Shown here: one piece after another, positions 1 through 64,000 of the stretch
How positions within the stretch are numbered: the first letter of the stretch is position 1
How the letters are laid out: each line of letters starts with the position of its first letter
From: an uncultured Clostridium sp.
Lineage (GTDB): Bacteria; Bacillota; Clostridia; TANB77; CAG-508
NCBI GenBank assembly: GCA_947064765.1
Contig: CAMSWH010000001.1
Coordinates: 73-64,072 of the forward strand
Reading direction: 5' to 3'
Length of the DNA stretch: 64,000 nt
The notes under the pieces: generated by a model
Told to the model about the DNA's origin: nothing
What the model saw: only the letters and a program-made list of their open reading frames with translations
The model's database searches: none
Position numbers and translations under genes: made by a program

Positions 1-25
1 TTTTTACTAATTCTGCAGTTATCAT
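1..25 (-). CDS. tsf: Elongation factor Ts, N-terminal fragment (gene continues beyond the window start)
   Basis: The reverse complement of 1-40 reads AGGAGG, 5 nt, ATG ATA ACT GCA GAA TTA GTA AAA (MITAELVK), a typical EF-Ts N-terminus; it lies immediately downstream of rpsB as in the conserved rpsB-tsf operon. Confidence 0.5.
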
Positions 26-101
26 TTTGCTACCTCCTATTATTTAAAATTAGGGCGCAAATACACTATGTAATAACGCCCTTTTATTTGTTCGTTTTAA
101 A

Positions 102-884
102 TTATTCTTCAACTTTTTCTTCTTCGTTTACTACTGTTTCCATATCTGTAGCTTCTTCAGAATCTGCTATTTCTTCCATTTCAGAAGATACTGTAGAATC
201 CTCACCTTGTTTTCCTTCTATAACAGCATTAGCCATAACATCAGCTATTAATTTAACTGCTCTTATAGCATCATCATTTCCTGGTATAGCATAGTCAACA
301 TCTTCTGGATTACAGTTTGTATCAACTAAACCAACAACTGGTATTCCTAATTTTCTAGCTTCTAATATTGCTATTCTTTCTTTTTTAGGATCTACTACAA
401 ACATAACTCCTGGCATTTCTTTCATTTCTTTAATTCCACCAAGATTTTTTTCTAGTTTTTCCATTTCATTTTTTAGAATACTAACTTCTTTTTTAGGTAA
501 TACTTCAAAAGTACCATCTTCAGCCATTGTTTCTAAATCTTTTAATCTTTTAATTCTTCCTTGAATTGTTCCGAAGTTTGTAAGCATACCACCTAACCAT
601 CTTTGGTCAACATAGTACATATCACATTTTTGTGCTGCTTCTTTAATACATTCTTGTGCTTGTTTTTTTGTTCCTACAAAAAGTATTGTTTTTCCTTCTT
701 CAATTTGATCTTTAACGAATTTATAAGCTTCGTCTAATTTTTTTGATGTTTTTTGTAAATCAATTATATGGATTCCATTTCTAGCTTGGAATATATATTC
801 AGCCATTTTAGGATCCCATCTTCTTGTTTGATGTCCGAAATGAACACCTGCTTCAAGTAATTGTTTCATTGCAACTACTGCCAT
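102..884 (-). CDS. rpsB: 30S ribosomal protein S2 with an acidic C-terminal tail
   Basis: The [30 protein letters not shown]... carries the canonical S2 N-terminal and core motifs and is followed by the tsf start. Confidence 0.95.
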
Positions 885-1145
885 TTTTAATTCCTCCTTA
901 TTTGTTTTACCTCCATAGATTTCAACATTTTAAACAACTATTTTTAGCACAATTTAAAACTCCATCTATGTGCATTTATTTTATAACTCTGATATTATAC
1001 CAACTTTTTCTTTAAATTGCAATACTTTTTGCAATACTTTTTTGTATTTTTTGTGTAGACTTTATTAGTAATATAAAATTAGTAAAATTAAAATATATTT
1101 ATCTTAATAAAATAAATTAACTATTAATACCTTTCTATATGTCTA

Positions 1146-2033
1146 CTATTCATATATTTCTATTTCTTGTCTAAACATATTATCATCTTTAGTTGTAAAT
1201 AAATCTAAAGAATTATCTTTTTTTAATATATCATGTATTTTCCATAATCCTAATCCTGAATTTTTCTTGTTCTTTTTAGTTGTATAATTCTTTTCAAAAA
1301 TTTTCTTTGTATCAATATTTTTATCCTTATATGTATTTTCAATTATTATTAGTTGCTTATTTCTTTTATCTTCTTTTACAAATTGAACATTTACTATTTT
1401 TTCTTCACATTCATTTGTTGCTTCTAATGCATTATCTAATAATATTCCAAGCATTCTTGAAATTACATAAGATTTTTCCTTTAGTTTCTCACAACTTATT
1501 AATACATCAATATTCATTTTAATATCATTTTTTTCTGCAATTTTATATTTATTTAATAAAACACCATAAATTGCTGGATTATCTAGCATCTTATAATTTA
1601 AAACATCTATTACATTCATATGATTACACTCTTTTAATAAAGATTTAAAATATTTTTGTAGAGAATTCATATCATCTAAAATAATATATCCATCTATTGC
1701 TTGTAATATATTATTAAAATCATGCTTAAAACATCTAGCATGATCATTAACTTCTATTAAATTTCTATTATTTTCCTCTAAAATTTCAATTCTTAATTTA
1801 TTAATTATTATTTCTCTCCTATTTAAGAAATTAAAAATATTTATAATAACAAATATCAAGCAAATTATAATATTATAAATTATATATTTAACTCCCCCTA
1901 TTAAATTTATTGCTTGAATCATTTCAATATTCGATATAATTATTCCTAATATTGAAATTAGTAAACAAACTATATCTCCAACTTTCACCATTTTTAAAAT
2001 TTCAATTTTGCCAAAATTTTCTCGTAATTTCAT
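1146..2033 (-). CDS. AgrC/ComD/VirS-type (HPK10) GHKL sensor histidine kinase with no cognate LytTR regulator nearby
   Basis: The N-terminal half is membrane-embedded. It has the H-box CFKHDFNNILQAI and a C-terminal GHKL ATPase with N-box and GLGLWKIHDIL. The start was moved to the internal MKLREN because GGAGGA lies 9 nt upstream of that ATG. Confidence 0.6.
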   Translation of the reverse strand: MKLRENFGKIEILKMVKVGDIVCLLISILGIIISNIEMIQAINLIGGVKYIIYNIIICLIFVIINIFNFLNRREIIINKLRIEILEENNRNLIEVNDHARCFKHDFNNILQAIDGYIILDDMNSLQKYFKSLLKECNHMNVIDVLNYKMLDNPAIYGVLLNKYKIAEKNDIKMNIDVLISCEKLKEKSYVISRMLGILLDNALEATNECEEKIVNVQFVKEDKRNKQLIIIENTYKDKNIDTKKIFEKNYTTKKNKKNSGLGLWKIHDILKKDNSLDLFTTKDDNMFRQEIEIYE

Positions 2034-2647
2034 CTTCTGTACTCCTCCAAATATAAATTTTATCGAAATCTTTATTATATTAGTATATGTAAATCGTTTT
2101 TTCAACATATTTTTGTATACAAATTTCGACAATCGATAATTTTAATTTTGCTTTTTTCTTTAATATTTTTCTTAATTTTCTTATAAAAAAAGCATATCTA
2201 GGATACCATAAATAAAAAACTTTGTGTCAAAAAGTGACGAAAAGTGATGAATTTTTTTACTATTTTTTTGTTAATATGTATTTTCAGTTAATTCTAAGTC
2301 GATATACATTATTTTTACAAAAGACAATTTTTCACAATTTATTATTAAGTATAATATCATATAAACATTTATCGCAATTTACTATTTTTTATTGTTATTT
2401 TTATAACAACTATATACAGTCTTAATCTTTTACACTTTTTTTTAAAACAATTTATAACATATTTTTTATCTTTTTTATCTTTTATTTAGTATTATTTATT
2501 TTCAAAATTTACAGATTACATTATTGTATTTTTTGAAAAACGCCATTATCAAATAGCGTGAACAGTCTAGCTTTTTTAAATGGCAACAATTTAGTGCAGA
2601 GAATAAAAGAACACGTAAACCTTGGTTTCCTATTTAGGAGGATAATA

Positions 2648-3145
2648 ATGAAAACAAATTTTTTTGCATTACTTTTAACTCTAGTTATGTGTATGACTTT
2701 TTCAACTACTACCTTTGCAGAAGAATCTGCAGCACCTGACATCAGCGATCCTACGGCAGAAGTTGAGAAACATACCATCGAGGTCAAAGTGCAACCCGGC
2801 GAGGAGATCACAGAAGATGACATCATGCCGCTCTTGTGGGATGAGGAAAATATCTCTTTGATGAACGGCGGTACATATGATACTATAAGGTTCTATGTTT
2901 CCGACCGGTACCTTGCATATGAAACTACTGTTACAGGACCACACGGCGAAGTAATTACAAGCGGAAAATTTGCCGTTGCACTTATGCATAATGGCGGAAT
3001 AAAGGCTTCCATGTCAGGGGATCCTGATGGCTCTACTTATAAGCAGGATTGGATTGCAATGAATCCGGCAACATATTATTTCAGAGCTTATAATAAAACT
3101 CCCGCTATTTTAAATTTCAAAATTACATATTACACTTGGAATTAA
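2648..3145 (+). CDS. Secreted hypothetical protein with a signal peptide, encoded in a GC-elevated patch
   Basis: AGGAGG lies 7 nt before the ATG. MKTNFFALLLTLVMCMTFSTTTFAEE is a Sec signal peptide with an AXA cleavage site. The coding GC is visibly higher than the flanks. Confidence 0.6.
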   Translation: MKTNFFALLLTLVMCMTFSTTTFAEESAAPDISDPTAEVEKHTIEVKVQPGEEITEDDIMPLLWDEENISLMNGGTYDTIRFYVSDRYLAYETTVTGPHGEVITSGKFAVALMHNGGIKASMSGDPDGSTYKQDWIAMNPATYYFRAYNKTPAILNFKITYYTWN

Positions 3146-3230
3146 TAAATATGTAATTTGAATATTGTAATTTGATATAGTACCAAACAAATTCTCTGTA
3201 CTAAAAAATTGGCAGAAAGGCTTTCTGAGC

Positions 3231-4271
3231 CTAACTGCCAATTTCTTTTAAACAAAAGATTATTATTTCATCATTATATCTTATATTTAACTTTAGATTT
3301 TCTATATTAGTACTATCTTCTATAAAAAAGTTTGCTATTATTTTATCATTTTTTAATTTTGAATCTTCATTAATATTATAAATTTTTCCATTAACATCTT
3401 GTAAATATATATTCTCTTTATTGATATTAATTTTTTCAATATATTTTTCTTTAAATTTTATATTAATATTTAAAATATAATTTTTATAACTTACTTCGCA
3501 ATTTTCAATAGAATCTTTACTGTCTATATAATAATTTATTTCTTCTTGATTAAAAATAATATTATTATCCGTTTTTGTATTTAAGTCCCAAATTCCAGAA
3601 ATATAACTATCTTTATCGTCGTTTATCAATTGAATTTCACTTATAATTATTTTAAAATCCTTACAATTATAGAATTCATTTTGTATTTTAGATAATTTTC
3701 CTAATACTATTGCATTTTTTTTATATAATAATTTTGTTTGTGATTGGAAAAAAACATCTTGAAACATATCCATATTAGAATAAATAACATTATTTTTATC
3801 ATCAAATATTTCAAAATCATATAATATTATCTCGTCAAATTCCTCTTCTGCAACTACATCAAAAGCAATATACATATAATAATCATCCAAATAAAAATAA
3901 TCTGCCTTAATTTTTATACCATTACTTTCTACATAATCCATATCTATATTTTGAACATATCCATTATCAACAGCATACTCAATATTTGCACCTTGACCAT
4001 AAAAAATCTTAGTTAAAATATCTTTCCATTCTCCTGCAAAAGCACAACTTGATAAAACTAAACAACAAATAAATACAGCTGCAATCTTCTGAGCAAATAT
4101 ATATGTTTTATTTCTTTTAGGAACATATTTAATAACTTCATTTTCGGAACGAGTATTTCTAGCTTCTATAATTTTTCTAATTTTCTCTTTTCCTTCTTCA
4201 CTCATCTCCATTTTGCTTCTTTTTTCTTTAATCTTTTTTATTTCTTCCTCAAAATCTTGCATTATATTCAC
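3231..4271 (-). CDS. Putative membrane-anchored anti-sigma factor
   Basis: It overlaps the upstream ECF sigma gene by 23 nt. It has a charged N-terminal region, one TM helix (IAAVFICCLVLSSCAFA) and a large extracytoplasmic domain. Confidence 0.45.
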   Translation of the reverse strand: MNIMQDFEEEIKKIKEKRSKMEMSEEGKEKIRKIIEARNTRSENEVIKYVPKRNKTYIFAQKIAAVFICCLVLSSCAFAGEWKDILTKIFYGQGANIEYAVDNGYVQNIDMDYVESNGIKIKADYFYLDDYYMYIAFDVVAEEEFDEIILYDFEIFDDKNNVIYSNMDMFQDVFFQSQTKLLYKKNAIVLGKLSKIQNEFYNCKDFKIIISEIQLINDDKDSYISGIWDLNTKTDNNIIFNQEEINYYIDSKDSIENCEVSYKNYILNINIKFKEKYIEKININKENIYLQDVNGKIYNINEDSKLKNDKIIANFFIEDSTNIENLKLNIRYNDEIIIFCLKEIGS

Positions 4272-4749
4272 CTCCAGACTTTAAAAGTTTTTCTAATTTT
4301 GCTTTAGCTCTTTTCAATCTAGTTTTAACACTAGATTCAGTTATCTTTAGTTCTTTACTTATTTCTGATATTTTCAAATCTTCAAAATAAAACATTTCGA
4401 AAACTATTCTATACTTTTCTTTCAACTTACTAATAGCTATTTCTAAATCAGTTTTAGTATCTATATCATAACAATAAAGTGCTTCATCTTTCAATGGAAC
4501 ATTATATTTTTTCCTAGCTGATTTTACTTCATTAGTACATAAATTTATAGTAACTCTAATTATCCAATTTCTTTCATATGTCGAATTATTAAACTCTCCT
4601 GTTTCTTCAACATAATTCATATATCTAACATATACTTCTTGTGCGATATCTTCAATATCATCTTTATTATTAAAATATCCAGATGCTATGCGATAAATCA
4701 TGTTAGAATATTCACTTAGTAATTTTTCTGAATCGAAATATATTTTCAT
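4249..4749 (-). CDS. ECF-type RNA polymerase sigma-70 factor
   Basis: Region-2-like IAQEVYVRYMNY and a region-4 helix-turn-helix (LKISEISKELKITESSVKTRLKRAKAKLEKLL) are present; it is 166 aa. Confidence 0.8.
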   Translation of the reverse strand: MKIYFDSEKLLSEYSNMIYRIASGYFNNKDDIEDIAQEVYVRYMNYVEETGEFNNSTYERNWIIRVTINLCTNEVKSARKKYNVPLKDEALYCYDIDTKTDLEIAISKLKEKYRIVFEMFYFEDLKISEISKELKITESSVKTRLKRAKAKLEKLLKSGGEYNARF

Positions 4750-4824
4750 ATTTTTTTCCTTTTTTAAAAATTTTTGTCACTTTTTGCCCTTCTGAATTGT
4801 TTTATTAATGGAGGAGTTTTTAAT

Positions 4825-5475
4825 ATGCATAATTTAATGATTTATAGTAATAATTTAGATTTAATATCAAAATACTGTAATAACGTATTTTCAAAATTTA
4901 ATAATTTAAAATTAATTGGAATTGTAACCTCTGAAAAAGATTTATCAAATTTAGTCGATTTTTCTAACCCTGATATAATTTTCTTGACAGAAAAAAATAA
5001 AGATACTCTCTCTTCTATCTTAAATAAGATAGAAAACAAAATAATTCTTTGTAAAAAAACTGAAAAATGTAAAAATTCAAAACATATTTTATACATTTCA
5101 GAAAGCAGTGATTTCATTTCTACACAAAAAAGTATTATAAAGTTTATATCAAATATAAATGAAAATGATTTACACCACAAAATTTATCAGATACTAGATA
5201 ACTTAAATTTTGATTTTAAATTATCTGGTACAAATTATTTAATACATGCAATTAGTTATTCTTACATACATAAAGATGATTATCTTTATGAGAATCTTGA
5301 AAAGAAAATTTATCCATATGTTGCAAAAAAATTCAATACTAGTGAGGCAAATGTAAAATGGTCTATTGTGCGTTCAATTAACAATATGAATTCTAAAAAA
5401 AGTTCTAAGTTTAAATATATAGAGAAAATCACATCTAAAGCTTTAATTTCTCATGTAGTACATAATCTCGACTAA
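4825..5475 (+). CDS. Spo0A C-terminal (DNA-binding) domain protein with a degenerate receiver-like N-terminus
   Basis: The C-terminus IYPYVAKKFNTSEANVKWSIVRSINNM aligns with the Spo0A_C signature [28 protein letters not shown]. The N-terminal alpha/beta region has no conserved Asp pocket. GGAGGAG lies 7 nt before the ATG at 4825. Confidence 0.55.
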   Translation: MHNLMIYSNNLDLISKYCNNVFSKFNNLKLIGIVTSEKDLSNLVDFSNPDIIFLTEKNKDTLSSILNKIENKIILCKKTEKCKNSKHILYISESSDFISTQKSIIKFISNINENDLHHKIYQILDNLNFDFKLSGTNYLIHAISYSYIHKDDYLYENLEKKIYPYVAKKFNTSEANVKWSIVRSINNMNSKKSSKFKYIEKITSKALISHVVHNLD

Positions 5476-5672
5476 GTAATTTTTTTCATGTTTTTTATTA
5501 TAATATTTAAAAGAATTTATACTTTAAATTGTATTCAAAATAAAACAATTTTATTGTAGTTTTATGTAAATTTTATTTGAATCACTGTATTTTGTTGACT
5601 TATAGCCGCATCCCTGTTATACTATTAATTGTAAGTATTTCATACATTTTTTATTTGGAGGTATTAAATTTA

Positions 5673-5984
5673 ATGAGAAAAGACGTTAAAAAATTTCAGG
5701 ATTTAAGCACAGCACGGAGTATAAAAGGTATTCCCATTGATGACGCTTCACGTCTATATCTTGAGGAGCTTATTCAAAAAAGCAGGATTGAAAATGTCAA
5801 CGTTGGGAGTGCATCAGGGTTCTCCAAGCCTATGATTTTTTTCCGGCAGAATTCTACCAAATTCCAGTATCTGTGTGGAGGCAAATTGGTTCCTTTCAAC
5901 AATCTGAAAGGTCGAAGCTTTATTGCATTTATGCTTAAGGACCATGAACTCTCTGTTTATGGATTCTTTGCTGGTGAATATTAA
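5673..5984 (+). CDS. Hypothetical protein (103 aa) encoded in GC-elevated sequence
   Basis: GGAGG lies before the ATG at 5673 (MRKDVKK...). The coding GC is higher than the surroundings and there are no recognisable motifs. Confidence 0.4.
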   Translation: MRKDVKKFQDLSTARSIKGIPIDDASRLYLEELIQKSRIENVNVGSASGFSKPMIFFRQNSTKFQYLCGGKLVPFNNLKGRSFIAFMLKDHELSVYGFFAGEY

Positions 5985-6247
5985 AATACCTTAGCAAAAA
6001 CTAATTAGTATTGTGGAAATGGCCATCATTCGAATTCCTACAGGAATGCGGATGATGGTCATCTTCATACTAAAAACTTAAGCATTATCACTACTCAAAA
6101 AAAATAGAACATTCATAACAATTATAAGTACTATCAGCAACCTATTTATCATATATTCTGCCCCCTATTACTGTATTTTGTTACAATTATATAAAAAACA
6201 GATAATTCACTTTATAATGACTTATCTGCCTCTATAATTATTTATAA

Positions 6248-6817
6248 TTATCTATAACTTGCTACTGTACATTTACCACTTTCATTGTTAAAAGTTGCTC
6301 CTAATCTTTGACCTGTTTTATCTACCCATGTATAACTAAGAGAATTTTTTGATATACTTGTTAATATTCCTTCACCACCAATTTTTTGTACAAATTCTTC
6401 ATAAGTGAATGAACCATTATTTAAATCTTTTTGCAAATCGCTTGATGATGGTAATGTTATATTGTCATTTTTTATGCTTTCTTTATCAATTGTTGCTTGA
6501 ATCGTAATATCATCATTTCCATAAGATTTGAAACTTATCCAATTCTTAGAATCAAACTTCCAAATTGGATCACTTCCAATCATAGCATCTGTGGTAGATT
6601 CAAAGCCTATAATAGCATTAATTTCTTCCACAGTATTTGTTGCTTCAATATGTTGCATAGCTTCTACTATATCATAATTTCCTTTCACTTCTTCCTGTTC
6701 ATTATTAGTATTTCCTACATTTGAACTATTTTTTTCTCCTAGTGCAATATATCCTAATATTCCTAATGCAATAATGAACAAAATGCAAATTGCACTAATA
6801 ACTTTCTTATTTTTCAT
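6248..6817 (-). CDS. Membrane-anchored or secreted hypothetical protein
   Basis: AGGAGG lies 7 nt before MKNKKVISAICILFIIALGILGYIAL (signal/anchor), followed by a soluble domain. Confidence 0.5.
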   Translation of the reverse strand: MKNKKVISAICILFIIALGILGYIALGEKNSSNVGNTNNEQEEVKGNYDIVEAMQHIEATNTVEEINAIIGFESTTDAMIGSDPIWKFDSKNWISFKSYGNDDITIQATIDKESIKNDNITLPSSSDLQKDLNNGSFTYEEFVQKIGGEGILTSISKNSLSYTWVDKTGQRLGATFNNESGKCTVASYR

Positions 6818-6853
6818 GTTTATTCCTCCTACCATTTTTATTTTCAATCATTT

Positions 6854-7282
6854 CTATTGTTCTTGTTTGTTTGTCTTCATTTTAGACATATACATAGATG
6901 ACAACATTAGCATTCCGAAAGTTCCAAACAAAAAGACAAAATAAACAATAGCAACAGGTGAAGTAGATTTTATTCCCTCTACATTTGCATATAGCCTATC
7001 ATTAGCAAGTAATGCTTTTACACTTTTACCTTCATAATATCCAGAAAGTCCATGAACATTTTGCAATTCATATTCTTTTCCATTATATTCTACTTTAACT
7101 TCATAAAATGTTGTTCTATTTTTTGTTTTTTTATTTACAACTTCTTTCGTGGAAGTATTAATAACAGTTGCTGTAACTTCTTCATAATTTACTTCAGTTT
7201 TATTCATTAAAAACCAAAAAACAATCGTTAAAATTAAACAAATTACAGTAAGAATCCACATAAGTGCAACTTTACTTTTCAT
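6854..7282 (-). CDS. Small membrane protein (DUF3592-like topology)
   Basis: An N-terminal TM helix, a beta-rich middle and a C-terminal TM helix. Confidence 0.4.
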   Translation of the reverse strand: MKSKVALMWILTVICLILTIVFWFLMNKTEVNYEEVTATVINTSTKEVVNKKTKNRTTFYEVKVEYNGKEYELQNVHGLSGYYEGKSVKALLANDRLYANVEGIKSTSPVAIVYFVFLFGTFGMLMLSSMYMSKMKTNKQEQ

Positions 7283-7580
7283 ACTTTTCCACCTCCATTT
7301 CCTATAAAATTATATTACTTTTATTTATATTTTTCAACATAGAATTGTAATTTGTTTATTTAAAATTATAAATTTCCTTCTGCAAGTTTGCTAAAAGTCT
7401 ACATGCATGAGCTCCATACATTTGAGTGTGATGATATTGAAATGAAATTGTAGATAATATTTCAAAAATTTTTTCTTAAAGTAAATAGGAAGTAAATAAA
7501 TTGGTATTGTGAAATTGATGATATAAAAATAACAATCAATTCATATAGTTACACAATTATAACAGTACATTTAGTTTAAC

Positions 7581-7645
7581 AAATTAGAAGTATATTTTTA
7601 GATGTAGATTCAATTATTTACATCTAAAAATATACTTCTAATTTA
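7581..7645. terminator. Long perfect hairpin (stem about 24-25 bp) between convergently ending genes
   Basis: AATTAGAAGTATATTTTTAGATGTA, a 14-nt loop, then TACATCTAAAAATATACTTCTAATT, overlapping the stop codon of the 7643-8362 gene. Confidence 0.5.
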
Positions 7646-8362
7646 TCTAATTAACTTTTTTATATACTGATCTGTATTTTTCCTAAAATAACCACAATGA
7701 CCTAACGAATCAACTTTGATAAATTCACTACTTTTATATTTTTTAATTCTAGGTAAGCAAAGTCTTGCTATATCTTCTGTTCCATATACAAATGTTATTT
7801 TTCTCTGTGAATTAATATCTAATTTAGGAGTTTCAATATTATAACAACTTTCTAATAAATTCTTTAAACTTTCTATTGTTACCATTGGTGCTACATATTG
7901 TTGGACTTCTCCCATTCCATTAAAACATTTATTTAATTCTTTGACTGCATTTTCTGGATGCTCTTTTATATTAAGCAAACATCTTTTATATCTATTATAA
8001 AAACATTTTTTTATAATATTGGGGAATTTAAAGATAGGAGCACTATCTACAATTACTTGTCCTATTTTATCTTGATTATGACAAAAATAATGAAAAGCAA
8101 TATTACCACCTAAAGAAAATCCTATAATTGCTTTTAATCTATCAATGTTATTCTCTTTTAGAAATTCATCAATATTTCTTTCTTCATCTTCCATTGACAT
8201 ATAGTTTGAATTTTTATAATGTCCACTATATGTTGGAATAATTAAATAATACTTATCACTTAGTCTATCTATTACGAAATTAAAAAAATTAGCACTTGTA
8301 AACATAGGGTGTAGCAACAGTATTTTTTCATTTTCTTTATTTCCATAGGTAACTATTTTCAA
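7643..8362 (-). CDS. Alpha/beta hydrolase (esterase/lipase-like) with a TTG start
   Basis: GFSLGG nucleophile elbow (GXSXG); 239 aa. The shared intergenic motif lies upstream. Confidence 0.65.
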   Translation of the reverse strand: MKIVTYGNKENEKILLLHPMFTSANFFNFVIDRLSDKYYLIIPTYSGHYKNSNYMSMEDEERNIDEFLKENNIDRLKAIIGFSLGGNIAFHYFCHNQDKIGQVIVDSAPIFKFPNIIKKCFYNRYKRCLLNIKEHPENAVKELNKCFNGMGEVQQYVAPMVTIESLKNLLESCYNIETPKLDINSQRKITFVYGTEDIARLCLPRIKKYKSSEFIKVDSLGHCGYFRKNTDQYIKKLIR

Positions 8363-8396
8363 ATAAATCTACTCCTCTCTAAATTGTAACTCTTAG

Positions 8397-8588
8397 TTAT
8401 ATCTTACTGAAAATTACTGTCTTTTCTTTCATTGATATTTTACCAAGTTCATACCCATATTTTTTAGCTTCTTTTTTGTAAGTTAAAAATGAATGGGCTA
8501 TATCGAATCCTAAAATATTTTTGACTTCTTCATAAGATAATTTATAATTTTCTTTTAAATACTTCCATAAAGGCTCATATTTACTCAT
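8397..8588 (-). CDS. Small hypothetical protein (63 aa)
   Basis: MSKYEPLWKYLKENYK... is preceded by TAGGAG and the shared upstream motif. Confidence 0.4.
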   Translation of the reverse strand: MSKYEPLWKYLKENYKLSYEEVKNILGFDIAHSFLTYKKEAKKYGYELGKISMKEKTVIFSKI

Positions 8589-8621
8589 TATTAAACACAC
8601 TCCTAAATTGTAATTTATATT

Positions 8622-9161
8622 TTAGTTTTGTATTTCATTAATAATATTTTCTAAACTAGAAAAATCAACAAAATTAACTTTTTGATTATAAGTATCTATC
8701 ATTGCTTTAACTTCTGCTGTTTTCTTTTCTTCTGGTAGTCCTTTTGCTTTTTTATAAAGCAGGCTCATCATTGTTTTATGAGCAAAGTTTAATTTTGAAT
8801 AATCTATTCCTCCTCTTAAATGATAAATATATGCTTTTTTATATATTTCATTTGAAAGTTGTCTTTTCATACCATTTTCTATATTATTTGTGTTTTCTAC
8901 ATCCATAGGATCTGCTAATCCAACTGTTGCAATTATTATTTTCTTACTTTCACAATTAGATATTTTTTTGAAAGTTTTAGTCATTCCTAAAACTCCTCCA
9001 GCATACAATGCTCCTATATATATAATTGTTTCATATTCATCAATATTTTTTATCTCTTCAAAACTCTCTGCTTTTATATTAATTTTTTTTGATAATTCCT
9101 CTGCATATTGTTTTGCAGTGCCATAATGAGAGCCATATATTATTATTTTCATAAGTTTCAT
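8622..9161 (-). CDS. Flavodoxin-like protein
   Basis: MKIIIYGSHYGTAKQYAEEL..., an N-terminal flavodoxin fold signature. Confidence 0.6.
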   Translation of the reverse strand: MKLMKIIIYGSHYGTAKQYAEELSKKINIKAESFEEIKNIDEYETIIYIGALYAGGVLGMTKTFKKISNCESKKIIIATVGLADPMDVENTNNIENGMKRQLSNEIYKKAYIYHLRGGIDYSKLNFAHKTMMSLLYKKAKGLPEEKKTAEVKAMIDTYNQKVNFVDFSSLENIINEIQN

Positions 9162-9252
9162 CTCACTTTCAAATTACTATCTTGTGTTTCGATTATATCA
9201 TAAAGGACAAGTAATTATCAACTTAATTACCTGTCCTATTTATTGTAATTTC

Positions 9253-9729
9253 TTACTCTAATTCTTTTTTATGATTTAAGTGTATTCCTATATGTCCTAT
9301 TCCTAATATTATTGTTGATATGATAAGAAATATATTTTTACCATATATACCTAATAATAGAAATGCAACTACTGGCAAAGTTGCTCCTGCAACTGGTATG
9401 TTTAATAAACTACTGTACATATCTTTCATTGTTTTATTGCTTTTAAAATATCTAATCCAATATATTTCATATAAAATCATTAGAATAAAAGCAATTAACA
9501 ATATAATAGTCCAATTAGATATTTTGTTTATATTAAAATCATTAAATATTAATGATATACAAGTTACTAGCATTTCTCCTATTCTTTCAAATATTAGTAA
9601 TACTTTATTTTCATTTTTTACATATTTTTCATAGTCTTTAGGTTGATTTTTATTCCATATAATATTATGTATCATTAACATTAACAAAAATATAAAACCT
9701 ATATATGAAAATCCAAAGTGAATATCCAT
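9253..9729 (-). CDS. Integral membrane protein, hypothetical
   Basis: Four to five predicted TM helices. Confidence 0.45.
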   Translation of the reverse strand: MDIHFGFSYIGFIFLLMLMIHNIIWNKNQPKDYEKYVKNENKVLLIFERIGEMLVTCISLIFNDFNINKISNWTIILLIAFILMILYEIYWIRYFKSNKTMKDMYSSLLNIPVAGATLPVVAFLLLGIYGKNIFLIISTIILGIGHIGIHLNHKKELE

Positions 9730-9744
9730 TATTTTATCTCTCTT

Positions 9745-10620
9745 TCAAATTGTAATTTGTTGACTACTTTGCATTTTATTTTTCATCTTTTTATAAATTA
9801 AACATATAATCATAAATGAAATTATTTGTGCTATTAAAATCCTAACTATTTGCAATTCATCTGCCCCTGTATTAGATACTATATGAAGCATATTTGTAGC
9901 AATAATATTATTAAATAAATGATCTCCTATACCAATAAATAAACTACCTGTCATTTTATACAACATACCCCATTTAATACTCATAATTCCTGCGAGTAGA
10001 ATATAACCTAATATCATTACAATTAAATAAATAAGATTCATCTCTCCATTTATAAATAATCTTAGTGGCATTACAAAATGCCATAGTCCAAATAATAAAG
10101 CAACTATTATATTTGATTTTAAAAAATTATTTTTACTATTTATAACTTTTAAGAAAAAACCTCTAAATAATCCTTCTTCCATAATAACATTAACAATATT
10201 TAGTAGAATACATAAAATAAAAAACACAATTTTAGTATGTTTGACTTCATTTCCAACTAAAGAAAACCCATTAACATAAAGTTGAAAACTAGGGTTTCTC
10301 GAATTTGCATAAAGCGTTATATATTCTATAAAATATGATATTCCAAAACAAATCCCCCCTAATATCAATCCATAAATTAAATATTTAAAGAATTTATTTT
10401 TTTCAAAGCCAATATCTTTAAACTTATAATTCATTATTTTTAGTAAAAATAATAATATGATAATCCCTATCATTTTGTGAATAAAATTTTCAGATATAAA
10501 AGTTGTATCAGTCTTTATTATAAAGTATTCCACAATTCTTATTACTAAACATATCATAAATATTATAAAACTATATAGAATAGGTTTATTTAGTATGTGT
10601 TCTTTTAATCTTCCTTTCAT
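9745..10620 (-). CDS. CPBP-family (CAAX/Abi) intramembrane metalloprotease
   Basis: The EEGLFRGFF motif and FGLWHF motif are characteristic of the CPBP family; polytopic membrane protein. Confidence 0.7.
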   Translation of the reverse strand: MKGRLKEHILNKPILYSFIIFMICLVIRIVEYFIIKTDTTFISENFIHKMIGIIILLFLLKIMNYKFKDIGFEKNKFFKYLIYGLILGGICFGISYFIEYITLYANSRNPSFQLYVNGFSLVGNEVKHTKIVFFILCILLNIVNVIMEEGLFRGFFLKVINSKNNFLKSNIIVALLFGLWHFVMPLRLFINGEMNLIYLIVMILGYILLAGIMSIKWGMLYKMTGSLFIGIGDHLFNNIIATNMLHIVSNTGADELQIVRILIAQIISFMIICLIYKKMKNKMQSSQQITI

Positions 10621-10649
10621 TTCTTACCTCACTTTTAAATTGTAATTTT

Positions 10650-11249
10650 TTATTCAAAATAGTATGTTTCATTTTTATTATTTTGAATTGTAGCATTCGT
10701 AGGTACTTCTCTTAAAATATTAAATATATTATAAATATCAGGATAAACACCTACCATTCCCATTATTGCCATTCCAAACAATATTCCATTTAATTCTTTT
10801 AAACTATTGCTACTAAAACAGAATATAACTAACGGGATCAAACCTAAAATAATTGGTAATATGCTTAAAAATATAAAACGATTCCTTTTTACTGGACTTG
10901 AAGATAATGCAACTGCTGTTAAACTTTTAGGCATTATACCTATATATACTGTTGCATTTTTAGGGAAAGCGATAGCATGTAATAATTCGTGAACAATTAT
11001 TAAGAAAAATCCTATAATTACTCCTATAAATAGAAAACTTACATTTATTATTTTTTCATTTGCAATAAATGTTTTTGCAAACATACATATAAAGCAACTA
11101 AAAACAGATGGTATCATAAAAGGTAGTGCTTTTATTTGCATTTTCTTCATATCTTCTTCAATATCTAATTTTTTAGCATTTTTAGGTATATCAGCAGTAG
11201 GAAAATCATTCTCACTTTTTATTATACCTTTCCATATAATTTTAGGCAT
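10650..11249 (-). CDS. Membrane-embedded putative zincin peptidase (DUF3267-like)
   Basis: HELLHAIAF (HExxH) lies within a polytopic membrane protein. Confidence 0.5.
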   Translation of the reverse strand: MPKIIWKGIIKSENDFPTADIPKNAKKLDIEEDMKKMQIKALPFMIPSVFSCFICMFAKTFIANEKIINVSFLFIGVIIGFFLIIVHELLHAIAFPKNATVYIGIMPKSLTAVALSSSPVKRNRFIFLSILPIILGLIPLVIFCFSSNSLKELNGILFGMAIMGMVGVYPDIYNIFNILREVPTNATIQNNKNETYYFE

Positions 11250-11285
11250 TTCTTCATCTCCTATTATCTCTACTTGTAATTTGAA

Positions 11286-11705
11286 TTACTCTATATCAAA
11301 ACTTTCTGTCTTTAAATCACAATAATATCTACCGCTTGTAGTAGTAAATTTTAAAACACAATAATCTGGATCAGTTACACCTTTTTTATAAAACATTGTA
11401 TCGCCTTTTTTCCAAATTATATTTTTGGTTTCTTGGTCTGTTAATACTTCCATATTTCCTTTTAACATAACACCAACATATTTAATTAGTCCTTTATGAT
11501 AAAAGTATATACTAGCATTAGAATTATTTTGATATTGCTTTACTCTCATAGATGAAGTATTAGTAGAAAAATAAAACTCTTTTAAACCATTTCGTTTTCT
11601 AGGTTTCAGCATTGCTTTAATATTAGGATAATTTTCATTATCAATAGAACTTATAAAACTAACTTTTTGCTTATCAATAAATTTTTCTATTTTCTTTAAA
11701 TCCAT
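11286..11705 (-). CDS. Pyridoxamine 5'-phosphate oxidase-like FMN-binding protein
   Basis: 139 aa with a PNPOx-like split-barrel pattern. It is the first gene of the seven-gene array. Confidence 0.45.
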   Translation of the reverse strand: MDLKKIEKFIDKQKVSFISSIDNENYPNIKAMLKPRKRNGLKEFYFSTNTSSMRVKQYQNNSNASIYFYHKGLIKYVGVMLKGNMEVLTDQETKNIIWKKGDTMFYKKGVTDPDYCVLKFTTTSGRYYCDLKTESFDIE

Positions 11706-11865
11706 AAAACTTCATCTCACTTTCAAATTACTATTTGTCTAACAAATAGATAATATCATATAATTATTTATTCATCAATTAAAGAAATCTATTTAATACT
11801 TATTATGCGCAGATAATTTTGAATAAAAATAAAAACCACTGAAATTGGTTAAATTTCAATGGTTT

Positions 11866-11953
11866 TGGTGCAGATGGCCGGAATCGAACCGGCACGGTTT
11901 ATTCAACCGCAGGATTTTAAGTCCTGTGCGTCTGCCAGTTCCGCCACATCTGC
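11866..11953 (-). tRNA. tRNA-Leu (anticodon TAA)
   Basis: The reverse complement folds as a cloverleaf with a 7-bp acceptor stem (GCAGATG/CATCTGC), anticodon loop CTTAAAA, a long variable arm, T-loop GGTTCGATTCC and an encoded CCA. An AACCACTGAAATT/AATTTCAATGGTT terminator hairpin lies just downstream (11831-11866). Confidence 0.85.
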
Positions 11954-12257
11954 ATTTTTACTGGCAAGTCAGTTTTCAACTGACAAGAGTTATTATACTA
12001 TCTAAAATTTCATATGTCAATAATTTTTTTGAAAAAAATTTAAAAATGTGTAAAAGCATTGTAAATTCTTCAGTTTATATTAATTCAAAACAATTCTACT
12101 AACAATAGCACCGAAAACAAAAAAACTAAACCTCAAAACATATACCAACAATAGGGTATGCATTTCCTCATTTATATAATTATTAATGATTATTAGCAAC
12201 TCTTAACGAAGCCTTTATTTAATAGAAAAATTCTTTACTTTTTTCTATTAAATAAAA

Positions 12258-12277
12258 AAGCGCTTATCTAAGCGCTT
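12258..12277 (-). terminator. Intrinsic terminator of glyQS
   Basis: Perfect palindrome AAGCGCTTATCTAAGCGCTT followed on the minus strand by a T-tract, 5 nt past the glyQS stop. Confidence 0.7.
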
Positions 12278-12282
12278 TCCTA

Positions 12283-13665
12283 TTAAAATTCTAATTTATC
12301 TTGAACATATTTTGCTACTTCATCTATTTTAATTCTTATTTGTTCCATTGTATCTCTATCTCTAACAGTTACACATTCATCTTCTAAAGTATCAAAATCA
12401 ATTGTTATACAGTAAGGTGTTCCTATTTCGTCTTCTCTTCTATATCTTTTTCCTATACTTCCTGCTTCATCATAATCACACATAAAATATTTTGACAATT
12501 TACTATAAACCTCTTCTGCTTTTTCTGATAATTTCTTTGATAATGGAAGTACTGCTACTTTATAAGGTGCTAAAGCTGGATGTAATTTTAATACTGTTCT
12601 AATATCTCCTTCTCCTACTTCCTCTTCAAAATAACTGTTACATAAAAAAGCAAGTGTTGCTCTATCTGCTCCAAGTGATGGCTCTATGCAATATGGTACA
12701 TATCTTTCATTAGTTTCAGGGTCTAAATATGTTAAATCTTCTTTTGAATGTTCCATATGTCTTGATAAATCATAATCAGTTCTATCTGCAATTCCCCAAA
12801 GTTCTCCCCAACCAAATGGAAATGCTATTTCTATATCTGTTGTAGCTTTACTATAAAATACTAATTCTTCTGGGCTGTGATCTCTTAATCTTATATTTTT
12901 TTCTTCCATTCCCAAATCTAGTAAAAATTGTTTACAATAATTTCTCCAATATTCAAACCATTCTAAATCTGTTCCTGGTTTGCAGAAAAATTCAAGTTCC
13001 ATTTGTTCAAATTCTCTTGTTCTAAATGTAAAGTTTCCTGGTGTAATTTCATTTCTAAAGGCTTTACCAATTTGTGCAATACCCATTGGTAATTTTCTTC
13101 TTGTTGTTCTTTGAACATTTTTAAAATTAACAAATATACCTTGTGCTGTTTCTGGTCTTAAATAAATTTCTGATTTTGCATCTTCTGTTACACCTTGAAA
13201 TGTTTTAAACATTAAATTAAATTTTCTTATATCTGTAAAATTGTGTTTTCCACAATTTGGACAATCTATGTGATTATCGTCCATAAATTTTATCATTTCA
13301 CTATCTGACATTCCGTCTGCTATCATATCTTTTCCATTTTCATGTGCCCATTCTTCTATTAGTTTATCTGCTCTATGTCTTGTTTTACATTCTTTACAAT
13401 CTATAAGTGGATCTGAAAATCCTCCAACATGTCCTGATGCTACCCAAGTTTGTGGATTCATTAATATTGCTGCATCAAGCCCTACATTATATTTGCTTTC
13501 TTGTACAAACTTTTTCATCCATGCTTTTTTTACATTATTCTTTAGTTCTACTCCTAGTGGTCCATAATCCCAAGTATTTGCTAGACCTCCATAAATTTCA
13601 GATCCTGGATATACATATCCTCTTGCCTTACATAAATTCACAAGTTTTTCCATTGATTCTACCAT
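12283..13665 (-). CDS. glyQS: Glycine--tRNA ligase, class II alpha2 type
   Basis: [44 protein letters not shown]... is canonical GlyQS; 460 aa. Confidence 0.95.
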
Positions 13666-13694
13666 AATAAAAACCTCCTCTTTATTTTTTTATG

Positions 13695-13950
13695 AAGATA
13701 TGGTAATTCTTCATATTTTTTCTAAGGATTAGTTTTATAAAACAAAAAACTTACATCCTTAGCATAAAGCTAGGGACGTAAGTTCTACTTACGCGGTTCC
13801 ACCCTAATTGGTATTTTAAATACCCACCTTAATTTATATTGCTCCAAAGCTCCAAAATATATTTACTATTGCTTGTTTTCCACTATCACAAACTCACTAA
13901 AAATAGTTTTCTAACATATTTCCTCTTTTTCATCACAATTCATATTATGT
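13695..13950 (-). promoter_or_regulatory. T-box riboswitch leader of glyQS (approximate bounds), with promoter and terminator/antiterminator
   Basis: On the minus strand AATTAGGGTGGAACCGCG (T-box consensus) is followed by the terminator CTTACGTCC...GGATGTAAG plus TTTTTTGTTTT. An AGAGG-containing stem I lies upstream. The promoter TTGACT, 17 nt, TAAAAT is at about 13950-13985. Confidence 0.8.
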
Positions 13951-14135
13951 AATCTATTTTACAACAGTTACTATAAAAAGTCAATATTTTATTTTCAATT
14001 CACATGTGACATATCTATTTTAAACCTATATTATTTTCAAATCAAATACACCACATCATTTTAAATCTATATTATTTTTAATATTACAAACTATTTTAAA
14101 GCAACCTCTTAATTTCAAATTTCTATATTATAACT

Positions 14136-14774
14136 TTATCTAACTTCTTCTTGCTCTCTATTTTCTGGTATTTTTATATAATCAAAAGATTCATATTCTT
14201 CCATACCTTTAATATCCATATCTATTTTTGAATATTTATTCTTTTTTTTCTTTATTCTAATTAATCTAATTGGATCTTTTTCATGTAATCCTTTTAAATC
14301 TCTTGGATTATCATCTACAAAAACACCTTTTTTATAATCTAAATCTAATGTAAATTTATAATCTGATGTTATTATTATCTCATCAAAATATTCTCTTAAT
14401 CCAGATGCATTAATTTTATCAATTTGATATTCTTCGTTACTTTTATCTGGAATATATGTCAGCATTATTGATCTATGACCTTTATCTTTTATTCTTTTTA
14501 AAAATCTTTTTCCATCTTCATAAGTAAGATTTCTTGAATTTGCTATACAATTTTTCACATTTTGTACTACTTCCTGTGGATTAATTTTATATCTATTAGC
14601 AATTTCTTGCGCAAATAAATATATATTTCCTGTTGTTGCATTAAAACTCCCTTTTATTTCTTCAATTTCTTCTTTATTATTTATATTTATAGAATTAATA
14701 ATTGCTTCTACCATTATAGGCGTTAAGCTTGATGTTTCATATAATGTATTATCAAAATCTACATAGTAATTCAT
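14136..14774 (-). CDS. HAD-superfamily hydrolase-like protein
   Basis: N-terminal DFDNTLY (DxDxT motif I). Confidence 0.45.
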   Translation of the reverse strand: MNYYVDFDNTLYETSSLTPIMVEAIINSININNKEEIEEIKGSFNATTGNIYLFAQEIANRYKINPQEVVQNVKNCIANSRNLTYEDGKRFLKRIKDKGHRSIMLTYIPDKSNEEYQIDKINASGLREYFDEIIITSDYKFTLDLDYKKGVFVDDNPRDLKGLHEKDPIRLIRIKKKKNKYSKIDMDIKGMEEYESFDYIKIPENREQEEVR

Positions 14775-15251
14775 AGTATTCCCTCCATTACTATATTAAT
14801 ATCACATATCATATTTTTTATCAAATTTTTATAAAAAAAAGTTTTATGTAATCTGTTTTATTTTTATGAAAACCATTTTTCTATTTAAATTTTTCTGTGG
14901 ATAATGTGGATAACTCTGTGAATAACTCATATTTAAACATTTTTTCGACATATTTTATTCACATTAATTTTACATTTTTGTAATTTTGTAACATAAAATT
15001 ATTATTTATATCTTTTATGTGTACAGTATGTATGTTTGGTTTACTCTAAAATTATCTTTGATTTATATGCTTTTCTCACTATTTTTATCAATTTATAATC
15101 AATTATGATTTTTTTCTTTCTCATACTTCACTTTTTGTAAAAATTATGTTATATTTAAATAACAATTTTATAGTTGGAATAATAAACACTAAAAATCTTT
15201 TAGTCGTTTTTTATTTCTTATATATACTATGTTTATTTGAAAGGATTATTA

Positions 15252-17273
15252 ATGAAAACAAAAATAAAAAATGTTTTAGATAAAGTAAAAAACTCATTTA
15301 ATGATAATCTATCAAAATTTAAAAATTTTATGAAACGAAAATTAGAACCATTAAATCCAAAAATTGATATATTAAAAAAGTTTTTTATTAATATAGCTGA
15401 AAAATTACATTTAAAACAAATCTATCATTTTACAAGATTAGATAAACTTGTAAATAAATTAAAATCAACTGATAAAAAAGTTTACTTTGATTTAATAAAA
15501 AAAACATTTATATTAATTTTTATTCCAATATTAATTTATCTTTATTGCCAATTATTTTGTAATGGAAAACTATTTTTTGAAGAAAAAAGAATGCAATTAA
15601 ATTTTATTTTTATTTATTTTATAATAGGATTTTTCTATTGTATTTTTGGAAAAATAAAAATCAGTTTATATTTAAGTATGCTATTAACTTTTATAGCTGG
15701 AATAGTAAATCATTTTATAACTGCTTTTAGAGGAACACCTCTAGTTCCATGGGATATTTTTTCTTTAAATGTTGCTTTAACAGTTCTTCCGACTTTTAAA
15801 TTTTCACTTAGTAAAAAAGCAATATTAGGAATTATATTATTTTTCTTTGGAATTTTTGTATTACATAAAACACATTTTAATAGTTTCAAAAATGGAAAAA
15901 TAAAAATTTCATATAGATTAATTGTTTTAGCTATAACTGTTTCATTTACTACTAACTTTTATTTAACTGATATGATTTCAAAATACGAATTAGATGAAAA
16001 TTGGGATCCAAAAGAGGAATATCATAATAATGGTTTAATAGCTAGTTTGTTTAAACAATCAAGAAATCTTATTATCGATACCCCAGATGGTTATGATGTA
16101 AATTCAATAACAGAACTAGCTAAATCAATTGAAGTTCCTTTAGTAGAACATGATGAAAACTATGAATATCCAAACATTATTGCAATAATGAATGAGTCAT
16201 TTGCTGATTTAAGTGTTGTAGGAAATTTCAAAACAAATACAGATTATTTACCTTTTTTTAAAAGTTTAAATAAAAATGCTATAAAAGGTAATTTACATGT
16301 ATCAATATTCGGAGCTACAACTCCTAATAGTGAATGGGAATTCTTAACATCAAATACAATGGCTTTTGTTCCTAAAAGAACAGTTCCATATCAACAATAT
16401 GTACTTAGAAATTCTTATTCCCTTGCAACAATATTAAAATCTCAAGGCTATTCAACAAGTGCTATACATTGTTACTATCCACAAGGATATAATAGAAATT
16501 TAGCTTATCCAAGACTTGGATTTAACTCTTTTTCACACATATATACAATGAAAGATTTAACATATATTAGAGAATATCCAAGTGATTTAAGTACATATAA
16601 GAATATTATTGATATATATGAAAATAAAAAAGAAAATGAAAAAATGTTTAACTTCACACTTACTATGCAAAATCATGGTAGCTACACTGATGAAAATTTT
16701 ACAAGCACAGTAATTGCTGAAAATGGTCAATATCCAAAATTAAATCAATATTTATCTTTAATAAAAATAGCTGATGAAGCTTTAGAATATTTAATTAATT
16801 ATTTTGAGAATCAAGAAGAACCTACTATTATTGTTCTATTTGGTGATCATCAACCTTATGTAGAAGATGAGTTCTATAAAGATTTATTAGCAAAAAATTA
16901 TGCTGATCCTACTTCAAAAGAAGCTACAGAGCAAACCTATATTACACCATTTTTAATATGGGCAAATTATGAGATCGACACAGAAAAATACAAAAATATA
17001 ACTGATATTAGCTCAAATTACTTATCTTCATTGCTTTTAGATGTTGCTAATATTCAAAAAACACCATATCTTGAATTTTTGGATGAACTTAGAACTGAAA
17101 TCCCTATCATTACTGGTAATGGATATATGGATAAAAATGGTAAATATCATGATTTTTCAGAAGAAACTGAATATTCAAAATTAATTGAAAATTATCATTA
17201 TTTGCAATTTAATAATATGTTTGATAATTCAAGTAAAATAACATCTTTATTTGAAGTTCCAAAATCAAATTAA
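15252..17273 (+). CDS. LTA synthase / phosphoglycerol transferase family protein (membrane-anchored sulfatase-superfamily enzyme)
   Basis: Five N-terminal TM helices plus an extracellular alkaline-phosphatase/sulfatase domain (IIAIMNESFADLS, GDHQP). AAAGGA lies 7 nt before the ATG at 15252; the ORF-track start at 15237 is a TTG. Confidence 0.7.
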   Translation: MKTKIKNVLDKVKNSFNDNLSKFKNFMKRKLEPLNPKIDILKKFFINIAEKLHLKQIYHFTRLDKLVNKLKSTDKKVYFDLIKKTFILIFIPILIYLYCQLFCNGKLFFEEKRMQLNFIFIYFIIGFFYCIFGKIKISLYLSMLLTFIAGIVNHFITAFRGTPLVPWDIFSLNVALTVLPTFKFSLSKKAILGIILFFFGIFVLHKTHFNSFKNGKIKISYRLIVLAITVSFTTNFYLTDMISKYELDENWDPKEEYHNNGLIASLFKQSRNLIIDTPDGYDVNSITELAKSIEVPLVEHDENYEYPNIIAIMNESFADLSVVGNFKTNTDYLPFFKSLNKNAIKGNLHVSIFGATTPNSEWEFLTSNTMAFVPKRTVPYQQYVLRNSYSLATILKSQGYSTSAIHCYYPQGYNRNLAYPRLGFNSFSHIYTMKDLTYIREYPSDLSTYKNIIDIYENKKENEKMFNFTLTMQNHGSYTDENFTSTVIAENGQYPKLNQYLSLIKIADEALEYLINYFENQEEPTIIVLFGDHQPYVEDEFYKDLLAKNYADPTSKEATEQTYITPFLIWANYEIDTEKYKNITDISSNYLSSLLLDVANIQKTPYLEFLDELRTEIPIITGNGYMDKNGKYHDFSEETEYSKLIENYHYLQFNNMFDNSSKITSLFEVPKSN

Positions 17274-17385
17274 ACTACGAAATTAAACAAATCATTATAT
17301 TTTAGTAATTTTATATAATATTCAAATAATAATAAACTTGCCATAAAAAAAGTATAGAAATTAGCAAATTTCTATACTTTTTATT

Positions 17386-18582
17386 TTAACGACTTTCTCT
17401 TAAATATAAACCTTTATTATATGCATGTTTTCCTTTTTTTCTATTAATAATAATCAAAAATGCTCCTACTAATAAAATTATACCGATTAAAATTTTAGTT
17501 ATTTCAGCTTTTATTGTTATTTTTTTATCTTCAATAGTAGTAGTAAATGTATTATTAATTTCATCATTAGATACAATTCCTGCTATAAAACTTCTACTTT
17601 TATCCTTATCTTCTATCCCCTCATATTCATGCATATCATATTCTTCTAATATATCATCTAAATTATAATTGTTATATCCATACTCAAATAAATTTATCGT
17701 ATCTAAATATCTTGCACTTAACCCATCTTCTGTGCTTTCTGCATGAAGTACTACAGCAATTGTTTCAAATCCATCTTTATTACTACTAGAAATTAAACAA
17801 TTTTTAGCAGGTGTTGTAAATCCAGTTTTTATACCATTGCAATATGGATAATAGTATCTGTTATCTGATAATAATAAACTATTAGTATTTCTATAAACTC
17901 TAGGTTCTTGCCATAATTCTGTATTTGGAAGACTACATTCCATTGTTGTTACCAATTTTCTAAAAGTTTCATTTTGCATACAATATCGTGCAATCAAAGC
18001 CATATCATATGCTGTAGAATAATGATTTTCGTCATGAGCTCCATTTGCATTTACAAAATTAGTATCTAAACATCCTATTTCTTTTGCTTTTTCATTCATT
18101 AATTTTGCAAATTCACTCATACTACCTGAAATATGTTCTGCTAGAATATTTGCTGCTTCATTTGCAGAATGAATAATCATTACATTTAATAGCTCTTCTA
18201 CTGTAAAAGTTTCACCAACTTGTATATTAGCTGTTGAATATCCAGGTTTTATAGAATTTACTGCTGCATCACTTGCAACTTGAGTCTCTTTTAAATCACA
18301 CTTTTCAATAGCAAGTATTGCTGTTAAAATTTTAGTAGTACTTGCTGGATATTTTCTTGCATGAATATCCTTTTCATATAAAACTTTTCCTGTTTTGTTT
18401 TCTATCAAAATAGCTGATTCTGAATAAATCCTCATTTCTCCATCAATTTGCTCTTCTGTAATTTGTTCATCATTTGGGACTATTGCTTGATTATCACTTG
18501 TTGCATATGAATATTTATAAAATATAAATTGCATTATAAATATAATCATAAAAATTTTAATAAATTTTTCTTTAAATCTCAT
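17386..18582 (-). CDS. dacF: D-alanyl-D-alanine carboxypeptidase (PBP5-type serine peptidase S11)
   Basis: Signal peptide, SxxK (ASTTK) and SxN (SANE) motifs, and a C-terminal membrane anchor. The gene symbol is a guess; it could be dacA or dacB. Confidence 0.75.
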   Translation of the reverse strand: MRFKEKFIKIFMIIFIMQFIFYKYSYATSDNQAIVPNDEQITEEQIDGEMRIYSESAILIENKTGKVLYEKDIHARKYPASTTKILTAILAIEKCDLKETQVASDAAVNSIKPGYSTANIQVGETFTVEELLNVMIIHSANEAANILAEHISGSMSEFAKLMNEKAKEIGCLDTNFVNANGAHDENHYSTAYDMALIARYCMQNETFRKLVTTMECSLPNTELWQEPRVYRNTNSLLLSDNRYYYPYCNGIKTGFTTPAKNCLISSSNKDGFETIAVVLHAESTEDGLSARYLDTINLFEYGYNNYNLDDILEEYDMHEYEGIEDKDKSRSFIAGIVSNDEINNTFTTTIEDKKITIKAEITKILIGIILLVGAFLIIINRKKGKHAYNKGLYLRESR

Positions 18583-18825
18583 TTTTCCTCCAGCATGTAA
18601 TTTAATACTTATCTATAGTTATATTAGCATTAATATAATATTAATTAGAAATTATTTTATTACTAATTATTATTTCTAAAATTTACCTTATTTAATATCT
18701 ATTTTTATAATATAAAAATACAATATTTAGTATATCATAAAAAAATCAAATAAATAATAAAGATACAAATATTTAACACAAATAAAATATAGTTCTCAAT
18801 TTTACTTAAAAATTTGTAAAAAACA

Positions 18826-18854
18826 TTGACAAACAATTAAATTTGATTTAAAAT
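18826..18854 (+). promoter_or_regulatory. Sigma-A-type promoter for the tRNA-His/tRNA-Gln unit
   Basis: TTGACA, 17 nt, TAAAAT, about 35 nt upstream of tRNA-His. Confidence 0.6.
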
Positions 18855-18888
18855 ATAATAGCGTTGTAAATAAATCACGCCACAATAT

Positions 18889-18966
18889 GGTGGATGTAGC
18901 GTAGTTGGTTAACGCGTCAGTTTGTGGCACTGAAGACCGTGGGTTCGAGTCCCATCTTCCACCCCA
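18889..18966 (+). tRNA. tRNA-His (anticodon GTG) with G-1
   Basis: Extra 5' G pairing with discriminator C, anticodon loop TTGTGGC, T-loop GGTTCGAGTCC and an encoded CCA. Confidence 0.85.
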
Positions 18967-18978
18967 CTATTTATATAT

Positions 18979-19053
18979 TGGGCTGTAGCCAAGCGGTAAG
19001 GCACCAGACTTTGACTCTGGCATGCGCTAGTTCGAATCTAGCCAGCCCAGCCA
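18979..19053 (+). tRNA. tRNA-Gln (anticodon TTG)
   Basis: Acceptor stem TGGGCTG/CAGCCCA, anticodon loop CTTTGAC, T-loop AGTTCGAATCT and CCA. It is followed by the terminator AAAAGCAATAGCTAGCTATTGCTTTTATTTTTTTT (19054-19092). Confidence 0.85.
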
Positions 19054-19249
19054 AAATAAAAGCAATAGCTAGCTATTGCTTTTATTTTTTTTAACATTAA
19101 TGATAAACCACTCTAGCTATTCTCAAAATTTGATTATAACTAATTTTTTTCAAAATTTATGAATATATTAAATTTATATTACAAATATTGTACACCTCAA
19201 AATTTAATGCTATAATTTATTATATATTTTAGTATAAGGGGGCAAATAA

Positions 19250-19549
19250 ATGGATTCATTTGAGCTTTTACAAAAATTAGATAAAAATCACGGTAGAAAA
19301 TCAGATTATAAAACTACTATTAATATAGAAGATATTAATAAAATAACAGCAGAAAGAATATCTGAAAATCAATTAAAAGAAGACACTGGTTTATCTGATG
19401 TAATAGCTACACCTGATAAAGAATCTATTTCTCCTAAAGAAACAACTAAAAAAGCTACAAGAAATCTAACTCCTACTCTTGAAGTAGTAGATATTGTAAC
19501 AGAAGAGCCAAATAAAGGTAAAGATGAAAAAGATGATGACGCAAGATAA
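19250..19549 (+). CDS. Small acidic hypothetical protein
   Basis: A strong RBS (AAGGGGG) lies before the ATG; 99 aa, Lys/Glu/Asp-rich. Confidence 0.5.
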   Translation: MDSFELLQKLDKNHGRKSDYKTTINIEDINKITAERISENQLKEDTGLSDVIATPDKESISPKETTKKATRNLTPTLEVVDIVTEEPNKGKDEKDDDAR

Positions 19550-19567
19550 AATATAAGGAGAATTAAG

Positions 19568-20029
19568 ATGGTAATATCATTAGAACAACGTGAAGCTTAT
19601 AGCGAAGTATTAGAAGTTTTAAGACACATGGATAAAATATATGTTAATATGATTCCAAAAAAAATAATAATGTTCTTTTATGATAATTGTTCTCTTGATT
19701 ATGAATTTACAATGACAAAATCAATTGGAGAAGAAAATCTAAAAGAAAAAACATTAGATTTACTTTCTTTATTAAATCTAAATTATTGGAATAAAACAAA
19801 AAATAAAGATGAATTTATAATGAAATATTCTATAAATGATAAAAGAACACAAAAGCAATTAAATTTACAATTAGAACAGCAAAATATTTTTACAAAAATT
19901 GATATATCTAATATAGATTTAGATTCACAAGATGAGAATCTTCCTACTTTAACTAATACAGCTTGGGATGTATTCAAAAAAACTATTAATTTTATAAAAG
20001 ATTTACTTATAAAATTTTTCAAAGATTAA
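19568..20029 (+). CDS. Hypothetical protein (153 aa)
   Basis: An AAGGAG RBS lies before the ATG. The terminator hairpin AATCTCTAGTATATAATACTAGAGATTTTTT is at 20061-20096. Confidence 0.5.
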   Translation: MVISLEQREAYSEVLEVLRHMDKIYVNMIPKKIIMFFYDNCSLDYEFTMTKSIGEENLKEKTLDLLSLLNLNYWNKTKNKDEFIMKYSINDKRTQKQLNLQLEQQNIFTKIDISNIDLDSQDENLPTLTNTAWDVFKKTINFIKDLLIKFFKD

Positions 20030-20175
20030 TATTTATTCTTTAATATAATTTTGAAATTATTTAAAATCTCTAGTATATAATACTAGAGATTTTTTGATAT
20101 AAAATTAGTAACTAAAAAACACCACAAATAGATTTCTCTATTTTGGTGTTTTTAATTTTATTTATATATAAATTA

Positions 20176-20883
20176 TTATTTTTCTCTTGCCCATATAATT
20201 ATTCTTCCGCTACTATCATCTGTACAAGTTTGTAAAGATATTTCTCTTTTTCCTTCTGTATCTCTTTTCATATATGAAGCATCATTTGGTGTTGTTTCAT
20301 ACATTTTATAAATTTCATATGTAATAGTTTCACCTTTTTGATCTGTAATTAATATTTTATCCCCTACTGCTAATTTTTTATTGTTTGAGAAAAATAAACC
20401 ATTTCTATAATTATGTCCAAATATTACTGTATTACCTACCTCATTTAGTCCTGGCCCATATGCTATTGTAACTGCAATCTCTAAACTTCTTTTTGCATTT
20501 GGTGATAAAACAGGATAATCAACTTTTGTTTTAGGTATTTGAATTCTTCCCATTACTTCATAACCTTCCATATAAACCTTTTCTGGTTCTGCTGGTTCTT
20601 CAACAGGCTCTTCTGGTTCAGGAGTTAAATTATTTAGTAATTCTTCAGGATTAGTTACATTTTCTAACTTATTTTCTTCATCATCTTTTTTCTTTAAATT
20701 TGATGTATCTCTTTTTATAGTAGTTGTTGCTTTTTCAAATTCTTCTAATGCTGTTTGAGCATTTGAATTTATCGCTTTAGAACTCAACATATCATATCCA
20801 AAATATCCAATTATTCCTAAAATTGCAACTATTAAAACTACTAGTATCATAGATAACAAATTACTATACTTATTATTAAACAT
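20176..20883 (-). CDS. srtA: Class A-like sortase (transpeptidase)
   Basis: N-terminal TM anchor and the catalytic triad context: FGHN (His), LQTCTD (TLxTC Cys), RIIIWAR (Arg). Confidence 0.75.
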   Translation of the reverse strand: MFNNKYSNLLSMILVVLIVAILGIIGYFGYDMLSSKAINSNAQTALEEFEKATTTIKRDTSNLKKKDDEENKLENVTNPEELLNNLTPEPEEPVEEPAEPEKVYMEGYEVMGRIQIPKTKVDYPVLSPNAKRSLEIAVTIAYGPGLNEVGNTVIFGHNYRNGLFFSNNKKLAVGDKILITDQKGETITYEIYKMYETTPNDASYMKRDTEGKREISLQTCTDDSSGRIIIWAREK

Positions 20884-21007
20884 ATCTATATATCTCCAAT
20901 CTTATAATTTACATAAACTCATATACATATATTATACCATAAACGACTTTTATTTTCAAATTTTTTAAATAAAAAGCAGAACTCAAAAGAGCTCTACTTT
21001 TTAACAT

Positions 21008-22759
21008 TTATTCTAAAATTGCTTTTATTCTTCTTACTCCTGATGAAGAAGCTTCTTCTTTTTTTATTTTAAAATGTCCCAAAGTACCTGTTCTCTCAAC
21101 ATGAGGACCACCACAAAGTTCTATAGATACCTCTCCAATTTTATATACAGTTACTATATCACCATATTTATCTAAAAACATTGCTTCAGCTCCCATACTG
21201 ATTGCTTCTTCTTTTTTCATTTCTAATTTTTCAACAAGAATATCTTGTTTTATATATTCATTGACTAAATCTTCAACTTTTTGTTTTTCTTCATCTGTCA
21301 TTTTAGCACTATGTGAAAAGTCAAATCTCATTCTCTCTGATGTTATATTACTTCCTTTTTGATGTACATGATCTCCTAAAACTACTTTTAATGCTGCATT
21401 TAAAAGATGTGTCGCTGTATGATATTTAGTTTCAATTTCACCTGTTGATGCTAGTCCACCTTTAAATTTTTGCTCACTTCCAAGTCTTGATTTTTCTTGG
21501 TGCTCTTCAAATAATTTTTGATAATCAGACATATCAACTTCTAGTCCTTCTTCTTTTGCTAGTTCTTCTGTCATTTCTGGTGGAAATCCATAAGTTTCAT
21601 AAAGATTAAATACAGCTTCTGTATCTAAAACTTTCTTTCCAGCATTTCTTGTTTTATTTGCAACTTTTTCAAATTCTCTTTCTCCATTTTGAAGTGTTTT
21701 TACAAATTTATCTTTTTCTTCTATAATAACATTTTTTATTGTTTCTTTATTGGCTTCTAATTCTGGATATAATTCTTTTAAGCTTTCAATTGATGTATCA
21801 ATGATTTCTGGTAATTTATTTAAATCGATTTCTAATTTATTTAAATGTCTTGTCATTCTACGTAGTAATCTTCTTAAAATATATCCTCTATCTACATTAC
21901 TTGGTCTACCACCATCATTTATTATCATCATACTAGAACGTAAATGTTCTGCTACAATTCTTCTACTTTGGATATTATCTACTTTTTGTAATTCTACTAA
22001 TTTTTCCATTACAGGTGCAAATAGTTCTATTTCAAAAGGTGTTTCTTTTCCTTGTAATAACATTGTCATTCTTTCTAGTCCTAAACCTGTATCAACATTT
22101 TGTTGTTTTAGTTTTGAATATCCATTTTTATCTTTATAAAATTCCATGAAAACATTGTTCCAAATTTCTACATATTTTCCGCAACCACAAGATGGATTAC
22201 ATTCATCAGAACATTTTGGTTTTCCTGTATCATAAAACATTTCTGTATCTGGTCCGCAAGGTCCTTCTTCTCCTGCTATCCACCAGTTATCATCTTTTCC
22301 AAAGAAATATATTCTTTCGTCAGGTATTCCTGCTTTTTTCCATGCTTCATATGCTACTTCATCTTTTCCACAGTCTTCATCTCCTGCAAAACATGTAACA
22401 GATAATTTTTCTGCTGGAATTTCTAATTCTTTAGTTAAAAATTCATAACTCATTGCTATTGATTCTTCTTTAAAATAATCTCCTAAAGACCAGTTACCAA
22501 GCATTTCAAAATATGTTAAGTGACGATTGTCTCCAACTTCATCAATATCGTTTGTTCTAACACATTTTTGAAAATCTGTTAATCTTGTTCCTGATGGATG
22601 TTTTTGTCCTAAAAGATATGGTACTAATGGTTGCATTCCAGCTGTTGTAAATAAAACAGATGGATCGTTTTCTGGAATTACTGGTGCTGATGGAATTACA
22701 CTATGACCATGATTTTTAAAAAAATTTAAGTATTTATTTCTTATTTCAATTGCTTTCAT
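21008..22759 (-). CDS. alaS: Alanine--tRNA ligase, unusually short form (583 aa) with catalytic and editing domains but no C-Ala domain
   Basis: FEMLGNWSLGDYFK (motif 2 region) and DTGLGLERM (motif 3); editing-domain zinc motifs HTATHLL and CGGPHV. The ORF stops about 30 residues after CGGPH, and only 124 nt remain before the next gene. Confidence 0.8.
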   Translation of the reverse strand: MKAIEIRNKYLNFFKNHGHSVIPSAPVIPENDPSVLFTTAGMQPLVPYLLGQKHPSGTRLTDFQKCVRTNDIDEVGDNRHLTYFEMLGNWSLGDYFKEESIAMSYEFLTKELEIPAEKLSVTCFAGDEDCGKDEVAYEAWKKAGIPDERIYFFGKDDNWWIAGEEGPCGPDTEMFYDTGKPKCSDECNPSCGCGKYVEIWNNVFMEFYKDKNGYSKLKQQNVDTGLGLERMTMLLQGKETPFEIELFAPVMEKLVELQKVDNIQSRRIVAEHLRSSMMIINDGGRPSNVDRGYILRRLLRRMTRHLNKLEIDLNKLPEIIDTSIESLKELYPELEANKETIKNVIIEEKDKFVKTLQNGEREFEKVANKTRNAGKKVLDTEAVFNLYETYGFPPEMTEELAKEEGLEVDMSDYQKLFEEHQEKSRLGSEQKFKGGLASTGEIETKYHTATHLLNAALKVVLGDHVHQKGSNITSERMRFDFSHSAKMTDEEKQKVEDLVNEYIKQDILVEKLEMKKEEAISMGAEAMFLDKYGDIVTVYKIGEVSIELCGGPHVERTGTLGHFKIKKEEASSSGVRRIKAILE

Positions 22760-23094
22760 TTTTTATTGTCCTTATCTATTATATTTAGGTTTTTAGTTAT
22801 CATAGGTTTTACCTATAAACCTTTTTTATAAAAATAATATTAATTACATTTTAATGTTTGTAATTATATTATAAAATCGTATATTTTTCAAGTCTTTATG
22901 TTAATAATGTATCTATTTTTTACTTCATTTTCCTACTTGAAAATTATTAATAAATTTTATAATTAGCAGCAAGTTTTATTAAATTGACAAGGCCACCACA
23001 TAGAAATATCTACGTGGTGGCCAAAAGTAGCTTATCCTTTCAAAAAAAACTAATTAACCAAAGCTCTCAGATTTGACGGTTTCAGGCTCTTATT

Positions 23095-24792
23095 TCACTT
23101 CGGCACGTTATTTTTCGGTCCGCAAGGAATCTGTCCTTCAACAATATAGCAATAAAGGTTTATCAGAAGAGACATTTTCCTCATTTCGCCTTTCTTAGCC
23201 ATTCCGCGCTTAAGACTAAGAAGTTTATTCTCAATGATCGGCATATCTACTTTTTCCAAATCAAAATACATTTCAACATACTCCAGATCAAATCCAATTA
23301 ACGACTTCAGTTTTTCCTCATCAATCTCTCCTGTCGCAAACTTTGCGAATGCACTTTCGTTTGCTGGAATAAGGAATTCATTTACAAGTTCCCTTAGCTT
23401 GTCTCCATCTGTTGCACCATTCTGCACAGCAAATCTGATAGCCGCTTCTTCGGTTGTTTCCGGCTTGATAAACTGTAAAACTTCTTCTTCATATTCCTTA
23501 TCTATTGCAAGTTCTGTTTTCAGCTCTTCTCCCGAAATTTCTCCCTTCAGATATAGCATCAACACCTTTCCACTATCCTTTTTTATTAAAAGATCCGCAA
23601 TTTCAAATTCGCGCGTTATATCAGTTGACGCTGTTATATATCCCATTTCATTTGAAAATTTGATTGCGGAAAAGAACCTCCCAACTTCCATTTTTCTTGT
23701 CTTAGGAAGCTCATCATCTCCAATATACTTTACATTAAAAATAAAGTTTTCTTTTGCAAGATACTCAAAGAAATATATAAATCTTTCTTTTTCAATCTCG
23801 CCGGAAATGTCCAAATCCTCTACAACATAATAATATGGAAAGTTTTTCATAACAATTCTTGAGCCCTCAAAAACTTTCAGCATCCGTTCCATCTGCTGGC
23901 AAAACTTTATATCTGTGTTCTTTAATGTCTGATACACATAATAAAGCATTCCTAAATCCCAATCAGCAAATATCTGCTTGCAAGAAAACAGCTCGACCGG
24001 ATACACTCCTGGCTCTGTGTGAATCTTCATTTTTAACTTCCTTACACTGGAAAAGCTTTGGTTCAATGATGCCTTGTTCTCAGAAACAAACCGATCTTTA
24101 TCCAACTTAAGCTCGGCAAACTCTAATAGTTCTTTTCTGAGCTTCTTATCTACCTTACGAATCTCATTTGCCACAGCATCATAAAGAATTCCATCTTCAT
24201 TGTATGGACTTATCTTATACTCATACAAGAAGAACATTTCCTCTGGATAGAAGCTCTTTCTGCTATTGTTTTCTAAAGCAAGAGAGTCCTTCACTATTCG
24301 TACTGGTTCATGTCCTTCATAAGTAATCACGCTGTAGTCCTCGGCAAAAAAATGATAATCGCTAAAAATAATCATATAAGCTCTCAATAATTTTGCCTTT
24401 TCCAGTTCCGTCATTTCTTCGGGCGCTCCCCAAAGTCTCTTCGCAGTATTTTTCATCAATTCCTTATAGCCTACAAGATAATACAGTGCATTTTCAATTG
24501 TACGAAGTTTTGAAACCAATGCCATAATATCCGCTGGTTTCGCCGTTGATTTTCCTGTAGCACCAATACCAAAATATTTCTTTACTTTGCTAAAGTCAGC
24601 TTTTCCTAAAGTATCCTCAAAAACAGGAAAAGCCTCTTCAACAATCATCTTAATATCAATTTTATTTTGCCCCCCTTCTGGAACAAGCGCCTCATAGAAT
24701 TTCACAATTGCTTTTTCATCACTTTGTGAAACCTTTTCATAAGACACTACCTTCCGTGCCTGAAGCGGTGCTTTGGGTAAGAAATTCTTCAT
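23095..24792 (-). CDS. Hypothetical protein (565 aa) encoded in a GC-elevated island
   Basis: The start was set at MKNFLP because AAGGAGGG lies 7 nt upstream; the longer ORF to 24912 has no RBS. There is a possible Walker-A-like GIGATGKST and otherwise no recognisable domains. A GC-rich hairpin GGCCACCAC...GTGGTGGCC lies downstream (about 22992-23023). Confidence 0.5.
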   Translation of the reverse strand: MKNFLPKAPLQARKVVSYEKVSQSDEKAIVKFYEALVPEGGQNKIDIKMIVEEAFPVFEDTLGKADFSKVKKYFGIGATGKSTAKPADIMALVSKLRTIENALYYLVGYKELMKNTAKRLWGAPEEMTELEKAKLLRAYMIIFSDYHFFAEDYSVITYEGHEPVRIVKDSLALENNSRKSFYPEEMFFLYEYKISPYNEDGILYDAVANEIRKVDKKLRKELLEFAELKLDKDRFVSENKASLNQSFSSVRKLKMKIHTEPGVYPVELFSCKQIFADWDLGMLYYVYQTLKNTDIKFCQQMERMLKVFEGSRIVMKNFPYYYVVEDLDISGEIEKERFIYFFEYLAKENFIFNVKYIGDDELPKTRKMEVGRFFSAIKFSNEMGYITASTDITREFEIADLLIKKDSGKVLMLYLKGEISGEELKTELAIDKEYEEEVLQFIKPETTEEAAIRFAVQNGATDGDKLRELVNEFLIPANESAFAKFATGEIDEEKLKSLIGFDLEYVEMYFDLEKVDMPIIENKLLSLKRGMAKKGEMRKMSLLINLYCYIVEGQIPCGPKNNVPK

Positions 24793-25122
24793 AGGCATCC
24801 CTCCTTGAGTTTTTTGTTTTCTGCTACTTGTTGCCATGTCTCTTTCTTTCCTTTCTACTATTTTGTTTTCAATGTTCATGAACACATTACTACTTTTTTT
24901 GTAACTAGTCATACATTTTTATTTTTTCATGTTATGTTAACTTTTGCAATATAAAAATTTAAAAAGTACAGAACGCAAATTATTACGCATTCTGTACTCT
25001 TTTTCTTTCACAATAAAATCTTGTGTGTCTCGGTTTACATTACTTTCGAATTATTCCTCGCTGGCTTCTGCTTTTTTAGATAGTCCATTCTCATTTCAAG
25101 AATCATTTTCAGATATGTTTTA

Positions 25123-25689
25123 CTATTCTTCAGATTCGTCAGAGGAAAAAGCCGTAAAGGGAATCATTGCCTCAACTCCACACAGCATCTGAATAAAAGC
25201 TGCAACTGATTCAGGCATTCCTTCAGGAACAAAATTTCTGTATATTTGCATCATAAACTTATGGCTATTTCTTTCTACCATAGCACTGCAAATATCATTG
25301 ATATCTTCTATTCCTTTTACCTGAATAGATTCTTTGACCATTTTAATAATCAGTGCCTGTGCTTTCACATCATCAGTAAGGTGAAGAACCATCTCGATAG
25401 AATCTGCAAAATTCACCTTGAATGATGCTATAACATCTTCTGCTATGCATTCTTTATTCTGTTCAAATTCATTTCTTAATGTGTTAGCTGCAAGTTTTAC
25501 ATTAGAATCAGGTGCACTTTTCTCCATTTTTTTCATCTGAACAATCAGATCCTCTGTTGCCAGATTGATTCTGTCCTTTACTTGTTCGGATTCCAGAAAA
25601 GCATTTACTTCTTCATACAGCCCTTTCTGCCGGAAAAATTTATCTTTTTCTTCCAACAATTTTTGTAGTTCCTTTTGTTCTTCGTTCAT
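25123..25689 (-). CDS. Hypothetical protein (188 aa), partner of the 565-aa gene in the GC-elevated island
   Basis: An AAGAGAGG RBS lies 7 nt before the ATG. It is acidic and helical, and a hairpin with flanking A/T tracts follows it (about 24961-24998). Confidence 0.5.
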   Translation of the reverse strand: MNEEQKELQKLLEEKDKFFRQKGLYEEVNAFLESEQVKDRINLATEDLIVQMKKMEKSAPDSNVKLAANTLRNEFEQNKECIAEDVIASFKVNFADSIEMVLHLTDDVKAQALIIKMVKESIQVKGIEDINDICSAMVERNSHKFMMQIYRNFVPEGMPESVAAFIQMLCGVEAMIPFTAFSSDESEE

Positions 25690-25982
25690 AATGATACCTC
25701 TCTTTTCATCTATATTGTAAGCTCATGCATACATTTTTATTATAACACCAACTCAAAACTTATGTCAACCGCATTATTTTATCTATTTTCTATTATATAA
25801 ATTAGTAAAATTTTTCTATTATACGAATATTATATAAATTTCATATAATAGAAAAAAAGTGGATAATATTTAATAGAAAATCTGAAGAACTTTTCTACTA
25901 AATAAAAAAGATTAAAATTGCTAACATATTTCATAACAATTTTAATCTTCTCTATTTTACTTTTTTATAATTTCTATTTTTA

Positions 25983-26492
25983 TTAATATTCTTTTCCAAA
26001 TAAATTTTTATATTCTAATAAAACTTTATTTTGTAATTCTCCTACATAGTCTTTAGTTTTTCCTTCAAAATCCGTAATACTATAAAATTCTTCTAATCCA
26101 GCATCTTGATTTGAATATAATGGTTGTTTTAAAACAGAACATTTATATTCCTCTGCTTTTCCATCATTTTTTTCAACTCCATCTCCCCAATAATATAGTT
26201 TTCCTAAATAATATTTAGAGAAAACATTATCTGCTTTAGCTGATTTTTCAAAATATTCTTTTGCTTTTAAGTGATTAGTTTCTACTCCATTACCATTATA
26301 ATAGATTTTTCCTAAAAAATAATTTGAACCTTCTGATCCTCTTTCTGCTGCAACTTCAAAATATCCTCTTGCTTTTTCAAAGTCAACTCCTACTCCAGTT
26401 CCATTATAATAGATTTTCCCTAACTCATAAATCGCACCAACATCTCCATTTTTTGCTAATCCTTCAAGTTCCTTGATATCTTTAGTACTCAT
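25983..26492 (-). CDS. Sel1-like / TPR repeat protein
   Basis: Repeated GKIYYNGxGVxxxxxKAxEYFEKxA units. Confidence 0.65.
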   Translation of the reverse strand: MSTKDIKELEGLAKNGDVGAIYELGKIYYNGTGVGVDFEKARGYFEVAAERGSEGSNYFLGKIYYNGNGVETNHLKAKEYFEKSAKADNVFSKYYLGKLYYWGDGVEKNDGKAEEYKCSVLKQPLYSNQDAGLEEFYSITDFEGKTKDYVGELQNKVLLEYKNLFGKEY

Positions 26493-26838
26493 AATTTATC
26501 CTCCAACAACATCTTATAATTTTCGCCAATTATCTTTTTTATTATAGAGATTTTACCATTTTTTGTTTTTTTTTACTATAAATTTTCTATTACATTACTA
26601 ATACAAATTGAATACAAAATAGAGAACATTATGAAAATTGTAAATGTCTTATTTTGCATTCTACATGCACACATTTACATAGTAAATTTATGTACAATTT
26701 TGCCAAAGACTTTATATTATAGAAATTTCATAGCAATTTTCTATAATATAAAAGATTAGAACTATCTTATAATTCTAATCTTTTACTTTATTAAATATAG
26801 TACAAAACTAAATCTAAAATATATAAATGATTTACTAT

Positions 26839-27393
26839 TTAAATTTCTAAATGCGTCCCTAAAAAACCTGCTGCTGATTGTGCAACTTTATCCTCTGCAT
26901 CTCCCATCTTTTGATTAGGTTCTTTTGATAATAAAATTACACTTCCCACAACATCTCCATCTGTTATTATTGGATATATAACTTGTGAATTATATATTCT
27001 TTCTCTACCTTCATTTTGAGTTATTGGAATAGCTATTTCGTTATTTTCTTTACTTTTGAAAATTTCTTTATTTTCCATTACTTCCTCTAACTCTTTACTT
27101 AAGTTTTTTTCTAAAAAGTCTTTTTTTGAACCACCAGAAACTGCTATAACTGTATCTTTATCTGTTATACATGCAATATGTCCTGTTGTTTTAGCTATAG
27201 TATCTGCATATGTGCTAGCAAATTCTGTAAGTTCACCTATTGGAGAATATTTTTTTAATATTATTTCTCCTTCTTTATCTGTGAATATTTCTAGTGGATC
27301 TCCTTCTTTTATTCTATGGACTTTTCTTATTTCTTTAGGAATAACAACTCTACCTAAATCATCTATTCTTCTTACAACACCTGTTGCTTTCAT
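26839..27393 (-). CDS. spoVT: Stage V sporulation protein T (AbrB-type N-domain plus GAF-like C-domain)
   Basis: MKATGVVRRIDDLGRVVIPKEIRKVHRIKEGDPLEIF is the SpoVT/AbrB swapped-hairpin domain; the 184-aa length is typical of SpoVT. Confidence 0.85.
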   Translation of the reverse strand: MKATGVVRRIDDLGRVVIPKEIRKVHRIKEGDPLEIFTDKEGEIILKKYSPIGELTEFASTYADTIAKTTGHIACITDKDTVIAVSGGSKKDFLEKNLSKELEEVMENKEIFKSKENNEIAIPITQNEGRERIYNSQVIYPIITDGDVVGSVILLSKEPNQKMGDAEDKVAQSAAGFLGTHLEI

Positions 27394-27766
27394 AAATTCC
27401 TCCTTATTTTGTATTTATACTTTTATTATGACAAATAAGGTAAAATTTATACATTTTTATATATTTTTTTTATTTAATATGAAAAATTTTAAAGAGTAAT
27501 ACTCTAAATTTGTATTACTCTTTATTTTATTCCTTAATTTACTACTATTTTTCCAAAATTTTTTTAATATATTTTTTATTTTTTGCTTTTTCCATCTGCT
27601 GAGCATTCCTTTATATTTGAGCATACATCATAAACATATTTCATACTAATTTATCTTCACTCTCTTGTAAAACTGGTGATACACCTTGGAAGTCATAATT
27701 TTTCAAACTTTTCAGATAATTTCATTTGTTTTCCTCTTTTTTTAGATAAATTTACATTTTTATAAT

Positions 27767-28192
27767 CTAATTTTTATTTTTTAAACTCATTTCACAATAT
27801 CTACATCTATAAACTTCTTTTTCTTTATCTGTTAAAATAAATATTTGATTTAAATCTTTTTCGATTGAAGTAATACATCTTGGATTATTACATTTTACCA
27901 CATTTACAACTTTTTCTGGTAAGCTTAATTTTCTTTTTTCAATTATTTTATCATTTTCAACAACATTTACAGTAATATTGTGATCAATAAATCCTAAAGT
28001 TTCTAAATTAATATCTATCTTTTTATCTATTTTTATAATATCTTTTTTTCCAGTTTTTTTGCTTTTAGCATTTGTTATAATTGCTACTTGACAATCTAGT
28101 TCATTTAAATGAAGCACTTCATATATTTTCATTCCTTTTCCAGCTTGAATATGATCTATTACATATCCGTTTTTTATACTATCAATATTCAT
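27767..28192 (-). CDS. pyrI: Aspartate carbamoyltransferase regulatory subunit
   Basis: Typical N-terminus [15 protein letters not shown] and a C-terminal zinc domain CNNPRC...CRYC. Confidence 0.9.
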   Translation of the reverse strand: MNIDSIKNGYVIDHIQAGKGMKIYEVLHLNELDCQVAIITNAKSKKTGKKDIIKIDKKIDINLETLGFIDHNITVNVVENDKIIEKRKLSLPEKVVNVVKCNNPRCITSIEKDLNQIFILTDKEKEVYRCRYCEMSLKNKN

Positions 28193-29106
28193 TATTTTAC
28201 CTCCAACATTTTTAATATTAGTGCCATTCTTATGTATTTTCCATATTCTGCTTGTTTAAAATAGCAAGCTCTTGAATCATCATCAACATCTGTTGAAATT
28301 TCATTTACTCTTGGTAATGGGTGCATTATACATAAATCTTTTTTAGCTTTTTTTAGTTTTTCTTTATTTAAAATATAATAATCTTTTAAACGAATATAAT
28401 CTGCTTCATTAAAAAATCTTTCTTTTTGAACTCTTGTCATATAAAGGATATCTAATTCTCCCATATATTCCTCTATATCTTTTGTTTCTACATATTCAAT
28501 ATTATTCTTTTCTAATACATCTCTTTTTATATATTCTGGAAGCTTTAATTCATCTGGTGAAATAAGTATAAATTTTATATTTTTATATCTTGACATTGCT
28601 GTAATTAAAGAATGTACAGTTCTACCAAATTTTAAATCTCCACAAAGTCCTACTGTTAAATTATCTAAACGACCTTTTTCACATTTTATTGTTAATAAAT
28701 CTGTTAATGTTTGTGTTGGATGATTATGTCCACCATCTCCTGCATTTATTATTGGCACATTTGATTTTAATGATGCAACATATGGAGCTCCTTCTTTTGG
28801 ATGTCTCATTACAATTATATCACTGTAAGCGCCTACCATTCGTATAGTATCTGATACAGTTTCTCCTTTCGAAACTGAAGTTGATGCTGCTTCTGAAAAG
28901 CCTAAAACTTGCCCACCTAATGAAATCATAGCTGATTCATGACTTAATCTTGTTCTTGTACTTGGTTCAAAAAATAAAGTAGCTAATATCTTACCATCAC
29001 ATTTATGAGAATATTTCTCTTTGTTACTGATAATATCTTTAGCTACTTCAATTAAATTATCAATTTCTTCTATTGATAAATCCTTTATATCAATTAAATG
29101 CTTCAT
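28192..29106 (-). CDS. pyrB: Aspartate carbamoyltransferase catalytic subunit
   Basis: STRTR carbamoyl-phosphate motif and the HPLPR motif; it overlaps the pyrI start in an ATGA arrangement. Confidence 0.95.
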
Positions 29107-29466
29107 TTTTATTCTCCTTTAAATTTTTTCTTATTTTATCAAATTATATATGCTTTTGTAAATATATATACATAAAAAAGATAATTTAAAAATTAATCAT
29201 CCTTTTTTATATTTTAGGCAGTTCTACTATTAGGAGAATTTTTCTGTACAAGATAATTATAGCGAGCTTAGGATTTTCTTAAAAATTTGCATTTGTTAGA
29301 AAATCTTAAGCTCGCTTTTCATTTATTTTAATTTGGGGATTTTACTAAATTTTCTTGTTACTTGTTATCGTACAATGTTTATAATTTAAGAACCATCGCA
29401 TCTCTCCTCTCTCTTTAGTATGAGTTAATTTTATACAATGTTTCTTAAAATAACCTTAAAAAATTA

Positions 29467-30300
29467 TTAATATTTATATAAATTTCTTAATAATTTAATC
29501 TCTTTTTCGTATCCTTCTAGTTCATTTGGTGTTTCTAAAAAGAACGGTAAATTCTTAAGTTTTGGATGATTTATAATTTTTTCAAAAGCATCTATTCCTA
29601 TTGTACCTTCCCCAATTTTTTCGTGTCTATCTTTATGTGCTCCAATTTCATTTTTACTGTCATTTATATGAATTGCTTTTAATTTATCAATTCCTATTAC
29701 TTTATCGAATTCTTCCAAAACTCCATCTAAATTATTTACTATGTCATATCCAGCATCATTTACATGACAAGTATCTAAACACACTCCTACTTTTTCTTTT
29801 AAATTTACTCCATCTATAATTTGTTTTAATTCTTCAAAATTTCTTCCTATTTCTGATCCTTTTCCAGCCATTGTTTCTAATAATACTGTAGTAGTTTGCT
29901 CTTCTTTTATTACTTCATTTAAAATATCTATAATATATTTAATACCTACATCTGTACCTTGTCCTACATGACTTCCTGGATGAAAATTATATAAATTATT
30001 AGGTGTATATTCTAATCTTTCCAAATCATCTTTCATAGTTTCTTTAGCAAATTCTCTAATACTCTCATCTTTTGAAGCACAATTTAAAGTATATGGTGCA
30101 TGTGCTAAAATAACATCTATTCCTACTTCTTTAGATTTTTCTAGGAATAATTTTATATCATTTTCGTCTATATCTTTCGCTTTTCCACCTCTTGGATTTC
30201 TAGTAAAAAATTGAAAAGTATTTGCTCCTATCTTCTCGCTCTGATTTGCCATATCTAAATATCCTTTACTAGCTGATAAGTGACACCCTATTTTAAACAT
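29467..30300 (-). CDS. nfo: Endonuclease IV (AP endonuclease family 2)
   Basis: The N-terminal LSASKGY context, HAPYTLN and [12 protein letters not shown] are signatures of Nfo; 277 aa. Confidence 0.9.
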
Positions 30301-30429
30301 AATTCTATTCTTCCTAACTTTTATTTTAATTTCAAAACTTAAACTATTCTAATATACTTTTAGTACATTAGAATAGCTTAAATTTATACTATTATTTTCT
30401 AATTAATATATTATTTTTATAAAATTTAC

Positions 30430-32424
30430 TTATATGCTATCAATATCTATTGCTTTTTTTCTTGTATATATACGTCTTCTTGGTAAATCTTTATATAAGT
30501 TTAATATATTTTCCAAGTCGTTTGCAAATTCTCTTAAAGTAACTGTTTTTATATTAACTTCTTTTCCAGCACAATATTCATCAAGAGTTGATTTTAATTC
30601 AGTTATAAAAGGAATTTCAGCTTCAATCTCTCTTCTATATTTTTTAGCTCTTATTAATAACATTTCTTTTATTTTCATTATATCTTCATTACTTGCACAT
30701 GTAATTCTTTGCATCATTTTATTAACATCATAGTAATTTAATATTGGAGTTTTTGAACATTCTGTGGTAAATTTGTCATAAAACACTTCCATTTTCATTG
30801 GTATACACTTGAATATTTCTTCTGCCTTTTCTTTATACATCTTAATTTTTAATTTTCTATTCAATTCATGGAAATGTTGTAATACATCATTCATATCTTC
30901 TCCAACATCAATTCCAATTCTTGAAAGTTCTTCTTCAATATTATCACAATATTCAGATGTTTCAGCAGCTAAATCCATACCCTCTAAGAATATTTCTTTA
31001 ACTTCTTGCATTTCATAAGGTATTAATTTTCTTCTTGAAAAATAACTAAAATATGCAAACAATTTTACAAGCTCAATTAATTTCAAATCTCCATTTTTTA
31101 CATTTGAAATTACTTCTTCTATAACATATGGGAATTGATCATCTGATATTTTCCAATATTCTTCTGTAAGTAATCTTTTATATCCAGGTAATTTTTCAGT
31201 ATCTATTGTTTGAATAATCATTTCCATATCATTTTTAAAAATTTTCATATCAAAAATTCTTGTTCTTACATATACTTCTATAAATTTAAAGAATCTATAT
31301 TCTGATTTAAAATTAAAATAATAATTATTATCAAATTCTTTTATATAGAATTGTCTATTATCCATTAAAACCCTTGAAGAAACTAAAATTGATTTATATT
31401 CTTCATTACTACTAATATTTACAAATTTATCTTTTGTTATTTTTCCTGCTTTTATTTCGAATGATACAGCTATTGTAAATATTAACATAGTTTGTAATAC
31501 TCTTAAATTAGTATTTGGATAAAATTTATTTACTGTTTCAAAAATCTTTTTAAAATCATTTAATGCATGTTTTAAAATTCTAAGGTTTCTAGTTCCTGAT
31601 TTTATAAATGTATTTGTTATTAAATCTGTATGTTCTCTTAAAAATCTAATTAAATCTTCATTTGTCTCATATCTCATTAAAAGTCCATTTATTATATAAT
31701 TAAATTTAGGTGCATATTCAAAAGTTTCACCAATTAATTTTTCTTTTATTCTTTCATAATCATTTGCTTTATCAAATACATATTCTATTTTTTCGCCAAT
31801 TTTTTCAACCATTGGTTTATCAGCTGTAAGCAATGTTCCTTCTTTATCTAAAAGATATGTTGCAATAAACGTTTTCATTTCCAAGTTTGAACTTTTTAAT
31901 TTTGTTGATAATTCTTTTTCATTACAAATTATAATTGTTTTTATATGGTCATGTTCAACAAAGTTATTAATATATCCTAATATATCTATAACATCAACAT
32001 TAGCTCTCTCTAAGTCGTCAAAACATAATACTTTGTCATCTGTTGAGAAAAATTGTGCATAATCCATTTTGTCCCCATTTTGTGTTACGCCAAAAAGATG
32101 TGCCATATCTAATCCTGTTTTTGCATATTCAGGTATAGATGTTTTATCATGAGTAGTCATATATTTTCTCATGTTTTTATCCATAAGCTGTGTTGTTTCT
32201 ATAAATATTTTTTTACTTATATCTTCTAAGTTTGATATCCCATATAATGACATATATATTGTTGTATATTTTTTTCCATTAAATGAAAGTGAATCTATTT
32301 TATTTCTAATTTTGTTATTCCAAAAATAAGTTTTTCCACTTCCCCATTCACCATTTATCATTATTGCATAATCAGTGTAATCAGCTCTTACATAATCTAA
32401 AATACTTTCTACTAAATCTTCCAT
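30430..32424 (-). CDS. KAP-family P-loop NTPase (664 aa)
   Basis: Walker A GEWGSGKTYF is the KAP-specific GxWGxGKT variant. It has a Walker-B-like hhhhDDLE and a long helical C-terminal region. Confidence 0.65.
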   Translation of the reverse strand: MEDLVESILDYVRADYTDYAIMINGEWGSGKTYFWNNKIRNKIDSLSFNGKKYTTIYMSLYGISNLEDISKKIFIETTQLMDKNMRKYMTTHDKTSIPEYAKTGLDMAHLFGVTQNGDKMDYAQFFSTDDKVLCFDDLERANVDVIDILGYINNFVEHDHIKTIIICNEKELSTKLKSSNLEMKTFIATYLLDKEGTLLTADKPMVEKIGEKIEYVFDKANDYERIKEKLIGETFEYAPKFNYIINGLLMRYETNEDLIRFLREHTDLITNTFIKSGTRNLRILKHALNDFKKIFETVNKFYPNTNLRVLQTMLIFTIAVSFEIKAGKITKDKFVNISSNEEYKSILVSSRVLMDNRQFYIKEFDNNYYFNFKSEYRFFKFIEVYVRTRIFDMKIFKNDMEMIIQTIDTEKLPGYKRLLTEEYWKISDDQFPYVIEEVISNVKNGDLKLIELVKLFAYFSYFSRRKLIPYEMQEVKEIFLEGMDLAAETSEYCDNIEEELSRIGIDVGEDMNDVLQHFHELNRKLKIKMYKEKAEEIFKCIPMKMEVFYDKFTTECSKTPILNYYDVNKMMQRITCASNEDIMKIKEMLLIRAKKYRREIEAEIPFITELKSTLDEYCAGKEVNIKTVTLREFANDLENILNLYKDLPRRRIYTRKKAIDIDSI

Positions 32425-32529
32425 TTAATCCTCCCTATAACTTACTTTGTTCATACATAATTCAAATTTTTTTAATTTTTAAAGCCATAAAACAAAATAG
32501 GTCTTTTTTTGTAACCATATATTAAAGTA

Positions 32530-33243
32530 TTAGTCTTTTGCTATTACTATAACTAATATTTCCTTTGCTCCAGCTTCTTTTAGTTTTTTTGATATTTCAT
32601 TTACTGTTGCTCCTGTTGTATATATATCATCAAACAAAATTATTTTCTTATCTAATACTTTTCTTTTTTCATTAATAATATATGCATCTCTTATATTATC
32701 TTTTCTTTCTTCTTTTTTTAATGTACTTTGAGTTTTTGTATTTTTAATCTTTTTTAATAAGTTTTCTTCATACAAAATCTCTTGATTTTCTGCTACTAAT
32801 TTTGCTATTAATTCTGTTTGATTATATCCTCTCTTCTGCTTTTTTATTTTCTCCATTGGAACTGAAATTATTATATCATATAATTTTAAAATTTCGTAAA
32901 GTTTTTTATTATTTAAGATTTGATTTGAAAAAAAGTTAGATAAATATGGCTTAGAACCAAACTTATATTTTAATATATATTTTCTAATAATACTTTTGTA
33001 CTCAAAACAATATAATAACTTTTCCCAATATATTTTTTCACCCTGCACAAAATAATACTTTTGTTTTAAATTAACATTCTGAATATTTAATTTATCAATA
33101 ATCCTTTTCCTATTATCAATAATTCCAAATTTTTTATATTTATAAAATCTTTTTTCACATTTTTCACATATATAATTTCTATTTAATTTCCCACAGATTA
33201 CGCATGTTTGTGGAAATAAAAAATTGAGAACAAACTCAAGCAT
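32530..33243 (-). CDS. comFC: ComF-family protein (ComFC-like, phosphoribosyltransferase fold with an N-terminal zinc ribbon)
   Basis: CVICGKL...CEKCEKRF zinc ribbon and a C-terminal PRTase motif IILFDDIYTTGATVNEISKKL. The start was set at MLEF after an AAAGGAGC RBS. Confidence 0.65.
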   Translation of the reverse strand: MLEFVLNFLFPQTCVICGKLNRNYICEKCEKRFYKYKKFGIIDNRKRIIDKLNIQNVNLKQKYYFVQGEKIYWEKLLYCFEYKSIIRKYILKYKFGSKPYLSNFFSNQILNNKKLYEILKLYDIIISVPMEKIKKQKRGYNQTELIAKLVAENQEILYEENLLKKIKNTKTQSTLKKEERKDNIRDAYIINEKRKVLDKKIILFDDIYTTGATVNEISKKLKEAGAKEILVIVIAKD

Positions 33244-33281
33244 TTTTGCTCCTTTCTTTGCCCCCAATTTTATTTAAAATT

Positions 33282-35969
33282 TTATTTTTTTAAGCTTTCC
33301 AATCTTTCTTCTACATTGATAAGCATTTGTTTATAATTTTCAAGTTTTGCTTTTTCCTCATTAACTTTTGCTTCTGGTGCTTTATTTACAAAACCTGGAT
33401 TTGATAGCATCTTCTCTCCTCTTGTAACTTCTGCTTCCAATTTTGTTTTTTCGTCTTGTAATCTTTTTATTTCCTCTTCAATATCAACTAATTCTTCAAA
33501 TGGTATAAAAACTTTTAAATCATCTACAACTATTGAAACTGCATTTTTAGGAACTTCCTCTTCAGCTTTTATAATAACTATTTCATTTGCAAATCCTAAT
33601 TTTAATAAAAATTCTTCTGCTTCTTTTATTTCATTTTCTATTGCATTTGACATTATTAATAATTTTGATTTTTTAGATGGATGAACATTCATTTTTGTTC
33701 TAATATTTCTAATTTCAACAATTACTCTTTTTAATTTCTCTATAGTATCTTCTTCTTTATCAAAAACAAATCTTTCTCTTATATCTGGCCATTTTGCTAC
33801 CATTAAATCAGGTGTTCCAAAATAAATTAAATTTGAATATATTTCTGATGTAACAAATGGCATAAATGGATGTAATAATTTTAATGAAGAAGCAAATACA
33901 TGATTTAGTACATCTGTTACAGCTACTTTTGTGTTCTCATCTTCACTATAAATTCTTGGTTTTACCATTTCTATATACCAATCACAAAACTCATTCCAAA
34001 TAAAACTATATATTTTGTCAAGTGCAATTCCTAAATCATAATTATCAAGATTTTTACTAACATCTACTACTAATTTATCAAGTTTATTTAAAATCCATTT
34101 ATCTTCAATTCTCAATAATTCTGGATTATAAGCTTTTTCTTTTTCAAAAACTTCATAGCAAAATTCTCTTACTTTTTCTTCATCTGCTGAATTCATTGTA
34201 ATAAATTTAGCCGCATTCCATATTTTATTTGCAAAATTTGATGCTTGCTCTAACTTTTCAGGCATAAATCTAATATCATTTCCCATTGTTGTACCTGAAA
34301 GTAATGAAAATCTTAAACTATCTGCTCCATATTTATCTATAATTTCTAGTGGATCTATACCATTTCCTAAAGTTTTAGACATCTTTCTTCCTTGACTATC
34401 TCTAACTATTCCATGTATTAAAATATCTTTAAATGGTACTTCTCCTGTAAATTCTAGGCCTTGTGTCATCATTCTTGAAATCCAGAAAGTTATAATATCA
34501 AATCCTGTTACTAAAGTTTGTGTTGGATAGAATTCTTTATAATCTTCTGATTCTGTATTTGGCCAACCTAGTGTAGAAAATGGCCATAATGCAGAACTAA
34601 ACCAAGTATCTAAAGTATCTGGATCTTGAACTAAATTTGTACTTCCACATTTTTCACATTTTTCTGGTAGCTTTTTAGCTACAGTAATATGATTACATTC
34701 TTTGCAAGTATATGCTGGTATTCTATGTCCCCACCATAATTGACGAGAAATACACCAATCTTGTATATTATCTAACCAATGAAAATATTGTTTTTCATAT
34801 CTTTGAGGAACAAACTTTGCTTCTCCATTTCTTACACTATCTGCTGCTCTTTTAGCTAAATCTTTCATACTTACAAACCATTGCTCTGAGATTTTGGGTT
34901 CTATAGTATTTTTACATCTTTCGCATTTTGCTACATTATGTGTATAATCTTCTGTTCTTACTAATGCTCCTATTTCATCTAATCTTTTAACAATTGCTTT
35001 TCTTGCATCTAATAAATCCATACCTGTATATTCTGGTACTAAATTTCCCATTTTAAAGTGTTCATCAAATACTTCAATTATTTCTAAATTATGACGTAAT
35101 CCTGCTTGATAATCATTCATATCATGTGCTGGTGTGATTTTAACACAACCTGTTCCAAATTCCATTTCAACAAATTCATCTGCAATTATTGGTATTTCTT
35201 TATTCATTATTGGAAGTATACAAGTTTTTCCAACTAAATCTTTATATCTTTTATCATCTGGATGAACTGCAACTGCTGTATCTCCAAGCATTGTTTCTGG
35301 TCTTGTTGTTGCTACTTCAATATAATCATTTTCTGTTCCTGTTATTTTATATCTAATATGCCATAAATGTGATGCTTCTTCTTTATATTCAACTTCTGCA
35401 TCTGAAATTGATGTATTACAACTTGTACACCAATTTACCATTCTTTTTCCTTTATATATTAATCCTTTTTCATACAATTTAACAAATTGCTCTAAAACTG
35501 CGTCTGACATTCCTTCATCTAAAGTAAATCTGTTTCTATCCCAATCACAAGAACATCCCAATTTTCTTTGTTGCTCTTGAATAATTCCACCATATTGTTT
35601 AGTCCAATTCCATGCTTCTTCTAAAAACTTATCTCTTCCTAAATCTTTTTTAGATTTTCCTTCTTTTGTAAGTTTTTGTACTACTTTCATTTCTGTTGAA
35701 ATTGATGCATGATCTGTTCCCGGAAGCCATAGTGTTTTAAATCTTCTCATTCTCTTATATCTAATTAAAATATCTTGTATTGCTCCATCAAGTGCATGCC
35801 CCATATGCAATTTTCCTGTTACATTAGGAGGTGGCATCATTATACAATAAGTTTCCCCATTATTTTGTTCTGATGGCTTAAAATATCCTTTTTCTTCCCA
35901 CTCCTTATATAATCTGTCCTCAAAATCTTTTGGATTAAATTTGTCATTTAGTTTTGTTTTTTCACTCAT
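33282..35969 (-). CDS. valS: Valine--tRNA ligase
   Basis: PPPNVTGKLHMGHALD (HIGH region), a KMSKS motif and a C-terminal coiled coil; 895 aa. Confidence 0.95.
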   Translation of the reverse strand: MSEKTKLNDKFNPKDFEDRLYKEWEEKGYFKPSEQNNGETYCIMMPPPNVTGKLHMGHALDGAIQDILIRYKRMRRFKTLWLPGTDHASISTEMKVVQKLTKEGKSKKDLGRDKFLEEAWNWTKQYGGIIQEQQRKLGCSCDWDRNRFTLDEGMSDAVLEQFVKLYEKGLIYKGKRMVNWCTSCNTSISDAEVEYKEEASHLWHIRYKITGTENDYIEVATTRPETMLGDTAVAVHPDDKRYKDLVGKTCILPIMNKEIPIIADEFVEMEFGTGCVKITPAHDMNDYQAGLRHNLEIIEVFDEHFKMGNLVPEYTGMDLLDARKAIVKRLDEIGALVRTEDYTHNVAKCERCKNTIEPKISEQWFVSMKDLAKRAADSVRNGEAKFVPQRYEKQYFHWLDNIQDWCISRQLWWGHRIPAYTCKECNHITVAKKLPEKCEKCGSTNLVQDPDTLDTWFSSALWPFSTLGWPNTESEDYKEFYPTQTLVTGFDIITFWISRMMTQGLEFTGEVPFKDILIHGIVRDSQGRKMSKTLGNGIDPLEIIDKYGADSLRFSLLSGTTMGNDIRFMPEKLEQASNFANKIWNAAKFITMNSADEEKVREFCYEVFEKEKAYNPELLRIEDKWILNKLDKLVVDVSKNLDNYDLGIALDKIYSFIWNEFCDWYIEMVKPRIYSEDENTKVAVTDVLNHVFASSLKLLHPFMPFVTSEIYSNLIYFGTPDLMVAKWPDIRERFVFDKEEDTIEKLKRVIVEIRNIRTKMNVHPSKKSKLLIMSNAIENEIKEAEEFLLKLGFANEIVIIKAEEEVPKNAVSIVVDDLKVFIPFEELVDIEEEIKRLQDEKTKLEAEVTRGEKMLSNPGFVNKAPEAKVNEEKAKLENYKQMLINVEERLESLKK

Positions 35970-36074
35970 ACAATAATACCTCCTAAAATTTTATTTCTTT
36001 TATACTTATTAAATATACATATATGCTATTATAATTTAATTTTAATGATCTCAATATAAATATAATTATAATAC

Positions 36075-36320
36075 AAAAAAGCCCTTATACTTACGTATAA
36101 GGGCGAATATTTACCACGGTACCACCTTATTTATCTATTTTAATTAATTAAAATAAACATCTCTTAGATTTTAACGTATCTTACACGAATATACTTAAAG
36201 TTAATTTCAGTATATCAACTCCAAAGCTACCTTCAAACAAACCTTACTATTTAAGAAGCTCTCAGCCTATGACTTCTTTTCTCTTTATAGAGCTTTTGTT
36301 TTACTCCTCTTTTTCATAGT
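36075..36320 (-). promoter_or_regulatory. T-box riboswitch leader of valS (approximate bounds)
   Basis: On the minus strand AAGGTGGTACCGTGG (T-box) is followed by the terminator GCCCTTATACGTAAGTATAAGGGC plus TTTTTT; an AGAGA-containing stem I lies upstream. Confidence 0.8.
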
Positions 36321-36538
36321 TTTTAAATTATATTTAATATATTAACATAATTTTCTAAGTAAATCAAGAGTTATTTTATAATATTTTAACCTCTTTTTGA
36401 TACTAAAAAAAATTATTAGTACCATCAAAACTTTTATTTAATAGAAAATATGTAATATTTCAATTAAATAAGAAAAGAGTGCCAGATAATTCTGACACTC
36501 TCTTCTTATTTTCTCATAAAATTCTTTATCAATATTAT

Positions 36539-37906
36539 TTATTCATCTAATAGTACTTTTTTTAATCTTGCTTTCAACATATTTTTTGTTTCAAAGTACT
36601 CAGCAAAAACATTATATGCAAATTCCAAAAATTCTTTTGTATAAATGCTATTCATTTTCACTTTTATCTTTTCGATCAAAAAATTGTCTCGTGCTTGAAC
36701 AATTTCTTCAAGCATTTCTTCTAGCAAATCTGTAAAATTCATCTTTAAGTCAGTATCAACTCCCGCAATATATTCATATTTTCTCCTTGCTTCAGGAAGC
36801 AAAAAGATATACGGTAGCTTTTCTAAGCAAGACATTGCTTCTATATAACTTTTCAAAATTGGCTTGAAATCCTCTGTTGGAGCATTATAAGTAGTGCAGA
36901 AATTATATCTTTTCTTGATATACTCCAACCTAGATTTTCTTACCTCTTGAGAAGGAAGATTTGGAAGCAAAGCAGCCTTTGTGTTAATAACTGGTTCGTA
37001 ACTTGCAACACCAATATCTGCAAACATACCTGAATCCAAAAAATCAACTAATTCTTTAAATTCTTTCTCTGTCTCCCCTGGAAAACCAACAATGACTTCT
37101 GTCGATAATATCAAATCTGATCTTTTTTCAAGCAGTTTAGATACTCTCTCTTTTACAAACTCAAAAGTAGGTCTATTCATACTTTTCAAAATATCATTAT
37201 TGGTATGCTGGATATGTAACATGATTTCTACAACATTTTTGCATCTTGTAATCGTATTTATGAAATCATCTGTTAATCCAGCTGGATGAAACCATCCTAT
37301 CACGTATTTAGAATTAGGATATTGAGTGCTAATATTTTCAATCAACTCTGAAATCTTGTAAGTACCATATAAATCAGTTCCATAGTCGGAGGTTTCCAAT
37401 GCTCCTGTAATATAAATAACAGTTTCATTTTCATAAATCTCCTCAACTTCTCTTAATACTTCTTCCATCGGTTTACTTCTATAATTTGCATCTATCAATG
37501 GATATACGCAATATGAACACTTTTTTCGGCATCCTGTACTAATAATTATCTGGTTTTGTGGTATAAACTTTTTTGTAACTTTTGGCTTTCCAATCATTAG
37601 CTGTAATTCCTCAAAAGTTTTAACACATATTCTTGGAATAGCCTTAAGTTCTTGAGCATTAGTTTTTACAAGACAACCACTAACAATTACCTTGCTATCT
37701 GGCTTAGAGTTTCTAACTACATCAGCAATAACTCTCATGCTATACTCTCTTTTATTTCCGAAAGCACATGTCATTATAATAGTAACATCAGCCTTTGTAT
37801 AATCAGAAACTATCTCATAACCATTTTGAACCATTCCAGAAATTAAACTGTTTGCCTTATCTAGATCCATATGCATTTCACTACACAAAACAATGGCAAC
37901 TTTCAT
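36539..37906 (-). CDS. Radical-SAM methylthiotransferase (MiaB/RimO MTTase family)-like enzyme lacking a TRAM domain
   Basis: The N-terminal MTTase domain has three spaced Cys residues (about positions 8, 46 and 77). The radical-SAM CxxxCxxC motif is GCRKKCSYCVYP. The roughly 120-aa C-terminus is helical with no TRAM. The gene lies 12 nt downstream of the preceding gene. Confidence 0.65.
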   Translation of the reverse strand: MKVAIVLCSEMHMDLDKANSLISGMVQNGYEIVSDYTKADVTIIMTCAFGNKREYSMRVIADVVRNSKPDSKVIVSGCLVKTNAQELKAIPRICVKTFEELQLMIGKPKVTKKFIPQNQIIISTGCRKKCSYCVYPLIDANYRSKPMEEVLREVEEIYENETVIYITGALETSDYGTDLYGTYKISELIENISTQYPNSKYVIGWFHPAGLTDDFINTITRCKNVVEIMLHIQHTNNDILKSMNRPTFEFVKERVSKLLEKRSDLILSTEVIVGFPGETEKEFKELVDFLDSGMFADIGVASYEPVINTKAALLPNLPSQEVRKSRLEYIKKRYNFCTTYNAPTEDFKPILKSYIEAMSCLEKLPYIFLLPEARRKYEYIAGVDTDLKMNFTDLLEEMLEEIVQARDNFLIEKIKVKMNSIYTKEFLEFAYNVFAEYFETKNMLKARLKKVLLDE

Positions 37907-37918
37907 ATGAACTCTCCT

Positions 37919-38491
37919 TTAGACAGGCATAGTTATTTTTATATAATAATTATAATTCTCATCATTGGATGCTTCATACGTTCCTCCATGTTCTAATACC
38001 CATCCTCTTGCATCTATGACTTTATTACCCTCTTTATAAGCATAAAAAGCAAATGGATTCTTTAAAAAGCACAATATTGCTCTAAAATCATCAAAATACA
38101 TAATTGAACGGACTCCATTCAAACTATATACCTTATTGGTAGCAACATGGACTGAATTGACATAAATTTTATATTCATATCCATCACTTCCTTTATTTAT
38201 TAGAAATCTCTCAAATTGTTCTTCAGCAAGTTTAACTTTCAAGGGCTTTAATATATTCTGATATTCTAAATATGCCTGGATTTTTTCAGCAATGCTATCA
38301 TTAACAACTAAATCATTTTTTCCTGTGGCATCCCATTCATAAAATATCTGCTCTAATTCTGCTGAAGTAATCACAACTTCGCCACCTGCAGTATTTATAA
38401 TTTTGCTCACAGATTGAGTCACCAAATTCTGCTGTACTTCCTGCTGGACATCAGCTTTTGGCTGTTCTTCTGGTATAATTTTTCTTGACAT
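37919..38491 (-). CDS. Hypothetical soluble protein (190 aa), third gene of the AAA+ operon
   Basis: Its start overlaps the stop of the upstream gene (translational coupling). It shares the operon's elevated GC. Confidence 0.5.
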   Translation of the reverse strand: MSRKIIPEEQPKADVQQEVQQNLVTQSVSKIINTAGGEVVITSAELEQIFYEWDATGKNDLVVNDSIAEKIQAYLEYQNILKPLKVKLAEEQFERFLINKGSDGYEYKIYVNSVHVATNKVYSLNGVRSIMYFDDFRAILCFLKNPFAFYAYKEGNKVIDARGWVLEHGGTYEASNDENYNYYIKITMPV

Positions 38492-38492
38492 A

Positions 38493-39071
38493 TTACTCCT
38501 CCTCTACATAGTAGTTATTTACATACTCGTAGCCTTCATTTCTTTCAGGTAAATACATCTCCATTGTTTCTTTAAAGCTTTCTGTGCTTCCCAGAGCCTC
38601 CTCAAGATCTCTAAATTTCATGCATCCCTGTCCCGGAAATCCTGACGTTTTTATTTCAGTTTTTCCTCCTGAATAACATACAACAGAAATCTGCCCACCA
38701 GATTCCTCATCAGTTAATGTAAGCGTTATCATACCTTTTTCTTCATTTTCTGTAACAGAAAGACCTCTTTGAAAGGCCTCAATTTTTACCTTTTCAGCAG
38801 AATACTGCTGAAGCAAAATTCCAGCATTTTTGCCTACATATCTTGAAACTTCACCGTCATACATGTCCGCTTTTACTTCATATTCCTCATTCTTCAGGTT
38901 AAGAGCAATATCATACTTTCCCGGAAGCTTAACTACCAAATCCGCCATTTCAGCACCATAATAATAACGTGCCTTAGAATGTTCATTAAGTAAAAATCCC
39001 ATTTTGGAAACGGCTGCCTGAAGGGCTTCTCTGTCCTTTATTTGTGTTGCAATTCTTGTAAAATGACTCAT
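38493..39071 (-). CDS. Hypothetical soluble protein (192 aa), second gene of the AAA+ operon; possibly Ycf35/DUF1257-like
   Basis: The N-terminus MSHFTRIATQIKDREALQAAVSKMGF recalls cyanobacterial Ycf35-type proteins, but this rests on memory only. It overlaps the AAA+ gene stop by 4 nt. Confidence 0.45.
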   Translation of the reverse strand: MSHFTRIATQIKDREALQAAVSKMGFLLNEHSKARYYYGAEMADLVVKLPGKYDIALNLKNEEYEVKADMYDGEVSRYVGKNAGILLQQYSAEKVKIEAFQRGLSVTENEEKGMITLTLTDEESGGQISVVCYSGGKTEIKTSGFPGQGCMKFRDLEEALGSTESFKETMEMYLPERNEGYEYVNNYYVEEE

Positions 39072-39074
39072 CTT

Positions 39075-40652
39075 TTATTCCTCCTTACTGGTGTCTTTAT
39101 CCTGCTGAATAAATCTCTGTCTTGTAACAATCTCCTCATCAACCTGCTGAGCAGTATTAGCCTTACTGATTCCCACTACATTACTCCACTTTCTAAGAGA
39201 CTCAATTTGTTCCTTCATCATGCCCTTTGCCATAGGATTAATCATTTTGATTGCTTCAATAATACATTCTGTTGTGAGTTTTTTATTCTCACTATTCCAG
39301 CTATTATAGAGTGCATCTACAATTCCCTGCTCAATTTCAGCACCTGTGTAATCTTCAGACTCATTAACTAACATATCCAAATCAAAATCTGCTGAATCTC
39401 TCTTATATTTTTTGAGCTGGATAGAAAATATCTCTTTTCTTTCCTCTTTTGACGGCAAATCAACAAAAAAGATCTCATCAAATCTGCCCTTTCTCAAAAA
39501 CTCTGGTGGAAGTTCAGATATGCTATTAGCCGTGGCAATTACAAATACCGGCGCCTTCTTCTCCTGCATCCATGTAAGGATAGTTCCAAACATACGAGAT
39601 GTTACTCCTGAGTCTGTTTTTCCGCTTGATTGAATTCCTGACAATCCTTTCTCTATTTCATCAATCCACAGGATTGCCGGTGACATAGCTTCTGCAGTTT
39701 GCAAAGCACGCCGTGTATTAGACTCTGTATCACCTACAAGAGATCCAAACAGTTTTCCAATATCAAGCTTCAGCAACGGTTTCTGCCATAAATTAGCAAG
39801 AGCCTTAGCACTCAAACTTTTACCACATCCTGGAATACCTATGAGCAAAGTGCCCTTTGGATATGGAATACCGTATTCCTGTGCTTCATGAGAATATGCC
39901 GACAGTCTCTTAGTTGCCCAAGAAGTAAAATTCTTCATACCGCCAACACTCTCCAGAGTCTCTTCAGAAGACAAATACTCAAGTAAACCACCACTACAAA
40001 TCGTTTGTTCTTTAACATGGTTGATCAGCTTAACATCAAATCTGCCATACTTAGCAATTGATGTAGCATACGCGTTCTCTGCCTCATTAATAGTAAGTCC
40101 TAACGCTGCTTCTACAAGATCCGCTGTATTATTCGGGAGTGCAACTTTAAAATTTGTTGACATTTCTGTTAACTTGTTACCTAATTCCTCCCGTGTTGGT
40201 AATGGAAGTGTTGTTACAATAACTTCCCTCTTAAGTTCTGGAGGAATGTTAAACTCTATACTGGCAAATACATAAGTCACACCAATCGCCTTGGCAATTT
40301 TAAATACATCTTTTGCCCGCCTCCAAACATTTGATGTCTTAACAAATGAATGAAAATCCAGCATAAGAAAAATCTTTCCATTGATTCCCATGTCTTTGAG
40401 TCCTGCTTCAAGCGCCTTTACCGGATCTGTTACTACCTGCTGTTTGTTGGTAATCTCATTCTCAACATCTCTATTTGTCATCTTGGAATAATCTTTAACC
40501 TGCTTCTGAACACCTCCAGTTAAAGTCCAATATTCAAAACTCTTGTTGAGTTTTTTGGCCAAATTGCTGCACTCAAACAGTGCTCTTTCTTCCTCAGCCG
40601 TTGTAAGAATGATTGCCGGATATCCTGCTCTTACGAAGTTCTCCATTTCCAT
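39075..40652 (-). CDS. AAA+ ATPase with a large N-terminal domain (Ycf46-like architecture)
   Basis: Walker A GIPGCGKSLSAKALA, Walker B AILWIDEIEKG and a second region of homology with FLRKGRFDEIFFVDLP (classic AAA clade). 525 aa, with an AGAGGAAG RBS 7 nt before the ATG. Confidence 0.7.
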   Translation of the reverse strand: MEMENFVRAGYPAIILTTAEEERALFECSNLAKKLNKSFEYWTLTGGVQKQVKDYSKMTNRDVENEITNKQQVVTDPVKALEAGLKDMGINGKIFLMLDFHSFVKTSNVWRRAKDVFKIAKAIGVTYVFASIEFNIPPELKREVIVTTLPLPTREELGNKLTEMSTNFKVALPNNTADLVEAALGLTINEAENAYATSIAKYGRFDVKLINHVKEQTICSGGLLEYLSSEETLESVGGMKNFTSWATKRLSAYSHEAQEYGIPYPKGTLLIGIPGCGKSLSAKALANLWQKPLLKLDIGKLFGSLVGDTESNTRRALQTAEAMSPAILWIDEIEKGLSGIQSSGKTDSGVTSRMFGTILTWMQEKKAPVFVIATANSISELPPEFLRKGRFDEIFFVDLPSKEERKEIFSIQLKKYKRDSADFDLDMLVNESEDYTGAEIEQGIVDALYNSWNSENKKLTTECIIEAIKMINPMAKGMMKEQIESLRKWSNVVGISKANTAQQVDEEIVTRQRFIQQDKDTSKEE

Positions 40653-40917
40653 AAATGCTTCCTCTCTTTCTTTTTATAAAATTTTCAATGTGCTGTACTA
40701 CTATTTGAATTGACATATTGATAAAATTAACTTAACATTATAATCGAATTTGATATTAATATAAGTTAATCTCTGTCAAATACATATAATTACAATTTAT
40801 ATTATACCATTTTTCTAAATAATTGTAAACATTTTATGTAAATTTATAAATAAAACAGTAATCTATGTATAATTAACCTAGATTACTGTTTATTATTAAA
40901 CTTTAACTTTCATAACT

Positions 40918-41868
40918 TTAATTAATTTCTAATACACTATATATATGCTTAACTGTATTTTCTAAAACTTCCATTGGATAGAAAATTAATTTATAATATT
41001 TTCTTATAAGTTTTTCATCTAACCCATTTCTAAATGTAGGTGGTTCAAATAATTGACCACATCTGTATCTGAAATATAAACAATCATCAACAATTTTAAC
41101 TTCAAAAAAATAGCCACTTATATTTATTATATCTATATACTTTTCAATTAAATCTGCTGTAAAAATTTGCATAGCTGTTACTTTATCTTGTGTATAAAGA
41201 TCATAGTACTTTTCAAATTCTGCCGAATCAACTTCTATTCTATTTTTACTAAATCTTTTAATATTGTTATTACTTGCTATATGTATATCTATTTTACTAT
41301 TCTTATCTAATTTAACAAAACCATACATTCCTCTAAAAGTTTCTGTTCTATTTTCTTTTCTATTTCCATCTGCATCTTTATAAATTTCTACATTATAGCT
41401 TGCAATTTCAGAAGCTTGAATATTACCACCACTTCTTATTTTTCCGTATATTCTATCTTCTGAATAGAATTCATCAAAGCTATTATCAAAATTTGATATT
41501 TTATAATCTACTCTTGATACACCAATTGCTTGATCAAAATTCAAATCTTCATTATACTCTTTTACCAAACTTTCAATAACACATTTTTTATATATAGTTC
41601 TATAATTTTTTCTTGCATTTACTATTAATATAATTAAAATAGCTATTGAAACAGAGATCGTTAGTGTTATCATATATCTTGCCTCTGCTAAAACTATATA
41701 AAGTATCAAATTAATAATTAGCTCAGCTATAAAAACATATAAAATAAATTTATTATTTTTTCTTTTTACTTCATCTAAATGTTCCTTGCTTGTTTTACAT
41801 ACATTTTCATATATTTCTTCAAAACTTTTTTTCATTTTTCTCACTTTTCTTTCATCAATTTTTTTCAT
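40918..41868 (-). CDS. Membrane protein commonly paired with LemA (DUF3137-like)
   Basis: Two N-terminal TM helices plus a soluble domain, immediately downstream of a LemA gene. The terminator hairpin ACAGTAATCTA...TAGATTACTGT follows it. Confidence 0.45.
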   Translation of the reverse strand: MKKIDERKVRKMKKSFEEIYENVCKTSKEHLDEVKRKNNKFILYVFIAELIINLILYIVLAEARYMITLTISVSIAILIILIVNARKNYRTIYKKCVIESLVKEYNEDLNFDQAIGVSRVDYKISNFDNSFDEFYSEDRIYGKIRSGGNIQASEIASYNVEIYKDADGNRKENRTETFRGMYGFVKLDKNSKIDIHIASNNNIKRFSKNRIEVDSAEFEKYYDLYTQDKVTAMQIFTADLIEKYIDIINISGYFFEVKIVDDCLYFRYRCGQLFEPPTFRNGLDEKLIRKYYKLIFYPMEVLENTVKHIYSVLEIN

Positions 41869-41976
41869 TATATAAATTATTTATTAATTTTATCATATTA
41901 CTATATAAGATATCAATTCTAAAAAGAGATTATACTACGATACATAAACAGTATTTTAATATAATCTCTTATTTCT

Positions 41977-42549
41977 TTATAAATCAATATTTATTTTACC
42001 TTTTTTATACTCTTCTATTTCAAATAAAGCTTCTTCTTTAAAGCCAAATATCTTAGCAAAAATGTTATTTGGAAAAGTACTTATTGTTGTATTGTATAAC
42101 GTAATATCTCCATTATATATTCTTCTTGCCGCTTGAAGCTGACTTTCCATCTTTTCTAAACTTTTTTGAAGATTTAAAAATTGTTCATTTGCCTTTAAAT
42201 CTGGGCTATTTTCTGCAACTGATAATATCTTATTAAATTCTGAATTAATTTTAGCACCTTCTGTTAATTCTTTTCTTTCTTGATTATTATAATTTACTCT
42301 CATTTGTACTATATTAGTAAGCACTTTTTCTTCATAATTTGTATATGCTTTCACACATTCTACTAAATTAGGAATTAAATCAAATCTCTGATTTAAATAC
42401 ACTTCAATACTAGATTTTGATTGTCTTATTTTATTTCTTAATCGTATAAATGTATTAAATTCTACAATAAAAAATAATCCTATTGCTATTAGTATTCCCA
42501 TAAATAATACTTCTGGCATATTAGCCTGTTTTATTAGTTCATTTTCCAT
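41977..42549 (-). CDS. lemA: LemA family protein
   Basis: N-terminal TM helix and LemA core (NTFIRLRNKIRQSKSSIEVYLNQRFDLIPNLV). Confidence 0.8.
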   Translation of the reverse strand: MENELIKQANMPEVLFMGILIAIGLFFIVEFNTFIRLRNKIRQSKSSIEVYLNQRFDLIPNLVECVKAYTNYEEKVLTNIVQMRVNYNNQERKELTEGAKINSEFNKILSVAENSPDLKANEQFLNLQKSLEKMESQLQAARRIYNGDITLYNTTISTFPNNIFAKIFGFKEEALFEIEEYKKGKINIDL

Positions 42550-42569
42550 TTTTTACATAATCCTCTTAA

Positions 42570-43481
42570 CTAATTCATCTCTACTGTTCCAATAATAGAT
42601 TTTATATCCTCAATATTATGTTTTCTCATATAGTTTTCTATTCCTTCTATAGTTTTTATACTTGTTTCAGGATCCACAAAATTACCTGATCCTATTGATA
42701 CTGCTGTTGCTCCTGCAAGCATATATTCTATAGCATCATCACCATTTATAATTCCACCCATTCCTAAAATTGGAATATTTATTGCTTTTGACATTTGATA
42801 TACCATTCTAACACCTACTGATCTTATTCCAGGTCCAGAATATCCACCAGTATTATTTGCTAAAACTGGTCTTCTTTTATCTATATCTATTTTCATTCCT
42901 AATAATGTGTTTATTCCAGAAACTCCATCTGCACCACCATCTTCTGCACCTTTTGCTGGAGCTGTTATATCTGTTACATTTGGTGTTAATTTTACTATTA
43001 ATGGCTTGTCTGTTAAAACTTTTCTTACTTCTGAAGTTACAGCTTTTACACCCTCATAGGATGTTCCAAATGCTAAACATCCTTCTTTAACATTTGGACA
43101 AGAAAGATTTATTTCTACTCCATCTATATCTAGTGTATTTAAAACTTTACAAACTTCTACATATTCCTCAACAGTATGACCTATAGCATTTACTATTATT
43201 TTTGTATCAAACTTTCTAAGCCATGGTAAATCATTTTGTATAAAATACTCAATACCAGGATTTTGTAATCCGATACTATTTAACATTCCACCTGGAACTT
43301 CACAAATTCTAGGTGCTGGATTACCTGTCCATGGTTTTATAGCAGTTCCTTTTGTTACTATTCCACCTAATTTATTTAAGTCTATATAGTCTGCGAATTC
43401 TCTACCATATCCAAATGTACCTGATGCAACAGTTACTGGATTTTTCATTTTAATTCCACATAAATCTACTTCTGTATTCAT
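42570..43481 (-). CDS. pyrD: Dihydroorotate dehydrogenase, catalytic subunit (class 1B)
   Basis: MNTEVDLCGIKMKNPVTVASGTFGYG... with FMN-binding GGI..G motifs. Confidence 0.95.
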   Translation of the reverse strand: MNTEVDLCGIKMKNPVTVASGTFGYGREFADYIDLNKLGGIVTKGTAIKPWTGNPAPRICEVPGGMLNSIGLQNPGIEYFIQNDLPWLRKFDTKIIVNAIGHTVEEYVEVCKVLNTLDIDGVEINLSCPNVKEGCLAFGTSYEGVKAVTSEVRKVLTDKPLIVKLTPNVTDITAPAKGAEDGGADGVSGINTLLGMKIDIDKRRPVLANNTGGYSGPGIRSVGVRMVYQMSKAINIPILGMGGIINGDDAIEYMLAGATAVSIGSGNFVDPETSIKTIEGIENYMRKHNIEDIKSIIGTVEMN

Positions 43482-43509
43482 ATTTTCCCCCTTATATATT
43501 TTCTTTATT

Positions 43510-44289
43510 TTAAATTTCTACATCTGATGCATTAAACACTGGACCATCTTTACAAACATGTCCATATCTTGTATCTTCAGCTGTTTTTATTTTAACTGCA
43601 CATCCTAAACAAGCTCCTATTCCACATCCCATTCTTTCTTCTAAAGAAATTTGGCAAGGAATATTATTTTCTATTGCATAATTTCTTACTGCTTTAAGCA
43701 TTGGAAGTGGACCACAAGCAAATATCATATCTACATTATGTTCTTCTATATCTTTTTTCATAAAATCAATTGCAAAACCTTTTTCTTTGTAACTTCCATC
43801 ATCTGTTGTAACAACTAATTTATTTAATCCTATTTCTTCAAATTCTTTTTCACATGTAACTAATGATTTATCTCTAAATCCTAAATAAACGTTTAAATTT
43901 GCTTTTCCCTTTAATTCTTTTGCAAGTTCATATAGTGGATATGTACCAATTCCACCACCAATTATAGCTACATTATTATATTCTTGAACTTTAAATGTTC
44001 CTTTTCCAAGAGGTCCCATTATATCAATTAATTTTCCTACTTCTACTTGTGCAAGAAGCTGTGTTCCTCTTCCCTTTACTTGAAAAATAAACTCTACAAT
44101 ATCGCTATCAATATTAAAAATACTTATTGGTCTTCTTAAATAAGGTTCTCCTGTTTCAGAAACTTTTATTTCTAAAAATTGCCCTGCCTTTGCTTCCTTT
44201 GCAATCTCTGGTGCTTTTACAGAAAATTTATAAATTCCTTCTATAAGTTTTTCCTTTTTTAATAATTCACACTTCACTTTTACTCCCAT
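43510..44289 (-). CDS. pyrK: Dihydroorotate dehydrogenase electron-transfer subunit
   Basis: FAD/NAD-binding (RPISI, GGIG) and a C-terminal 2Fe-2S Cys cluster (CGIGACLGC). Confidence 0.9.
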   Translation of the reverse strand: MGVKVKCELLKKEKLIEGIYKFSVKAPEIAKEAKAGQFLEIKVSETGEPYLRRPISIFNIDSDIVEFIFQVKGRGTQLLAQVEVGKLIDIMGPLGKGTFKVQEYNNVAIIGGGIGTYPLYELAKELKGKANLNVYLGFRDKSLVTCEKEFEEIGLNKLVVTTDDGSYKEKGFAIDFMKKDIEEHNVDMIFACGPLPMLKAVRNYAIENNIPCQISLEERMGCGIGACLGCAVKIKTAEDTRYGHVCKDGPVFNASDVEI

Positions 44290-44359
44290 GCTTCCTCCCT
44301 TTATTTACTTTACATGTTATATAGCTAAGCTACAACTACAAGAAAGTTTTATATTAATA

Positions 44360-44860
44360 TTATTTTAATAAATTTTTATAATCTTGTTCATATTTTCCAT
44401 AACCTAAATACTTTTTTTCATCATTAAATGATGCTGTTTTCTTTCTATTGTAAGGTTCTTCAGGAACTTCTGTCAATGTTTCAAAAAATATTTGAGCTAT
44501 TTTAAAATCTGTTTCTAATTTTATTTCTTTATTACTTAAATTACATACTCTTAAAAACACATATGTTTTATGCCCTGGTTGATATACTGGTCCAGAAACA
44601 AATAATCCTAATCTTAATAAAGAATTTTTTTCTCCGATTTTACCAATTAAATTTTCTGGTACTTTTATTTCTTCATTTGTTTTAATCATCACAAATTCTT
44701 GTGGTTTTAATATATATTCTTTTAATTCTTCATCATTAACAATAATATCACTAATTGTTAAATCATATGAAACGCATCCTAAATTTTCTGGTTTATAATT
44801 TGAAACAATTAACATATTATTATCAATTAATTCTCTCATATTTTTATCAACTAATATCAT
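44360..44860 (-). CDS. dCTP deaminase / dUTPase-fold protein
   Basis: MILVDKNMRELIDNN...VSYDLTISD resembles the Dcd N-terminus and core (SVDLRLG-like); 166 aa. Confidence 0.5.
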   Translation of the reverse strand: MILVDKNMRELIDNNMLIVSNYKPENLGCVSYDLTISDIIVNDEELKEYILKPQEFVMIKTNEEIKVPENLIGKIGEKNSLLRLGLFVSGPVYQPGHKTYVFLRVCNLSNKEIKLETDFKIAQIFFETLTEVPEEPYNRKKTASFNDEKKYLGYGKYEQDYKNLLK

Positions 44861-44876
44861 TTTTTACCTCTATATT

Positions 44877-45698
44877 TTAAAAAAATTCTACACTATATTG
44901 TGCCTCAAACTTTTGATTTGGTTTAAGTTCAATTAAATCTTCTTTTTCTTCAAATATTCCATTCGAAGAAACTTTATCAGCTGTGTTAAACCATGGTTCT
45001 ATACATATAAATGGTGCATCTGCTTTTGACCAAATTGCTAAATATGGAAAACCTTTAAAATGAAAAGTTAAAACTTTTTTATTAGTTTCTGTTTTTAAAA
45101 ACACCTTCTCTGATTTTATATTTTTCATAATTATAGCATCTTTTTCAAAAGTTTTATTATCTAAAAATATTCTATTTTCTTTAACAAATTTATTTGTCTT
45201 TTCTGGTTTATCTTTTAATAATCCACCTTCTAACTGATATATTTCAATTTCATCTTCAATTTTTTCAAATTCTATTCTATATTTTCCACTTGTATATTCA
45301 CATGAAAAAGCTGGATGTCCACCTAAACCAAATATCATTAATCTATCACTTTTATTAACTACTTTATATTTAGTTGTTACTTTATTTTCGCTTACTTCAT
45401 AATTAATATAAAGTTCAAAATCAAAAGGAAATCTCTTTAGAGTTTCTTCATTAGATTTAAGAACATATGAATTTTCTCCAATTTCTTCAAAATCCATATC
45501 TCTAGCAAATCCATGTTGTCCCATTTCATAAGTATTATTTTCAATAATAGTTTTCCCTTCTTTTAGTTTTCCAACTATTGGAAATAATACTGGACTATTT
45601 CTATTCCAAAAGCTCTTTCCATCATGCATTTTCTCAAATCCATCTAATTTTATAGAAATAAGTTCTGCTCCTTTTTTTATTGTCTTAATTTCTAACAT
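44877..45698 (-). CDS. Aldose 1-epimerase (galactose mutarotase-like) family protein
   Basis: HGFARDMDFEE and overall mutarotase-like motifs; 273 aa. Confidence 0.6.
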   Translation of the reverse strand: MLEIKTIKKGAELISIKLDGFEKMHDGKSFWNRNSPVLFPIVGKLKEGKTIIENNTYEMGQHGFARDMDFEEIGENSYVLKSNEETLKRFPFDFELYINYEVSENKVTTKYKVVNKSDRLMIFGLGGHPAFSCEYTSGKYRIEFEKIEDEIEIYQLEGGLLKDKPEKTNKFVKENRIFLDNKTFEKDAIIMKNIKSEKVFLKTETNKKVLTFHFKGFPYLAIWSKADAPFICIEPWFNTADKVSSNGIFEEKEDLIELKPNQKFEAQYSVEFF

Positions 45699-46099
45699 TA
45701 TTTATTATTCTCCTTTATTACAAGTTCTTTGTATCCTGTAGATTCGTCAAATTCTCTTGAAAATTCATATTCATCAAATTCAGCTAAAACTATTTCTGCA
45801 GTTACATTTACTAAGCAATTATCTTTTAAATGTCCACCTATTGTTTGTAGATTAATATCAGATAAACTTATATGTATATGGCATCCATCCATAGATAAAG
45901 TACCTGTTGCTGATACTATTTCATGATCCTCATTAATAGTTTTTACTGTTTTGCCATCAGCAGTTCTTAAACAAACTTGATATAAACAACCTACTGCTGA
46001 CAAAATTACTCCTGATTTTATCTTTTTATCTACAACATACTGTTCTATACTCTTCTTTAAATCCATTCCCTTTGTTAATCTAAATGCATGAATCTTCAT
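45698..46099 (-). CDS. PPC (DUF296) domain protein
   Basis: MKIHAFRLTKGMDLKKSIEQYV... is a PPC-domain signature. An AAGGAG RBS lies before the internal MKIHAF start. Confidence 0.55.
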   Translation of the reverse strand: MKIHAFRLTKGMDLKKSIEQYVVDKKIKSGVILSAVGCLYQVCLRTADGKTVKTINEDHEIVSATGTLSMDGCHIHISLSDINLQTIGGHLKDNCLVNVTAEIVLAEFDEYEFSREFDESTGYKELVIKENNK

Positions 46100-46209
46100 T
46101 ATTTTTCTTCTCCTTTTGATTATTATAGAATATTTTGTATCATACATATTTTAATTATTTTACTGTCTCCATTTTAAATTAGAAACATATTATTTGACTC
46201 TTAATTTAA

Positions 46210-47136
46210 TTATTTTATTGCTTGATTTAATTCATCTCTCATACGAATTGCCTCTGCTCTTGTTGCTTTTGCATATTCTTCTTCTTTAAATTTATCTTTC
46301 CATAAATCAGATTTATAAGCACACATTAAACTTCTTGTTGCATTTACTATTCCACCTAATCCATTTTTATCAAATCCTAAAGCAATATCTTCTGCTTTTC
46401 CACCTTGTGCTCCATAACCAGGAATTAAGAAATATGCATTTGGCATTATTTCTCTTAATTCTTTTAATTGTTTTGGATAAGTAGCACCAACAACAGCAGA
46501 TACTGAACTATATCCATATTCTCCCACAAGTTCTTCTCCCCATGTATTTACAAGTTTTGCAACCTTTTTATAAATTTCTTCTCCATCTTCTGCTTTTACA
46601 TCTTGAATCTCCCCAGAAGATTTATTTGAAGTTTTTACAAGTACAAAAATTCCTTTATCATATTTTTTGCAATCTTCTACAAATGGATTTACACAATCTG
46701 ATCCCATATATGGATTTACAGTTGCAAAATCAACATCAAATACTGGTTCTTCTTTTTCATCTATCATATTTTTTCCCAAATATGCTTTTGAATATCCAGC
46801 AGAAGTAGAGCCTATATCCCCTCTTTTTACATCTGCCATTACAACCATACCTTTTGATTTACAATAATCAATCATTTCTTTATAAAGTTTTATTCCTTCT
46901 ATTCCATACATTTCAAAGTATGCACTTTGCAATTTTACAGCTGGTACAATATCATAAGTAGCATCTATTAAAGCTTTACTATATTCAAGCATACTACTAC
47001 ACATTCCATTAATATCTGTACTGTATTTATTTCTAACACAAGCAGGTACCATATCATATCTTGTGTCCACTCCAATAACTGTAGGGTTATTAGTTTCTTT
47101 TATTTTATCTATTAATATATCAATTGCATTTTTCAT
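46210..47136 (-). CDS. pyrF: Orotidine 5'-phosphate decarboxylase, type 2 (long form)
   Basis: 308 aa; PTVIGVDTRYDMVP and the DVKRGDIGST lysine motif. Confidence 0.85.
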   Translation of the reverse strand: MKNAIDILIDKIKETNNPTVIGVDTRYDMVPACVRNKYSTDINGMCSSMLEYSKALIDATYDIVPAVKLQSAYFEMYGIEGIKLYKEMIDYCKSKGMVVMADVKRGDIGSTSAGYSKAYLGKNMIDEKEEPVFDVDFATVNPYMGSDCVNPFVEDCKKYDKGIFVLVKTSNKSSGEIQDVKAEDGEEIYKKVAKLVNTWGEELVGEYGYSSVSAVVGATYPKQLKELREIMPNAYFLIPGYGAQGGKAEDIALGFDKNGLGGIVNATRSLMCAYKSDLWKDKFKEEEYAKATRAEAIRMRDELNQAIK

Positions 47137-47271
47137 TTCTTATCTCCTTATATAATAAATTTTCAATCAATTATATAGTAAATTAACATATTACATAAAT
47201 GATTATTTATGTAACATCTGTCCTCAAATGGACACAAAAATGTCCTTTAACAAACGTCCCTAAAAAAGTCA

Positions 47272-48543
47272 TTATCTTTCATATACTACTCTTCCTGATA
47301 CTATTGTATATCTTACTTGTCCTTTTAATTTTTTATTTATCCATGGTGTATTTTTTGATTTTGATACTATATTTTCTTTCAAGTATACATACTCTCTATT
47401 TGGATCAAATATTGTTAAGTCTGCCACTTTTCCTTCTTTTATTTCTCCTCTATCAATTCCTAATAATTTTGATGGATTATATGACATCACTCTTACCATA
47501 TCTAAATAAGATATTAATCCTGGATCGACTAAATTTGTGATTGTTGCTCCTAGTGCTGTTTCAAATCCTATTATCCCATTTGGAGCAGAAGCTAAACCTC
47601 TTGCTTTTTCTTCTTCTGCATGTGGTGCATGATCTGTTATTATTGCGTCTATTGTTCCATCTTTTATTCCTGCTATTATTGCTTGTCTATCTTTTTCTTC
47701 TCTTAAAGGAGGATTCATTTTTGCATTTACACCTGATTCTAATACTTCTTCTACTGTAAAACTATAATAATGTGGACAAGTTTCACATGTTACTTCTACT
47801 CCTCTTTGCTTTGCACTTCTTATCATATCTACTGATGTTTTTGTACTTATATGACATATATGAGTATGTAAATTATTTGTTTCTGCAATTACTATATCTC
47901 TTGATGCCATTATTTCTTCCGCTTCTGGTAGAACACCTTGAACTCCTAGTTTATCTGCTATAGGTCCTGCATTGATTGCTCCTGCTGATACTGATTTTTC
48001 TTCACAATGTTCTGAAATAAAACTTCCAAGTTTATTTACTTCTAGCATTGCTTCTCTTATCATACTTGCATTTTCAATTGGCATACCATCATCTGAAAAA
48101 GCAATAGCTCCTGCATCTAATTGTGCTTTAAAATCTACTAATTCTTGTCCTTTTTCTCCTTTTGTTACACTTGAAAATGGAAGTACATTACATAAATTTA
48201 CTCTTTTTGCTTCTTGAATTATTTTTTCCAAAACAATAGCGCTATCTGGTGTTGGATTTGTATTTGGCATAGGACAAATAGTAGTAAATCCACCAGCAAC
48301 AGCGCTTTTTGAACCTGTTTCTATAGTTTCTTTATGTTCTCCTCCTGGTTCTCTTAGATGACAATGCATGTCAACCATACCTGGCATAATATAAAGCCCT
48401 GTACAATCAACAACTTTATCTGCTGATACTTCAATATTTTCAGCAATTTTAGAAATTTTATCATTTTCAATTAATATGTCTAATTTTTTTTGTGTATTAC
48501 TTGCGTAATCAATTACAGTTCCGTTTTTTAATAGTGTGTTCAT
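47272..48543 (-). CDS. pyrC: Dihydroorotase
   Basis: MPGMVDMHCHLREPG metal-binding motif; 423 aa; amidohydrolase fold. Confidence 0.95.
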   Translation of the reverse strand: MNTLLKNGTVIDYASNTQKKLDILIENDKISKIAENIEVSADKVVDCTGLYIMPGMVDMHCHLREPGGEHKETIETGSKSAVAGGFTTICPMPNTNPTPDSAIVLEKIIQEAKRVNLCNVLPFSSVTKGEKGQELVDFKAQLDAGAIAFSDDGMPIENASMIREAMLEVNKLGSFISEHCEEKSVSAGAINAGPIADKLGVQGVLPEAEEIMASRDIVIAETNNLHTHICHISTKTSVDMIRSAKQRGVEVTCETCPHYYSFTVEEVLESGVNAKMNPPLREEKDRQAIIAGIKDGTIDAIITDHAPHAEEEKARGLASAPNGIIGFETALGATITNLVDPGLISYLDMVRVMSYNPSKLLGIDRGEIKEGKVADLTIFDPNREYVYLKENIVSKSKNTPWINKKLKGQVRYTIVSGRVVYER

Positions 48544-48789
48544 TTTCTACCTCCTACATAATTTTCAACATTTTATCATTTTTGTTTTCATTTTTCAATA
48601 CAAATTACCACAATTAATCAATAGTATTCTATAAATAAAAATCATAATTATATTATTACTTTTTATAGATAATTAATCTCATTTGTAATTTTATGTAAAG
48701 TATGCTATAATATAAATGAACTAACGGTCTTTGACCATTATTTGAAATCCAATATAAAATATTATACATAATGAAAGGAGTTTTTTACC

Positions 48790-49008
48790 ATGTTTGAATC
48801 AATCAAAGGTATAAAAAAACTTGAAGCTATCAATCTTGGATCAGAGTCACATTTCGACTCAACTAAAAACACTTATGTGCTGCATGTACTGGCAAACAGT
48901 CTAAAGGACGTAAAAATCCCCGCAGACTACACCCTCCTTGGTGGCGAAGTTTACACAAAAGATTTTGAAACCAAAATCTGCTGTGTGCAACTTCCTCCTA
49001 TGTGTTAA
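48790..49008 (+). CDS. Small hypothetical protein (72 aa) with a Cys-rich C-terminus, standalone GC-elevated transcription unit
   Basis: Its own promoter (TTGTAA, 17 nt, TATAAT), an AAAGGAG RBS and the terminator GATATAGTGGG...CCCACTATATC plus a T-tract (49059-49097). It ends ...KICCVQLPPMC. Confidence 0.5.
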   Translation: MFESIKGIKKLEAINLGSESHFDSTKNTYVLHVLANSLKDVKIPADYTLLGGEVYTKDFETKICCVQLPPMC

Positions 49009-49240
49009 AAGGAATATATAATTCAAAACAGAGTATATCAGCAGATAAAAGTAAAAGGATATAGTGGGAGTAATTGGAGCCCACTATATCTTTTTTTCAT
49101 TGACTTTTTATTTTTTTTACTATATTATATATTAAATTAATTTTATATAATATTTATATTATAATTGTATAAAATGAAAAGTTTTTTAACTTTTTATTTT
49201 ACTAAAAACAACTTATTAATATAAATTTTGGAGGTTTAAA

Positions 49241-50116
49241 ATGAGTAAATTAATGTCATTATTATTTGAAACAAATGCATTTAACGTAGCACCAGAAAAC
49301 AGTCCATTCTGGTATACATCTGGAAAAATTGGACCATATTTTATAAATGCTGATTATCTTTATGGTAGTAGCGAAAATTCAAAATCACTTTTAGATTTCA
49401 TAGACAATGAACTTGCAAATTCAGATAAAAAAGACGTTCCAAATCACGTTTTTAAAGAAGTTTTAGCACATTATAATTCTAATGAAATCTACAAATTTGT
49501 TATTGATTCTATGGTAAATTATATTAAAGAAAATATAGATTTAAATTCTGTTGATTATATTTCTGGTGGAGAAAGAAGAGATTGGTATTTTTCAAACTTA
49601 ATCGCATATCTTTTAAATAAACCTCATATAACTATATATAAAGACTTAACAACTATAGTTAGCAACAGTGATTTTTCAGAATCTGATTATATTTCAAAAT
49701 TGGAAAATAAAAATCTTTTACATATTGCTGATCTTTTAAATCAATCTGTAAGTTTTACAAGAAACTGGATTCCAGCTGTTGATGCTTTAGGTTCTTCAAT
49801 AAAATATGCATTATTCGCAATAGATAGAATGGATGGTGGAACAGCAGTATTAGAAGATTGCAATGTAGAAGTTTACTCTTTACTAAAAATAAATGATGAA
49901 TTATTAACTCAAGCATTTGAATTAGGATTTATTAGTAAAGAACAATTAGAAGTAGTTAGAAACTTCAAAAAAGATCCTATGAATTCAATGAAACAATTTT
50001 TAATCAGCCATCCTGAGTTTATTGAAAATGCAAAAAAATCTGATAACAAAAAAACTCAAGACAGAGTTAAAATATTAATTGAACAAGATATATATGGATT
50101 AAATTCTAGTAACTAA
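49241..50116 (+). CDS. Orotate phosphoribosyltransferase-like protein, divergent (291 aa)
   Basis: The N-terminus NAFNVAPENSPFWYTSGKIGPYFINADYL matches the PyrE pattern FGEFTLKSGRKSPYFFNAG. The PRPP-binding loop is degenerate (LLHIADLLNQSVS). The terminator hairpin AAAAGCACTCA...TGAGTGCTTTTTTT follows it. Confidence 0.45.
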   Translation: MSKLMSLLFETNAFNVAPENSPFWYTSGKIGPYFINADYLYGSSENSKSLLDFIDNELANSDKKDVPNHVFKEVLAHYNSNEIYKFVIDSMVNYIKENIDLNSVDYISGGERRDWYFSNLIAYLLNKPHITIYKDLTTIVSNSDFSESDYISKLENKNLLHIADLLNQSVSFTRNWIPAVDALGSSIKYALFAIDRMDGGTAVLEDCNVEVYSLLKINDELLTQAFELGFISKEQLEVVRNFKKDPMNSMKQFLISHPEFIENAKKSDNKKTQDRVKILIEQDIYGLNSSN

Positions 50117-50282
50117 AATATTTATAAAATTTGAATATAAAAAGCACTCAATTTATATGAGTGCTTTTTTTCTAAAAATAAAACAGTCTTTTATGATAAT
50201 TTTCATAACGTCTAACGTCTTAAAAAAAATAAAAAAATCTAAATTTCTTTTTATTTAGCAATTTAGATTTTTTATTTTAATT

Positions 50283-50796
50283 TTATACTTCTGGTCTCAT
50301 AATTAGTTCACCAAGTTGTTCTTCATCTCCATATTTATCAACAAAATATATTAAATATTTATCCTCTACTTTCTTTAATTTGAATATTTTTGTTCCATTT
50401 CCTTCAGATCCATTTTCTTTTAATGTACTTGTTGCAATATCACTGTTTAAAGCATCTGGATTTATAAAATATTGGTCTTGTACTGGATTATTTTTTATGT
50501 CTTTTAATTGTTCGATATAGTTACTATCTAAAAGGTATTGCATTACTGCATCTCCGAGTATATATTTCATCAATATTTTTTTGATTTTCTTGTGCATATT
50601 TATTGTCTAATACATATTTACCTTTTACGATATTATTCAAAGTATCTACAATTTCTGTTTTGTTAAACTCTGTATCCTCTTCTGCATATTGATTTATAAA
50701 CTTTAAAGCTACAAATATTATAACTCCTACTATTACTAATATTATTGCAATAGTTATAACAAATGATACTACAGAAAAACCATCTTCTCTTTTCAT
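50283..50796 (-). pseudogene. Membrane-anchored hypothetical gene interrupted by a frameshift at an A7 (T7 on plus strand) homopolymer
   Basis: ORFs 50524-50796 and 50283-50597 overlap by 74 nt in different frames. Removing one A from the AAAAAAA run at about 50576-50582 fuses them into one ORF of about 171 aa. Confidence 0.5.
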
Positions 50797-50972
50797 AATT
50801 GCTACGTACTCCTTTAATTTCTCCTGTATATTACTTTTTGATTATACCTTTTTTTTCATATTTTTTCAATATTATTTTTTTATTTGTAATATTTATTTAT
50901 ATTTTTTACAAATTTTATGCATAATATCTGTATTTTCAGACATACTTTTTTATTTTTTTAATATAAAATAGA

Positions 50973-53900
50973 TTATAATAATTTTATATTTTCAGGTGAT
51001 ACTATATCCTTAAATACTTCAAAAATTTTGTCATTTAAAAATATTCCACCACATGGCTTTACTTCTTCCTTATCAGTAATTTCTATTCTTACATTTATTC
51101 TATCACCACTAAAAAATTTAATTGCACCTCTTAATCTATCTTTTTGTTCTTCTGTTAAATTAGTTATATCTACATTAACAGTTTTTATTGTATTTATTTT
51201 GGTATTTGCTTTTTCTATATTTTCTAACTCTTCTGAGAATTCTTTTATATTACTTACAACAATCTTTACTGGCTCATCTTCTCTTATACTTAATCTTCCA
51301 TCTACAAAAACTATGTTATCTTCAATTATAAAATTGCTTACTTTTGAATAAACACTATCAAATATTATAATTTCTGCATTTCCATAAAAATCTTCTAAAG
51401 TTACAAACGCCATTGTAGTATTTTTTCTTGTAAATTTTTTGGTAACTTTTGAAATAATCCCTACAAATTTAACATTTTGCCCATCTTTATAATCTATAGT
51501 TTTCCCAATTGTTTCCATTTCTTCATTTATTTTTATCATGTTTAATGTAGAAATATTAGCTAATCTTTCAATAGATCCTCTTATTTTGTCAAGTGGATGT
51601 CCAGATATATATACGCCTAGCATTTCTTTTTCTAAACTAAGTAATTCCTTATCTTCCATCTCTTCTTTTTCTGTAAATTTGTATTTTTGAGTTTCTAAAT
51701 TAGCATCATCTTCATCAATTAAATCAAACATTGATACTTGATTTTCTATTTTATTTTTACTTTCATTATTTATTGTGTCAATTATTGTTTCAAATGATGC
51801 AAGTAGTGTTGCTCTTGTTTTTCCAAAATCATCAAATGCTCCTGCTTTTATTAAACTTTCTATGCATTTTTTATTAACTGCTTCATCTTTTATTCTTTCA
51901 CAAAATGATGTAAAACTTTCATATGGTCCATTTTTTTCTCTTTCTTTAACAATGCTGTCTACTGCTCCTATTCCAACATTTTTTATAGTTCCAAGTCCAA
52001 ATCTTATTTTATTATCAATAACTGTAAATCTTGTTTCACTTTCATTTATATTGGGATTTAATATTTCAATTCCCATATCTTTACAATCTTGTATATATAT
52101 TGGTATTTTATCTAAATTGCCTAAAAAACTATTTAATGTTGCTGCCATTAATTCTTCTTTATAATATGCTTTTAAGTAAGCTGTTCTATATGATATCACT
52201 GCATATGCTGCTGCATGCGATTTATTAAAAGCATACTTTGCAAATTCAGACATCTCATCAAAAATTTTATCTGCTGACTTTTCATCAATACCATTTCTAA
52301 CACATCCTGGTACTTCGATATTTCCATTCTCGTCAACTTGCCCATTAATAAAAATTTCTCTTTCTTTTGCCATAACATCAAGCTTTTTCTTTCCCATTGC
52401 ACGTCTAACTAAATCAGCTCTTCCGAAGCGAGTAGCCTGCTAAATCTCTAACTATTTGCATAACTTGTTCTTGATAAACCATACATCCATAAGTTACATT
52501 TAATATCGGTTCTAATGCTGGATGAGTATATTCGTTATGACCTGGATTCAATTTACCTTTTATATATCTAGGTATTTGATCCATAGGACCTGGACGGTAT
52601 AGTGAAACTCCTGCTACTATATCTTCTAAACAATCTGGTTTTAATTCCTTCATAAAGTTAGTAATCCCAGCACTTTCAAACTGAAATATTCCAAAAGTTT
52701 TTCCTTCTTGCCATAATTTATAAACTTTTGGATCATCCATTTTTTCATCAAAAACAATATCAATTCCTCTGTTTTTCTTTACTATTTCTAAGCAATTCGC
52801 TATTACACTTAAAGTTCTAAGTCCTAAAAAGTCCATTTTTAAAAGTCCTAGTTCTTCAAGTAATACCATTGTATATTGAGCAACTACGTTACCATCATTT
52901 GTACATAATGGTACATATGTATCAACAGGATCTTTAGTTATAACAACTCCGGCAAGCATGAGTAGATGCATTTCTTGGCATTCCTTCTAAACCTCTTGCT
53001 ATATCTATAATATTTTTAGTAACTTCATCATTTTCATATAAATCTTTAAACTCTCTGTTTTCCTCTAAAGCTTTATCAATTGTAATACCAATTTCAAATG
53101 GTATCATTTTTGCAAGCTTATCTACATCACTATATGGAACATCTAAAACTCTTCCAACATCTCTTATAACACTCTTTGCAGACATTGTACCAAAAGTTAT
53201 AATTTGAGATACGTGGTCTCTACCATATTTTTCTGCAACATAATCTATTACTTCCTGTCTTCTCTCATCTGAAAAATCTACGTCAAAATCAGGCATACTA
53301 ATTCTATCTGGATTTAAAAATCTTTCAAAAAGTAAATTATATTTTAATGGATCTATATCTGTTATTCCTATTGCATATGCAACTATTGAACCAGCTCCAG
53401 ATCCACGTCCTGGTCCTACTGGAATTCCTACTGATTTGGCATAATGAATATAATCCCAAACAATAAGATAATAATCAACATATCCCATTTTTGAAATTAT
53501 ACCAAGTTCATATTCTGCTCTATTTTTTATAGTTTCATCATAATCTTTTCCATATCTTTCTTCAATTCCATCCCATGTAAGTTTTCTAAAATATTCTTCA
53601 TGCGTTTTAAATTCCTTTGGAACATCATAATTAGGTAATTTAGTAACACCAAATTCAAATTCAAAATTACATTTATCAGCTATTTTTACAGTATTCTCTA
53701 TTGCCTCTGGAACAGCCGAAAAATAGTCCGCCATTTCTTCTGGAGATTTTATATAAAATTCATCTGTTTCAAATTTCATTCTATCTTCATCATGAATTTT
53801 TTTAGCAGTCTGTATGCATAACAAAATTTCATGATTGTAACTATCTTCTTTTTTTAAATAATGTGCATCATTTGTTCCAACTAATGGAATATTTAATTCT

Positions 53901-54481
53901 TTTGATAAACTAATCAATTTTTGATTTACCATTACTTGTTCTGGAAGTCCATTATTTTGAATTTCTAAATAATAGTCTTCTCCAAAAAGATTTTTATGCC
54001 AAAGTGCTATTTTCTTAGCTTCTTCTAAATTATCTTTTAAAATTGCTTTATTTATACTTCCTGCTAAACAAGCACTTAAACAAATTAAACCTTCATGATA
54101 CTTTTCTAAGATTTCTAAATCAATACGTGGTTTATAATAATATCCTTCAGTAAAACTTATTGATACTAATTTTATTAAATTCTGATATCCTTCTTTATTT
54201 TTTGCAAGCAAAATAAGATGCGCATATTCGTCATCAATACCTGCATCTTTATTTAATCTACTTCTAGGTGCAACATATACTTCGCATCCTATTATAGGCT
54301 TTATTCCCTCTTTTACGCACTCTTTATAAAAATTAACCGCTCCATACATTACACCATGGTCAGTAAGTGCTATAGCCTTCATTCCTAGCTCTTTTGCTCT
54401 CTTTGGTAAATCTTTAATTCTACACATACCATCTAACAAACTATATTCACTATGCACATGTAGATGAACAAAATCTGGCAT
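50973..54481 (-). pseudogene. dnaE: DNA polymerase III alpha subunit (DnaE) split into three ORFs by two +1 frameshifts
   Basis: The PHP domain (MPDFVHLHVHSEYSLLDG), core (FLGLRTLSV...YRPGPMD) and C-terminal region (KSHAAAYAVISYRTAYLKAYY) lie in three consecutive frames (ends 54481, 52971 and 52397 mod 3 equal 1, 0 and 2). The junctions read ...HACRSCYN* versus expected HAAGVVIT, and ...GYSLRKS* versus expected GYSLGRADLVRRAMGKKK. Confidence 0.75.
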
Positions 54482-54493
54482 AAGTATTCTCCC

Positions 54494-54730
54494 TTATATT
54501 ATTTTTATAATTTCTTCTAATCCTTTTCCTTGTACAGTTGGTATTTTTAAAATTTCAAATCTTGAAACTTTATCTCCAAATTTTATTTCTACTATATCTC
54601 CAACTTTAACTTCATAACTCGGTTTTACTATTTTTCCATTTACTGCTATTCTTCCACTGTCAGCTGCATCATTTGCAACTGTTCTTCTTTTTATAACTCT
54701 ACTTACTTTTAAAAATTTATCTAGTCTCAT
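54494..54730 (-). CDS. S4-domain RNA-binding protein (Hsp15/YaaA-like)
   Basis: MRLDKFLKVSRVIKRRTVANDAADSGRIAVNGKIVKPSYEVKVGDIVEI is an S4-domain signature; 78 aa. Confidence 0.75.
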   Translation of the reverse strand: MRLDKFLKVSRVIKRRTVANDAADSGRIAVNGKIVKPSYEVKVGDIVEIKFGDKVSRFEILKIPTVQGKGLEEIIKII

Positions 54731-54764
54731 ATATTAATACCTTTCTGTTTATATATATAACTGT

Positions 54765-54840
54765 GTCACTTCGTTCCTACAGCTTAGAAATCACACAGGA
54801 TAACTAATCTATACGTCACTTTGTTCCTACAGCTTAGAAA
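54765..54840. repeat. Two direct copies of a 26-27-nt element (1 mismatch) spaced about 49 bp, in the leader of the S4-domain gene
   Basis: GTCACTTCGTTCCTACAGCTTAGAAA and GTCACTTTGTTCCTACAGCTTAGAAA; the first copy is flanked by a short inverted repeat CTGTGT(C)A...TCACACAG. Confidence 0.6.
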
Positions 54841-55727
54841 ATAAAATATTCTTTATATTTTTCAGCTAATCCTAGCCAAATATCATCATCATATAACTTA
54901 AAATACGTAAAAATTCCTTTAGCATCATCTTTATACCATTTACCATTTCTCTCTAACATTAAATTCTTAGCCTCTTTAAAAAATTCATATCTTATTTTCC
55001 CATTTCCTCTTACAGAACTATATGTTAAATTCATTAAAACTCTATCTTCTTCTAATATTCCACTTTCTATTATCTTCTTTTTTAATAATTCTATATCATA
55101 TTTTATAAGTTTTAATTCCACTTTTTCTATTTTTCCATTTTCGATATTTAGTATAACATATTCAGCTTCTCCAGTATAAAAGGGCGATACTCCACAACAT
55201 CCGCAATTTACTACTAATTTATTATTTACATATTCATACCACATTTGCTCATGAGTATGTCCAAAAATTAATGCATCTGCATCTAAATTTTTAGTATATT
55301 TATTTATTAATTCTTCATTATCCTTATGTATTTGCTCCTCTACTGATTTAGGTGATCCATGTGCAAATAAAATTCTTACTCCATCATATTCTACATACAT
55401 ATAATGTGGTAATTTTTTTATATATTCTAAATTATCTTTTGAAAGTTCATGATACATAAATTTAACGGTTCTAAATTGTATGTTTTTCCAGTCATACTGT
55501 TCTTTATCATATTCTATAAAATATTGTTCTTTATTTCCTTTTAAGACTTTATTACTTATATTTCTTACTATTTCTAATGTTTCATTTCCAAAAGGCAAAT
55601 CATTTACTAAATCTCCTAAAAAAACATAGTCTTCTACATTATTCTTTTCTGCATCTTTTATTACAGCCTTTAATGCTACACTATTTCCATGAATATCTGA
55701 AATAACTGCTACTTTTATTTTTATCAC
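54834..55727 (-). CDS. Metallophosphoesterase (calcineurin-like)
   Basis: VISDIHGN, GDLVND and GHTH motifs. Confidence 0.8.
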   Translation of the reverse strand: MIKIKVAVISDIHGNSVALKAVIKDAEKNNVEDYVFLGDLVNDLPFGNETLEIVRNISNKVLKGNKEQYFIEYDKEQYDWKNIQFRTVKFMYHELSKDNLEYIKKLPHYMYVEYDGVRILFAHGSPKSVEEQIHKDNEELINKYTKNLDADALIFGHTHEQMWYEYVNNKLVVNCGCCGVSPFYTGEAEYVILNIENGKIEKVELKLIKYDIELLKKKIIESGILEEDRVLMNLTYSSVRGNGKIRYEFFKEAKNLMLERNGKWYKDDAKGIFTYFKLYDDDIWLGLAEKYKEYFIF

Positions 55728-55870
55728 CCCTATCTTTAGTTCAATCAGATTATATCATGCTCATTTTTGTATTTCAATAAGTAATATTTTAAAAATATAA
55801 AAAGTCAAGATTTATGTTTTTTATAAATCTCGACATAATTTTTATCTATATATTCCTATTTTATTTTTTA

Positions 55871-56353
55871 TTATCTATATCTTCTATACATATTATTTGT
55901 ATTGTTTGTATTTGCTATAGAATTATCATTTTCTGATAATGAATTTGGTATAAAATTTTCATTATTAAAGCTAAATGTATTTGGATTAAATCCTGAAAAA
56001 TTATTATTTAAACTAAAAGTGTTATCATTATTTTCACTACAACAAGTATTTCTTCTGCAATTATTTTCACAGTTATTATTTCTACAATTGCAATTATTAT
56101 TTTCACAACCACAGTCATCATTATTCCTATTTTGAAGTATCATAACTATATAAGCTACTATAAAAGAAATAATTGTATATACTATAGCTGCAACTACAAG
56201 TTCTGCTGTTCCACCTAATGCAAAAGCTACTACTATAAATATTGAAAAAAATATGCCTGCAACTTTATATGGACAATGTATAAAAGTTTCTAATATAGCT
56301 GATAAAATTATTGTTGCTATAGGAATTGCAAAAAAAATTAGTAAAACATTCAT
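55871..56353 (-). CDS. Membrane protein with an Asn/Cys-rich low-complexity C-terminal tail
   Basis: Two N-terminal TM helices followed by CGCENNNCNCRNNNCENNCRRNTCCSENN... and Asn-rich repeats. Confidence 0.45.
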   Translation of the reverse strand: MNVLLIFFAIPIATIILSAILETFIHCPYKVAGIFFSIFIVVAFALGGTAELVVAAIVYTIISFIVAYIVMILQNRNNDDCGCENNNCNCRNNNCENNCRRNTCCSENNDNTFSLNNNFSGFNPNTFSFNNENFIPNSLSENDNSIANTNNTNNMYRRYR

Positions 56354-56438
56354 ACTATAAATACCCCCTATTTTTTTATAGACTATTTATAATATAATAT
56401 TCTACTAATTTTCATTTGTTACCATAATTTATGTTCTA

Positions 56439-56966
56439 TTATACCTTTTCAGAATATTGTTTTTTTAATATATCATATCTAAAAATCGCAATTAAAGTAG
56501 ATACAAAAACAAATACTGATGAAATTGAAGCTGTATATGCACTTACTACAAAATTATATATTATCCATAAAAAAGCTTGTATCAAATTAAGTTTTCTTAT
56601 GTTTTTCATGTTTTTTGAAGCTACTATTAAAGCATATGTTATTCCGCATCCTATTGCCATTAGACTATAAATATTATTATATGTAATAATTCCTCCAATT
56701 AAAGTTACTATAATAAATATTACTGTTAAACCTTTAGATATTGTCTTATCTTTTTTAGTGTACATGTATGCTACTATTGTAATAACTAATCCAATAGCTT
56801 GAGTTATTGTTCCCGAATATGCACCTAAAATTATAAAGTTAATGCTATATAATATTTTTGCAACTATATTTAATATTAAATATAAATTTTTCTTACTTTT
56901 TACTTGTATCGCACCTATCATTATTATAGATGCTATTAAACCTATTACTTGTGCTAAAATATTCAT
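56439..56966 (-). CDS. Small polytopic membrane protein (YgjV/PnuC-like size), hypothetical
   Basis: Five to six TM helices; 175 aa. Confidence 0.4.
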   Translation of the reverse strand: MNILAQVIGLIASIIMIGAIQVKSKKNLYLILNIVAKILYSINFIILGAYSGTITQAIGLVITIVAYMYTKKDKTISKGLTVIFIIVTLIGGIITYNNIYSLMAIGCGITYALIVASKNMKNIRKLNLIQAFLWIIYNFVVSAYTASISSVFVFVSTLIAIFRYDILKKQYSEKV

Positions 56967-56993
56967 ATTTTCTCCATTTCTAATTTTATATTT

Positions 56994-57728
56994 TTAATAC
57001 ATAACTTCTACAAGACATAAACCTCTTGCTGGTAAAGTTTTTCCAGCTTTTGTTCGCTCTCTACTTTCTATTATATTTGCTATTTCTTCTGGCTTTATCT
57101 TATCTATTCCTACATCTAAAAGAGTTCCTGATATTATTCTTACCATATTATATAAAAATCCACTTCCTGTAAGTTCTATATAAATTCTATCATTATCTTC
57201 AATCACTTCTGCTTTATATATTGTTCTTACACTGCTTTTACTAGATGTTCCACTTGCTTTAAAAGCCTTAAAATCATGTTCTCCCTCAAATTCTTTAGCA
57301 GCTTTTTTCATATTTTCTACATTTAATTTAATTGGAAAATGATATTCAAAATCTCTATATATTGCACTTCCATATTTTGAATTATTTATTGTATATCTAT
57401 ATTTTTTTGATTTAACAGAATATCTACTATGAAATCTCTCTTCTACTTCTTCTGCTGACTTTATTACTATACTTTGTTTTAATTTAGAATTTATTGCAAT
57501 AGGGAATTTTTCTATATCTATACTACTATTAGTTTTAAAATTAGCAGTCTGCCCTAAGCTATGAACACCGGCATCTGTTCTTCCAGAAGCTATTAATTCT
57601 ATTTCTTCTCCTGTTATCTCTCCTATAGCTTTTTCTATCTCACCTTGAATATTTAATTTATTAGGCTGTTTTTGCCAACCATTAAAACCTTTCCCATCAT
57701 ATTCTATTATTAATTTTATGTTTCTCAT
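56994..57728 (-). CDS. truA: tRNA pseudouridine(38-40) synthase
   Basis: MRNIKLIIEYDGKGFNGWQKQPN...GRTDAGVHS is a canonical TruA N-terminus with the catalytic Asp. Confidence 0.95.
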   Translation of the reverse strand: MRNIKLIIEYDGKGFNGWQKQPNKLNIQGEIEKAIGEITGEEIELIASGRTDAGVHSLGQTANFKTNSSIDIEKFPIAINSKLKQSIVIKSAEEVEERFHSRYSVKSKKYRYTINNSKYGSAIYRDFEYHFPIKLNVENMKKAAKEFEGEHDFKAFKASGTSSKSSVRTIYKAEVIEDNDRIYIELTGSGFLYNMVRIISGTLLDVGIDKIKPEEIANIIESRERTKAGKTLPARGLCLVEVMY

Positions 57729-58040
57729 TATTACTCTCCGTTAGTTTTCAAGTTTTTAATATTTTACAAGTATATTTTACTTTTCGAATTAGTACAGCTG
57801 TTGTACAGCCATACTAATTTTATTTACGTTTTTATAATATCATAAACAAATTATTCGAGCAATAAAAATAACCTATTTCTTCTATAATATTCCATATAAT
57901 TAACTAACGTATAAAGTATATAAACATCATATTGATTTACTTGTTCTATTATGATAGAATTTCATCAAATAGTAATATACATTATAAAAATTTCAAAAGA
58001 TAAATTAAAAATATATATTTTTTATAGAGGTGAGATTAAA

Positions 58041-58610
58041 ATGGATTTATTAGAAGAAGCAAAAAGCTCTAATAAACAAGCCTACAATGAGCTTGTTTCA
58101 AAATATAATCACATTTTTTACAAAACAGCTAGAGTTTATTTTCTTCTTGATGAAGATGTTTATACAGTTCTACAAGCTTCATTATCGCAAACATTTCGTG
58201 AACTTATAAATGTAAAAACAGAAAAAGACTTTTTATTTTTAGCAGAAAAAATATTAATTAAAAACTGTGAAAATTTAAAACAAACTTATTCTAAAGACAT
58301 AGATAGAAAAATAAATTCTAAACAATTAAGTCTAAATATTGGAGATAAAATAACATCTACAGAAACTATTGTAGGTTCTGAAGAATATAAAGCATATAGG
58401 AAATCTTCTATTGTAGAAGAATACATCACAAGTATTGAAGAAGATTGTAGATTAATTGCCTTATTATACTATTATGCAGATTTTTCAATTTCTGAAATTT
58501 CTGTACTTCTTAAAATACCTAACTCAACTATAACAAACAAAGTAGATAAGATAAGAATAAAAATATATGAAATGATAAAAAATAAGGAGGTTGATTTATA
58601 TAATGAATAA
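58041..58610 (+). CDS. Sigma-70 family (ECF-like) RNA polymerase sigma factor
   Basis: Region-4 helix-turn-helix ISEISVLLKIPNSTITNKVDKIRIKIYEMI. It overlaps the downstream gene by 8 nt. Confidence 0.6.
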   Translation: MDLLEEAKSSNKQAYNELVSKYNHIFYKTARVYFLLDEDVYTVLQASLSQTFRELINVKTEKDFLFLAEKILIKNCENLKQTYSKDIDRKINSKQLSLNIGDKITSTETIVGSEEYKAYRKSSIVEEYITSIEEDCRLIALLYYYADFSISEISVLLKIPNSTITNKVDKIRIKIYEMIKNKEVDLYNE

Positions 58611-59655
58611 TTTTGATGAACTACATAAAGAGCAAGATGAATTTATAAAAAACACTTTAAAAGAAGATAAAGTTATAAGTCAACCAGTACTTGATAATTT
58701 TACTAATTATATTGAAAATTCTAATATAAAAGTAAAAAAATATACACATAAACAAAAAAATATTTTTATTTTAGTTATAATTATTTTAATAATTTTAGTT
58801 ATTACAGTAAGTTTTGCATTATTAAATAAACCTTACTGTACTTCTGAAAAACCAAATGCTGATTTATTTTTGAGTAATACAGTAGAAAACAAAATAGAAA
58901 ATAAAATATCAAATAGTATTACTAATGAAAGTAATACATCATCTACCAATACTAGTGAAAACAAATCAAAAGATACTAATTCTATTATGGTTGAAATTGA
59001 ATCTAACACTACTTCAACTAATAGTATTATTGTATCAACTCAAACTAAAAAACCTGATAATTTAAATTTATCTGATGAAGATTTAAAAGATTTACAAAAA
59101 CTTATTGAAAGCTATTCTATTGGTATTAAAAGAATATCATATGATGAAGAAACTTTAGAAAGTAACACAATTTTACTTTTAATCGCAAAAGAATATTTTG
59201 ATTCTCATTCTTCAAAATCTTCTTTAAAAGTAGATACTACCTATGCTGCAACACTTGAAAATATGCATAAATATTTAACAGAATTAACTGGAAATGATTA
59301 TTCAAATATTCCTTATATATCTGCATATAGTAACTATATAGGATATTCCACAACATCAAAAACTTATCTTTTAGGAAAAGATTATAATATAATTACTAAA
59401 GAAAAATATGAATGTTCTGATTTAGAAATAACTGATAATTCAGATGGATTATATACAGCAAAAGCTAATGTAACTAGAACTTTAAACAAAGAAAATACTA
59501 AATATGAAATTACAATTACTTTTAAAATAAATTCAGATTATACTTATGAAAAATTTAATATAAAATCACTAAAGGCAAGAAATATATCCTTCTACAATGA
59601 CAATACTGTACATTTAGTTGATCAACCTGACATTGTAGAAGAAGATGAGAACTAG
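58603..59655 (+). CDS. Putative membrane-anchored anti-sigma factor
   Basis: It is translationally coupled to the sigma gene. It has a cytoplasmic N-terminus, one TM helix (IFILVIIILIILVITVSFALL) and a Ser/Thr/Asn-rich linker plus an extracellular domain. Confidence 0.5.
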   Translation: MNNFDELHKEQDEFIKNTLKEDKVISQPVLDNFTNYIENSNIKVKKYTHKQKNIFILVIIILIILVITVSFALLNKPYCTSEKPNADLFLSNTVENKIENKISNSITNESNTSSTNTSENKSKDTNSIMVEIESNTTSTNSIIVSTQTKKPDNLNLSDEDLKDLQKLIESYSIGIKRISYDEETLESNTILLLIAKEYFDSHSSKSSLKVDTTYAATLENMHKYLTELTGNDYSNIPYISAYSNYIGYSTTSKTYLLGKDYNIITKEKYECSDLEITDNSDGLYTAKANVTRTLNKENTKYEITITFKINSDYTYEKFNIKSLKARNISFYNDNTVHLVDQPDIVEEDEN

Positions 59656-59668
59656 GAAATTTTAGTAT

Positions 59669-60520
59669 ATGAGTATAAAATTAGTTGCTAGCGATTTAGA
59701 TGGCACAATTATTGATAGAAATAATAATATTTCAGAAAAAAACTTTAAAGCCATAGATAAACTTCATGAAAAGAATATTGATTTTGCAATTTGTACAGGA
59801 AAATCTTATTCTGTTTCAAAAAAAGTTTGTGAGCAATTTAATGCAAACTTTGGCATTTTTGGAAATGGAACACAAATAATAGATTTTCGTACAGGTAAAG
59901 AACTACTTAGAAATACTTTATCTAAAGAAGATTTATTGTTCTGTAGCACTCTTGCAAAACGTTACAATTTTCATATTCATCTTTATACAGATAATGAAAT
60001 TATAACAGAAGAATTAAAATATATGGATTTAAGAAATTTCTTACTTAGAAATAAAAATTCTACAGAAGGATTAAAATTTAAAATTGTAGATGACATTATA
60101 GGCTATATAGAAAAAAATCCTATAGAAGTATTTTCGGCAGTTGTATCAACAGAATCTGCTATACTTCCAAGCTTTGAAAAACTTTTATCTATAAACAAAA
60201 ACATTGTATATACCTATATTAGTAAAAGAGGAAAATATCGTGATACAACTATAAACAAAGATTATGAATACTTAAATATCTCCCCTCTTCATATTAATAA
60301 AAATGAAGCATTAAATTTTTTAGCAACTCACTTAGAAATTGCAAAAAAAGATATGCTTGCAATTGGTGATAATGTAAATGATTTAGAAATGGTTAAAGAA
60401 GCTGGTATTGGAGTTGCTGTAAAAGATGCTTATGACGATTTAAAAAATGTTGCTAAATATGTAACTAATGCATCTGCTACAGAAGGAGCTTTTGCAGAAG
60501 CTATTGAAAAATTTATATAA
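59669..60520 (+). CDS. Cof-type HAD-IIB family hydrolase
   Basis: LVASDLDGTIID (motif I) and IGDNVNDLEM (motif IV). The terminator GAGAGTTGC...GCAACTCTC plus a T-tract is at 60551-60577. Confidence 0.85.
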   Translation: MSIKLVASDLDGTIIDRNNNISEKNFKAIDKLHEKNIDFAICTGKSYSVSKKVCEQFNANFGIFGNGTQIIDFRTGKELLRNTLSKEDLLFCSTLAKRYNFHIHLYTDNEIITEELKYMDLRNFLLRNKNSTEGLKFKIVDDIIGYIEKNPIEVFSAVVSTESAILPSFEKLLSINKNIVYTYISKRGKYRDTTINKDYEYLNISPLHINKNEALNFLATHLEIAKKDMLAIGDNVNDLEMVKEAGIGVAVKDAYDDLKNVAKYVTNASATEGAFAEAIEKFI

Positions 60521-60766
60521 AAAATAAGAAAAATTAAATTTTTTTCTTTTGAGAGTTGCTATCGCAACTCTCTTTTTTATAAATGAGTCTTTGATTATAA
60601 AAATGGTTTCATTTTTTTACTTCTAATTTTAGGTTGAAAATTTAATAAATAACTTTAGTTCATATTAAAAGCAGATATTCATATTTGAATACCTGCTTTT
60701 TTACTAAACTCATTTTAAGTATATTTTACTCACTATTAATTTTAAATAAAATTTATACAATTATAA

Positions 60767-61051
60767 CTATTTTAATAAATCTGTTTCAAATAATTTAGTT
60801 TTTTTCCAAAAAAATTCTGATTTAATAATATTATTTTTATCCCAATCCTTTATACTTGACTCTATATCTGTAACAATACTATATCCCAAACATTTATATA
60901 TGCAAGAATATTCATGTGATAGGGTAGATAAATAGAATATTGGAGGTTTATAGTTTACACATCTAAAAAAATTAATTATAAAAATTGTTTCCCATATCAA
61001 TACTAATAATACTAAAATTTTTATACTAAATTTAATTACTTTTTTTAACAT
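60767..61051 (-). CDS. Small membrane protein, hypothetical
   Basis: One to two TM helices; 94 aa. Confidence 0.35.
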   Translation of the reverse strand: MLKKVIKFSIKILVLLVLIWETIFIINFFRCVNYKPPIFYLSTLSHEYSCIYKCLGYSIVTDIESSIKDWDKNNIIKSEFFWKKTKLFETDLLK

Positions 61052-61090
61052 TATAATCCTCTAAATTTTACTTATTTTGATAACTTTTAA

Positions 61091-61957
61091 TTATTTTTTA
61101 TTCTTTTTTAATTTAGCTGTATGTATAGGTTCATTTATTAAATTTTTTATCAAGATTTTCTTAAGCACATCTTCTCTAACATCAGCAATTAATGTTCCAT
61201 CTTTAGCTATTGACATTTTTCCTGTTTCTTCTGATACAACAACTATTACTGCATCTGATTCTTTGGAAATCCCTATTGCTGCTCTATGTCTAGTTCCAAG
61301 TTCTCTTGCAATATCTTTATCATCTGCTAAAGGTAACATACAAGAGGCTGCTGCTATTTTATTATCACTTATAATTACTGCTCCATCATGAAGTGGTGTA
61401 TTAGGTTCAAAAATATTTACTAATAATTGTGGTGATATTTCTGAATTCATTATAATTCCTGTTGAAATTATATCTTGAATTTTTATATCTCTTTCAATAA
61501 CAATTAAAGCTCCTTTTTTCTGTTTTGCAAGTTCTACTGCTGCTATTGCTATTTTATAAATATTTTCTTTTTTCTTAACATTTAAATCCTCATCCATTCC
61601 AAGCATTCTGCTAAATCTGTTTGTAGTTCCTAATTGTTCTAATCCTCTTCTAAGTTCTGGTTGAAATACTATAATAAGCATTATAACACCATATGACATA
61701 AGTGATGTTAATATGTAATTTAATATATTTAATTTTAAAAAGCCACTCACAACAGTAATTACAATTAATATTAAAATTCCTTTTAATAATTGCCATGCTC
61801 TAGTTTCTTTAAGCATTTTAAAAGCTTTATAAATTAAAAATATAACTATTAATAAATCAATTATTGTTGTAACTACATTAATTGGTTGATTGGTTATATT
61901 ATTAATATATTCTAAAAATTGTGTTTCAAAAAAATTTTCAAAATTTTGACCTATCAT
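61091..61957 (-). CDS. cdaA: Diadenylate cyclase CdaA (membrane-anchored DAC-domain protein)
   Basis: Three N-terminal TM helices and a DAC domain with DGAVII and RHRAAIGIS motifs. Confidence 0.9.
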   Translation of the reverse strand: MIGQNFENFFETQFLEYINNITNQPINVVTTIIDLLIVIFLIYKAFKMLKETRAWQLLKGILILIVITVVSGFLKLNILNYILTSLMSYGVIMLIIVFQPELRRGLEQLGTTNRFSRMLGMDEDLNVKKKENIYKIAIAAVELAKQKKGALIVIERDIKIQDIISTGIIMNSEISPQLLVNIFEPNTPLHDGAVIISDNKIAAASCMLPLADDKDIARELGTRHRAAIGISKESDAVIVVVSEETGKMSIAKDGTLIADVREDVLKKILIKNLINEPIHTAKLKKNKK

Positions 61958-61984
61958 ACTTTATTTTCTCCTTAACATTATTAT

Positions 61985-62098
61985 TTTATCTAGCAAATAT
62001 ATAAAATAATAATGTTCCGAATACAGAAAATACCATTAATGCTAAAAGTATTCCTGCTAATATTTTTGTAAATAGTTTTCTTTTATCCATAATTTTCA
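61985..62098 (-). CDS. Possible 37-aa single-TM peptide upstream of cdaA (not in the ORF track; coordinates within about 2 nt)
   Basis: The reverse complement reads AAGAGGA, 6 nt, then ATG AAA ATT ATG GAT AAA AGA AAA ... (MKIMDKRKLFTKILAGILLALMVFSVFGTLLFYIFAR). Confidence 0.3.
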
Positions 62099-62440
62099 TC
62101 CTCTTTTCTGTTTATATAATTTTATTTAATATTTTAAATTTTTCATAATAGTAATTATATCACAACACAATTTTTTTTCAATATAAAAATAAGGAAATAA
62201 AAATATAAAAATAATTATTTTTTATATTTAACAAAAATAGTTAAAAATATAATATATATTAATTTTGAAGCACTGCGTAAGCGATTAAACGAACGAAATG
62301 AGTGCGAAATAGAGCAACCTACATAAAATATTTATTTATAGGTTGCGACAGAAAATTGTAAAAAATTAATATATATTATATTTTTATCAAATTTATAATT
62401 CTAAAAAAGAAGTAATTATATTAATTACTTCTTTTTTTTA

Positions 62441-63319
62441 TTATTTTAAATAAATTGTAGGATTCACAGCAGTCCCATCTTTATACATTTCAAAATGTAA
62501 ATGTGCCTCATCAGCAACTTCAAAACTTGCAGTTTCACCAACAGTACCTATAGTTTGTCCTTTTTCGATTTCTTCATTTTCTGATACAAACTCTGTTGTT
62601 AAAAGATTAGAGTAAACAGTTTTAAATCCATCTTGATGAGCTACTGTAACAGTTAATCCATATCTTGGATCATTTTTTATACTTTCAACAGTTCCAGCTT
62701 CCGCAGATACAACAATACTTGTTTTATCTGCTTTAATATCTATTCCACTATGAGTTGTCCATTCTTCTAAAGTATTAGAATATATTAAAGTATCCATTGC
62801 AAAATCTTTCATAATTTCTCCTGAAGCTGGTGCTACAAATTCTAATTCTTTCTTTTCTTCTACAGTAGTATTTTCTATAGTATTTGTATCTACAACATTT
62901 GTATCAGTAGTATTAGTTACATTTTCCACAACAGATGGTACTGGTGTAGTACTATTTTTTGTACTGTTTTTACTAAAAGTATTTGTATTTATTGCATTCT
63001 TACTAGTATTACTTGTGTTATTAGTTACATTGTTTGTAGAGTTTGCAACACTTTTGTCATCTGTAAAACTTGTTTCTGTAATTTCATTATTAGATACTAT
63101 ATCATTTGCCACCCCTAAGTTTAATAGATTTTCACTTGACTCCTCTTTTAATTTTTTATTATACATAACAAAAATAGTTAAAAATATAACTATAGAAACT
63201 ACTAAAGCTATGCTAAAAGTATAAATTAATTTTTTTAATTTTTCTTCTTCTAAAAAATCTCTTCTTCCCATAATAACCTCCATCTCTTTCGAGTAAATAA
63301 CTATTATAAGTATTTGCAA
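62441..63319 (-). CDS. spoIIQ: M23 (LytM) family peptidase-domain protein, SpoIIQ-like
   Basis: N-terminal TM anchor, a Thr/Asn-rich linker and a C-terminal M23 domain (HSGIDIKA...HLHFEMY). It lies directly downstream of spoIID, as in Clostridia. A bidirectional terminator hairpin is at about 62405-62441. Confidence 0.6.
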   Translation of the reverse strand: MQILIIVIYSKEMEVIMGRRDFLEEEKLKKLIYTFSIALVVSIVIFLTIFVMYNKKLKEESSENLLNLGVANDIVSNNEITETSFTDDKSVANSTNNVTNNTSNTSKNAINTNTFSKNSTKNSTTPVPSVVENVTNTTDTNVVDTNTIENTTVEEKKELEFVAPASGEIMKDFAMDTLIYSNTLEEWTTHSGIDIKADKTSIVVSAEAGTVESIKNDPRYGLTVTVAHQDGFKTVYSNLLTTEFVSENEEIEKGQTIGTVGETASFEVADEAHLHFEMYKDGTAVNPTIYLK

Positions 63320-63330
63320 TTTTTTGAAGA

Positions 63331-64000
63331 TTATTCACTAATTTCCACATCTTTATAATAATATTTTATTATTTCTTCATAATTTCTACCATTTTTAGCT
63401 AAAGTATCACTTCCACATTGACTTAAACCAACACCATGTCCATATCCTACAACATTAAAATTTATAGTACTATCTGAAATTTCAAAATTAAATTTTGCAG
63501 ACTTAAGTCCAAACATACTTCTAGCTTCAACTCCACTCAATTCAGTATTTCCAACAAGTATTTTTTTTACTCTTCCACTATCTGTATATTCTAAAATTTT
63601 TATACATTCAGGATCTTCAAAATTAATTTCAAAACCAGAATATTTTTCTAACATTTTCTGTATTAATACATCTTTAGACACTTGAACTTCTGAACTATAT
63701 GAACTGTAATTTTCTTCTCCTGAACTTTCTACAGTTTTAAAATAAGGAAAATCTCCTCCCCAAACATTTATTGAAAGTTCTGTACTTCCACCACTGTTAC
63801 TATGGAACAAAGCATTAATTGGTTCTCCATTATATAATGCTAGTTTTCCTTTAGTTTCATTTACTGCTTTTACTATTTTATTCCAATATTCCTCTCTTGA
63901 ATTTTCTTCCCATCTTGACAATCTATTTTCTTTTGATATCCAAGCTTGGCAACATAATGAGCTATCACAAACATTTGCATTTTCATGTTTACCACCATTT
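63331..64000 (-). CDS. spoIID: Stage II sporulation protein D (SpoIID/LytB-domain lytic transglycosylase), C-terminal part; the gene continues past the window end
   Basis: ...ALFHSNSGGSTE...VGYGHGVGLSQCG... are SpoIID-domain motifs. The reading frame stays open to position 64000. Confidence 0.8.
   Translation of the reverse strand, partial: NGGKHENANVCDSSLCCQAWISKENRLSRWEENSREEYWNKIVKAVNETKGKLALYNGEPINALFHSNSGGSTELSINVWGGDFPYFKTVESSGEENYSSYSSEVQVSKDVLIQKMLEKYSGFEINFEDPECIKILEYTDSGRVKKILVGNTELSGVEARSMFGLKSAKFNFEISDSTINFNVVGYGHGVGLSQCGSDTLAKNGRNYEEIIKYYYKDVEISE

Follow-up and report, generated by a model that had tools for sequence, protein, structure and literature searches.

The window, the 64,000-nt stretch of DNA from an uncultured Clostridium sp. 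that was analysed here, carries a run of seven minus-strand genes from position 11705 to 7643, with a tRNA-Leu(TAA) gene as its left chromosomal flank (Table 1). All seven are preceded by AAAT(TAC/AGT)AATTT and a Shine-Dalgarno (SD)-like GAAAGTGAG approximately 8 nt from the start codon, and the minus-strand leaders confirm an earlier sequence-only reading in which nearly the same sequence stood before every start codon of the run. The invariant portion of the element is a 12-nt core in two variants: AAATAGTAATTT (AGT) lies behind promoters and marks the 5' end of a unit, and AAATTACAATTT (TAC) follows the stop codon of each single-gene cassette, a terminator taking the place of a gene after the last one. 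Three core copies have no gene behind them (9251-9240, 7644-7633 and 7353-7342). Among loci from other genomes, the L015 array likewise sits downstream of a tRNA gene, separated from it by a recombinase element, and in L125 a single AGT leader is found downstream of one.

Table 1 Features of the array and its borders in the window
Feature	Position	Strand	Basis
tRNA-Leu(TAA) with own terminator (11866-11832)	11866..11953	-	ARAGORN, Rfam, terminator scan
Promoter-like site P1, TTGATG-17-TATTAT with TG	11750..11778	-	Consensus scan
Perfect palindrome CTATTTGTTAGACAAATAG between -10 hexamer and SD	11731..11749	-	Sequence
Promoter-side joint (AGT type), AAATAGTAATTT + GAAAGTGAG; PNPOx leader AAATAGTAATTTGAAAGTGAG-N10-ATG	11716..11736	-	Exact 21-mer
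Cassette 1, PNPOx-like protein, 139 aa	11286..11705	-	Pfam PF01243
Internal joint, degenerate TAC core AAATTACAAGTA, 2 mismatches; DUF3267 leader AAATTACAAGTA...TAGGAG...ATG	11271..11282	-	3 nt past PNPOx stop
Cassette 2, DUF3267 (putative zincin) membrane protein, 199 aa	10650..11249	-	Pfam PF11667
Internal joint AAATTACAATTT + AAAAGTGAG; CPBP leader AAATTACAATTTAAAAGTGAG-N7-ATG	10628..10648	-	Sequence
Cassette 3, CPBP/Rce1-like intramembrane protease, 291 aa	9745..10620	-	Pfam PF02517
Internal joint AAATTACAATTT + GAAAGAGAG; membrane-gene leader AAATTACAATTTGAAAGAGAG-N8-ATG	9738..9758	-	Includes CPBP stop codon
Cassette 4, 158-aa membrane protein, no Pfam family	9253..9729	-	Pfam hits
Non-coding module: terminal TAC core (9251-9240), hairpin (9237-9204), promoter-like P2 (9221-9192), AGT-type Flavodoxin_5 leader AGATAGTAATTTGAAAGTGAG (9182-9162)	9162..9251	-	Promoter/terminator scan
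Cassette 5, Flavodoxin_5 protein, start 9152 or possibly 9161	8622..9152	-	Pfam PF12724
Internal joint AAATTACAATTT + AGGAGTGTG; 63-aa gene leader AAATTACAATTTAGGAGTGTG	8596..8616	-	Sequence
Cassette 6, 63-aa protein, no Pfam family	8397..8588	-	Pfam hits
Internal joint, degenerate core GAGTTACAATTT + AGAGAGGAG; hydrolase leader GAGTTACAATTTAGAGAGGAG...TTG	8372..8392	-	Sequence
Cassette 7, alpha/beta hydrolase, 239 aa, TTG start	7643..8362	-	Pfam PF00561
Terminal module: core-like left half AAATTAGA... overlapping the stop codon and opening a 64-nt hairpin, closed by complementary ...TCTAATTT	7581..7644	-	Terminator scan
Debris of two more cassettes	7342..7570	.	blastn vs L064, L081, L024; translations
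DUF3781 gene, C-terminal end	7499-7570	+	Cassette debris
Chloramphenicol-acetyltransferase-like gene, 3' end, then core AAATTACAATTC (7353-7342)	7475-7356	-	Cassette debris

Spacers described as uniformly 15-36 nt are so for five of the six stop-to-start intervals; the sixth, between the membrane-protein and flavodoxin genes, measures 100 nt and holds a core, a hairpin and a promoter-like site, so that the run consists of two predicted transcription units. Judging from its match to consensus, P1 would drive the PNPOx, DUF3267, CPBP and membrane-protein genes. The described overlap of the element with the C-terminal codons QQITI* is real, since the TGA within the membrane-gene motif is the CPBP stop codon. 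Beyond the terminal module, the chloramphenicol-acetyltransferase-like debris has a homologue in L024 that is a PF00302 CAT.

A palindrome had been placed upstream of the first gene and of its promoter; it exists but lies downstream of the -10 hexamer (11755-11750), where it overlaps a conserved TTGTTAGAY element and, with its right arm, the first 6 nt of the core. The core with this element or palindrome could be an operator, for instance for Xre-type HTH proteins, conserved because accessory genes are co-regulated. The perfect symmetry of the window copy would fit such a role, as would the position of AGT cores 2-34 nt (mostly 9-21 nt) downstream of a -10-like hexamer, which is typical of operators, and membrane-anchored HTH_3 proteins occur in at least 22 of the approximately 120 loci listed, often as the last array gene. 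Xre genes are, however, common in Firmicutes generally, no such regulator adjoins the window array, and an operator has no obvious use at each internal junction and after the last gene. The P1-type module, TGATATTAT-N-TTGTTAGAY-core, has two homologous copies in L119 in which the palindrome is imperfect, and its symmetry is therefore not conserved. We regard an operator as very improbable.

The element is absent before the remaining 59 genes of the window, which have plain GGAGG-type SD sequences instead. It is thus no ribosome-binding context in general use by this organism, and the refutation test that the sequence-only reading set for itself does not refute it. At a distance of 5-45 nt ahead of the start codon, a core with at most one mismatch is present in 5/7 array genes versus 0/59 others (Fisher p = 2.4e-6), and one with at most two mismatches in 7/7 versus 4/59 (p = 4e-7). 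The exact AAATTACAATTT occurs three times in the 64 kb, each time inside the array. Short A/T-rich words are common because the genome has 26% G+C, and ATTACAATTT with one mismatch is not enriched window-wide (43 found vs 49 expected), as chance or a generic ribosome-binding context would have it. That reading, to which we give practically no credence, is refuted by the leader comparison, the position-specific test and the enrichment of exact cores reported below, and is also at odds with the recovery of the exact 21-mer from more than 100 genomes.

A scan of 185,579 species genomes yielded at least 120 loci, almost all from AT-rich gut metagenome-assembled genomes (MAGs), nearly all genomes compared being MAGs. 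The motif, for which a search had been proposed to see whether it is confined to this array, is thus array-specific within the window and present in more than 100 other species as well; the 12-base core is the standard joint linking single-gene cassettes in more than 100 uncultured AT-rich gut Firmicutes. The 21-mer of the window's promoter-side joint recurs identically in dozens of other genomes. Among the matches listed (at least 120 loci) there are at least 134 exact 21-mers, including 75 AGT and 38 TAC, and in 117 of 130 cases the start codon lies 6-10 nt beyond GAG. The genes behind the 21-mers form at least 64 clusters of unrelated protein families among the matches listed, and 115 core-preceded proteins among them were assigned 106 Pfam families, of which GNAT acetyltransferases (8) and alpha/beta hydrolases (4) were the most frequent; individual cassettes elsewhere encode CAT, SUFU, an ABC ATPase with two ABC domains and Imm11. 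The fetched loci, 848 kb in all, contain 137 and 112 exact cores (3.2 expected), frequencies that are biased because these loci are 8-kb pieces picked by the motif itself; 99 and 37 of them lie outside the search seed, and 471 kb of comparable DNA chosen irrespective of the motif contains 4 + 4. Exact TAC cores stand at the end of an open reading frame (ORF) in 98 of 121 cases, 46 of these 98 without a following gene, and exact AGT cores stand before an ORF in 73 of 89, 57 of these 73 without a preceding ORF. The longest arrays (approximately 12 genes in L097 and 14 in L064) retain the core with a variable SD half.

Every window cassette was found at 85-97% DNA identity (the 63-aa one at 82%) in genomes where its neighbours differ, and it is at the cores that homology breaks off. 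Homologues of the PNPOx cassette (87-91%) occur in different contexts in L042, L057, L064, L076, L081 and L119, their homology with the window cassette stopping inside the joint at 11274-11275. Sequences differ after the DUF3267 homologues (88%; L027, L106), and the match to L106 ends at 10637, the exact end of the core. The 158-aa membrane cassette (97% in L030 and L086, 88% in L063) has different upstream genes and is homologous from core to core, 9760 to 9242; the 63-aa cassette (82%, L091) is likewise bounded by cores, a partial hydrolase homologue (87%, L048) starts at the core, and 82 nt of the non-coding module are 85% identical in L092. Upstream partners differ (at least two) in 14 of 17 families and downstream partners in 12 of 15, which is independent assortment. 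In L119, whose GlyRS is 96.7% identical to that of the window, the promoter module is followed by PNPOx, a core and a terminator hairpin homologous to the one after window cassette 7, giving one cassette versus seven. Gene content thus differs by whole cassettes between the window and this relative. Contigs from the window's own strain or species showed no cassette gained or lost, which speaks against the cassette reading. The comparisons with other genomes lend support to the proposed cassette-by-cassette assembly and to the view that this is not ordinary operon architecture.

The element might instead be mainly a cis-acting expression signal whose strict conservation is functional: an A/U-rich unstructured standby site or enhancer with an interrupted SD, making translation independent of the host or permitting re-initiation beyond the preceding stop codon, or the binding site of an RNA-binding regulator. 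Cassette shuffling would then be secondary, produced by short-homology recombination where leaders are identical. The start codon lies at a fixed distance, and the position beside the SD together with the conserved GAAAGTGAG is equally compatible with an expression role. Pairwise comparison within the PNPOx family gives identities of 0.38 for the upstream context, 1.00 for core positions 1-4, 0.42 for positions 5-7 and 0.95 from position 8 through the SD, the last being conserved like first and second codon positions and above third positions (0.78). The AGT variant has stops in two frames, and in all three if ATGA follows GAG. The anti-SD sequence lies at the 3' tail of 16S rRNA, and GAAAG-T-GAG-A-TGA would resemble the complement of the full tail with one bulge. 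The failure of the searches made to find a recombinase also suits this reading. Against it, 46 of 121 exact TAC cores stand behind a gene with none after them, a terminator or promoter module coming next instead, long arrays keep the core while the SD half varies freely, and the host's other 59 genes do without the core, using ordinary GGAGG sites. Folding of the junctions, where an RNA-level function had been suspected, predicted neither unusually structured nor unstructured array starts compared with other genes (p = 0.39). We consider this explanation unlikely, if worth keeping in view.

No integrase was present among precomputed Pfam hits for the genes lying within approximately 9 kb of the array on both sides (seven genes being hitless), no serine-recombinase homologue anywhere in the window and no recombinase domain in ten other window ORFs scanned. 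A large serine recombinase abuts the first core in L015 and L064; a direct test of its association with arrays was negative, as none of 35 metagenomic relatives (63-91% identity, readable downstream sequence) has a core or array directly after the gene.

The two cores could alternatively be 12-14-bp terminal inverted repeats of non-autonomous transposable cassettes served by a transposase encoded elsewhere, much like the mobile insertion cassettes (MICs) of Bacillus cereus. AAATAGTAATTT is the reverse complement of AAATTACAATTT save for one base, a single unit has the order AGT...gene...TAC, a TAC core, 13-18 nt and an AGT core stand between adjacent units at 12 of the 46 terminal cores, and AT dinucleotides are frequent on both flanks. 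MICs end in complete terminal repeats of IS231, a known IS, and duplicate their target. Like the present cassettes they are Firmicutes passenger genes bracketed by short inverted repeats without a transposase; we know of no cognate IS for the present cores, and array joints here, unlike in MICs, have a single core. MIC231 and similar elements of the Bacillus cereus group are named in PMC6199540. One core rather than two per internal joint speaks against transposition, as does the fact that promoter and terminator lie outside the repeats, leaving a transposed unit usually silent. No clear target-site duplication was seen, and no transposase or recombinase was enclosed by such ends among core-flanked ORFs of at least 230 aa (N-terminal sequences judged by eye). 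We rate this account as rather improbable.

Several known systems resemble these arrays in part. In integrons, too, compact single-ORF cassettes that mostly lack a promoter of their own all point the same way behind a promoter. The two also share a promoter-end site of a distinct type (the AGT core being attI-like) and a repeated site behind each cassette, the final one among them, as well as independent assortment between genomes and cargo rich in GNAT acetyltransferases, resistance-type genes and unknowns; as in CALINs (arrays without an integrase), many arrays have no recombinase nearby. Integrons, however, are rare in AT-rich Firmicutes, the hosts here, and have an IntI-type tyrosine recombinase, of which none was found, and imperfect attC hairpins of 57-141 nt with a GTTRRRY core, whereas the joints here measure 12-21 nt, have neither feature and include the SD as a conserved part. 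The suggestion of membership in the integron family is therefore not upheld.

Gene modules of Acinetobacter plasmids bounded by short 28-bp pdif sites move between replicons without a dedicated recombinase gene, the host Xer system being thought to act in trans. The present cassettes are likewise discrete modules with short bounding sites and no recombinase gene; pdif sites are of the XerC/XerD-type 11-6-11 form in alternating orientation, an organisation that the chromosomal core lacks. PeSL cassettes in hyperplastic regions of T4-type phages (approximately 50-60 bp, promoter and stem-loop) are also short repeated regulatory sequences beside small novel ORFs, thought to mediate modular shuffling by recombination, but the 12-21-nt joints here are mostly promoterless, chromosomal and almost absent from viral contigs. 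The rAID-1 clusters of gut Bacteroidales are arrays of up to 31 small genes with signs of horizontal acquisition and repetitive intergenic sequences called "reminiscent of integrons" (Ross et al. 2019, bioRxiv 10.1101/471110). Both systems belong to gut bacteria and some cassettes here are immunity-type (Imm11, SUFU, CPBP), but phylum and motif differ, rAID-1 cargo is T6SS immunity genes rather than mostly enzymes and membrane proteins, and a conserved XerD-family recombinase heads rAID-1 arrays (Ross et al. 2019, bioRxiv 10.1101/471110), none being found here.

On balance, we consider it more likely than not from these sequence comparisons that AT-rich gut Firmicutes widely share a modular system of cassettes with the repeated element as its joint. 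Each cassette is a single ORF that brings the right-hand portion of the core and an SD of its own at the 5' end (AATTT-GAAAGTGAG, approximately 8 nt, start) and, approximately 3 nt past the stop, the left-hand portion of the following core, AAATTAC[A]. Cassettes are joined head to tail behind a promoter module ending in the variant core AAATAGTA, the last being followed by a core and a terminator, and the window holds two such strings, of four and three cassettes, adjoining tRNA-Leu. Gain, loss and reordering may occur by recombination within the 12-bp core, probably around positions 8-9, through a trans-acting site-specific recombinase or through short-homology recombination after DNA uptake. 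The arms of the core dyad, at only 5 bp, are short for a classical recombination site, which counts against this explanation, as do the negative results of the recombinase searches made. The promoter modules would give joint transcripts of the cassettes, each with an SD of its own for translation. We found no description of such an integron-like cassette collection in the literature; it would give these bacteria an integron-like route to collect accessory and resistance-type genes that uses neither the integron integrase nor the attC site.

Each of the seven start codons of the array is preceded by a 12-nt core, AAAT(TAC or AGT)AATTT, followed by the Shine-Dalgarno (SD)-like sequence GAAAGTGAG or a variant of it. 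The window has a G+C content of 26%, and Spo0A_C, sortase and sporulation-type sigma factor genes neighbour the array in it, marking its source as a Firmicute that is represented by metagenome contigs alone. With at most one mismatch, the core was found 5 to 45 nt upstream of five of the seven array genes and of none of the 59 other genes of the window (Fisher p = 2.4e-6), and with at most two mismatches upstream of 7/7 and 4/59, respectively. The sequence-only reading, which proposed cassette-like assembly or a shared translation or processing site, had weighed against itself a generic ribosome-binding (RBS) context; this objection falls away because the core is specific to the array genes and the other 59 (simple gene call, whole window) use GGAGG-type sites without an upstream core. 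The spacing of 15–36 nt that it described as uniform was recovered for stop-to-start spacers carrying one 12-nt core, AAATTACAATTT, without a hairpin, except between the membrane protein and flavodoxin genes, where 100 nt hold a gene-less core, a hairpin and a second promoter-like site. The array comprises two putative transcription units with promoter-like sites identified by consensus scan. The palindrome noted earlier at its head is present, but its place is downstream of the -10 hexamer and ahead of the SD, not before the promoter, and the homologous modules of a related genome have lost the symmetry. Two cassette fragments downstream of the hydrolase gene (7342–7570) suggest that cassettes turn over and decay at the far end of the array. 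Outside the array, the SD region of a DUF3137 gene (GAAAGAAAAGTGAGAAAA-ATG) resembles GAAAGTGAG and has no core, and a T-box leader (Rfam RF00230, 104 bits) is ordinary and unrelated to the cassette finding.

Positions of features in the window and in loci from other genomes and metagenomes (L-numbers; mostly 8-kb motif-bearing pieces)
Feature	Source	Position	Strand	Remark
Array	window	11705 to 7643	-	Pfam order: PNPOx-like, DUF3267, CPBP/Rce1-like protease, 158-aa membrane protein, Flavodoxin_5, 63-aa protein, alpha/beta hydrolase
Promoter-like sites	window	11778-11750; 9221-9192		
Palindrome	window	11749-11731		
Gene-less core	window	9251-9240		
Terminator/promoter module	window	9251-9171		82 nt
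Strong bidirectional hairpin	window	7589-7636		
DUF3781 C-terminal fragment (NWYCEIDDIK...)	window	7499-7570	+	downstream of hydrolase, past terminator
Chloramphenicol-acetyltransferase-like gene, last ~40 codons	window	7475-7356	-	downstream of hydrolase
Core after the latter fragment	window	7353-7342		
Homology span, PNPOx cassette	window	about 11736 to 11274		
Homology span, DUF3267 cassette	window	11282/11273 to 10637/10623		
Homology span, membrane gene cassette	window	9760 to 9242		
Homology span, 63-aa gene cassette	window	8604 to 8382		
DUF3137 gene	window	40918-41835	-	outside array
T-box leader	window	36096-36326	-	upstream of 895-aa gene, 33282-35969
tRNA-Leu end (last ~13 nt) and terminator	L119; window	940-1010; 11817-11880		before PNPOx unit in L119; window stretch is the counterpart compared
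Hydrolase gene	L187, L190, L193	316-1035		same locus position in all three
Xre-type HTH_3 genes	L097	5608-6123		
Xre-type HTH_3 genes	L064	6115-6675, 6773-7204		
Xre-type HTH_3 genes	L028	1221-1826		
Xre-type HTH_3 genes	L119	1789-2325		
GTPase gene with TAC core	L016	~1199-2400	reverse	
GTPase gene with TAC core	L062	~5526	reverse	
Non-coding stretch, recombinase gene to first core	L015; L064	5012-5470; 1140-1599		450 nt
Small ORF before recombinase	L015	2848-3120		90 aa
Small ORF before recombinase	L125	3305-3577	reverse	90 aa
Small ORF before recombinase	L042	1975-2139	reverse	54 aa

Nor is the element confined to this array, a restriction that the earlier note had envisaged, as a scan with AAATWRYAATTTRAAAGNGAG of one genome per species (185,579 species) returned at least 120 matching stretches. 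Among the matches listed, nearly all genomes are AT-rich gut MAGs, labelled as uncultured Bacilli, Clostridium, Clostridia, Tenericutes or Mycoplasma and obtained from humans, mice, rabbits, chickens and ruminants, with circular long-read assemblies also represented (complete circular MAGs with the motif include OZ006970.1, OZ007038.1, OZ007016.1 and OZ006978.1). The same listed matches carry the AGT form in 75/134 and the TAC form in 38/134 cases, place the end of the GAG 6–10 nt from the start codon in 117/130, and have 64 unrelated protein clusters behind the motif. A census of 115 core-preceded proteins, again among the matches listed, yielded 106 Pfam families, most commonly GNAT acetyltransferases, alpha/beta hydrolases and CPBP proteases but also beta-lactamase-like, VanZ and NUDIX proteins and many DUFs. 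Single cassettes were identified for CAT, a 494-aa ABC ATPase with two ABC domains, SUFU, TfoX_N and Imm11. Exact cores numbered 137 (TAC) and 112 (AGT) in 848 kb of fetched loci, for which base composition predicts 3.2, and 99 and 37 of these, respectively, lie outside the search seed, while 471 kb of equally AT-rich gut contigs picked regardless of motif contained four of each. This excess, together with the distribution among the window's genes, rules out a generic RBS or chance. A phage or plasmid origin was likewise rejected, as 2.9 million viral contigs yielded only 15 matching stretches, about 5–6 of them genuine in appearance, and 72,556 plasmids yielded none. A known RNA family was ruled out by Rfam, which within 7200–12100 gave only the tRNA at gathering score and nothing credible at E ≤ 10.

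The two core forms differ in polarity within a modular anatomy. Their class frequencies are biased because the loci are 8-kb bins selected by motif; nearly all genomes are MAGs, and the ORF calls are mechanical. So read, 98 of 121 exact TAC cores (AAATTACAATTT) follow an ORF end and 62 precede an ORF, 46 having a gene before and none after, while 73 of 89 exact AGT cores (AAATAGTAATTT) precede an ORF, 19 follow an ORF end and 57 have no ORF before them. Many of the 46 gene-less TAC cores are followed by an intrinsic terminator, and 12 by an AGT core 13–18 nt further on. A -10-like hexamer occurs within 40 nt of 51/70 AGT cores versus 13/37 TAC cores. Because the two forms take different positions relative to ORFs, the unit is promoter, AGT core, SD, ORF, TAC core and terminator, and the array is promoter, AGT core, cassette, TAC core, cassette, TAC core and so on to a terminator. 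In the longest arrays, of about 12 (L097) and 14 (L064) consecutive genes, the core is present with 0–1 mismatch at almost every junction and the SD half differs per cassette; the constant part of the joint is the core, not the SD.

A core acting as an expression signal fits the fixed spacing to the start codon, the conservation of GAAAGTGAG and the failure to find a recombinase in the loci and window examined; it leaves unexplained the cores that stand after the last gene and before terminators, and also why variation in long arrays falls in the SD half. RNA structure predicted for the array starts shows nothing unusual. Minimum free energies from -35 to +20 do not distinguish array starts from other genes, and special RNA structure at the junctions was rejected, the hairpins belonging to the terminator/promoter modules and not to the joints. 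An internal promoter, with TACAAT as the -10, was discarded since a consensus scan gave no excess of promoter-like sites, and in the window array good upstream promoters occur only at the two AGT leaders. A role as operator of Xre-type regulators could apply to the promoter module alone; such regulators occur in at least 22 of the approximately 120 loci with the motif and are often the last gene of the array. These HTH_3 proteins (about 170–200 aa) have their own promoter and, as read from their sequences, an apparent C-terminal membrane segment.

Save for one base, the 5' AGT core and the 3' TAC core are reverse complements, so that terminal inverted repeats bracket a passenger gene as in MIC/MITE elements. 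Cores as the ends of a MIC-like transposon fit this relation, and AT frequently flanks the cores, the sole duplication-like signal seen; joints with a single core speak against this reading, and no cognate IS is known. No core-flanked ORF of at least 230 aa in the 8-kb loci looks like a transposase or recombinase in its first 50 residues, and an autonomous element with the same ends was accordingly rejected for these loci, none being found among core-flanked ORFs. An inversion switch between the two forms was also rejected, by reasoning from the listed leaders, as the exact reverse complement of TAC (TGT type) occurs in only 4/134; the one such leader viewed in detail, in L119, has a promoter ahead of it, as AGT leaders do. 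Expression, transposon and operator roles are not mutually exclusive with a core that joins cassettes. A GTPase gene with, by eye, a YlqF/RbgA-like N-terminus has a TAC core before it in two genomes, in one of which (L016) it directly follows a 58-aa cassette with an AGT leader; because of this placement before a housekeeping-type gene, cassettes may also sit inside ordinary operons.

Cassettes assort independently between genomes, and their break points are confined to the core. Every window cassette was found by blastn against the fetched loci at 82–97% identity in other species-level genomes with other neighbours, the alignments beginning and ending at cores to within a few bases, and the 82-nt terminator/promoter module recurs by itself. 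At least two different upstream partners were seen in 14 of the 17 cassette families present in three or more loci, and at least two downstream partners in 12 of the 15 families seen as the upstream gene. With seven PNPOx cassettes side by side, mean pairwise identity is 0.38 (random level) in the upstream context, 1.00 at core positions 1–4, 0.42 at positions 5–7, 0.95 from position 8 through the SD, 0.77 in the spacer to the start codon and 0.78 at third codon positions. Positions 5–7 go with the upstream context: they read AGT, AAT or TGT where a promoter precedes and TAC where a gene does. Past the stop codon, N3-5 and AAATTAC(A) are common to all seven cassettes, each of which then continues differently, which places the exchange point, if any, within about core positions 8–12. 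We infer that arrays are built and reshuffled by recombination within the core.

Cassette content also differs in a close relative of the window (L119; GlyRS gene 96.7% identical), where a homologous promoter module, PNPOx and core are followed directly by a hairpin homologous to the 64-nt one that the window has only after cassette 7. The PNPOx unit of that locus is inverted relative to GlyRS and preceded by a tRNA-Leu remnant with its terminator, and ARAGORN detected no tRNA in the locus; the remnant looks like an integration or inversion scar at the tRNA, or is possibly a MAG assembly problem. Within the window's strain, no cassette polymorphism was seen, all contigs with the exact CPBP or hydrolase protein having the same context, and the exact PNPOx protein is not on record. 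Metagenomes with this strain include ERZ13692151, ERZ13692152, SRR34957004, SRR34957009 and SRR27190634. In three independent short-read contigs of this strain the hydrolase gene occupies the same locus position, which in L190 and L193 is the contig end and lies 89 nt upstream of the gene for the 63-aa protein; the repeated joints may be points where assemblies break.

Precomputed Pfam hits for the genes flanking the array, to about 9 kb on each side, include no integrase (seven of these genes have no hit), a recombinase domain is absent from ten further window ORFs of suitable size, and no recombinase cluster or family recurs in the approximately 120 loci. A XerD-family recombinase was not found at the array heads of the window, L081, L028 or L119. 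Next to arrays, the sole recombinase seen was a large serine recombinase (Recombinase + Zn_ribbon_recom), whose gene directly precedes the arrays in L064 and L015; these two loci share 87% homology from this gene through a 450-nt non-coding stretch ending at the AGT core. The stretch contains four direct copies of TTGTAATAC, spaced by 54, 30 and 66 nt and clustered in this manner only in these two loci, which may be binding sites. As the cassette integrase this enzyme was rejected, because among its relatives in 43 metagenome loci, 35 with readable downstream sequence (63–91% identity), 0/35 have a core or array immediately after the gene; one relative (L158) has cores about 6.6 kb away, and the window contains no serine recombinase homologue. 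The recombinase element lies beside tRNA genes in L015 and L125 and is more likely a separate integrative element. A conserved small ORF without a Pfam family stands, in all three loci concerned, before the gene for the recombinase or what is left of it; because the pair adjoins tRNA genes in L015 and L125, it appears to form a small integrative element.

A possible mechanism has the 12-bp core AAATTACA/ATTT joining single-gene cassettes, each with its own ribosome-binding site, and the variant AAATAGTA/ATTT behind the promoter would act as docking point. Conservative insertion of circular cassettes, with an expected joint of the form stop-N3-AAATTACA/ATTTGAAAG...start of the same cassette, at the docking site would leave the observed site pattern: one special site next to the promoter, sites of hybrid appearance where cassettes meet, and one site kept after the last cassette, as in the attI x attC logic of integrons. 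Cassettes would move within and between species through a trans-acting recombinase or, without one, by a short-homology route after DNA uptake; such homology-facilitated recombination, channelled by 12–30 identical bases, is possible. Tentatively, and at somewhat less than even odds, we propose that AT-rich gut Firmicutes have an undescribed gene-capture system functionally parallel to integrons in its sites, docking and trans recombinase or short-homology route.

The likeness to integrons consists of co-oriented, mostly promoterless single-ORF cassettes, a common promoter and independent assortment between genomes, whereas no IntI-type tyrosine recombinase gene was found near the array and attC sites (57–141-nt imperfect inverted repeats with R''/L''/L'/R' boxes and GTTRRRY) do not occur at its joints. 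The system works like an integron or CALIN, yet falls outside the family, whose defining IntI, attC hairpin and GTTRRRY core it lacks. Among published systems, the closest parallel found is rAID-1 of gut Bacteroidales, whose arrays combine a XerD-like recombinase with many small acquired genes that are separated by repetitive intergenic sequences (10.1101/471110); repetitive sequences between genes are shared, and phylum, recombinase and cargo differ. Sequence-string and keyword searches of open-access papers and bioRxiv found no prior description of the element. Cassette arrays with repeated joints are a known kind, and there is a substantial chance that the present one represents a separate, new capture system.

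Among the cassette genes are families associated with resistance to antibiotics (CAT, two-domain ABC ATPase, beta-lactamase-like, VanZ and GNAT) and with immunity to bacteriocins or toxins (CPBP, Imm11 and SUFU), for which reason the 21-nt signature offers an easy way to search for a mobile gene pool that would escape today's integron and IS finders. Even as an expression signal alone, the element would be unusually portable, with a 21-nt leader exactly conserved before more than 60 unrelated families in more than 100 species, and worth trying as a tool and regulatory target. Integrons are rare in Firmicutes. If the cores are exchange points, gut bacteria would have a second integron-like route to stockpile and trade accessory genes, one that works where integrons are rare, in uncultured lineages dominating many gut metagenomes.

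Follow-up and report, generated by a model that had tools for sequence, protein, structure and literature searches.

A 64,000-nucleotide stretch of DNA from an uncultured Clostridium sp. (GCA_947064765.1 CAMSWH010000001.1:73-64072; hereafter, the window) carries a compositional island at the junction between a Sel1 gene and alaS. GC content averages 0.263 over the window, and 300-nt windows reach 0.31 to 0.39 from approximately 22,950 to 25,800, against 0.17 to 0.30 on both sides. The island edges are sharp (22,990 and 25,780; GC of 0.33 to 0.39 inside versus ~0.25) and enclose two genes, with minus-strand open reading frames (ORFs) at 23,095 to 24,912 (605 codons; 565 aa from the ATG at 24,792) and at 25,123 to 25,689 (188 aa), here called BIG and SMALL. 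The GC excess is confined to third codon positions (GC3), with host-like GC1 and GC2 in both genes; GC3 is 0.07 to 0.17 in the remaining window ORFs of 150 aa or more, except for a second island (36,539 to 40,652) and one doubtful ORF. Sliding-window GC and codon comparison (GC3, 0.35 in BIG and 0.30 in SMALL versus ~0.10 in the host) thus confirmed the compositionally distinct block of the original prediction, and the two minus-strand genes, each with a Shine-Dalgarno (SD) sequence, are as it described. The only tRNAs in the window are tRNA-Leu(UAA), His(GUG), and Gln(UUG). All sequences used were metagenome-assembled genomes or metagenome contigs. The features of the locus are as follows.

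25739..25768, minus strand: SMALL promoter, sigma-70-type (TTGACA, 18 nt, TG, TATAAT; 12/12 matches)
25123..25689, minus strand: SMALL coding sequence (188 aa, acidic, predicted all-helical, no family match, GC3 0.30)
24961..25002, minus strand: SMALL intrinsic-terminator-like hairpin between SMALL and BIG (17-pair stem, then T-run)
24921..24949, minus strand: BIG promoter (-35 TTGCAA, 17-nt spacer with family-invariant TTAACATAA, TG, -10 AAAAAT)
24838..24920, minus strand: BIG 5' leader (~83 nt, family-wide conserved blocks, then SD)
23095..24837, minus strand: BIG coding sequence (580 aa from the ATG at 24,837; 565 aa from the ATG at 24,792; ORF open to 24,912)
24680..24757 (approximate), minus strand: long hairpin within the BIG coding sequence (approximately codons 12 to 38 of the 565-aa form; alifold z, -7.1)
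23050..23094, minus strand: in-frame continuation past the BIG TGA (conserved tail NKSLKPSNLRALVN readable, then TAG; from C-terminal comparison)
22991..23022, minus strand: BIG terminator-like GC-rich hairpin (14-nt arms, one mismatch, 4-nt loop; kept in five alleles)

The island comprises two separate transcription units, and the hairpin anticipated between the genes is present and terminator-like. BIG travels as a self-contained expression unit: a family promoter (TTG-N5-RTTWACATAAYNTGNTATAAT) and a leader of ~70 to 95 nt precede the coding sequence, and a hairpin terminator follows it. Each of 34 loci carrying BIG has a single copy of the motif TTWACATAANNTGNTANAMT, upstream of the gene in every case, and the sequences searched contain no other copy. 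A sigma-A-type TTGnnn-17-TAnnnT promoter with TG was found in 18 of the 21 BIG upstream regions scanned, and the -10 box, AAAAAT in the window, is TATAAT or TAAAAT in relatives. Conserved leader blocks, shared family-wide, are ATGTATGAC (24,908 to 24,916), GTAGTA, and GAACATTGAAAAC (24,865 to 24,877); promoter and leader hardly vary across five alleles that share 74 to 92% identity in the coding sequence.

When leaders are folded singly, a hairpin forms at the 5' end, and RNAalifold on a MAFFT alignment of BIG leaders returned no consensus structure. Best Rfam scores in the leader region were 11 to 21 bits, against gathering scores of 50 to 71; the only match at gathering score between 20,000 and 42,000 was a T-box upstream of valS. 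A candidate leader helix (AAUGUA/UACAUU) was not supported: it pairs in 69% of cells, was equaled or exceeded in 428 of 500 shuffles, and shows no covariation. The GC-rich hairpin predicted downstream of the genes does exist, with base changes in both arms among relatives (alifold z, -6.8), although a stem with one mismatch and a 4-nt loop describes it better than a perfect hairpin. Synonymous sites of the hairpin within the coding sequence are almost invariant in the five closest alleles; this hairpin is not conserved in distant alleles, and no other conserved structure was found in the BIG coding sequence.

The family-conserved start of BIG is the ATG at 24,837 (580 aa, SD GAAAGGA), and the database form P0001 is likewise 580 aa long; the strong AAGGAGGG SD with the ATG at 24,792 is restricted to the closest alleles. 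The ORF had been predicted to extend 40 codons upstream without a ribosome-binding site; it is indeed open to 24,912, but the conserved ATG and its SD lie inside that extension. At the other end, the window allele stops at a TGA (23,095 to 23,097) 15 codons short of the family's usual stop, in place of a conserved Arg codon (AGA or CGA in relatives), and the readable continuation points to one of two things, recent truncation by a nonsense mutation or read-through of the TGA.

Twenty-eight residues, chiefly charged or aromatic, are invariant in the BIG family, and the AF2 model of BIG has a pLDDT of 89.5. The product is probably soluble and of alpha/beta type, its termini basic and disordered, and its N-terminal two-thirds contain many invariant charged residues. 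Two GEIxxEExK-like helices are visible in the alignment of the C-terminal half. The family had no match in Pfam, NCBIfam, PHROGs, PADLOC, PDB sequences, or Foldseek PDB/BFVD, apart from weak Pfam matches to the SHOCT domain (PF09851) in 4 of 45 members (best E, 6.2e-5), the window protein not among them. PADLOC gave no family for BIG, and Pfam gave nothing above noise in the search for defense or toxin-antitoxin proteins (e.g., VbhA; E, 0.29). Both proteins had been called unrecognizable, and neither matches any known family. The P-loop-like GIGATGKST noted in BIG occurs in this allele and is not a Walker A motif, since only "FGIG" is conserved in the 45-sequence family alignment (F74, G75, and I76); the ATGKST part varies (GIDSAGKSM, GIRCPVKAL, GIGCKPNKKM, and others). 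The family had no P-loop match in Pfam, and BIG as a P-loop NTPase was rejected, with GxxxxGK[ST] not conserved across the family.

SMALL is an accessory gene of limited lineage distribution, with a promoter and a terminator of its own. It occurs in the closest lineages only and is missing from L037, whose BIG locus is 80% identical, and from all more distant BIG loci. Its AF2 model is poor (pLDDT, 56), and PADLOC gave one marginal match (SspE; E, 0.0011; 15 bits). The 14-nt sequence AATAAAAATGTATG, which covers the BIG -10 box and leader start at 24,910 to 24,923, has a perfect copy at 25,728 to 25,741 that overlaps the SMALL promoter at 25,739 to 25,741. SMALL is probably a later, lineage-specific addition that borrowed 14 nt of the BIG promoter and leader start.

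The gene order SpoVT-Sel1-BIG-AlaRS-sortase is found in at least 14 species-level genomes, and identity matrices of BIG and AlaRS give the same four species clusters. The family is confined to gut Clostridia that form spores and are very AT-rich (24 to 29% GC; "Ca. Scatovivens" and its relatives). In other loci, BIG is on its own or has unrelated neighbors, and in other clades it is found singly among housekeeping genes. L019, L020, L033, and L035 have it in other chromosomal contexts, and L049 to L052 carry a distant subfamily. Adjoining accessory genes vary and are somewhat GC-rich (SMALL in the window and a TPM-like membrane protein in L015 and L017). A KAP NTPase matching the candidate defense family PDC-S49 lies 5 kb from the locus. 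As expected of an accessory module, the Sel1-alaS junction lacks BIG in some relatives, being empty in L041 and L042 and occupied by an unrelated 138-aa ORF in L047 and L048. Three lineages without BIG fall inside BIG-positive groups of the AlaRS tree, so BIG is dispensable. As the core of the island, BIG is vertically inherited and has been resident beside spoVT, Sel1, and alaS since before the species split, with some losses.

Within the closest cluster, BIG and AlaRS disagree: the window and L023 are 98% identical in AlaRS and 74% in BIG, and L022 and L037 are 95% and 84% identical, respectively. Over its first 30 codons, the window allele is 96% identical to L022 and 90% to its overall nearest allele, L040. 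Identical BIG alleles recur across many samples (e.g., P0004 on 88 contigs). Searches of 2.9 million viral contigs, 50,697 phage records, and 72,556 plasmids found no BIG homologue, and no integrase or transposase, tRNA, terminal inverted repeat, or target-site duplication was found at the locus.

Sporulation genes lie near BIG in several contexts: SpoVT in the window and relatives, CotJABC in L020, YtxC and SpoIIP in L019, and, in the distant subfamily, SpoIVA and GerA (L049) and Spo0A (L052). The upstream regions scanned pointed to sigma-A-type promoters rather than to those of a sporulation sigma factor (sigma E, K, F, or G), and BIG matched no known sporulation family. Because the BIG promoter is sigma-A-like with an extended -10 and not sporulation specific, the link to sporulation is one of neighborhood alone. 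Our guess is that the BIG protein is an enzyme or binds nucleic acid and has ties to sporulation or dormancy; possibly it acts on its own leader.

The composition of BIG sets it apart wherever it is found. Its GC exceeds that of the flanks by 8 to 16 points at 16 of 19 loci and by 2 to 4 points at the remaining three, and the rise coincides with the gene limits. GC3 is mostly 0.25 to 0.49 (overall, 0.18 to 0.49) versus ~0.1 in hosts; BIG is GC3-rich in all 21 loci tabulated, distant subfamily and other chromosomal contexts included, and in 17 of them its GC3 tops that of every other ORF of 150 aa or more. In every AT-rich gut Clostridium examined, synonymous-site GC of BIG is three to four times that of the host. 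Third positions shift from A to G and from T to C (G3 up 3.7 times and C3 up 3.0 times), with AAG at 54% versus 9% and CAG at 73% versus 4%. BIG favors G/C-ending codons shunned by the host's highly expressed genes (AAG use in L020 rpsB, tsf, and pyk, 0 to 8%).

The BIG message also folds more stably than expected. Folding energy is 9 to 21% more negative than that of synonymous shuffles (z, -3.4 to -7.0 for four BIG alleles; +0.95 to -1.6 for 14 host genes). With windowwise dinucleotide shuffles of 20 alleles, the mean z was -1.16 for BIG sense, -0.60 for antisense, and -0.48 for AlaRS (Wilcoxon P, 4e-6; Mann-Whitney P, 6e-5; the alleles are not phylogenetically independent). All 20 alleles have the sense-strand-specific excess; it is modest (mean z, approximately -1), weak in L019, and absent from two of three distant-subfamily genes.

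BIG diverges fast yet is under purifying selection, evolving ~4 times faster than the flanks at synonymous sites and ~10 times faster at nonsynonymous sites (dN/dS, 0.10 to 0.15). Between the window and L022, dS is 0.58 in BIG and 0.11 to 0.27 in the flanks, and dN is 0.090 (dN/dS, 0.15) versus 0.000 to 0.014 in flanking genes except ComF (0.074); SMALL has a flank-like dS (0.07) in the same comparison and is 53% identical between the window and L023. DNA identity falls from 94 to 98% in the flanks to 77 to 89% across BIG alone, evenly along the gene and with no hypervariable segment. Between clusters, synonymous sites are saturated and BIG GC3 is still high. Synonymous changes inferred within BIG run about equally in both directions (W>S versus S>W, 54 versus 62 and 77 versus 62); parsimony polarization is visibly biased in the AT-rich flanks (231 W>S versus 47 S>W). 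Per site, BIG exceeds the flanks 3.5 times for W>S and ~2.2 times for S>W. A composition decaying toward the host was rejected, with no GC>AT excess in these counts, subject to the parsimony bias in the flanks.

The original prediction took the island for a horizontally acquired module, and a recent or recurrent cassette from a GC-richer donor (~36 to 45% GC, e.g., other gut Clostridia) that entered a Sel1-alaS hotspot would give both composition and divergence as the donor's. Presence/absence polymorphism at the junction, the variable GC-rich neighbors, and the second GC3-rich island in the window favor it, as do codons (CAG, AAG, CTG, GCG, and CCG) resembling those of moderate-GC Firmicutes and the Ala/Gly/Pro-rich N terminus of a very distant relative, P0111, which suggests a GC-richer host. 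No such host of BIG was found, however; every host flank examined has 24 to 29% GC. BIG holds the same position in at least 14 species with trees that agree at cluster level, the viral, phage, and plasmid searches and the search for mobility signatures came back empty, and W>S and S>W are balanced without GC>AT decay. The GC3 excess is present in every family member, host, and context, and the family-specific AT-rich promoter-leader is conserved with BIG in all contexts. Ordinary horizontal transfer does not explain this persistent excess and dedicated promoter-leader, and we regard a recent or recurrent cassette as improbable. Slightly less credit still than to hypermutation, discussed below, goes to the other part of that prediction, a toxin-antitoxin, immunity, or antiphage pair in which SMALL neutralizes or partners BIG, despite adjacent genes of no known function that share strand and composition, evolve fast, and are dispensable, a small, acidic, helical SMALL, and the KAP NTPase 5 kb away. 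Each gene has its own promoter, with a terminator between them; linkage is not conserved, SMALL being absent from most BIG loci, close relative L037 included; PADLOC gave nothing for BIG and only the marginal SspE match for SMALL; and in other clades BIG is a singleton among housekeeping genes.

A stronger competitor, though still unlikely, is a hypervariable recombining locus with GC-biased gene conversion, in which divergent BIG alleles are kept (e.g., by frequency-dependent selection) and swapped via the conserved promoter-leader and the terminator/alaS flank, G/C-biased repair lifting GC3 and old alleles giving high dS and dN. The confinement of the identity drop to BIG between near-identical flanks, the flank-like dS of SMALL beside that of BIG (and its 53% identity to L023), the BIG-AlaRS discord within the closest cluster, the affinity of the first 30 codons to L022 rather than L040, and per-site rates raised in both directions, W>S more so, are all consistent with it. 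Recombining bacterial genes reportedly tend to higher GC3, a result attributed to Lassalle and colleagues in 2015, and in Plasmodium, var genes exceed the genome as a whole in GC content. Known bacterial effects of biased conversion amount to a few GC3 points, however, not +25; the process is strand symmetric, so the excess of sense over antisense folding is not expected; it leaves unexplained why family members in other clades, present as single copies at other locations, show this GC3 excess too; and relations among alleles from different clusters mirror the host tree. Gene-specific hypermutation with an altered spectrum (e.g., transcription-coupled adenine deamination or a retro-element-like RNA intermediate), raising the rate and G/C of the transcribed unit, would fit a BIG dS above the surrounding divergence, the acceleration of both mutation directions, the prominence of A to G on the coding strand as the largest third-position change, and an anomaly limited to the transcription unit. 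It is very improbable: identical alleles on dozens of contigs from different samples argue against ongoing hypermutation, no reverse transcriptase or deaminase is at the locus, the 5' leader, also transcribed, is almost invariant, and G3 and C3 rise by similar factors. BIG as the target of a diversity-generating retroelement was rejected, with no RT/Avd near any BIG locus, no matching repeat in 22,700 to 26,100, even divergence along the gene, and recurrent identical alleles; such an element in L043 targets an unrelated pilin-like protein.

We tentatively prefer, at slightly less than even chances, to read BIG as a resident orphan gene whose own composition is under transcript-level selection, not as a recent GC-rich import. 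Selection on the transcript would favor a message that folds stably, is translated slowly, and/or lasts long, with dedicated control exerted by the conserved leader, and would hold the coding sequence near its own compositional steady state. Against this, selection at synonymous sites should lower dS, yet BIG dS is raised 3- to 5-fold. A BIG dS above the surrounding divergence calls for a second process, either allele turnover or higher mutation input, and the ~2.2-fold S>W rate cannot be produced by a GC-favoring force alone; allele turnover by recombination between the conserved flanks may add to BIG divergence. A bolder claim, to which we give rather little weight, is that BIG represents an undescribed kind of bacterial gene unit, an orphan family inherited with a dedicated promoter-leader. 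Message selection (on folding, stability, or slow decoding) would have kept its coding sequence at a composition distant from the mutational equilibrium of the genome throughout the life of the clade, and the protein might target its own leader or mRNA in connection with sporulation or dormancy. Some of the "foreign DNA" routinely scored in AT-rich genomes would then consist of resident genes selected at the RNA level.

Several known systems invite comparison. With acquired genomic islets, for whose atypical composition Lawrence and Ochman are said to have proposed an amelioration model in 1997, the island shares a sharp composition break, atypical codons, presence/absence, and genes of unknown function. 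Unlike them, BIG co-diverges at the same position in at least 14 species with no mobility machinery or donor sign, and its anomaly is not decaying, is common to all members, and sits in a conserved unit with a host-like AT-rich promoter-leader. Hypervariable allele cassettes under balancing selection (pherotype, capsule, and specificity loci) likewise combine conserved flanks, divergent alleles at a fixed locus, incongruence among close strains, and purifying selection; BIG differs in being cytosolic, with neither a hypervariable segment nor a covarying partner gene, and its compositional anomaly is not a feature of those loci. In the bldA/TTA-dependent genes of Streptomyces, rare codons gate expression, and the codons of BIG, running against host preference, could similarly tie expression to tRNA supply or slow translation, but hundreds of codons are shifted rather than one, and no dedicated tRNA is among those of the window. 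Firmicutes leader stabilizers and autoregulated leaders (aprE, ermC, and ribosomal-protein leaders) resemble the predicted BIG leader, which spans ~70 to 95 nt below a strong extended -10, folds into a 5' hairpin in single sequences, is followed by a strong SD, and keeps blocks conserved over deep divergence; it departs from them in having no Rfam match or covariation-backed common helix. GC-rich structured RNAs stand out in AT-rich bacterial genomes, and the coding regions of persistent RNA viruses carry genome-scale ordered RNA structure (GORS). BIG is, unlike these, a chromosomal bacterial mRNA with a moderate effect, one that two of three distant relatives lack; it shares with GORS a folding excess along the coding sequence that is sense specific and mostly not positionally conserved, together with G/C enrichment in an A/U-rich background.

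The window genome has 26% GC, and its plus strand shows a strongly negative GC skew. Within about 22,950-25,800, GC is 0.31-0.39 (0.17-0.25 on both flanks), and this island is occupied by two minus-strand ORFs, a large one (BIG) and a smaller one beside it (SMALL), with the following elements:

23,095-24,912, minus strand: BIG ORF (605 codons)
24,921-24,949: promoter of BIG, with a leader of ~83 nt
22,991-23,022: hairpin terminator of BIG
25,123-25,689, minus strand: SMALL ORF (188 aa)
25,739-25,768: promoter of SMALL, a perfect TTGACA-18-TGnTATAAT
24,961-25,002: terminator of SMALL (17 pairs)

The GC excess is confined to third codon positions, with GC1 and GC2 host-like. GC3 is 0.35 in BIG and 0.30 in SMALL versus 0.07-0.17 in the other window ORFs of at least 150 aa, and within the window the same excess was seen only in a four-gene cluster (36,539-40,652) and one doubtful ORF. 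The sharp GC rise and the third-position excess bear out the compositionally distinct block of the original prediction, and its Shine-Dalgarno sequences, inter-gene hairpin and downstream GC-rich hairpin were all found.

In a comparison with 20 relatives the conserved BIG start is the ATG at 24,837, which gives 580 aa (database form P0001); the strong AAGGAGGG with the ATG at 24,792 (565 aa) is limited to the closest alleles. The window allele stops at a TGA that replaces a conserved Arg codon, AGA or CGA in relatives, 15 codons before the family's normal stop, and the conserved tail NKSLKPSNLRALVN is still encoded 3' of it (TGA and tail together, 23050-23097). This allele, P0001, occurs on six contigs from several samples; its TGA arose by recent nonsense mutation or else serves as a read-through site. 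Codon reassignment was rejected, as the codon for the invariant R251 is AGG and TGA takes the place of Arg in the window allele only. A perfect 14-nt direct repeat, AATAAAAATGTATG (coding strand), lies at 24910-24923 and 25728-25741, in the -10/leader-start regions of BIG and SMALL; a promoter segment may have been copied, or the two genes may share control. SMALL forms only three close clusters plus a 50-53% identical version at the related locus L023; its structure model was poor and unusable (pLDDT 56).

The second GC3-rich island (36539-40652, minus strand; GC3 0.23-0.33) comprises genes for a 525-aa AAA ATPase (IetA-like in PADLOC, 8e-25), a 192-aa DUF1257+DUF2997 protein, a 190-aa protein unassigned to any family and a 455-aa radical SAM/UPF0004 (MiaB-like) protein. 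Third codon positions in this island are shifted much as in BIG (A3 0.34, G3 0.20), and for two of its genes the mRNA folds more than expected (z −3.0 and −2.2). Other features of the window include a 165-aa plus-strand ORF (2648-3145; GC1 0.43, GC2 0.40, GC3 0.36; no Pfam match) inside 1.1 kb of "intergenic" DNA with GC 0.29, an ORF that may be non-coding (e.g., an RNA gene) or another atypical gene; a minus-strand T-box leader upstream of valS (36096-36326, 104 bits); and a 664-aa KAP-family NTPase (30430-32424) matching the PADLOC candidate defence family PDC-S49 (2e-79), host-like in composition and 84-99% conserved in relatives.

Homologues of BIG form 47 clusters among 5.8 billion proteins, 568-625 aa long except for one 476-aa fragment, with no Pfam domain or name in any cluster. 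Exhaustive profile search of 1.84 billion representatives returned only 97 matches, some of which constitute a distant subfamily (~480-560 aa) having the N-terminal 350 residues in common with BIG. All genomic copies are from metagenome-assembled genomes (MAGs) of uncultured Clostridia (Ca. Scatovivens and relatives), whose sources include human and sheep gut. Neither BIG nor SMALL gave a usable match in Pfam, NCBIfam, PHROGs or PADLOC, nor did 45 members or distant relatives of BIG in Pfam; a PDB sequence profile search with BIG gave 0 matches, and Foldseek of its model against PDB and BFVD gave none at E <0.1. The earlier reading that neither protein has a recognisable domain held in the family-library searches and, for BIG, in the remote-homology searches, while the P-loop it proposed in BIG was discarded, the motif not being conserved in the family. 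The AlphaFold2 model of BIG (45-sequence alignment) was confident (pLDDT 89.5, pTM 0.77), with a disordered, basic N-terminus; a helical domain at ~20-145 containing FPxFExTIG..F.KVKKYFGIG and LRTIENAxYY; an alpha/beta region at ~150-390; a C-terminal helical domain with two SHOCT-like GEIxxEE helices; and a conserved basic tail, LYCYxVEGQIPCGPKxxxPKRNKxLK. Inspection found no signal peptide or membrane segment. Many of the 28 invariant positions are charged (including E59, K69, R97, E100, N101, K134, R137, D152, E184, E227, R251, K254 and E334); together with the basic tails, these residues make it plausible that BIG is an enzyme or binds nucleic acid. A levivirus-like RdRp, an idea raised by "YIGDDE" in a beta-hairpin, was dismissed, as the GDD is not conserved.

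BIG lies 2-16 GC points over its surroundings in 19 loci (8-16 in 16 of them), with the rise bounded by the gene. Across 21 loci its GC3 is enriched three- to four-fold, and in 17 of these it is the highest among ORFs of at least 150 aa. Genes of the distant subfamily (30-45% identity to their query) are also single-gene GC3 islands (0.28-0.41 versus 0.10-0.16), and high GC3 is a property of the BIG family. From host to BIG, A3 goes from 0.52 to 0.31, G3 from 0.07 to 0.26 and C3 from 0.03 to 0.10, with AAG rising from 9% to 54%, CAG from 4% to 73% and CTG from 0% to 17%. The highly expressed rpsB, tsf and pyk of a related genome show the opposite trend (A3 0.55-0.59, AAG 0-8%), so BIG is enriched in rare, not optimal, codons, and translational optimisation was rejected. 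No GC-richer reservoir was seen, all host flanks examined being 24-29% GC. An overlapping or antisense gene was also rejected as the cause: the ORFs on the antisense strand are fragments that vary from locus to locus, and dual coding is expected to reduce dS, not raise it.

At least 14 species-level genomes (all relatives being MAGs or metagenome contigs) have the gene order SpoVT-Sel1-(SMALL)-BIG-AlaRS-sortase, with slight variation in L029 and L031. Pairwise identity matrices of BIG and AlaRS gave identical clusters ({window, L022, L037, L023}; {L032, L024, (L026)}; {L025, L034}; {L027, L030, (L036)}), although distances are incongruent among the closest alleles. AlaRS homologues sampled independently of BIG showed that BIG is not universal. 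The alaS-Sel1 junction, which the original prediction proposed to examine in close relatives, is empty in L041/L042 (464 nt, GC 0.17, no remnant); in L047/L048 an unrelated ORF occupies the junction, and L043-L046 carry no BIG inside 7 kb. In a neighbour-joining tree of the single gene for AlaRS, BIG-negative lineages are nested among BIG-positive ones, and presence in the ancestor with at least three losses is the parsimonious history. In other clades BIG is a singleton at different sites: after cotJABC (L020); after rlmN, near ytxC and spoIIP (L019); and between murA/ftsQ and patatin/topoisomerase III (L033, L035). No BIG homologues were found in IMG/VR, INPHARED or PLSDB (viral contigs, phages, plasmids), and no mobility genes, tRNA or terminal inverted repeats at the BIG locus. 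No target-site duplications were seen, empty and filled sites being too diverged in intergenic DNA for comparison.

Several neighbouring features were recorded in these loci. The AlaRS of the clade (window 21008-22759 and related loci) is short, 583 aa, with the catalytic domain and tRNA_SAD; it forms more than 120 clusters at ≥89% identity (579-600 aa, nearly all exactly 583 aa). Bacterial AlaRS is usually ~870 aa, and judging by length the clade enzyme lacks the C-terminal domain. Downstream of a 47%-identical BIG (L015-L018, 9981-11294) lies a gene for a 437-aa membrane protein that by eye resembles TPM/YgcG and has a Gly-rich C-terminus. L017/L018 carry the gene intact; in L015/L016 it is broken into ORFs of 142 and 210 aa, reflecting either a strain-level frameshift or an assembly difference. 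In L038 (7907-8869), a strain whose BIG allele is 80% identical, the region beyond sortase contains a Mob_Pre relaxase gene and an ECF-sigma/anti-sigma pair, at distances of ~4.5 kb or more downstream of BIG; sister strains have a Peptidase_S11 gene in the corresponding region, and this is a separate variable region near the BIG locus. In the BIG-negative L043/L044 (10088-13869), a diversity-generating retroelement (DGR; RVT_1 reverse transcriptase and bAvd) downstream of the sortase gene adjoins a 609-aa prepilin-like protein whose C-terminus resembles a typical DGR variable region. It is unrelated to BIG, and a DGR acting on BIG was rejected.

Between the window and L022, BIG has dS 0.58 and dN 0.090 (dN/dS 0.15) and the flanks have dS 0.11-0.27 and dN 0.000-0.014 (except ComF, 0.074), by NG86, which is crude under extreme composition. 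Against L023, dS is 1.6 in BIG and 0.20-0.43 in the flanks; beyond L023, synonymous sites of BIG are saturated (pS 0.76-0.86) and flank dS is 0.5-1.1. A fall in DNA identity, from 94-98% to 77-89%, is restricted to BIG, with identity back up in alaS; divergence is about uniform along the gene, with hints of mosaicism at its 5' end. Polarised synonymous changes in BIG were balanced (A/T-to-G/C [W>S] 54 versus the reverse [S>W] 62 over four branches; 77 versus 62 in a second design), where a decaying insert under host bias would give ~1:5 by our own two-state estimate; parsimony is likewise crude under such composition, and the alleles are phylogenetically related. A flank control gave 231 versus 47, meaning that parsimony is biased in AT-rich sequence, so the case against amelioration of an ancient transfer, which we rejected, rests chiefly on GC3 having stayed high in lineages with saturated synonymous sites.

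Four divergent BIG alleles fold 9-21% more stably than synonymous-codon shuffles, which preserve protein and codon usage (z −3.4 to −7.0; host genes, n=14, +0.95 to −1.6). Under the stricter control of window-wise dinucleotide shuffles, preserving local composition, sense-strand z was negative in 20/20 BIG alleles (mean −1.16); the antisense mean was −0.60, weaker than sense in 19/20 (Wilcoxon p = 4e-6), and AlaRS controls averaged −0.48 (Mann-Whitney p = 6e-5). Such a difference between strands suggests an effect on RNA and not on DNA. A long hairpin at ~24,680-24,757 is strongly conserved in the five closest alleles (alifold z −7.1), as is the terminator (−6.8); structures differ in distant alleles, and excess folding was not seen in two of three distant-subfamily genes.

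Sequences upstream of family members align over ~120 nt, including those in unrelated contexts and at 31-40% protein identity. The aligned promoter, TTG-N5-(G/A)TT(A/T)ACATAA(T/C)N-TG-N-TATAAT, is followed by leader blocks (A/G)TGTATGAC, TGT(A/G)G and (G)TACATTGAAA(A), then the Shine-Dalgarno sequence; promoter and leader are almost invariant in five alleles whose coding sequences are 74-92% identical. The 20-nt motif TTWACATAANNTGNTANAMT has exactly one copy in each of 34 BIG-carrying loci (one mismatch in the window); the copy is on the coding strand in every case, ~50-120 nt before the BIG start codon, and the BIG-negative loci contain none. No Rfam family matches the leader and a proposed leader helix, rejected, had no covariation support, so conservation is at the sequence level; it suggests a protein-binding site, as either a DNA operator or an RNA leader. 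The BIG promoter is sigma-A-like. In four of six distinct genomic contexts a family member adjoins, or is at most two genes from, a sporulation gene (spoVT; cotJABC; spoIVA with gerA nearby; spo0A), and in a fifth (L019) ytxC and spoIIP lie 2-8 kb downstream. Sporulation genes are present in all hosts, and the link of BIG to sporulation is a lead only.

These results support BIG as an orphan gene unit that is resident and non-essential and has sequence peculiarities of its own. None of the known forces accounts alone for all of its features, and a literature search on the host genus and on the phenomenon found nothing relevant. Per-site rates in BIG are up both ways (W>S 3.5x, S>W 2.2x), so a GC-favouring force alone is insufficient. 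We tentatively rank first a combination led by transcript-level selection, which would account for boundaries that coincide with the coding sequence and transcript, for the asymmetry between strands, for the use of rare codons and for the occurrence of these traits throughout the family; turnover of alleles, perhaps aided by GC-biased conversion, would add the raised dS and dN and the incongruence inside the closest cluster. Recombination with GC-biased gene conversion comes second and seems rather unlikely as the explanation.

Recurrent transfer, ranked third, is improbable. Among the tests for recent transfer that were run, the only results consistent with it are that three nested lineages lack BIG and that distances between the closest alleles are incongruent; the recent foreign cassette of the original prediction was rejected on synteny, agreement with the host tree at cluster level, the lack of a mobility signature or donor, and composition that is not decaying. 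Local hypermutation within BIG, fourth, is very improbable, in that many contigs of different sample origin share the same allele (P0004 is on 88), which makes an ongoing process unlikely. A toxin or defence pair is the least probable reading and would take BIG and SMALL as the two-gene module once proposed; a conserved module of this kind was abandoned, given separate promoters and terminators, the restricted distribution of SMALL and BIG being a singleton elsewhere.

The locus yields an uncharacterised protein family of abundant uncultured gut Clostridia, confidently modelled but matching nothing by sequence or fold; a promoter-leader motif specific to that family, through which its regulator might be traced; and a possible new sporulation-associated factor. 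Should transcript selection or strong local biased gene conversion be at work, BIG would be a clean natural system for measuring forces on bacterial synonymous sites. Atypical composition is a standard criterion for horizontal-transfer calls, and BIG would in that case further caution against relying on composition to detect islands in AT-rich genomes.

Follow-up and report, generated by a model that had tools for sequence, protein, structure and literature searches.

The closest solved relatives of the Ycf46-type AAA+ ATPase described here are the D1 domains of p97/Cdc48. In other clades the same ATPase is fused to Lon or trypsin-like proteases, and these Rosetta-stone fusions (AAA-Lon and Trypsin-AAA) are each encoded directly upstream of DUF1257 and DUF2997 genes. 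DUF2997 and ycf35 are also clustered with the ferredoxin gene fed7 in cyanobacteria (PMC4284462). Members of the ATPase family were found in phages and satellites as well (phrog_8638, 127 GenBank phage records and at least 317 IMG/VR stretches), and the ATPase-DUF1257-DUF2997 triad was detected in at least 15 of 80 viral loci and in a Streptococcus satellite. In the operon that we examined, the ATPase is accompanied by a radical-SAM enzyme instead of a protease. No description of this gene combination was found in the literature or in the profile libraries searched, in agreement with a first-pass annotation of the same DNA, which had called it an undescribed system. The terminal peptides described below suggest that the operon encodes a machine, so far undescribed, for recognising and probably modifying proteins made from the same operon.

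The operon occupies positions 36539-40652 of the window (the whole 64-kb stretch of DNA analysed here), where four co-directional, translationally coupled genes on the minus strand form one transcription unit, placed as in the first-pass annotation. All features given below are on the same strand. Gene 1 (39075..40652) encodes the ATPase (525 aa), gene 2 (38493..39071) a fused DUF1257-DUF2997 protein (192 aa), gene 3 (37919..38491) an orphan protein that we refer to as the client (190 aa), and gene 4 (36539..37906) a RimO-like, methylthiotransferase (MTTase)-type radical-SAM enzyme without TRAM (455 aa). The tight coupling noticed earlier holds, with short gaps and a GGAGG-like ribosome-binding site at every junction. 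The 12-nt gap between genes 3 and 4 was correct, but the reported 4-nt overlap and 2-nt gap are in fact gaps of 3 nt between genes 1 and 2 (stop-aag-ATG) and 1 nt between genes 2 and 3 (stop-t-ATG). Public gene calls in other contigs place the ORF boundaries identically.

The operon belongs to a gene system that is conserved across dozens of uncultured Clostridia from the gut and rumen. Of 30 species-level Clostridia genomes, 28 have the AAA, DUF1257/2997 and radical-SAM genes at one locus with a common order and strand, and this core also occurs on metagenome contigs; an ATPase of the gene 1 type was found in 28/30 related loci. The core genes are always accompanied by one or more variable accessory genes. 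All the anticipated Pfam families (Ycf46-like AAA, DUF1257, DUF2997, and UPF0004 with Radical_SAM) were recovered, and the results that could have refuted the first-pass annotation (genes not co-localised elsewhere, no difference in GC, a canonical TRAM-bearing MTTase) all came out in its favour.

Gene 1 is, as proposed, a classic-clade, Ycf46-like AAA protein: residues 269-398 match PF00004 (E 1.7e-30) and the full length matches phrog_8638 (E 6e-131). It carries a Walker A motif (GIPGCGKS), a Walker B motif (ILWIDEIE) and arginine fingers in FLRKGRFD. Pore loop 1 reads L-V-G, like that of p97 D1, and lacks the aromatic residue typical of threading rings, which counts against reading the ATPase as an unfoldase. 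The N-terminal domain (residues 1-245; 39918..40652) had no Pfam match and no PDB sequence match. In a profile-profile comparison, the N-terminal half aligned to the AAA half in the same register (136-200 against 136-204; E 2e-4, probability 46%). The domain of about 250 aa and unknown function that had been noticed is probably a degenerate, Walker-A-less second AAA-like module, although this comparison is suggestive only.

Genes 2 and 3 had both been described as unknown, which remains true of gene 3 only. Gene 2 comprises a Ycf35-like DUF1257 domain (residues ~1-120; 33 bits) followed by DUF2997 (residues ~121-175; 23 bits), so that both predicted families are present, in a single protein and not spread over two. 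Two features are invariant, MSHF at the N-terminus and Cys150 within G-F-x-G-x-x-C. Gene 3 showed no family match in four libraries, and only 6 homologues were retrieved by a word-index search of 5.8 billion clusters. In its product, an N-terminal tag leads into a Q-rich linker that is disordered (residues ~10-40), and the rest (residues ~41-190) forms a folded domain; the AF2 pLDDT stays under 50 over residues 1-38 and reaches 70-89 over residues 95-190. Fold comparison gave no informative match. The tag, MSRKIIPEE (38465..38491), is invariant among the homologues at M1, R3, I6, P7, E8 and E9 and is followed by a variable linker of predicted disorder. Related operons hold one to five gene 3 paralogues, and the gene 3 domain is also found within accessory family f27 of loci L020-22.

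Gene 4 matches UPF0004 (47 bits) and Radical_SAM (74 bits), and no TRAM domain was detected by Pfam even at E<=10. It scored below the cut-offs of every canonical MTTase model: 202 bits for TIGR00089 (cut-off 251), 194 for RimO (cut-off 357), and 165 against 357 and 131 against 355 for two further curated models. The family profile is nearer to the protein-modifying RimO (4jc0, E 1e-54) than to MiaB (7mjv, E 5e-27), and more than 100 full-length homologues were found at 45-78% identity. Both cysteine clusters expected of an MTTase-type enzyme are there: C8, C47 and C78 of the UPF0004 domain (37622..37906), the auxiliary-cluster cysteines, are each at least 90% conserved in 40 homologues, and the CX3CX2C of the radical-SAM core (C126-x3-C130-x2-C133; 36905..37561), which aligned to RimO residues 18-354, is invariant in the homologue alignment. 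In place of TRAM there is a family-specific C-terminal domain (residues 335-455; 36542..36904) with no Pfam match at E<=10. It is conserved at Y340, Y354, A381-G-x-D-T385, R406, Y422-T423, K441 and L452 and ends in [KR]-A-[KR]-x-L-L-L.

A new finding here is a terminal peptide, roughly [RK]-x-[IV]-x-[FPR], that recurs in accessory families with no relation to one another, among them that of gene 3, and in the tail of the ATPase. Most accessory proteins carry such a short basic-hydrophobic peptide at one terminus: at the N-terminus in 24/26 members of family f2, 7/10 of g3, 4/7 of f9 and 3/3 of f27, and as variants at the C-termini of LRR and Zn-ribbon proteins. Nothing else in common was detectable among the tagged families, their best local profile matches being the tags themselves. 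The tag was present in 34 of 113 operon proteins versus 13 of 259 flank proteins; the p-value of this difference is optimistic, as the regular expression was derived from the same loci. Among ORFs of at least 80 aa in the window, only gene 3 has R.[IV][IV][PFR] at a terminus. On the ATPase side, [G]-R-x-[IV]-x-x occurs in the tails of all operon ATPases, and R-x-h-x-h was found at the extreme C-terminus of 35/131 family representatives (~3 expected) and 23/65 viral homologues (~1.5 expected). The local version in gene 1 is TRQRFIQQ (R511-Q517; 39102..39122). Within an operon, the tail subtype tracks the accessory tags (RVIRF with RVIRF, RIIP with RIIP, RIKR with RIKR; permutation p ~1e-4), although the loci are phylogenetically related, so that there were fewer than 21 independent events of co-variation.

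These observations are best accommodated, tentatively, by an AAA+ unfoldase module that reads the tag and has a methylthiotransferase-like enzyme, directed at proteins, as its effector in place of a protease; the function is unproven and there is no biochemical evidence. The ATPase would be a hexameric protein remodeller or unfoldase and gene 2 its adaptor or regulator, with clients recognised through the terminal tag and the ATPase's own tail occupying the same receptor for docking or auto-inhibition. The effector coupled to such a module would be the fused Lon or trypsin-like protease in other clades and the radical-SAM enzyme here. Since both MTTase clusters are intact and the RNA/S12-binding TRAM is replaced, gene 4 is proposed to attach a methylthio (or related sulfur or methyl) group to a C-H bond in the tagged client (gene 3 in the window), at a site in or close to the tag or the disordered linker, with the client being held or unfolded by the ATPase. 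The earlier suggestion of a non-tRNA, co-encoded protein substrate is thus better motivated, with a RimO-like rather than MiaB-like enzyme and tag-bearing proteins encoded beside it, but remains unproven. Since the tag subtypes have no conserved residue of fixed chemistry in common, the tag may be a docking peptide only and not the modified site; likewise, the radical-SAM enzyme need not read the tail motif, since this motif is family-wide and present in phage homologues without the enzyme. Against the tag-reading module stand the untagged families f6, f7 and f8, a subgroup of short radical-SAM proteins (366-383 aa) lacking the last ~90 residues of the C-terminal domain, and the only moderate match, in the window's own clade, between the tail RF[VI]QQ and the gene 3 tag R[KV][VI]IPEE.

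It is unlikely, though not to be ignored, that the operon instead serves in anti-phage defence or abortive infection in the manner of IetAS/SgiAT, where an AAA+ ATPase is paired with an effector. Infection would then be sensed by the ATPase together with the variable accessory proteins (LRR, Zn-ribbon or g3), and the radical-SAM enzyme would be the toxic effector, for instance by methylthiolating the translation apparatus aberrantly. The ATPase has partial matches to IetA of PADLOC (86 bits) and to IteA of NCBIfam (75 bits), but that to IetA extends over the generic AAA core only, no IetS protease is present, and genes 2, 3 and 4 match no PADLOC model. The abundance of the ATPase family in phages and satellites fits defence, yet the radical-SAM gene was found in 0/80 viral loci. 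The accessory genes, those for LRR proteins among them, are variable, duplicated and fast-evolving, and a KAP NTPase gene lies 4 kb away. The GC elevation reported earlier was reproduced, both in total GC (0.31-0.39 versus a window background of 0.26 +/- 0.04) and in third-codon-position GC (GC3; 0.23-0.34 versus 0.12 +/- 0.05, z 2.2-4.6, 2-3 times the background), with just two further genes of the window comparable, and operon GC3 exceeds that of the flanks in 29/29 related loci, as would be expected of a mobile module. However, the neighbours are the housekeeping genes valS and pyrD, there is no integrase, restriction or other defence gene next to the operon, and sister genomes have it at an identical chromosomal site. 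Any horizontal transfer was therefore not recent. The anti-phage reading also leaves the shared tail and tag motif unexplained.

Rather improbable, in our judgement, is that the radical-SAM enzyme acts on a core component, either the DUF1257-DUF2997 protein or the ATPase tail, or draws on the invariant DUF2997 cysteine to relay sulfur, as a persulfide or otherwise, to its auxiliary cluster. In most loci its gene directly follows the DUF1257-DUF2997 gene (spacing -4 to +6 nt), but client genes separate the two in the window and in L001, L020-24 and L037-39. In favour are the one invariant Cys of DUF2997, which lies in a G-x-x-G-x-x-C loop, and the clustering with fed7; this Cys, MSHF and the ATPase tail are, however, equally conserved in systems without the enzyme. 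RimO modifies the S12 loop GGRVKD(88)LPG, which the family tail G-R-x-h-D-h seems to resemble, but the tail Asp is not conserved in the radical-SAM-linked clade.

There is only a slim chance that the operon is a domesticated phage or satellite chaperone or assembly module, in which the ATPase and DUF1257/2997 would build or remodel the accessory proteins into a structure and the radical-SAM enzyme would be a metabolically unrelated passenger or a small-molecule modifier. Besides the viral triads and the atypical codon composition, this is favoured by the inteins of many family members, inteins being typical of phage genes, and by the coiled-coil or repeat nature of the accessory proteins, which lack signal peptides. 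What speaks against a passenger is that the radical-SAM gene keeps a strict order, strand and translational coupling with the triad in 28/30 genomes; the operon has no virion, integrase or replication genes nearby, and gene 3 matched no viral structure. Finally, that gene 4 is an ordinary tRNA or S12 methylthiotransferase placed by chance beside an AAA ATPase can practically be dismissed, as its domain make-up (UPF0004 and radical-SAM) and its top-scoring profiles (RimO, MtaB and MiaB) are outweighed by scores under every curated cut-off, the lack of TRAM, the C-terminal domain conserved in more than 100 homologues, the invariant synteny with the ATPase, and a separate 471-aa MTTase-type radical-SAM gene, not identified further, directly upstream of mutS in at least one related genome (L012).

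Both terminator hairpins said to flank the operon were recovered by RNA folding, the upstream one about 20 nt from its reported position. This hairpin with its U-run (40849..40894; -15.6 kcal/mol, z -5.4, equalled by 0/200 shuffles) would terminate the upstream DUF3137 gene and mark the 5′ boundary of the unit. A putative promoter, graded strong on its consensus match only, lies ~150 nt upstream of the gene 1 start (40801..40829); it reads TTTACA-17 nt-TATAAT with an extended -10 TG (TTTACA-17-TGnTATAAT) and has the top score, 11/12, within 36300-41000. At the 3′ boundary, a hairpin between an A-tract and a U-tract (36466..36511; -29.1 kcal/mol, z -9.3) was not picked up by a simple terminator scan because its stem runs into the T-run. 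The valS T-box leader then lies beyond it, at 36096-36326.

The four genes of the operon lie on the minus strand and encode an AAA+ ATPase (gene 1, 39075-40652, 525 aa), a DUF1257-DUF2997 protein (gene 2, 38493-39071, 192 aa), an orphan protein here referred to as the client (gene 3, 37919-38491, 190 aa) and a radical-SAM (rSAM) enzyme (gene 4, 36539-37906, 455 aa). These boundaries coincide with those of independent public gene calls for identical proteins on other contigs, and the ORF positions and common strand proposed in the first-pass annotation held for all four. The tight coupling that it described was also found, whereas its 4-nt overlap and 2-nt gap were slightly wrong: genes 1 and 2 meet as stop-aag-ATG and genes 2 and 3 as stop-t-ATG, and a 12-nt spacer separates genes 3 and 4; a GGAGG-like ribosome-binding site precedes every junction. 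RNA folding identified a hairpin at about 40849-40894 (z -5.4), which forms the 5′ boundary of the unit, with the highest-scoring promoter-like sequence in this region (TTTACA-17-TGnTATAAT, 40801-40829) downstream of it, and a second hairpin, between A- and U-tracts, downstream of the unit at about 36466-36511 (-29.1 kcal/mol, z -9.3); both were missed by a simple terminator scan. Between the operon terminator and the next gene, valS (33282-35969), stands the T-box leader of the latter (36096-36326, minus strand; Rfam RF00230, 104 bits). The composition of the operon is atypical at synonymous sites, with a third-codon-position GC (GC3) of 0.23-0.34 for genes 1-4 against 0.12 ± 0.05 for the other 53 window ORFs of at least 120 aa; the bulk GC is 0.31-0.39 against about 0.26.

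Gene 4 was expected to encode an enzyme of the methylthiotransferase (MTTase) type without a TRAM domain, and this is what we found. Its UPF0004 domain (PF00919, 47 bits with a cut-off of 27) has the auxiliary-cluster cysteines C8, C47 and C78, each at least 90% conserved in 40 homologues, and its radical-SAM core (PF04055, 74 bits) has an invariant CX3CX2C motif (C126, C130 and C133). No TRAM domain was detected in the whole protein at E ≤ 0.01, nor in residues 323-455 even at E ≤ 10. The alignment to the RimO and MiaB structures stops at residues 334-336, and the place of TRAM is taken by a C-terminal domain that is specific to this family and about 120 aa long. The protein also scored below the TIGR00089 family cut-off (202.1 bits vs 251) and below the curated cut-offs of RimO (193.8 vs 357, the equivalog cut-off), MtaB (165.2 vs 357) and MiaB (130.5 vs 355).

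The best profile match of the gene 4 family was RimO of T. maritima (4JC0; E 1e-54, residues 21-334), the beta-methylthiotransferase of S12 Asp88, while MiaB was further away (7mjv, E 5e-27); judged by these profiles, the family is much closer to RimO than to MiaB. RimO has the same UPF0004 domain with three auxiliary-cluster cysteines and the same CX3CX2C core, and the tRNA A37 MTTases MiaB, MtaB and e-MtaB (CDKAL1) have the two-cluster N-terminal and central architecture in common with gene 4. Unlike RimO, which is encoded by a stand-alone housekeeping gene, gene 4 has the C-terminal domain of its own family and shares its operon with the genes of an AAA+ ATPase and tagged proteins. Since TRAM is an RNA-binding domain, its absence makes an RNA substrate unlikely. 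RimO, with its single substrate, is to our knowledge the only MTTase that acts on a protein.

Gene 4 has over 100 full-length homologues (45-78% identity); where these are named at all, the name is 'radical SAM protein [Clostridia bacterium]'. One homologue (P0040; columns 60-100 of the rSAM alignment A1) is without two of the three auxiliary-cluster cysteines, having THAFG and TGDLV in place of TCAFG and TGCLV. A subgroup of short enzymes (366-383 aa), at the loci L023, L024 and L027 and including P0117, P0119 and about 15 others, is without the last ~90 residues of the C-terminal domain and is linked to clients of the gene 3 type; at L027, the ATPase and gene 2 were lost and a truncated gene 3 homologue was retained. 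A phage origin of the enzyme was rejected, as the matches in phage collections were canonical MTTases only (25-31% identity, 65-73% query coverage) and an rSAM gene was found in none of 80 viral ATPase loci.

Gene 1 encodes a single classic-clade AAA module (PF00004, residues 269-398), with p97/Cdc48 D1-type domains as its closest solved relatives. It was matched by phrog_8638 over its full length (residues 2-513, E 6e-131) and, with an N-domain of about 250 aa and one intact AAA module, it qualifies as a Ycf46-type ATPase (phrog_8638; COG0464 SpoVK/Ycf46/Vps4). Walker A (GxxGxGKS), Walker B (DE) and the arginine fingers (R-x-G-R-F-D) are all invariant in the family (ATPase alignment A4); pore loop 1 of gene 1 reads L-V-G, with no aromatic residue. 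The N-terminal 245 residues gave no sequence match, including none to a solved structure. This region is probably a degenerate second AAA-like module, because profile-profile alignment placed the N half in the same register as the AAA half (E 2e-4, probability 46%). Inteins interrupt many members of the ATPase family (P0164, P0168, P0195, P0214, P0216 and P0252); in one of them, the AAA core also contains an inserted LAGLIDADG domain.

Gene 2 comes immediately after gene 1, and the pairing of the ATPase with DUF1257 and DUF2997 was found in 28 of the 30 genome loci described below, in at least 15 of 80 viral loci and in two further loci with protease fusions (L125 and L126). Both DUF families had been predicted for the operon and both appear to be present, although fused in one protein rather than encoded as two. 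DUF1257 scored 33.1 (gathering cut-off 22.2) and DUF2997 23.2, just under its cut-off of 24.1; close homologues bear precomputed PF11211 matches, and gene 2 and stand-alone DUF2997 proteins have G-x-x-G-x-x-C and EYY motifs in common. The N-terminus MSHF and C150 (in G-F-x-G-x-x-C) are invariant in gene 2, and MSHF and the cysteine are also kept in stand-alone phage DUF1257 and DUF2997 proteins. An AF2 model (pLDDT 74) predicted a KA1-like alpha+beta domain and, C-terminal to it, a small domain rich in beta structure, and no solved relative was found by sequence. In one subgroup of loci (L011, L013, L015-17, L019 and L031-33), gene 2 orthologues end in KER[IV][KR][LV]GGY and the ATPase tails in R-x-I-I-x(1-4)-G-G-x(1-3); these GG endings recall ubiquitin-like ...RGG tails and are unexplained.

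Cyanobacteria, algal plastids and many phages all have the conserved Ycf46/Ycf35/DUF2997 module, the mechanism of which is unknown; we know of no established mechanism for the cyanobacterial version, of which Synpcc7942_0416-0418 of S. elongatus is an example whose flanking genes presumably encode DUF1257 and DUF2997. The ATPase architecture and the pairing are the same in the cyanobacterial/plastid operon (Ycf46, Ycf35/DUF1257 and DUF2997) and in the window. The window operon differs in the fusion of DUF1257 with DUF2997, in the added genes for a radical-SAM enzyme and a tag-bearing client, and in its host, an anaerobic Firmicute. In cyanobacteria, the three-gene ycf46 operon is induced by stress and ppGpp (10.1101/2025.07.21.665879), and a DUF2997-ycf35-fed7 cluster occurs (PMC4284462). 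That uncharacterised operon, that cluster and generic COG labels were all that a full-text literature search (DUF1257/DUF2997, Ycf46/Ycf35, slr0373-0376 and MTTase subfamilies) returned, with no description of the system, and no entry of PADLOC, NCBIfam (June 2026), Pfam or PHROGs names it. All the components come from known superfamilies; what is new is the TRAM-less RimO-like MTTase subfamily and the rSAM-coupled version of the Ycf46/Ycf35 module.

The system occurs widely among uncultured Clostridia of the human, mouse and ruminant gut (e.g. Clostridium sp. CAG:245), to which all 30 loci found in a scan of one genome per GTDB species belong. The ATPase, DUF1257/2997 and rSAM genes follow each other in this order on one strand in 28 of the 30, the exceptions being a 1.1-kb contig and a degenerate locus. 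Sister genomes have the operon at the same site (pyrD, LemA, DUF3137, operon, valS, KAP NTPase), with two gene 3 paralogues compared to one in the window, and the operon is not a recent arrival in this lineage. The GC3 of the core genes exceeds that of the flanks in 29/29 loci (mean difference 0.084), which fits a module moving between genomes.

Each operon has one to six accessory proteins, the families of which differ by lineage. They include f2 (~260-320 aa), which occurs with f6 or with f8, f7 and f9; BspA-type LRR paralogues (f4); Zn-ribbon proteins (f23 and f24); and the gene 3 type (g3) found in the window. Profile-profile comparison related none of the families to each other except g3 to f27 and f23 to f24. 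In Pfam, f2, f4, f6, f7, f8, f9, f23, f24 and f25 gave nothing other than the BspA-type LRR of f4, while gene 3 belongs to no family in Pfam, NCBIfam, PHROGs or PADLOC and has only six relatives in a word-index search of 5.8 billion clusters.

Members of several of these families carry a short terminal peptide, approximately [RK]-x-[IV]-x-[FPR], which we refer to as the tag. It is N-terminal in f2 (MKIRRVIRFQED, MAKKRQIIFPSD and MIRRKIIFSSS), in f9 (MKKRNIQFSSE), in g3 (MSRKIIPEEQ and MPRQIIPIG) and in the L001 paralogues (RVIRKEQ and RIIRKES), and LRR and Zn-ribbon members have C-terminal variants (GV[IV]R[PT]NLIANKKK, KRNIIFMKED and PRRRIRK). With one regular expression, the tag was detected in 34/113 operon proteins as compared to 13/259 flank proteins, and by family in 24/26 members of f2, 7/10 of g3, 4/7 of f9 and 3/3 of f27. 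Several of the flank matches are operon members missed by the operon definition; the expression was derived from the data in which it was counted, so that the p-value is optimistic.

In gene 3, M1, R3, I6, P7, E8 and E9 are invariant, and the tag is followed by a variable Q-rich stretch, a polar, charged, low-complexity linker (PEEQPKADVQQEVQQ), and then by a folded domain. AF2 gave a pLDDT below 50 for residues 1-38, predicting disorder, and on this model the layout is that of a targeting peptide on a linker. Among the ORFs of 80 aa or more in the 64-kb window, none but gene 3 has a terminus of this kind. A Tat signal (S/T-R-R-x-F-L-K, a hydrophobic h-region of 12-20 residues and a signal-peptidase site) was considered for the R-R-x-I-I-F tags and rejected, as polar, charged, low-complexity linkers stand where an h-region would be, tag variants occur at C-termini and the motif is found on the cytosolic ATPase itself. 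In a rumen lineage (L020-L022), the place of the client is taken by 3-5 BspA-type LRR paralogues. They lack signal peptides, are encoded on both sides of the rSAM gene, and all end in F[SNC]G[VT][IV]R[PTQKD]N[LI]IA[NED]K[KR]K.

Every operon ATPase has a [G]-R-x-[IV]-x-x motif in its C-terminal tail, and the subtype of the tail follows the accessory tags of the same operon. Thus, the tail ...GSRVIRFEE occurs with MKIRRVIRFQED (L009), ...RRRIIPVSEEE with MPRQIIPIG (L024), ...AARIKRAS with EFRRIKRARD and QTRIKRPD (L029), and ...GRVIRTAEV with the paralogue tags RVIRKEQ and RIIRKES (L001). Tail-tag similarity was higher within loci (18.1) than across loci (15.2; permutation p ~1e-4), with fewer than 21 independent events since the loci are related. 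In the clade of the window, the match is only moderate (tail IVT[RK]xRF[VI]QQ and tag MSR[KV][VI]IPEE).

The tail occurs throughout the ATPase family: the motif R-x-h-x-h stands at the extreme C-terminus of 35/131 diverse representatives (~3 expected) and of 23/65 viral homologues (~1.5 expected; consensus G-R-x-[IL]-D-[ILV]-COOH). As the rSAM gene was absent from 80/80 viral ATPase loci, the tail motif belongs to the ATPase module and not to the rSAM enzyme. In a few phage loci and a Streptococcus satellite, neighbours have matching termini, with few convincing pairs (L043, L096, L093 and L100); because this enrichment is weak, the generality of the tag beyond Clostridia is a lead, not a result. 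A likeness of G-R-x-h-D-h tails to the S12 loop, GGRVKDLPG, was dropped, as the rSAM-linked clade has not kept the Asp; rpsL is absent from the retrieved DNA, so that there was no S12 loop to compare with the tail.

Two of the closest representatives of the ATPase family, one case each, are fused to proteases. In L125 (3895-7730, plus strand), the C-terminus of a Ycf46-type ATPase is joined to a complete Lon module (AAA, Lon_lid and Lon_C; 1045 aa), and in L126 a trypsin-like peptidase is fused to the N-terminus of a family member. Both fusion genes are directly followed by separate DUF1257 and DUF2997 genes, and in L125 an Hsp70-like gene comes next. These Rosetta-stone fusions tie the triad to protein unfolding and processing, and suggest that the protease slot of other clades is filled in Clostridia by the radical-SAM enzyme. 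They recall AAA+ proteases and proteasomal ATPases (Lon, FtsH and PAN/Mpa), as do, by functional analogy, the tail and the client terminal peptides, which resemble docking tails (HbYX/GQYL) and degrons (ssrA). However, the window operon has no peptidase, pore loop 1 has no aromatic residue, and R-x-h-x-h is unrelated in sequence to HbYX. In L126, the trypsin fusion is the first of a run of genes (5001-12609) that goes on with DUF1257, DUF2997, a further two AAA ATPases and a dynamin-like GTPase. Directly upstream of this run, a 286-aa protein (4116-4976, plus strand) with an N-terminal CX3CX2C scored 24.6 bits with Radical_SAM, below the cut-off; the module may thus have become associated with an rSAM enzyme a second time, independently, and as a single case this is only a lead.

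What was observed is the operon and its conservation, a domain content that does not include TRAM, the co-varying tag and tail, and the protease fusions; what the proteins do is inferred. We tentatively read the system as a tag-recognising ATPase module with a client-modifying rSAM enzyme, an inference that we hold with limited confidence in the absence of activity data. Gene 2 would serve as adaptor or regulator of the ATPase, which would recognise clients via the terminal tag and whose own tail would compete for, or dock on, the tag site. The rSAM enzyme would be derived from RimO, having kept both clusters and lost the RNA/S12-binding domain, and would modify the client, most simply by methylthiolation. 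Several points count against this reading: pore loop 1 is non-aromatic, the tag subtypes have no chemically constant residue in common, the tag is missing from some accessory families, and the tail motif occurs without the rSAM enzyme. An analogy for a radical-SAM enzyme co-encoded with several substrates that have a common short recognition sequence is found in leader-peptide-guided RiPP maturases and protein-modifying enzymes of the anSME type. A RiPP cluster has short precursor peptides with leader and core and an RRE-containing maturase, usually with a peptidase or exporter, and the operon does not fulfil these criteria: its clients are proteins of 170-430 aa with folded domains, and no RRE, SPASM, peptidase or transporter/exporter family was found in it. 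The enzyme here is of the MTTase type, with an AAA+ ATPase in the core.

A more specific version, which is speculative and rather doubtful as it stands, is an ATP-dependent, tag-directed protein methylthiolation machine. Here, a Ycf46-type unfoldase and a Ycf35-like adaptor would read the R-x-I-x-[FPR] peptide on dedicated clients and present them to the TRAM-less, RimO-derived enzyme, which would then act on them. If tag-directed modification is right, this would be a new kind of machine and the first of that description; the enzyme would join RimO as the second MTTase known to modify proteins and would be the first to act on several substrates, and the R-x-h-x-h tail with its client mimics would supply the recognition code that has long been missing for the Ycf46/Ycf35 module of cyanobacteria, plastids and phages. 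A RimO-derived subfamily that has exchanged its TRAM domain and is tied in one operon to an AAA+ ATPase and tagged proteins would extend the range of radical-SAM protein chemistry, and would represent a new way to couple an unfoldase to a modifying enzyme instead of a protease. Independently of the rSAM enzyme, the tail and matching tags offer a mutable handle on the Ycf46/Ycf35(DUF1257)/DUF2997 module.

Among the alternatives, a defence system of the IetAS type is unlikely, although the family is phage-rich, the accessory genes are variable and the codon use is atypical. IetAS and SgiAT likewise combine a classic-clade ATPase with an effector enzyme, an S8 subtilase, in anti-phage and toxin-antitoxin roles (PMC10954446). 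Gene 1 matched IetA only over the AAA core (86 bits, residues 254-504) and scored 75 bits with the IteA model NF042959, the cut-off of which is 510; IetA has neither the Ycf46-type N-domain nor DUF1257/2997 partners. No S8 protease was found in the operon, genes 2-4 had no PADLOC match, and no defence-island context was seen. With only partial AAA-core matches, to IetA and TRIP13, the operon was not assigned to a defence system. It is less likely still that the rSAM enzyme acts on gene 2 or on the tail, or that the DUF2997 cysteine is a sulfur relay; gene adjacency and the cyanobacterial ferredoxin link speak for it, whereas the same features are equally conserved where the enzyme is absent. 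A phage-derived assembly module with a passenger enzyme appears improbable. That gene 4 is an ordinary tRNA/S12 MTTase is barely tenable, being excluded by the membership tests (no TRAM, scores below curated cut-offs).

Some other genes of the window, all on the minus strand, were of interest. Directly upstream of the operon is a LemA and DUF3137 membrane-protein pair (40918-41868 and 41977-42549). The N-terminus of the DUF3137 protein, ERKVRKMKK, matches the loose tag expression, probably by chance, because a terminator separates the gene from the operon and the protein is transmembrane. Just past valS, a KAP-family P-loop NTPase (30430-32424, 664 aa) and a double-zinc-ribbon/ComF-like PRTase protein (32530-33267) are encoded, and these two also flank the operon in sister genomes (L037 and L039). 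Two genes at 23095-24912 (605 aa) and 25123-25689 (188 aa) are as atypical as the operon (GC3 0.35 and 0.30); no Pfam family, terminal tag or operon link was seen for them, and they may be another foreign insertion. An alanyl-tRNA-synthetase-like ORF (21008-22759, 583 aa, tRNA-synt_2c and tRNA_SAD) may be truncated, split or a paralogue, the usual length of the synthetase being ~870 aa. A SpoVT homologue (26839-27393, MazE-like and SpoVT_C) is also encoded, and the host is therefore probably an endospore-forming Clostridium-like organism.
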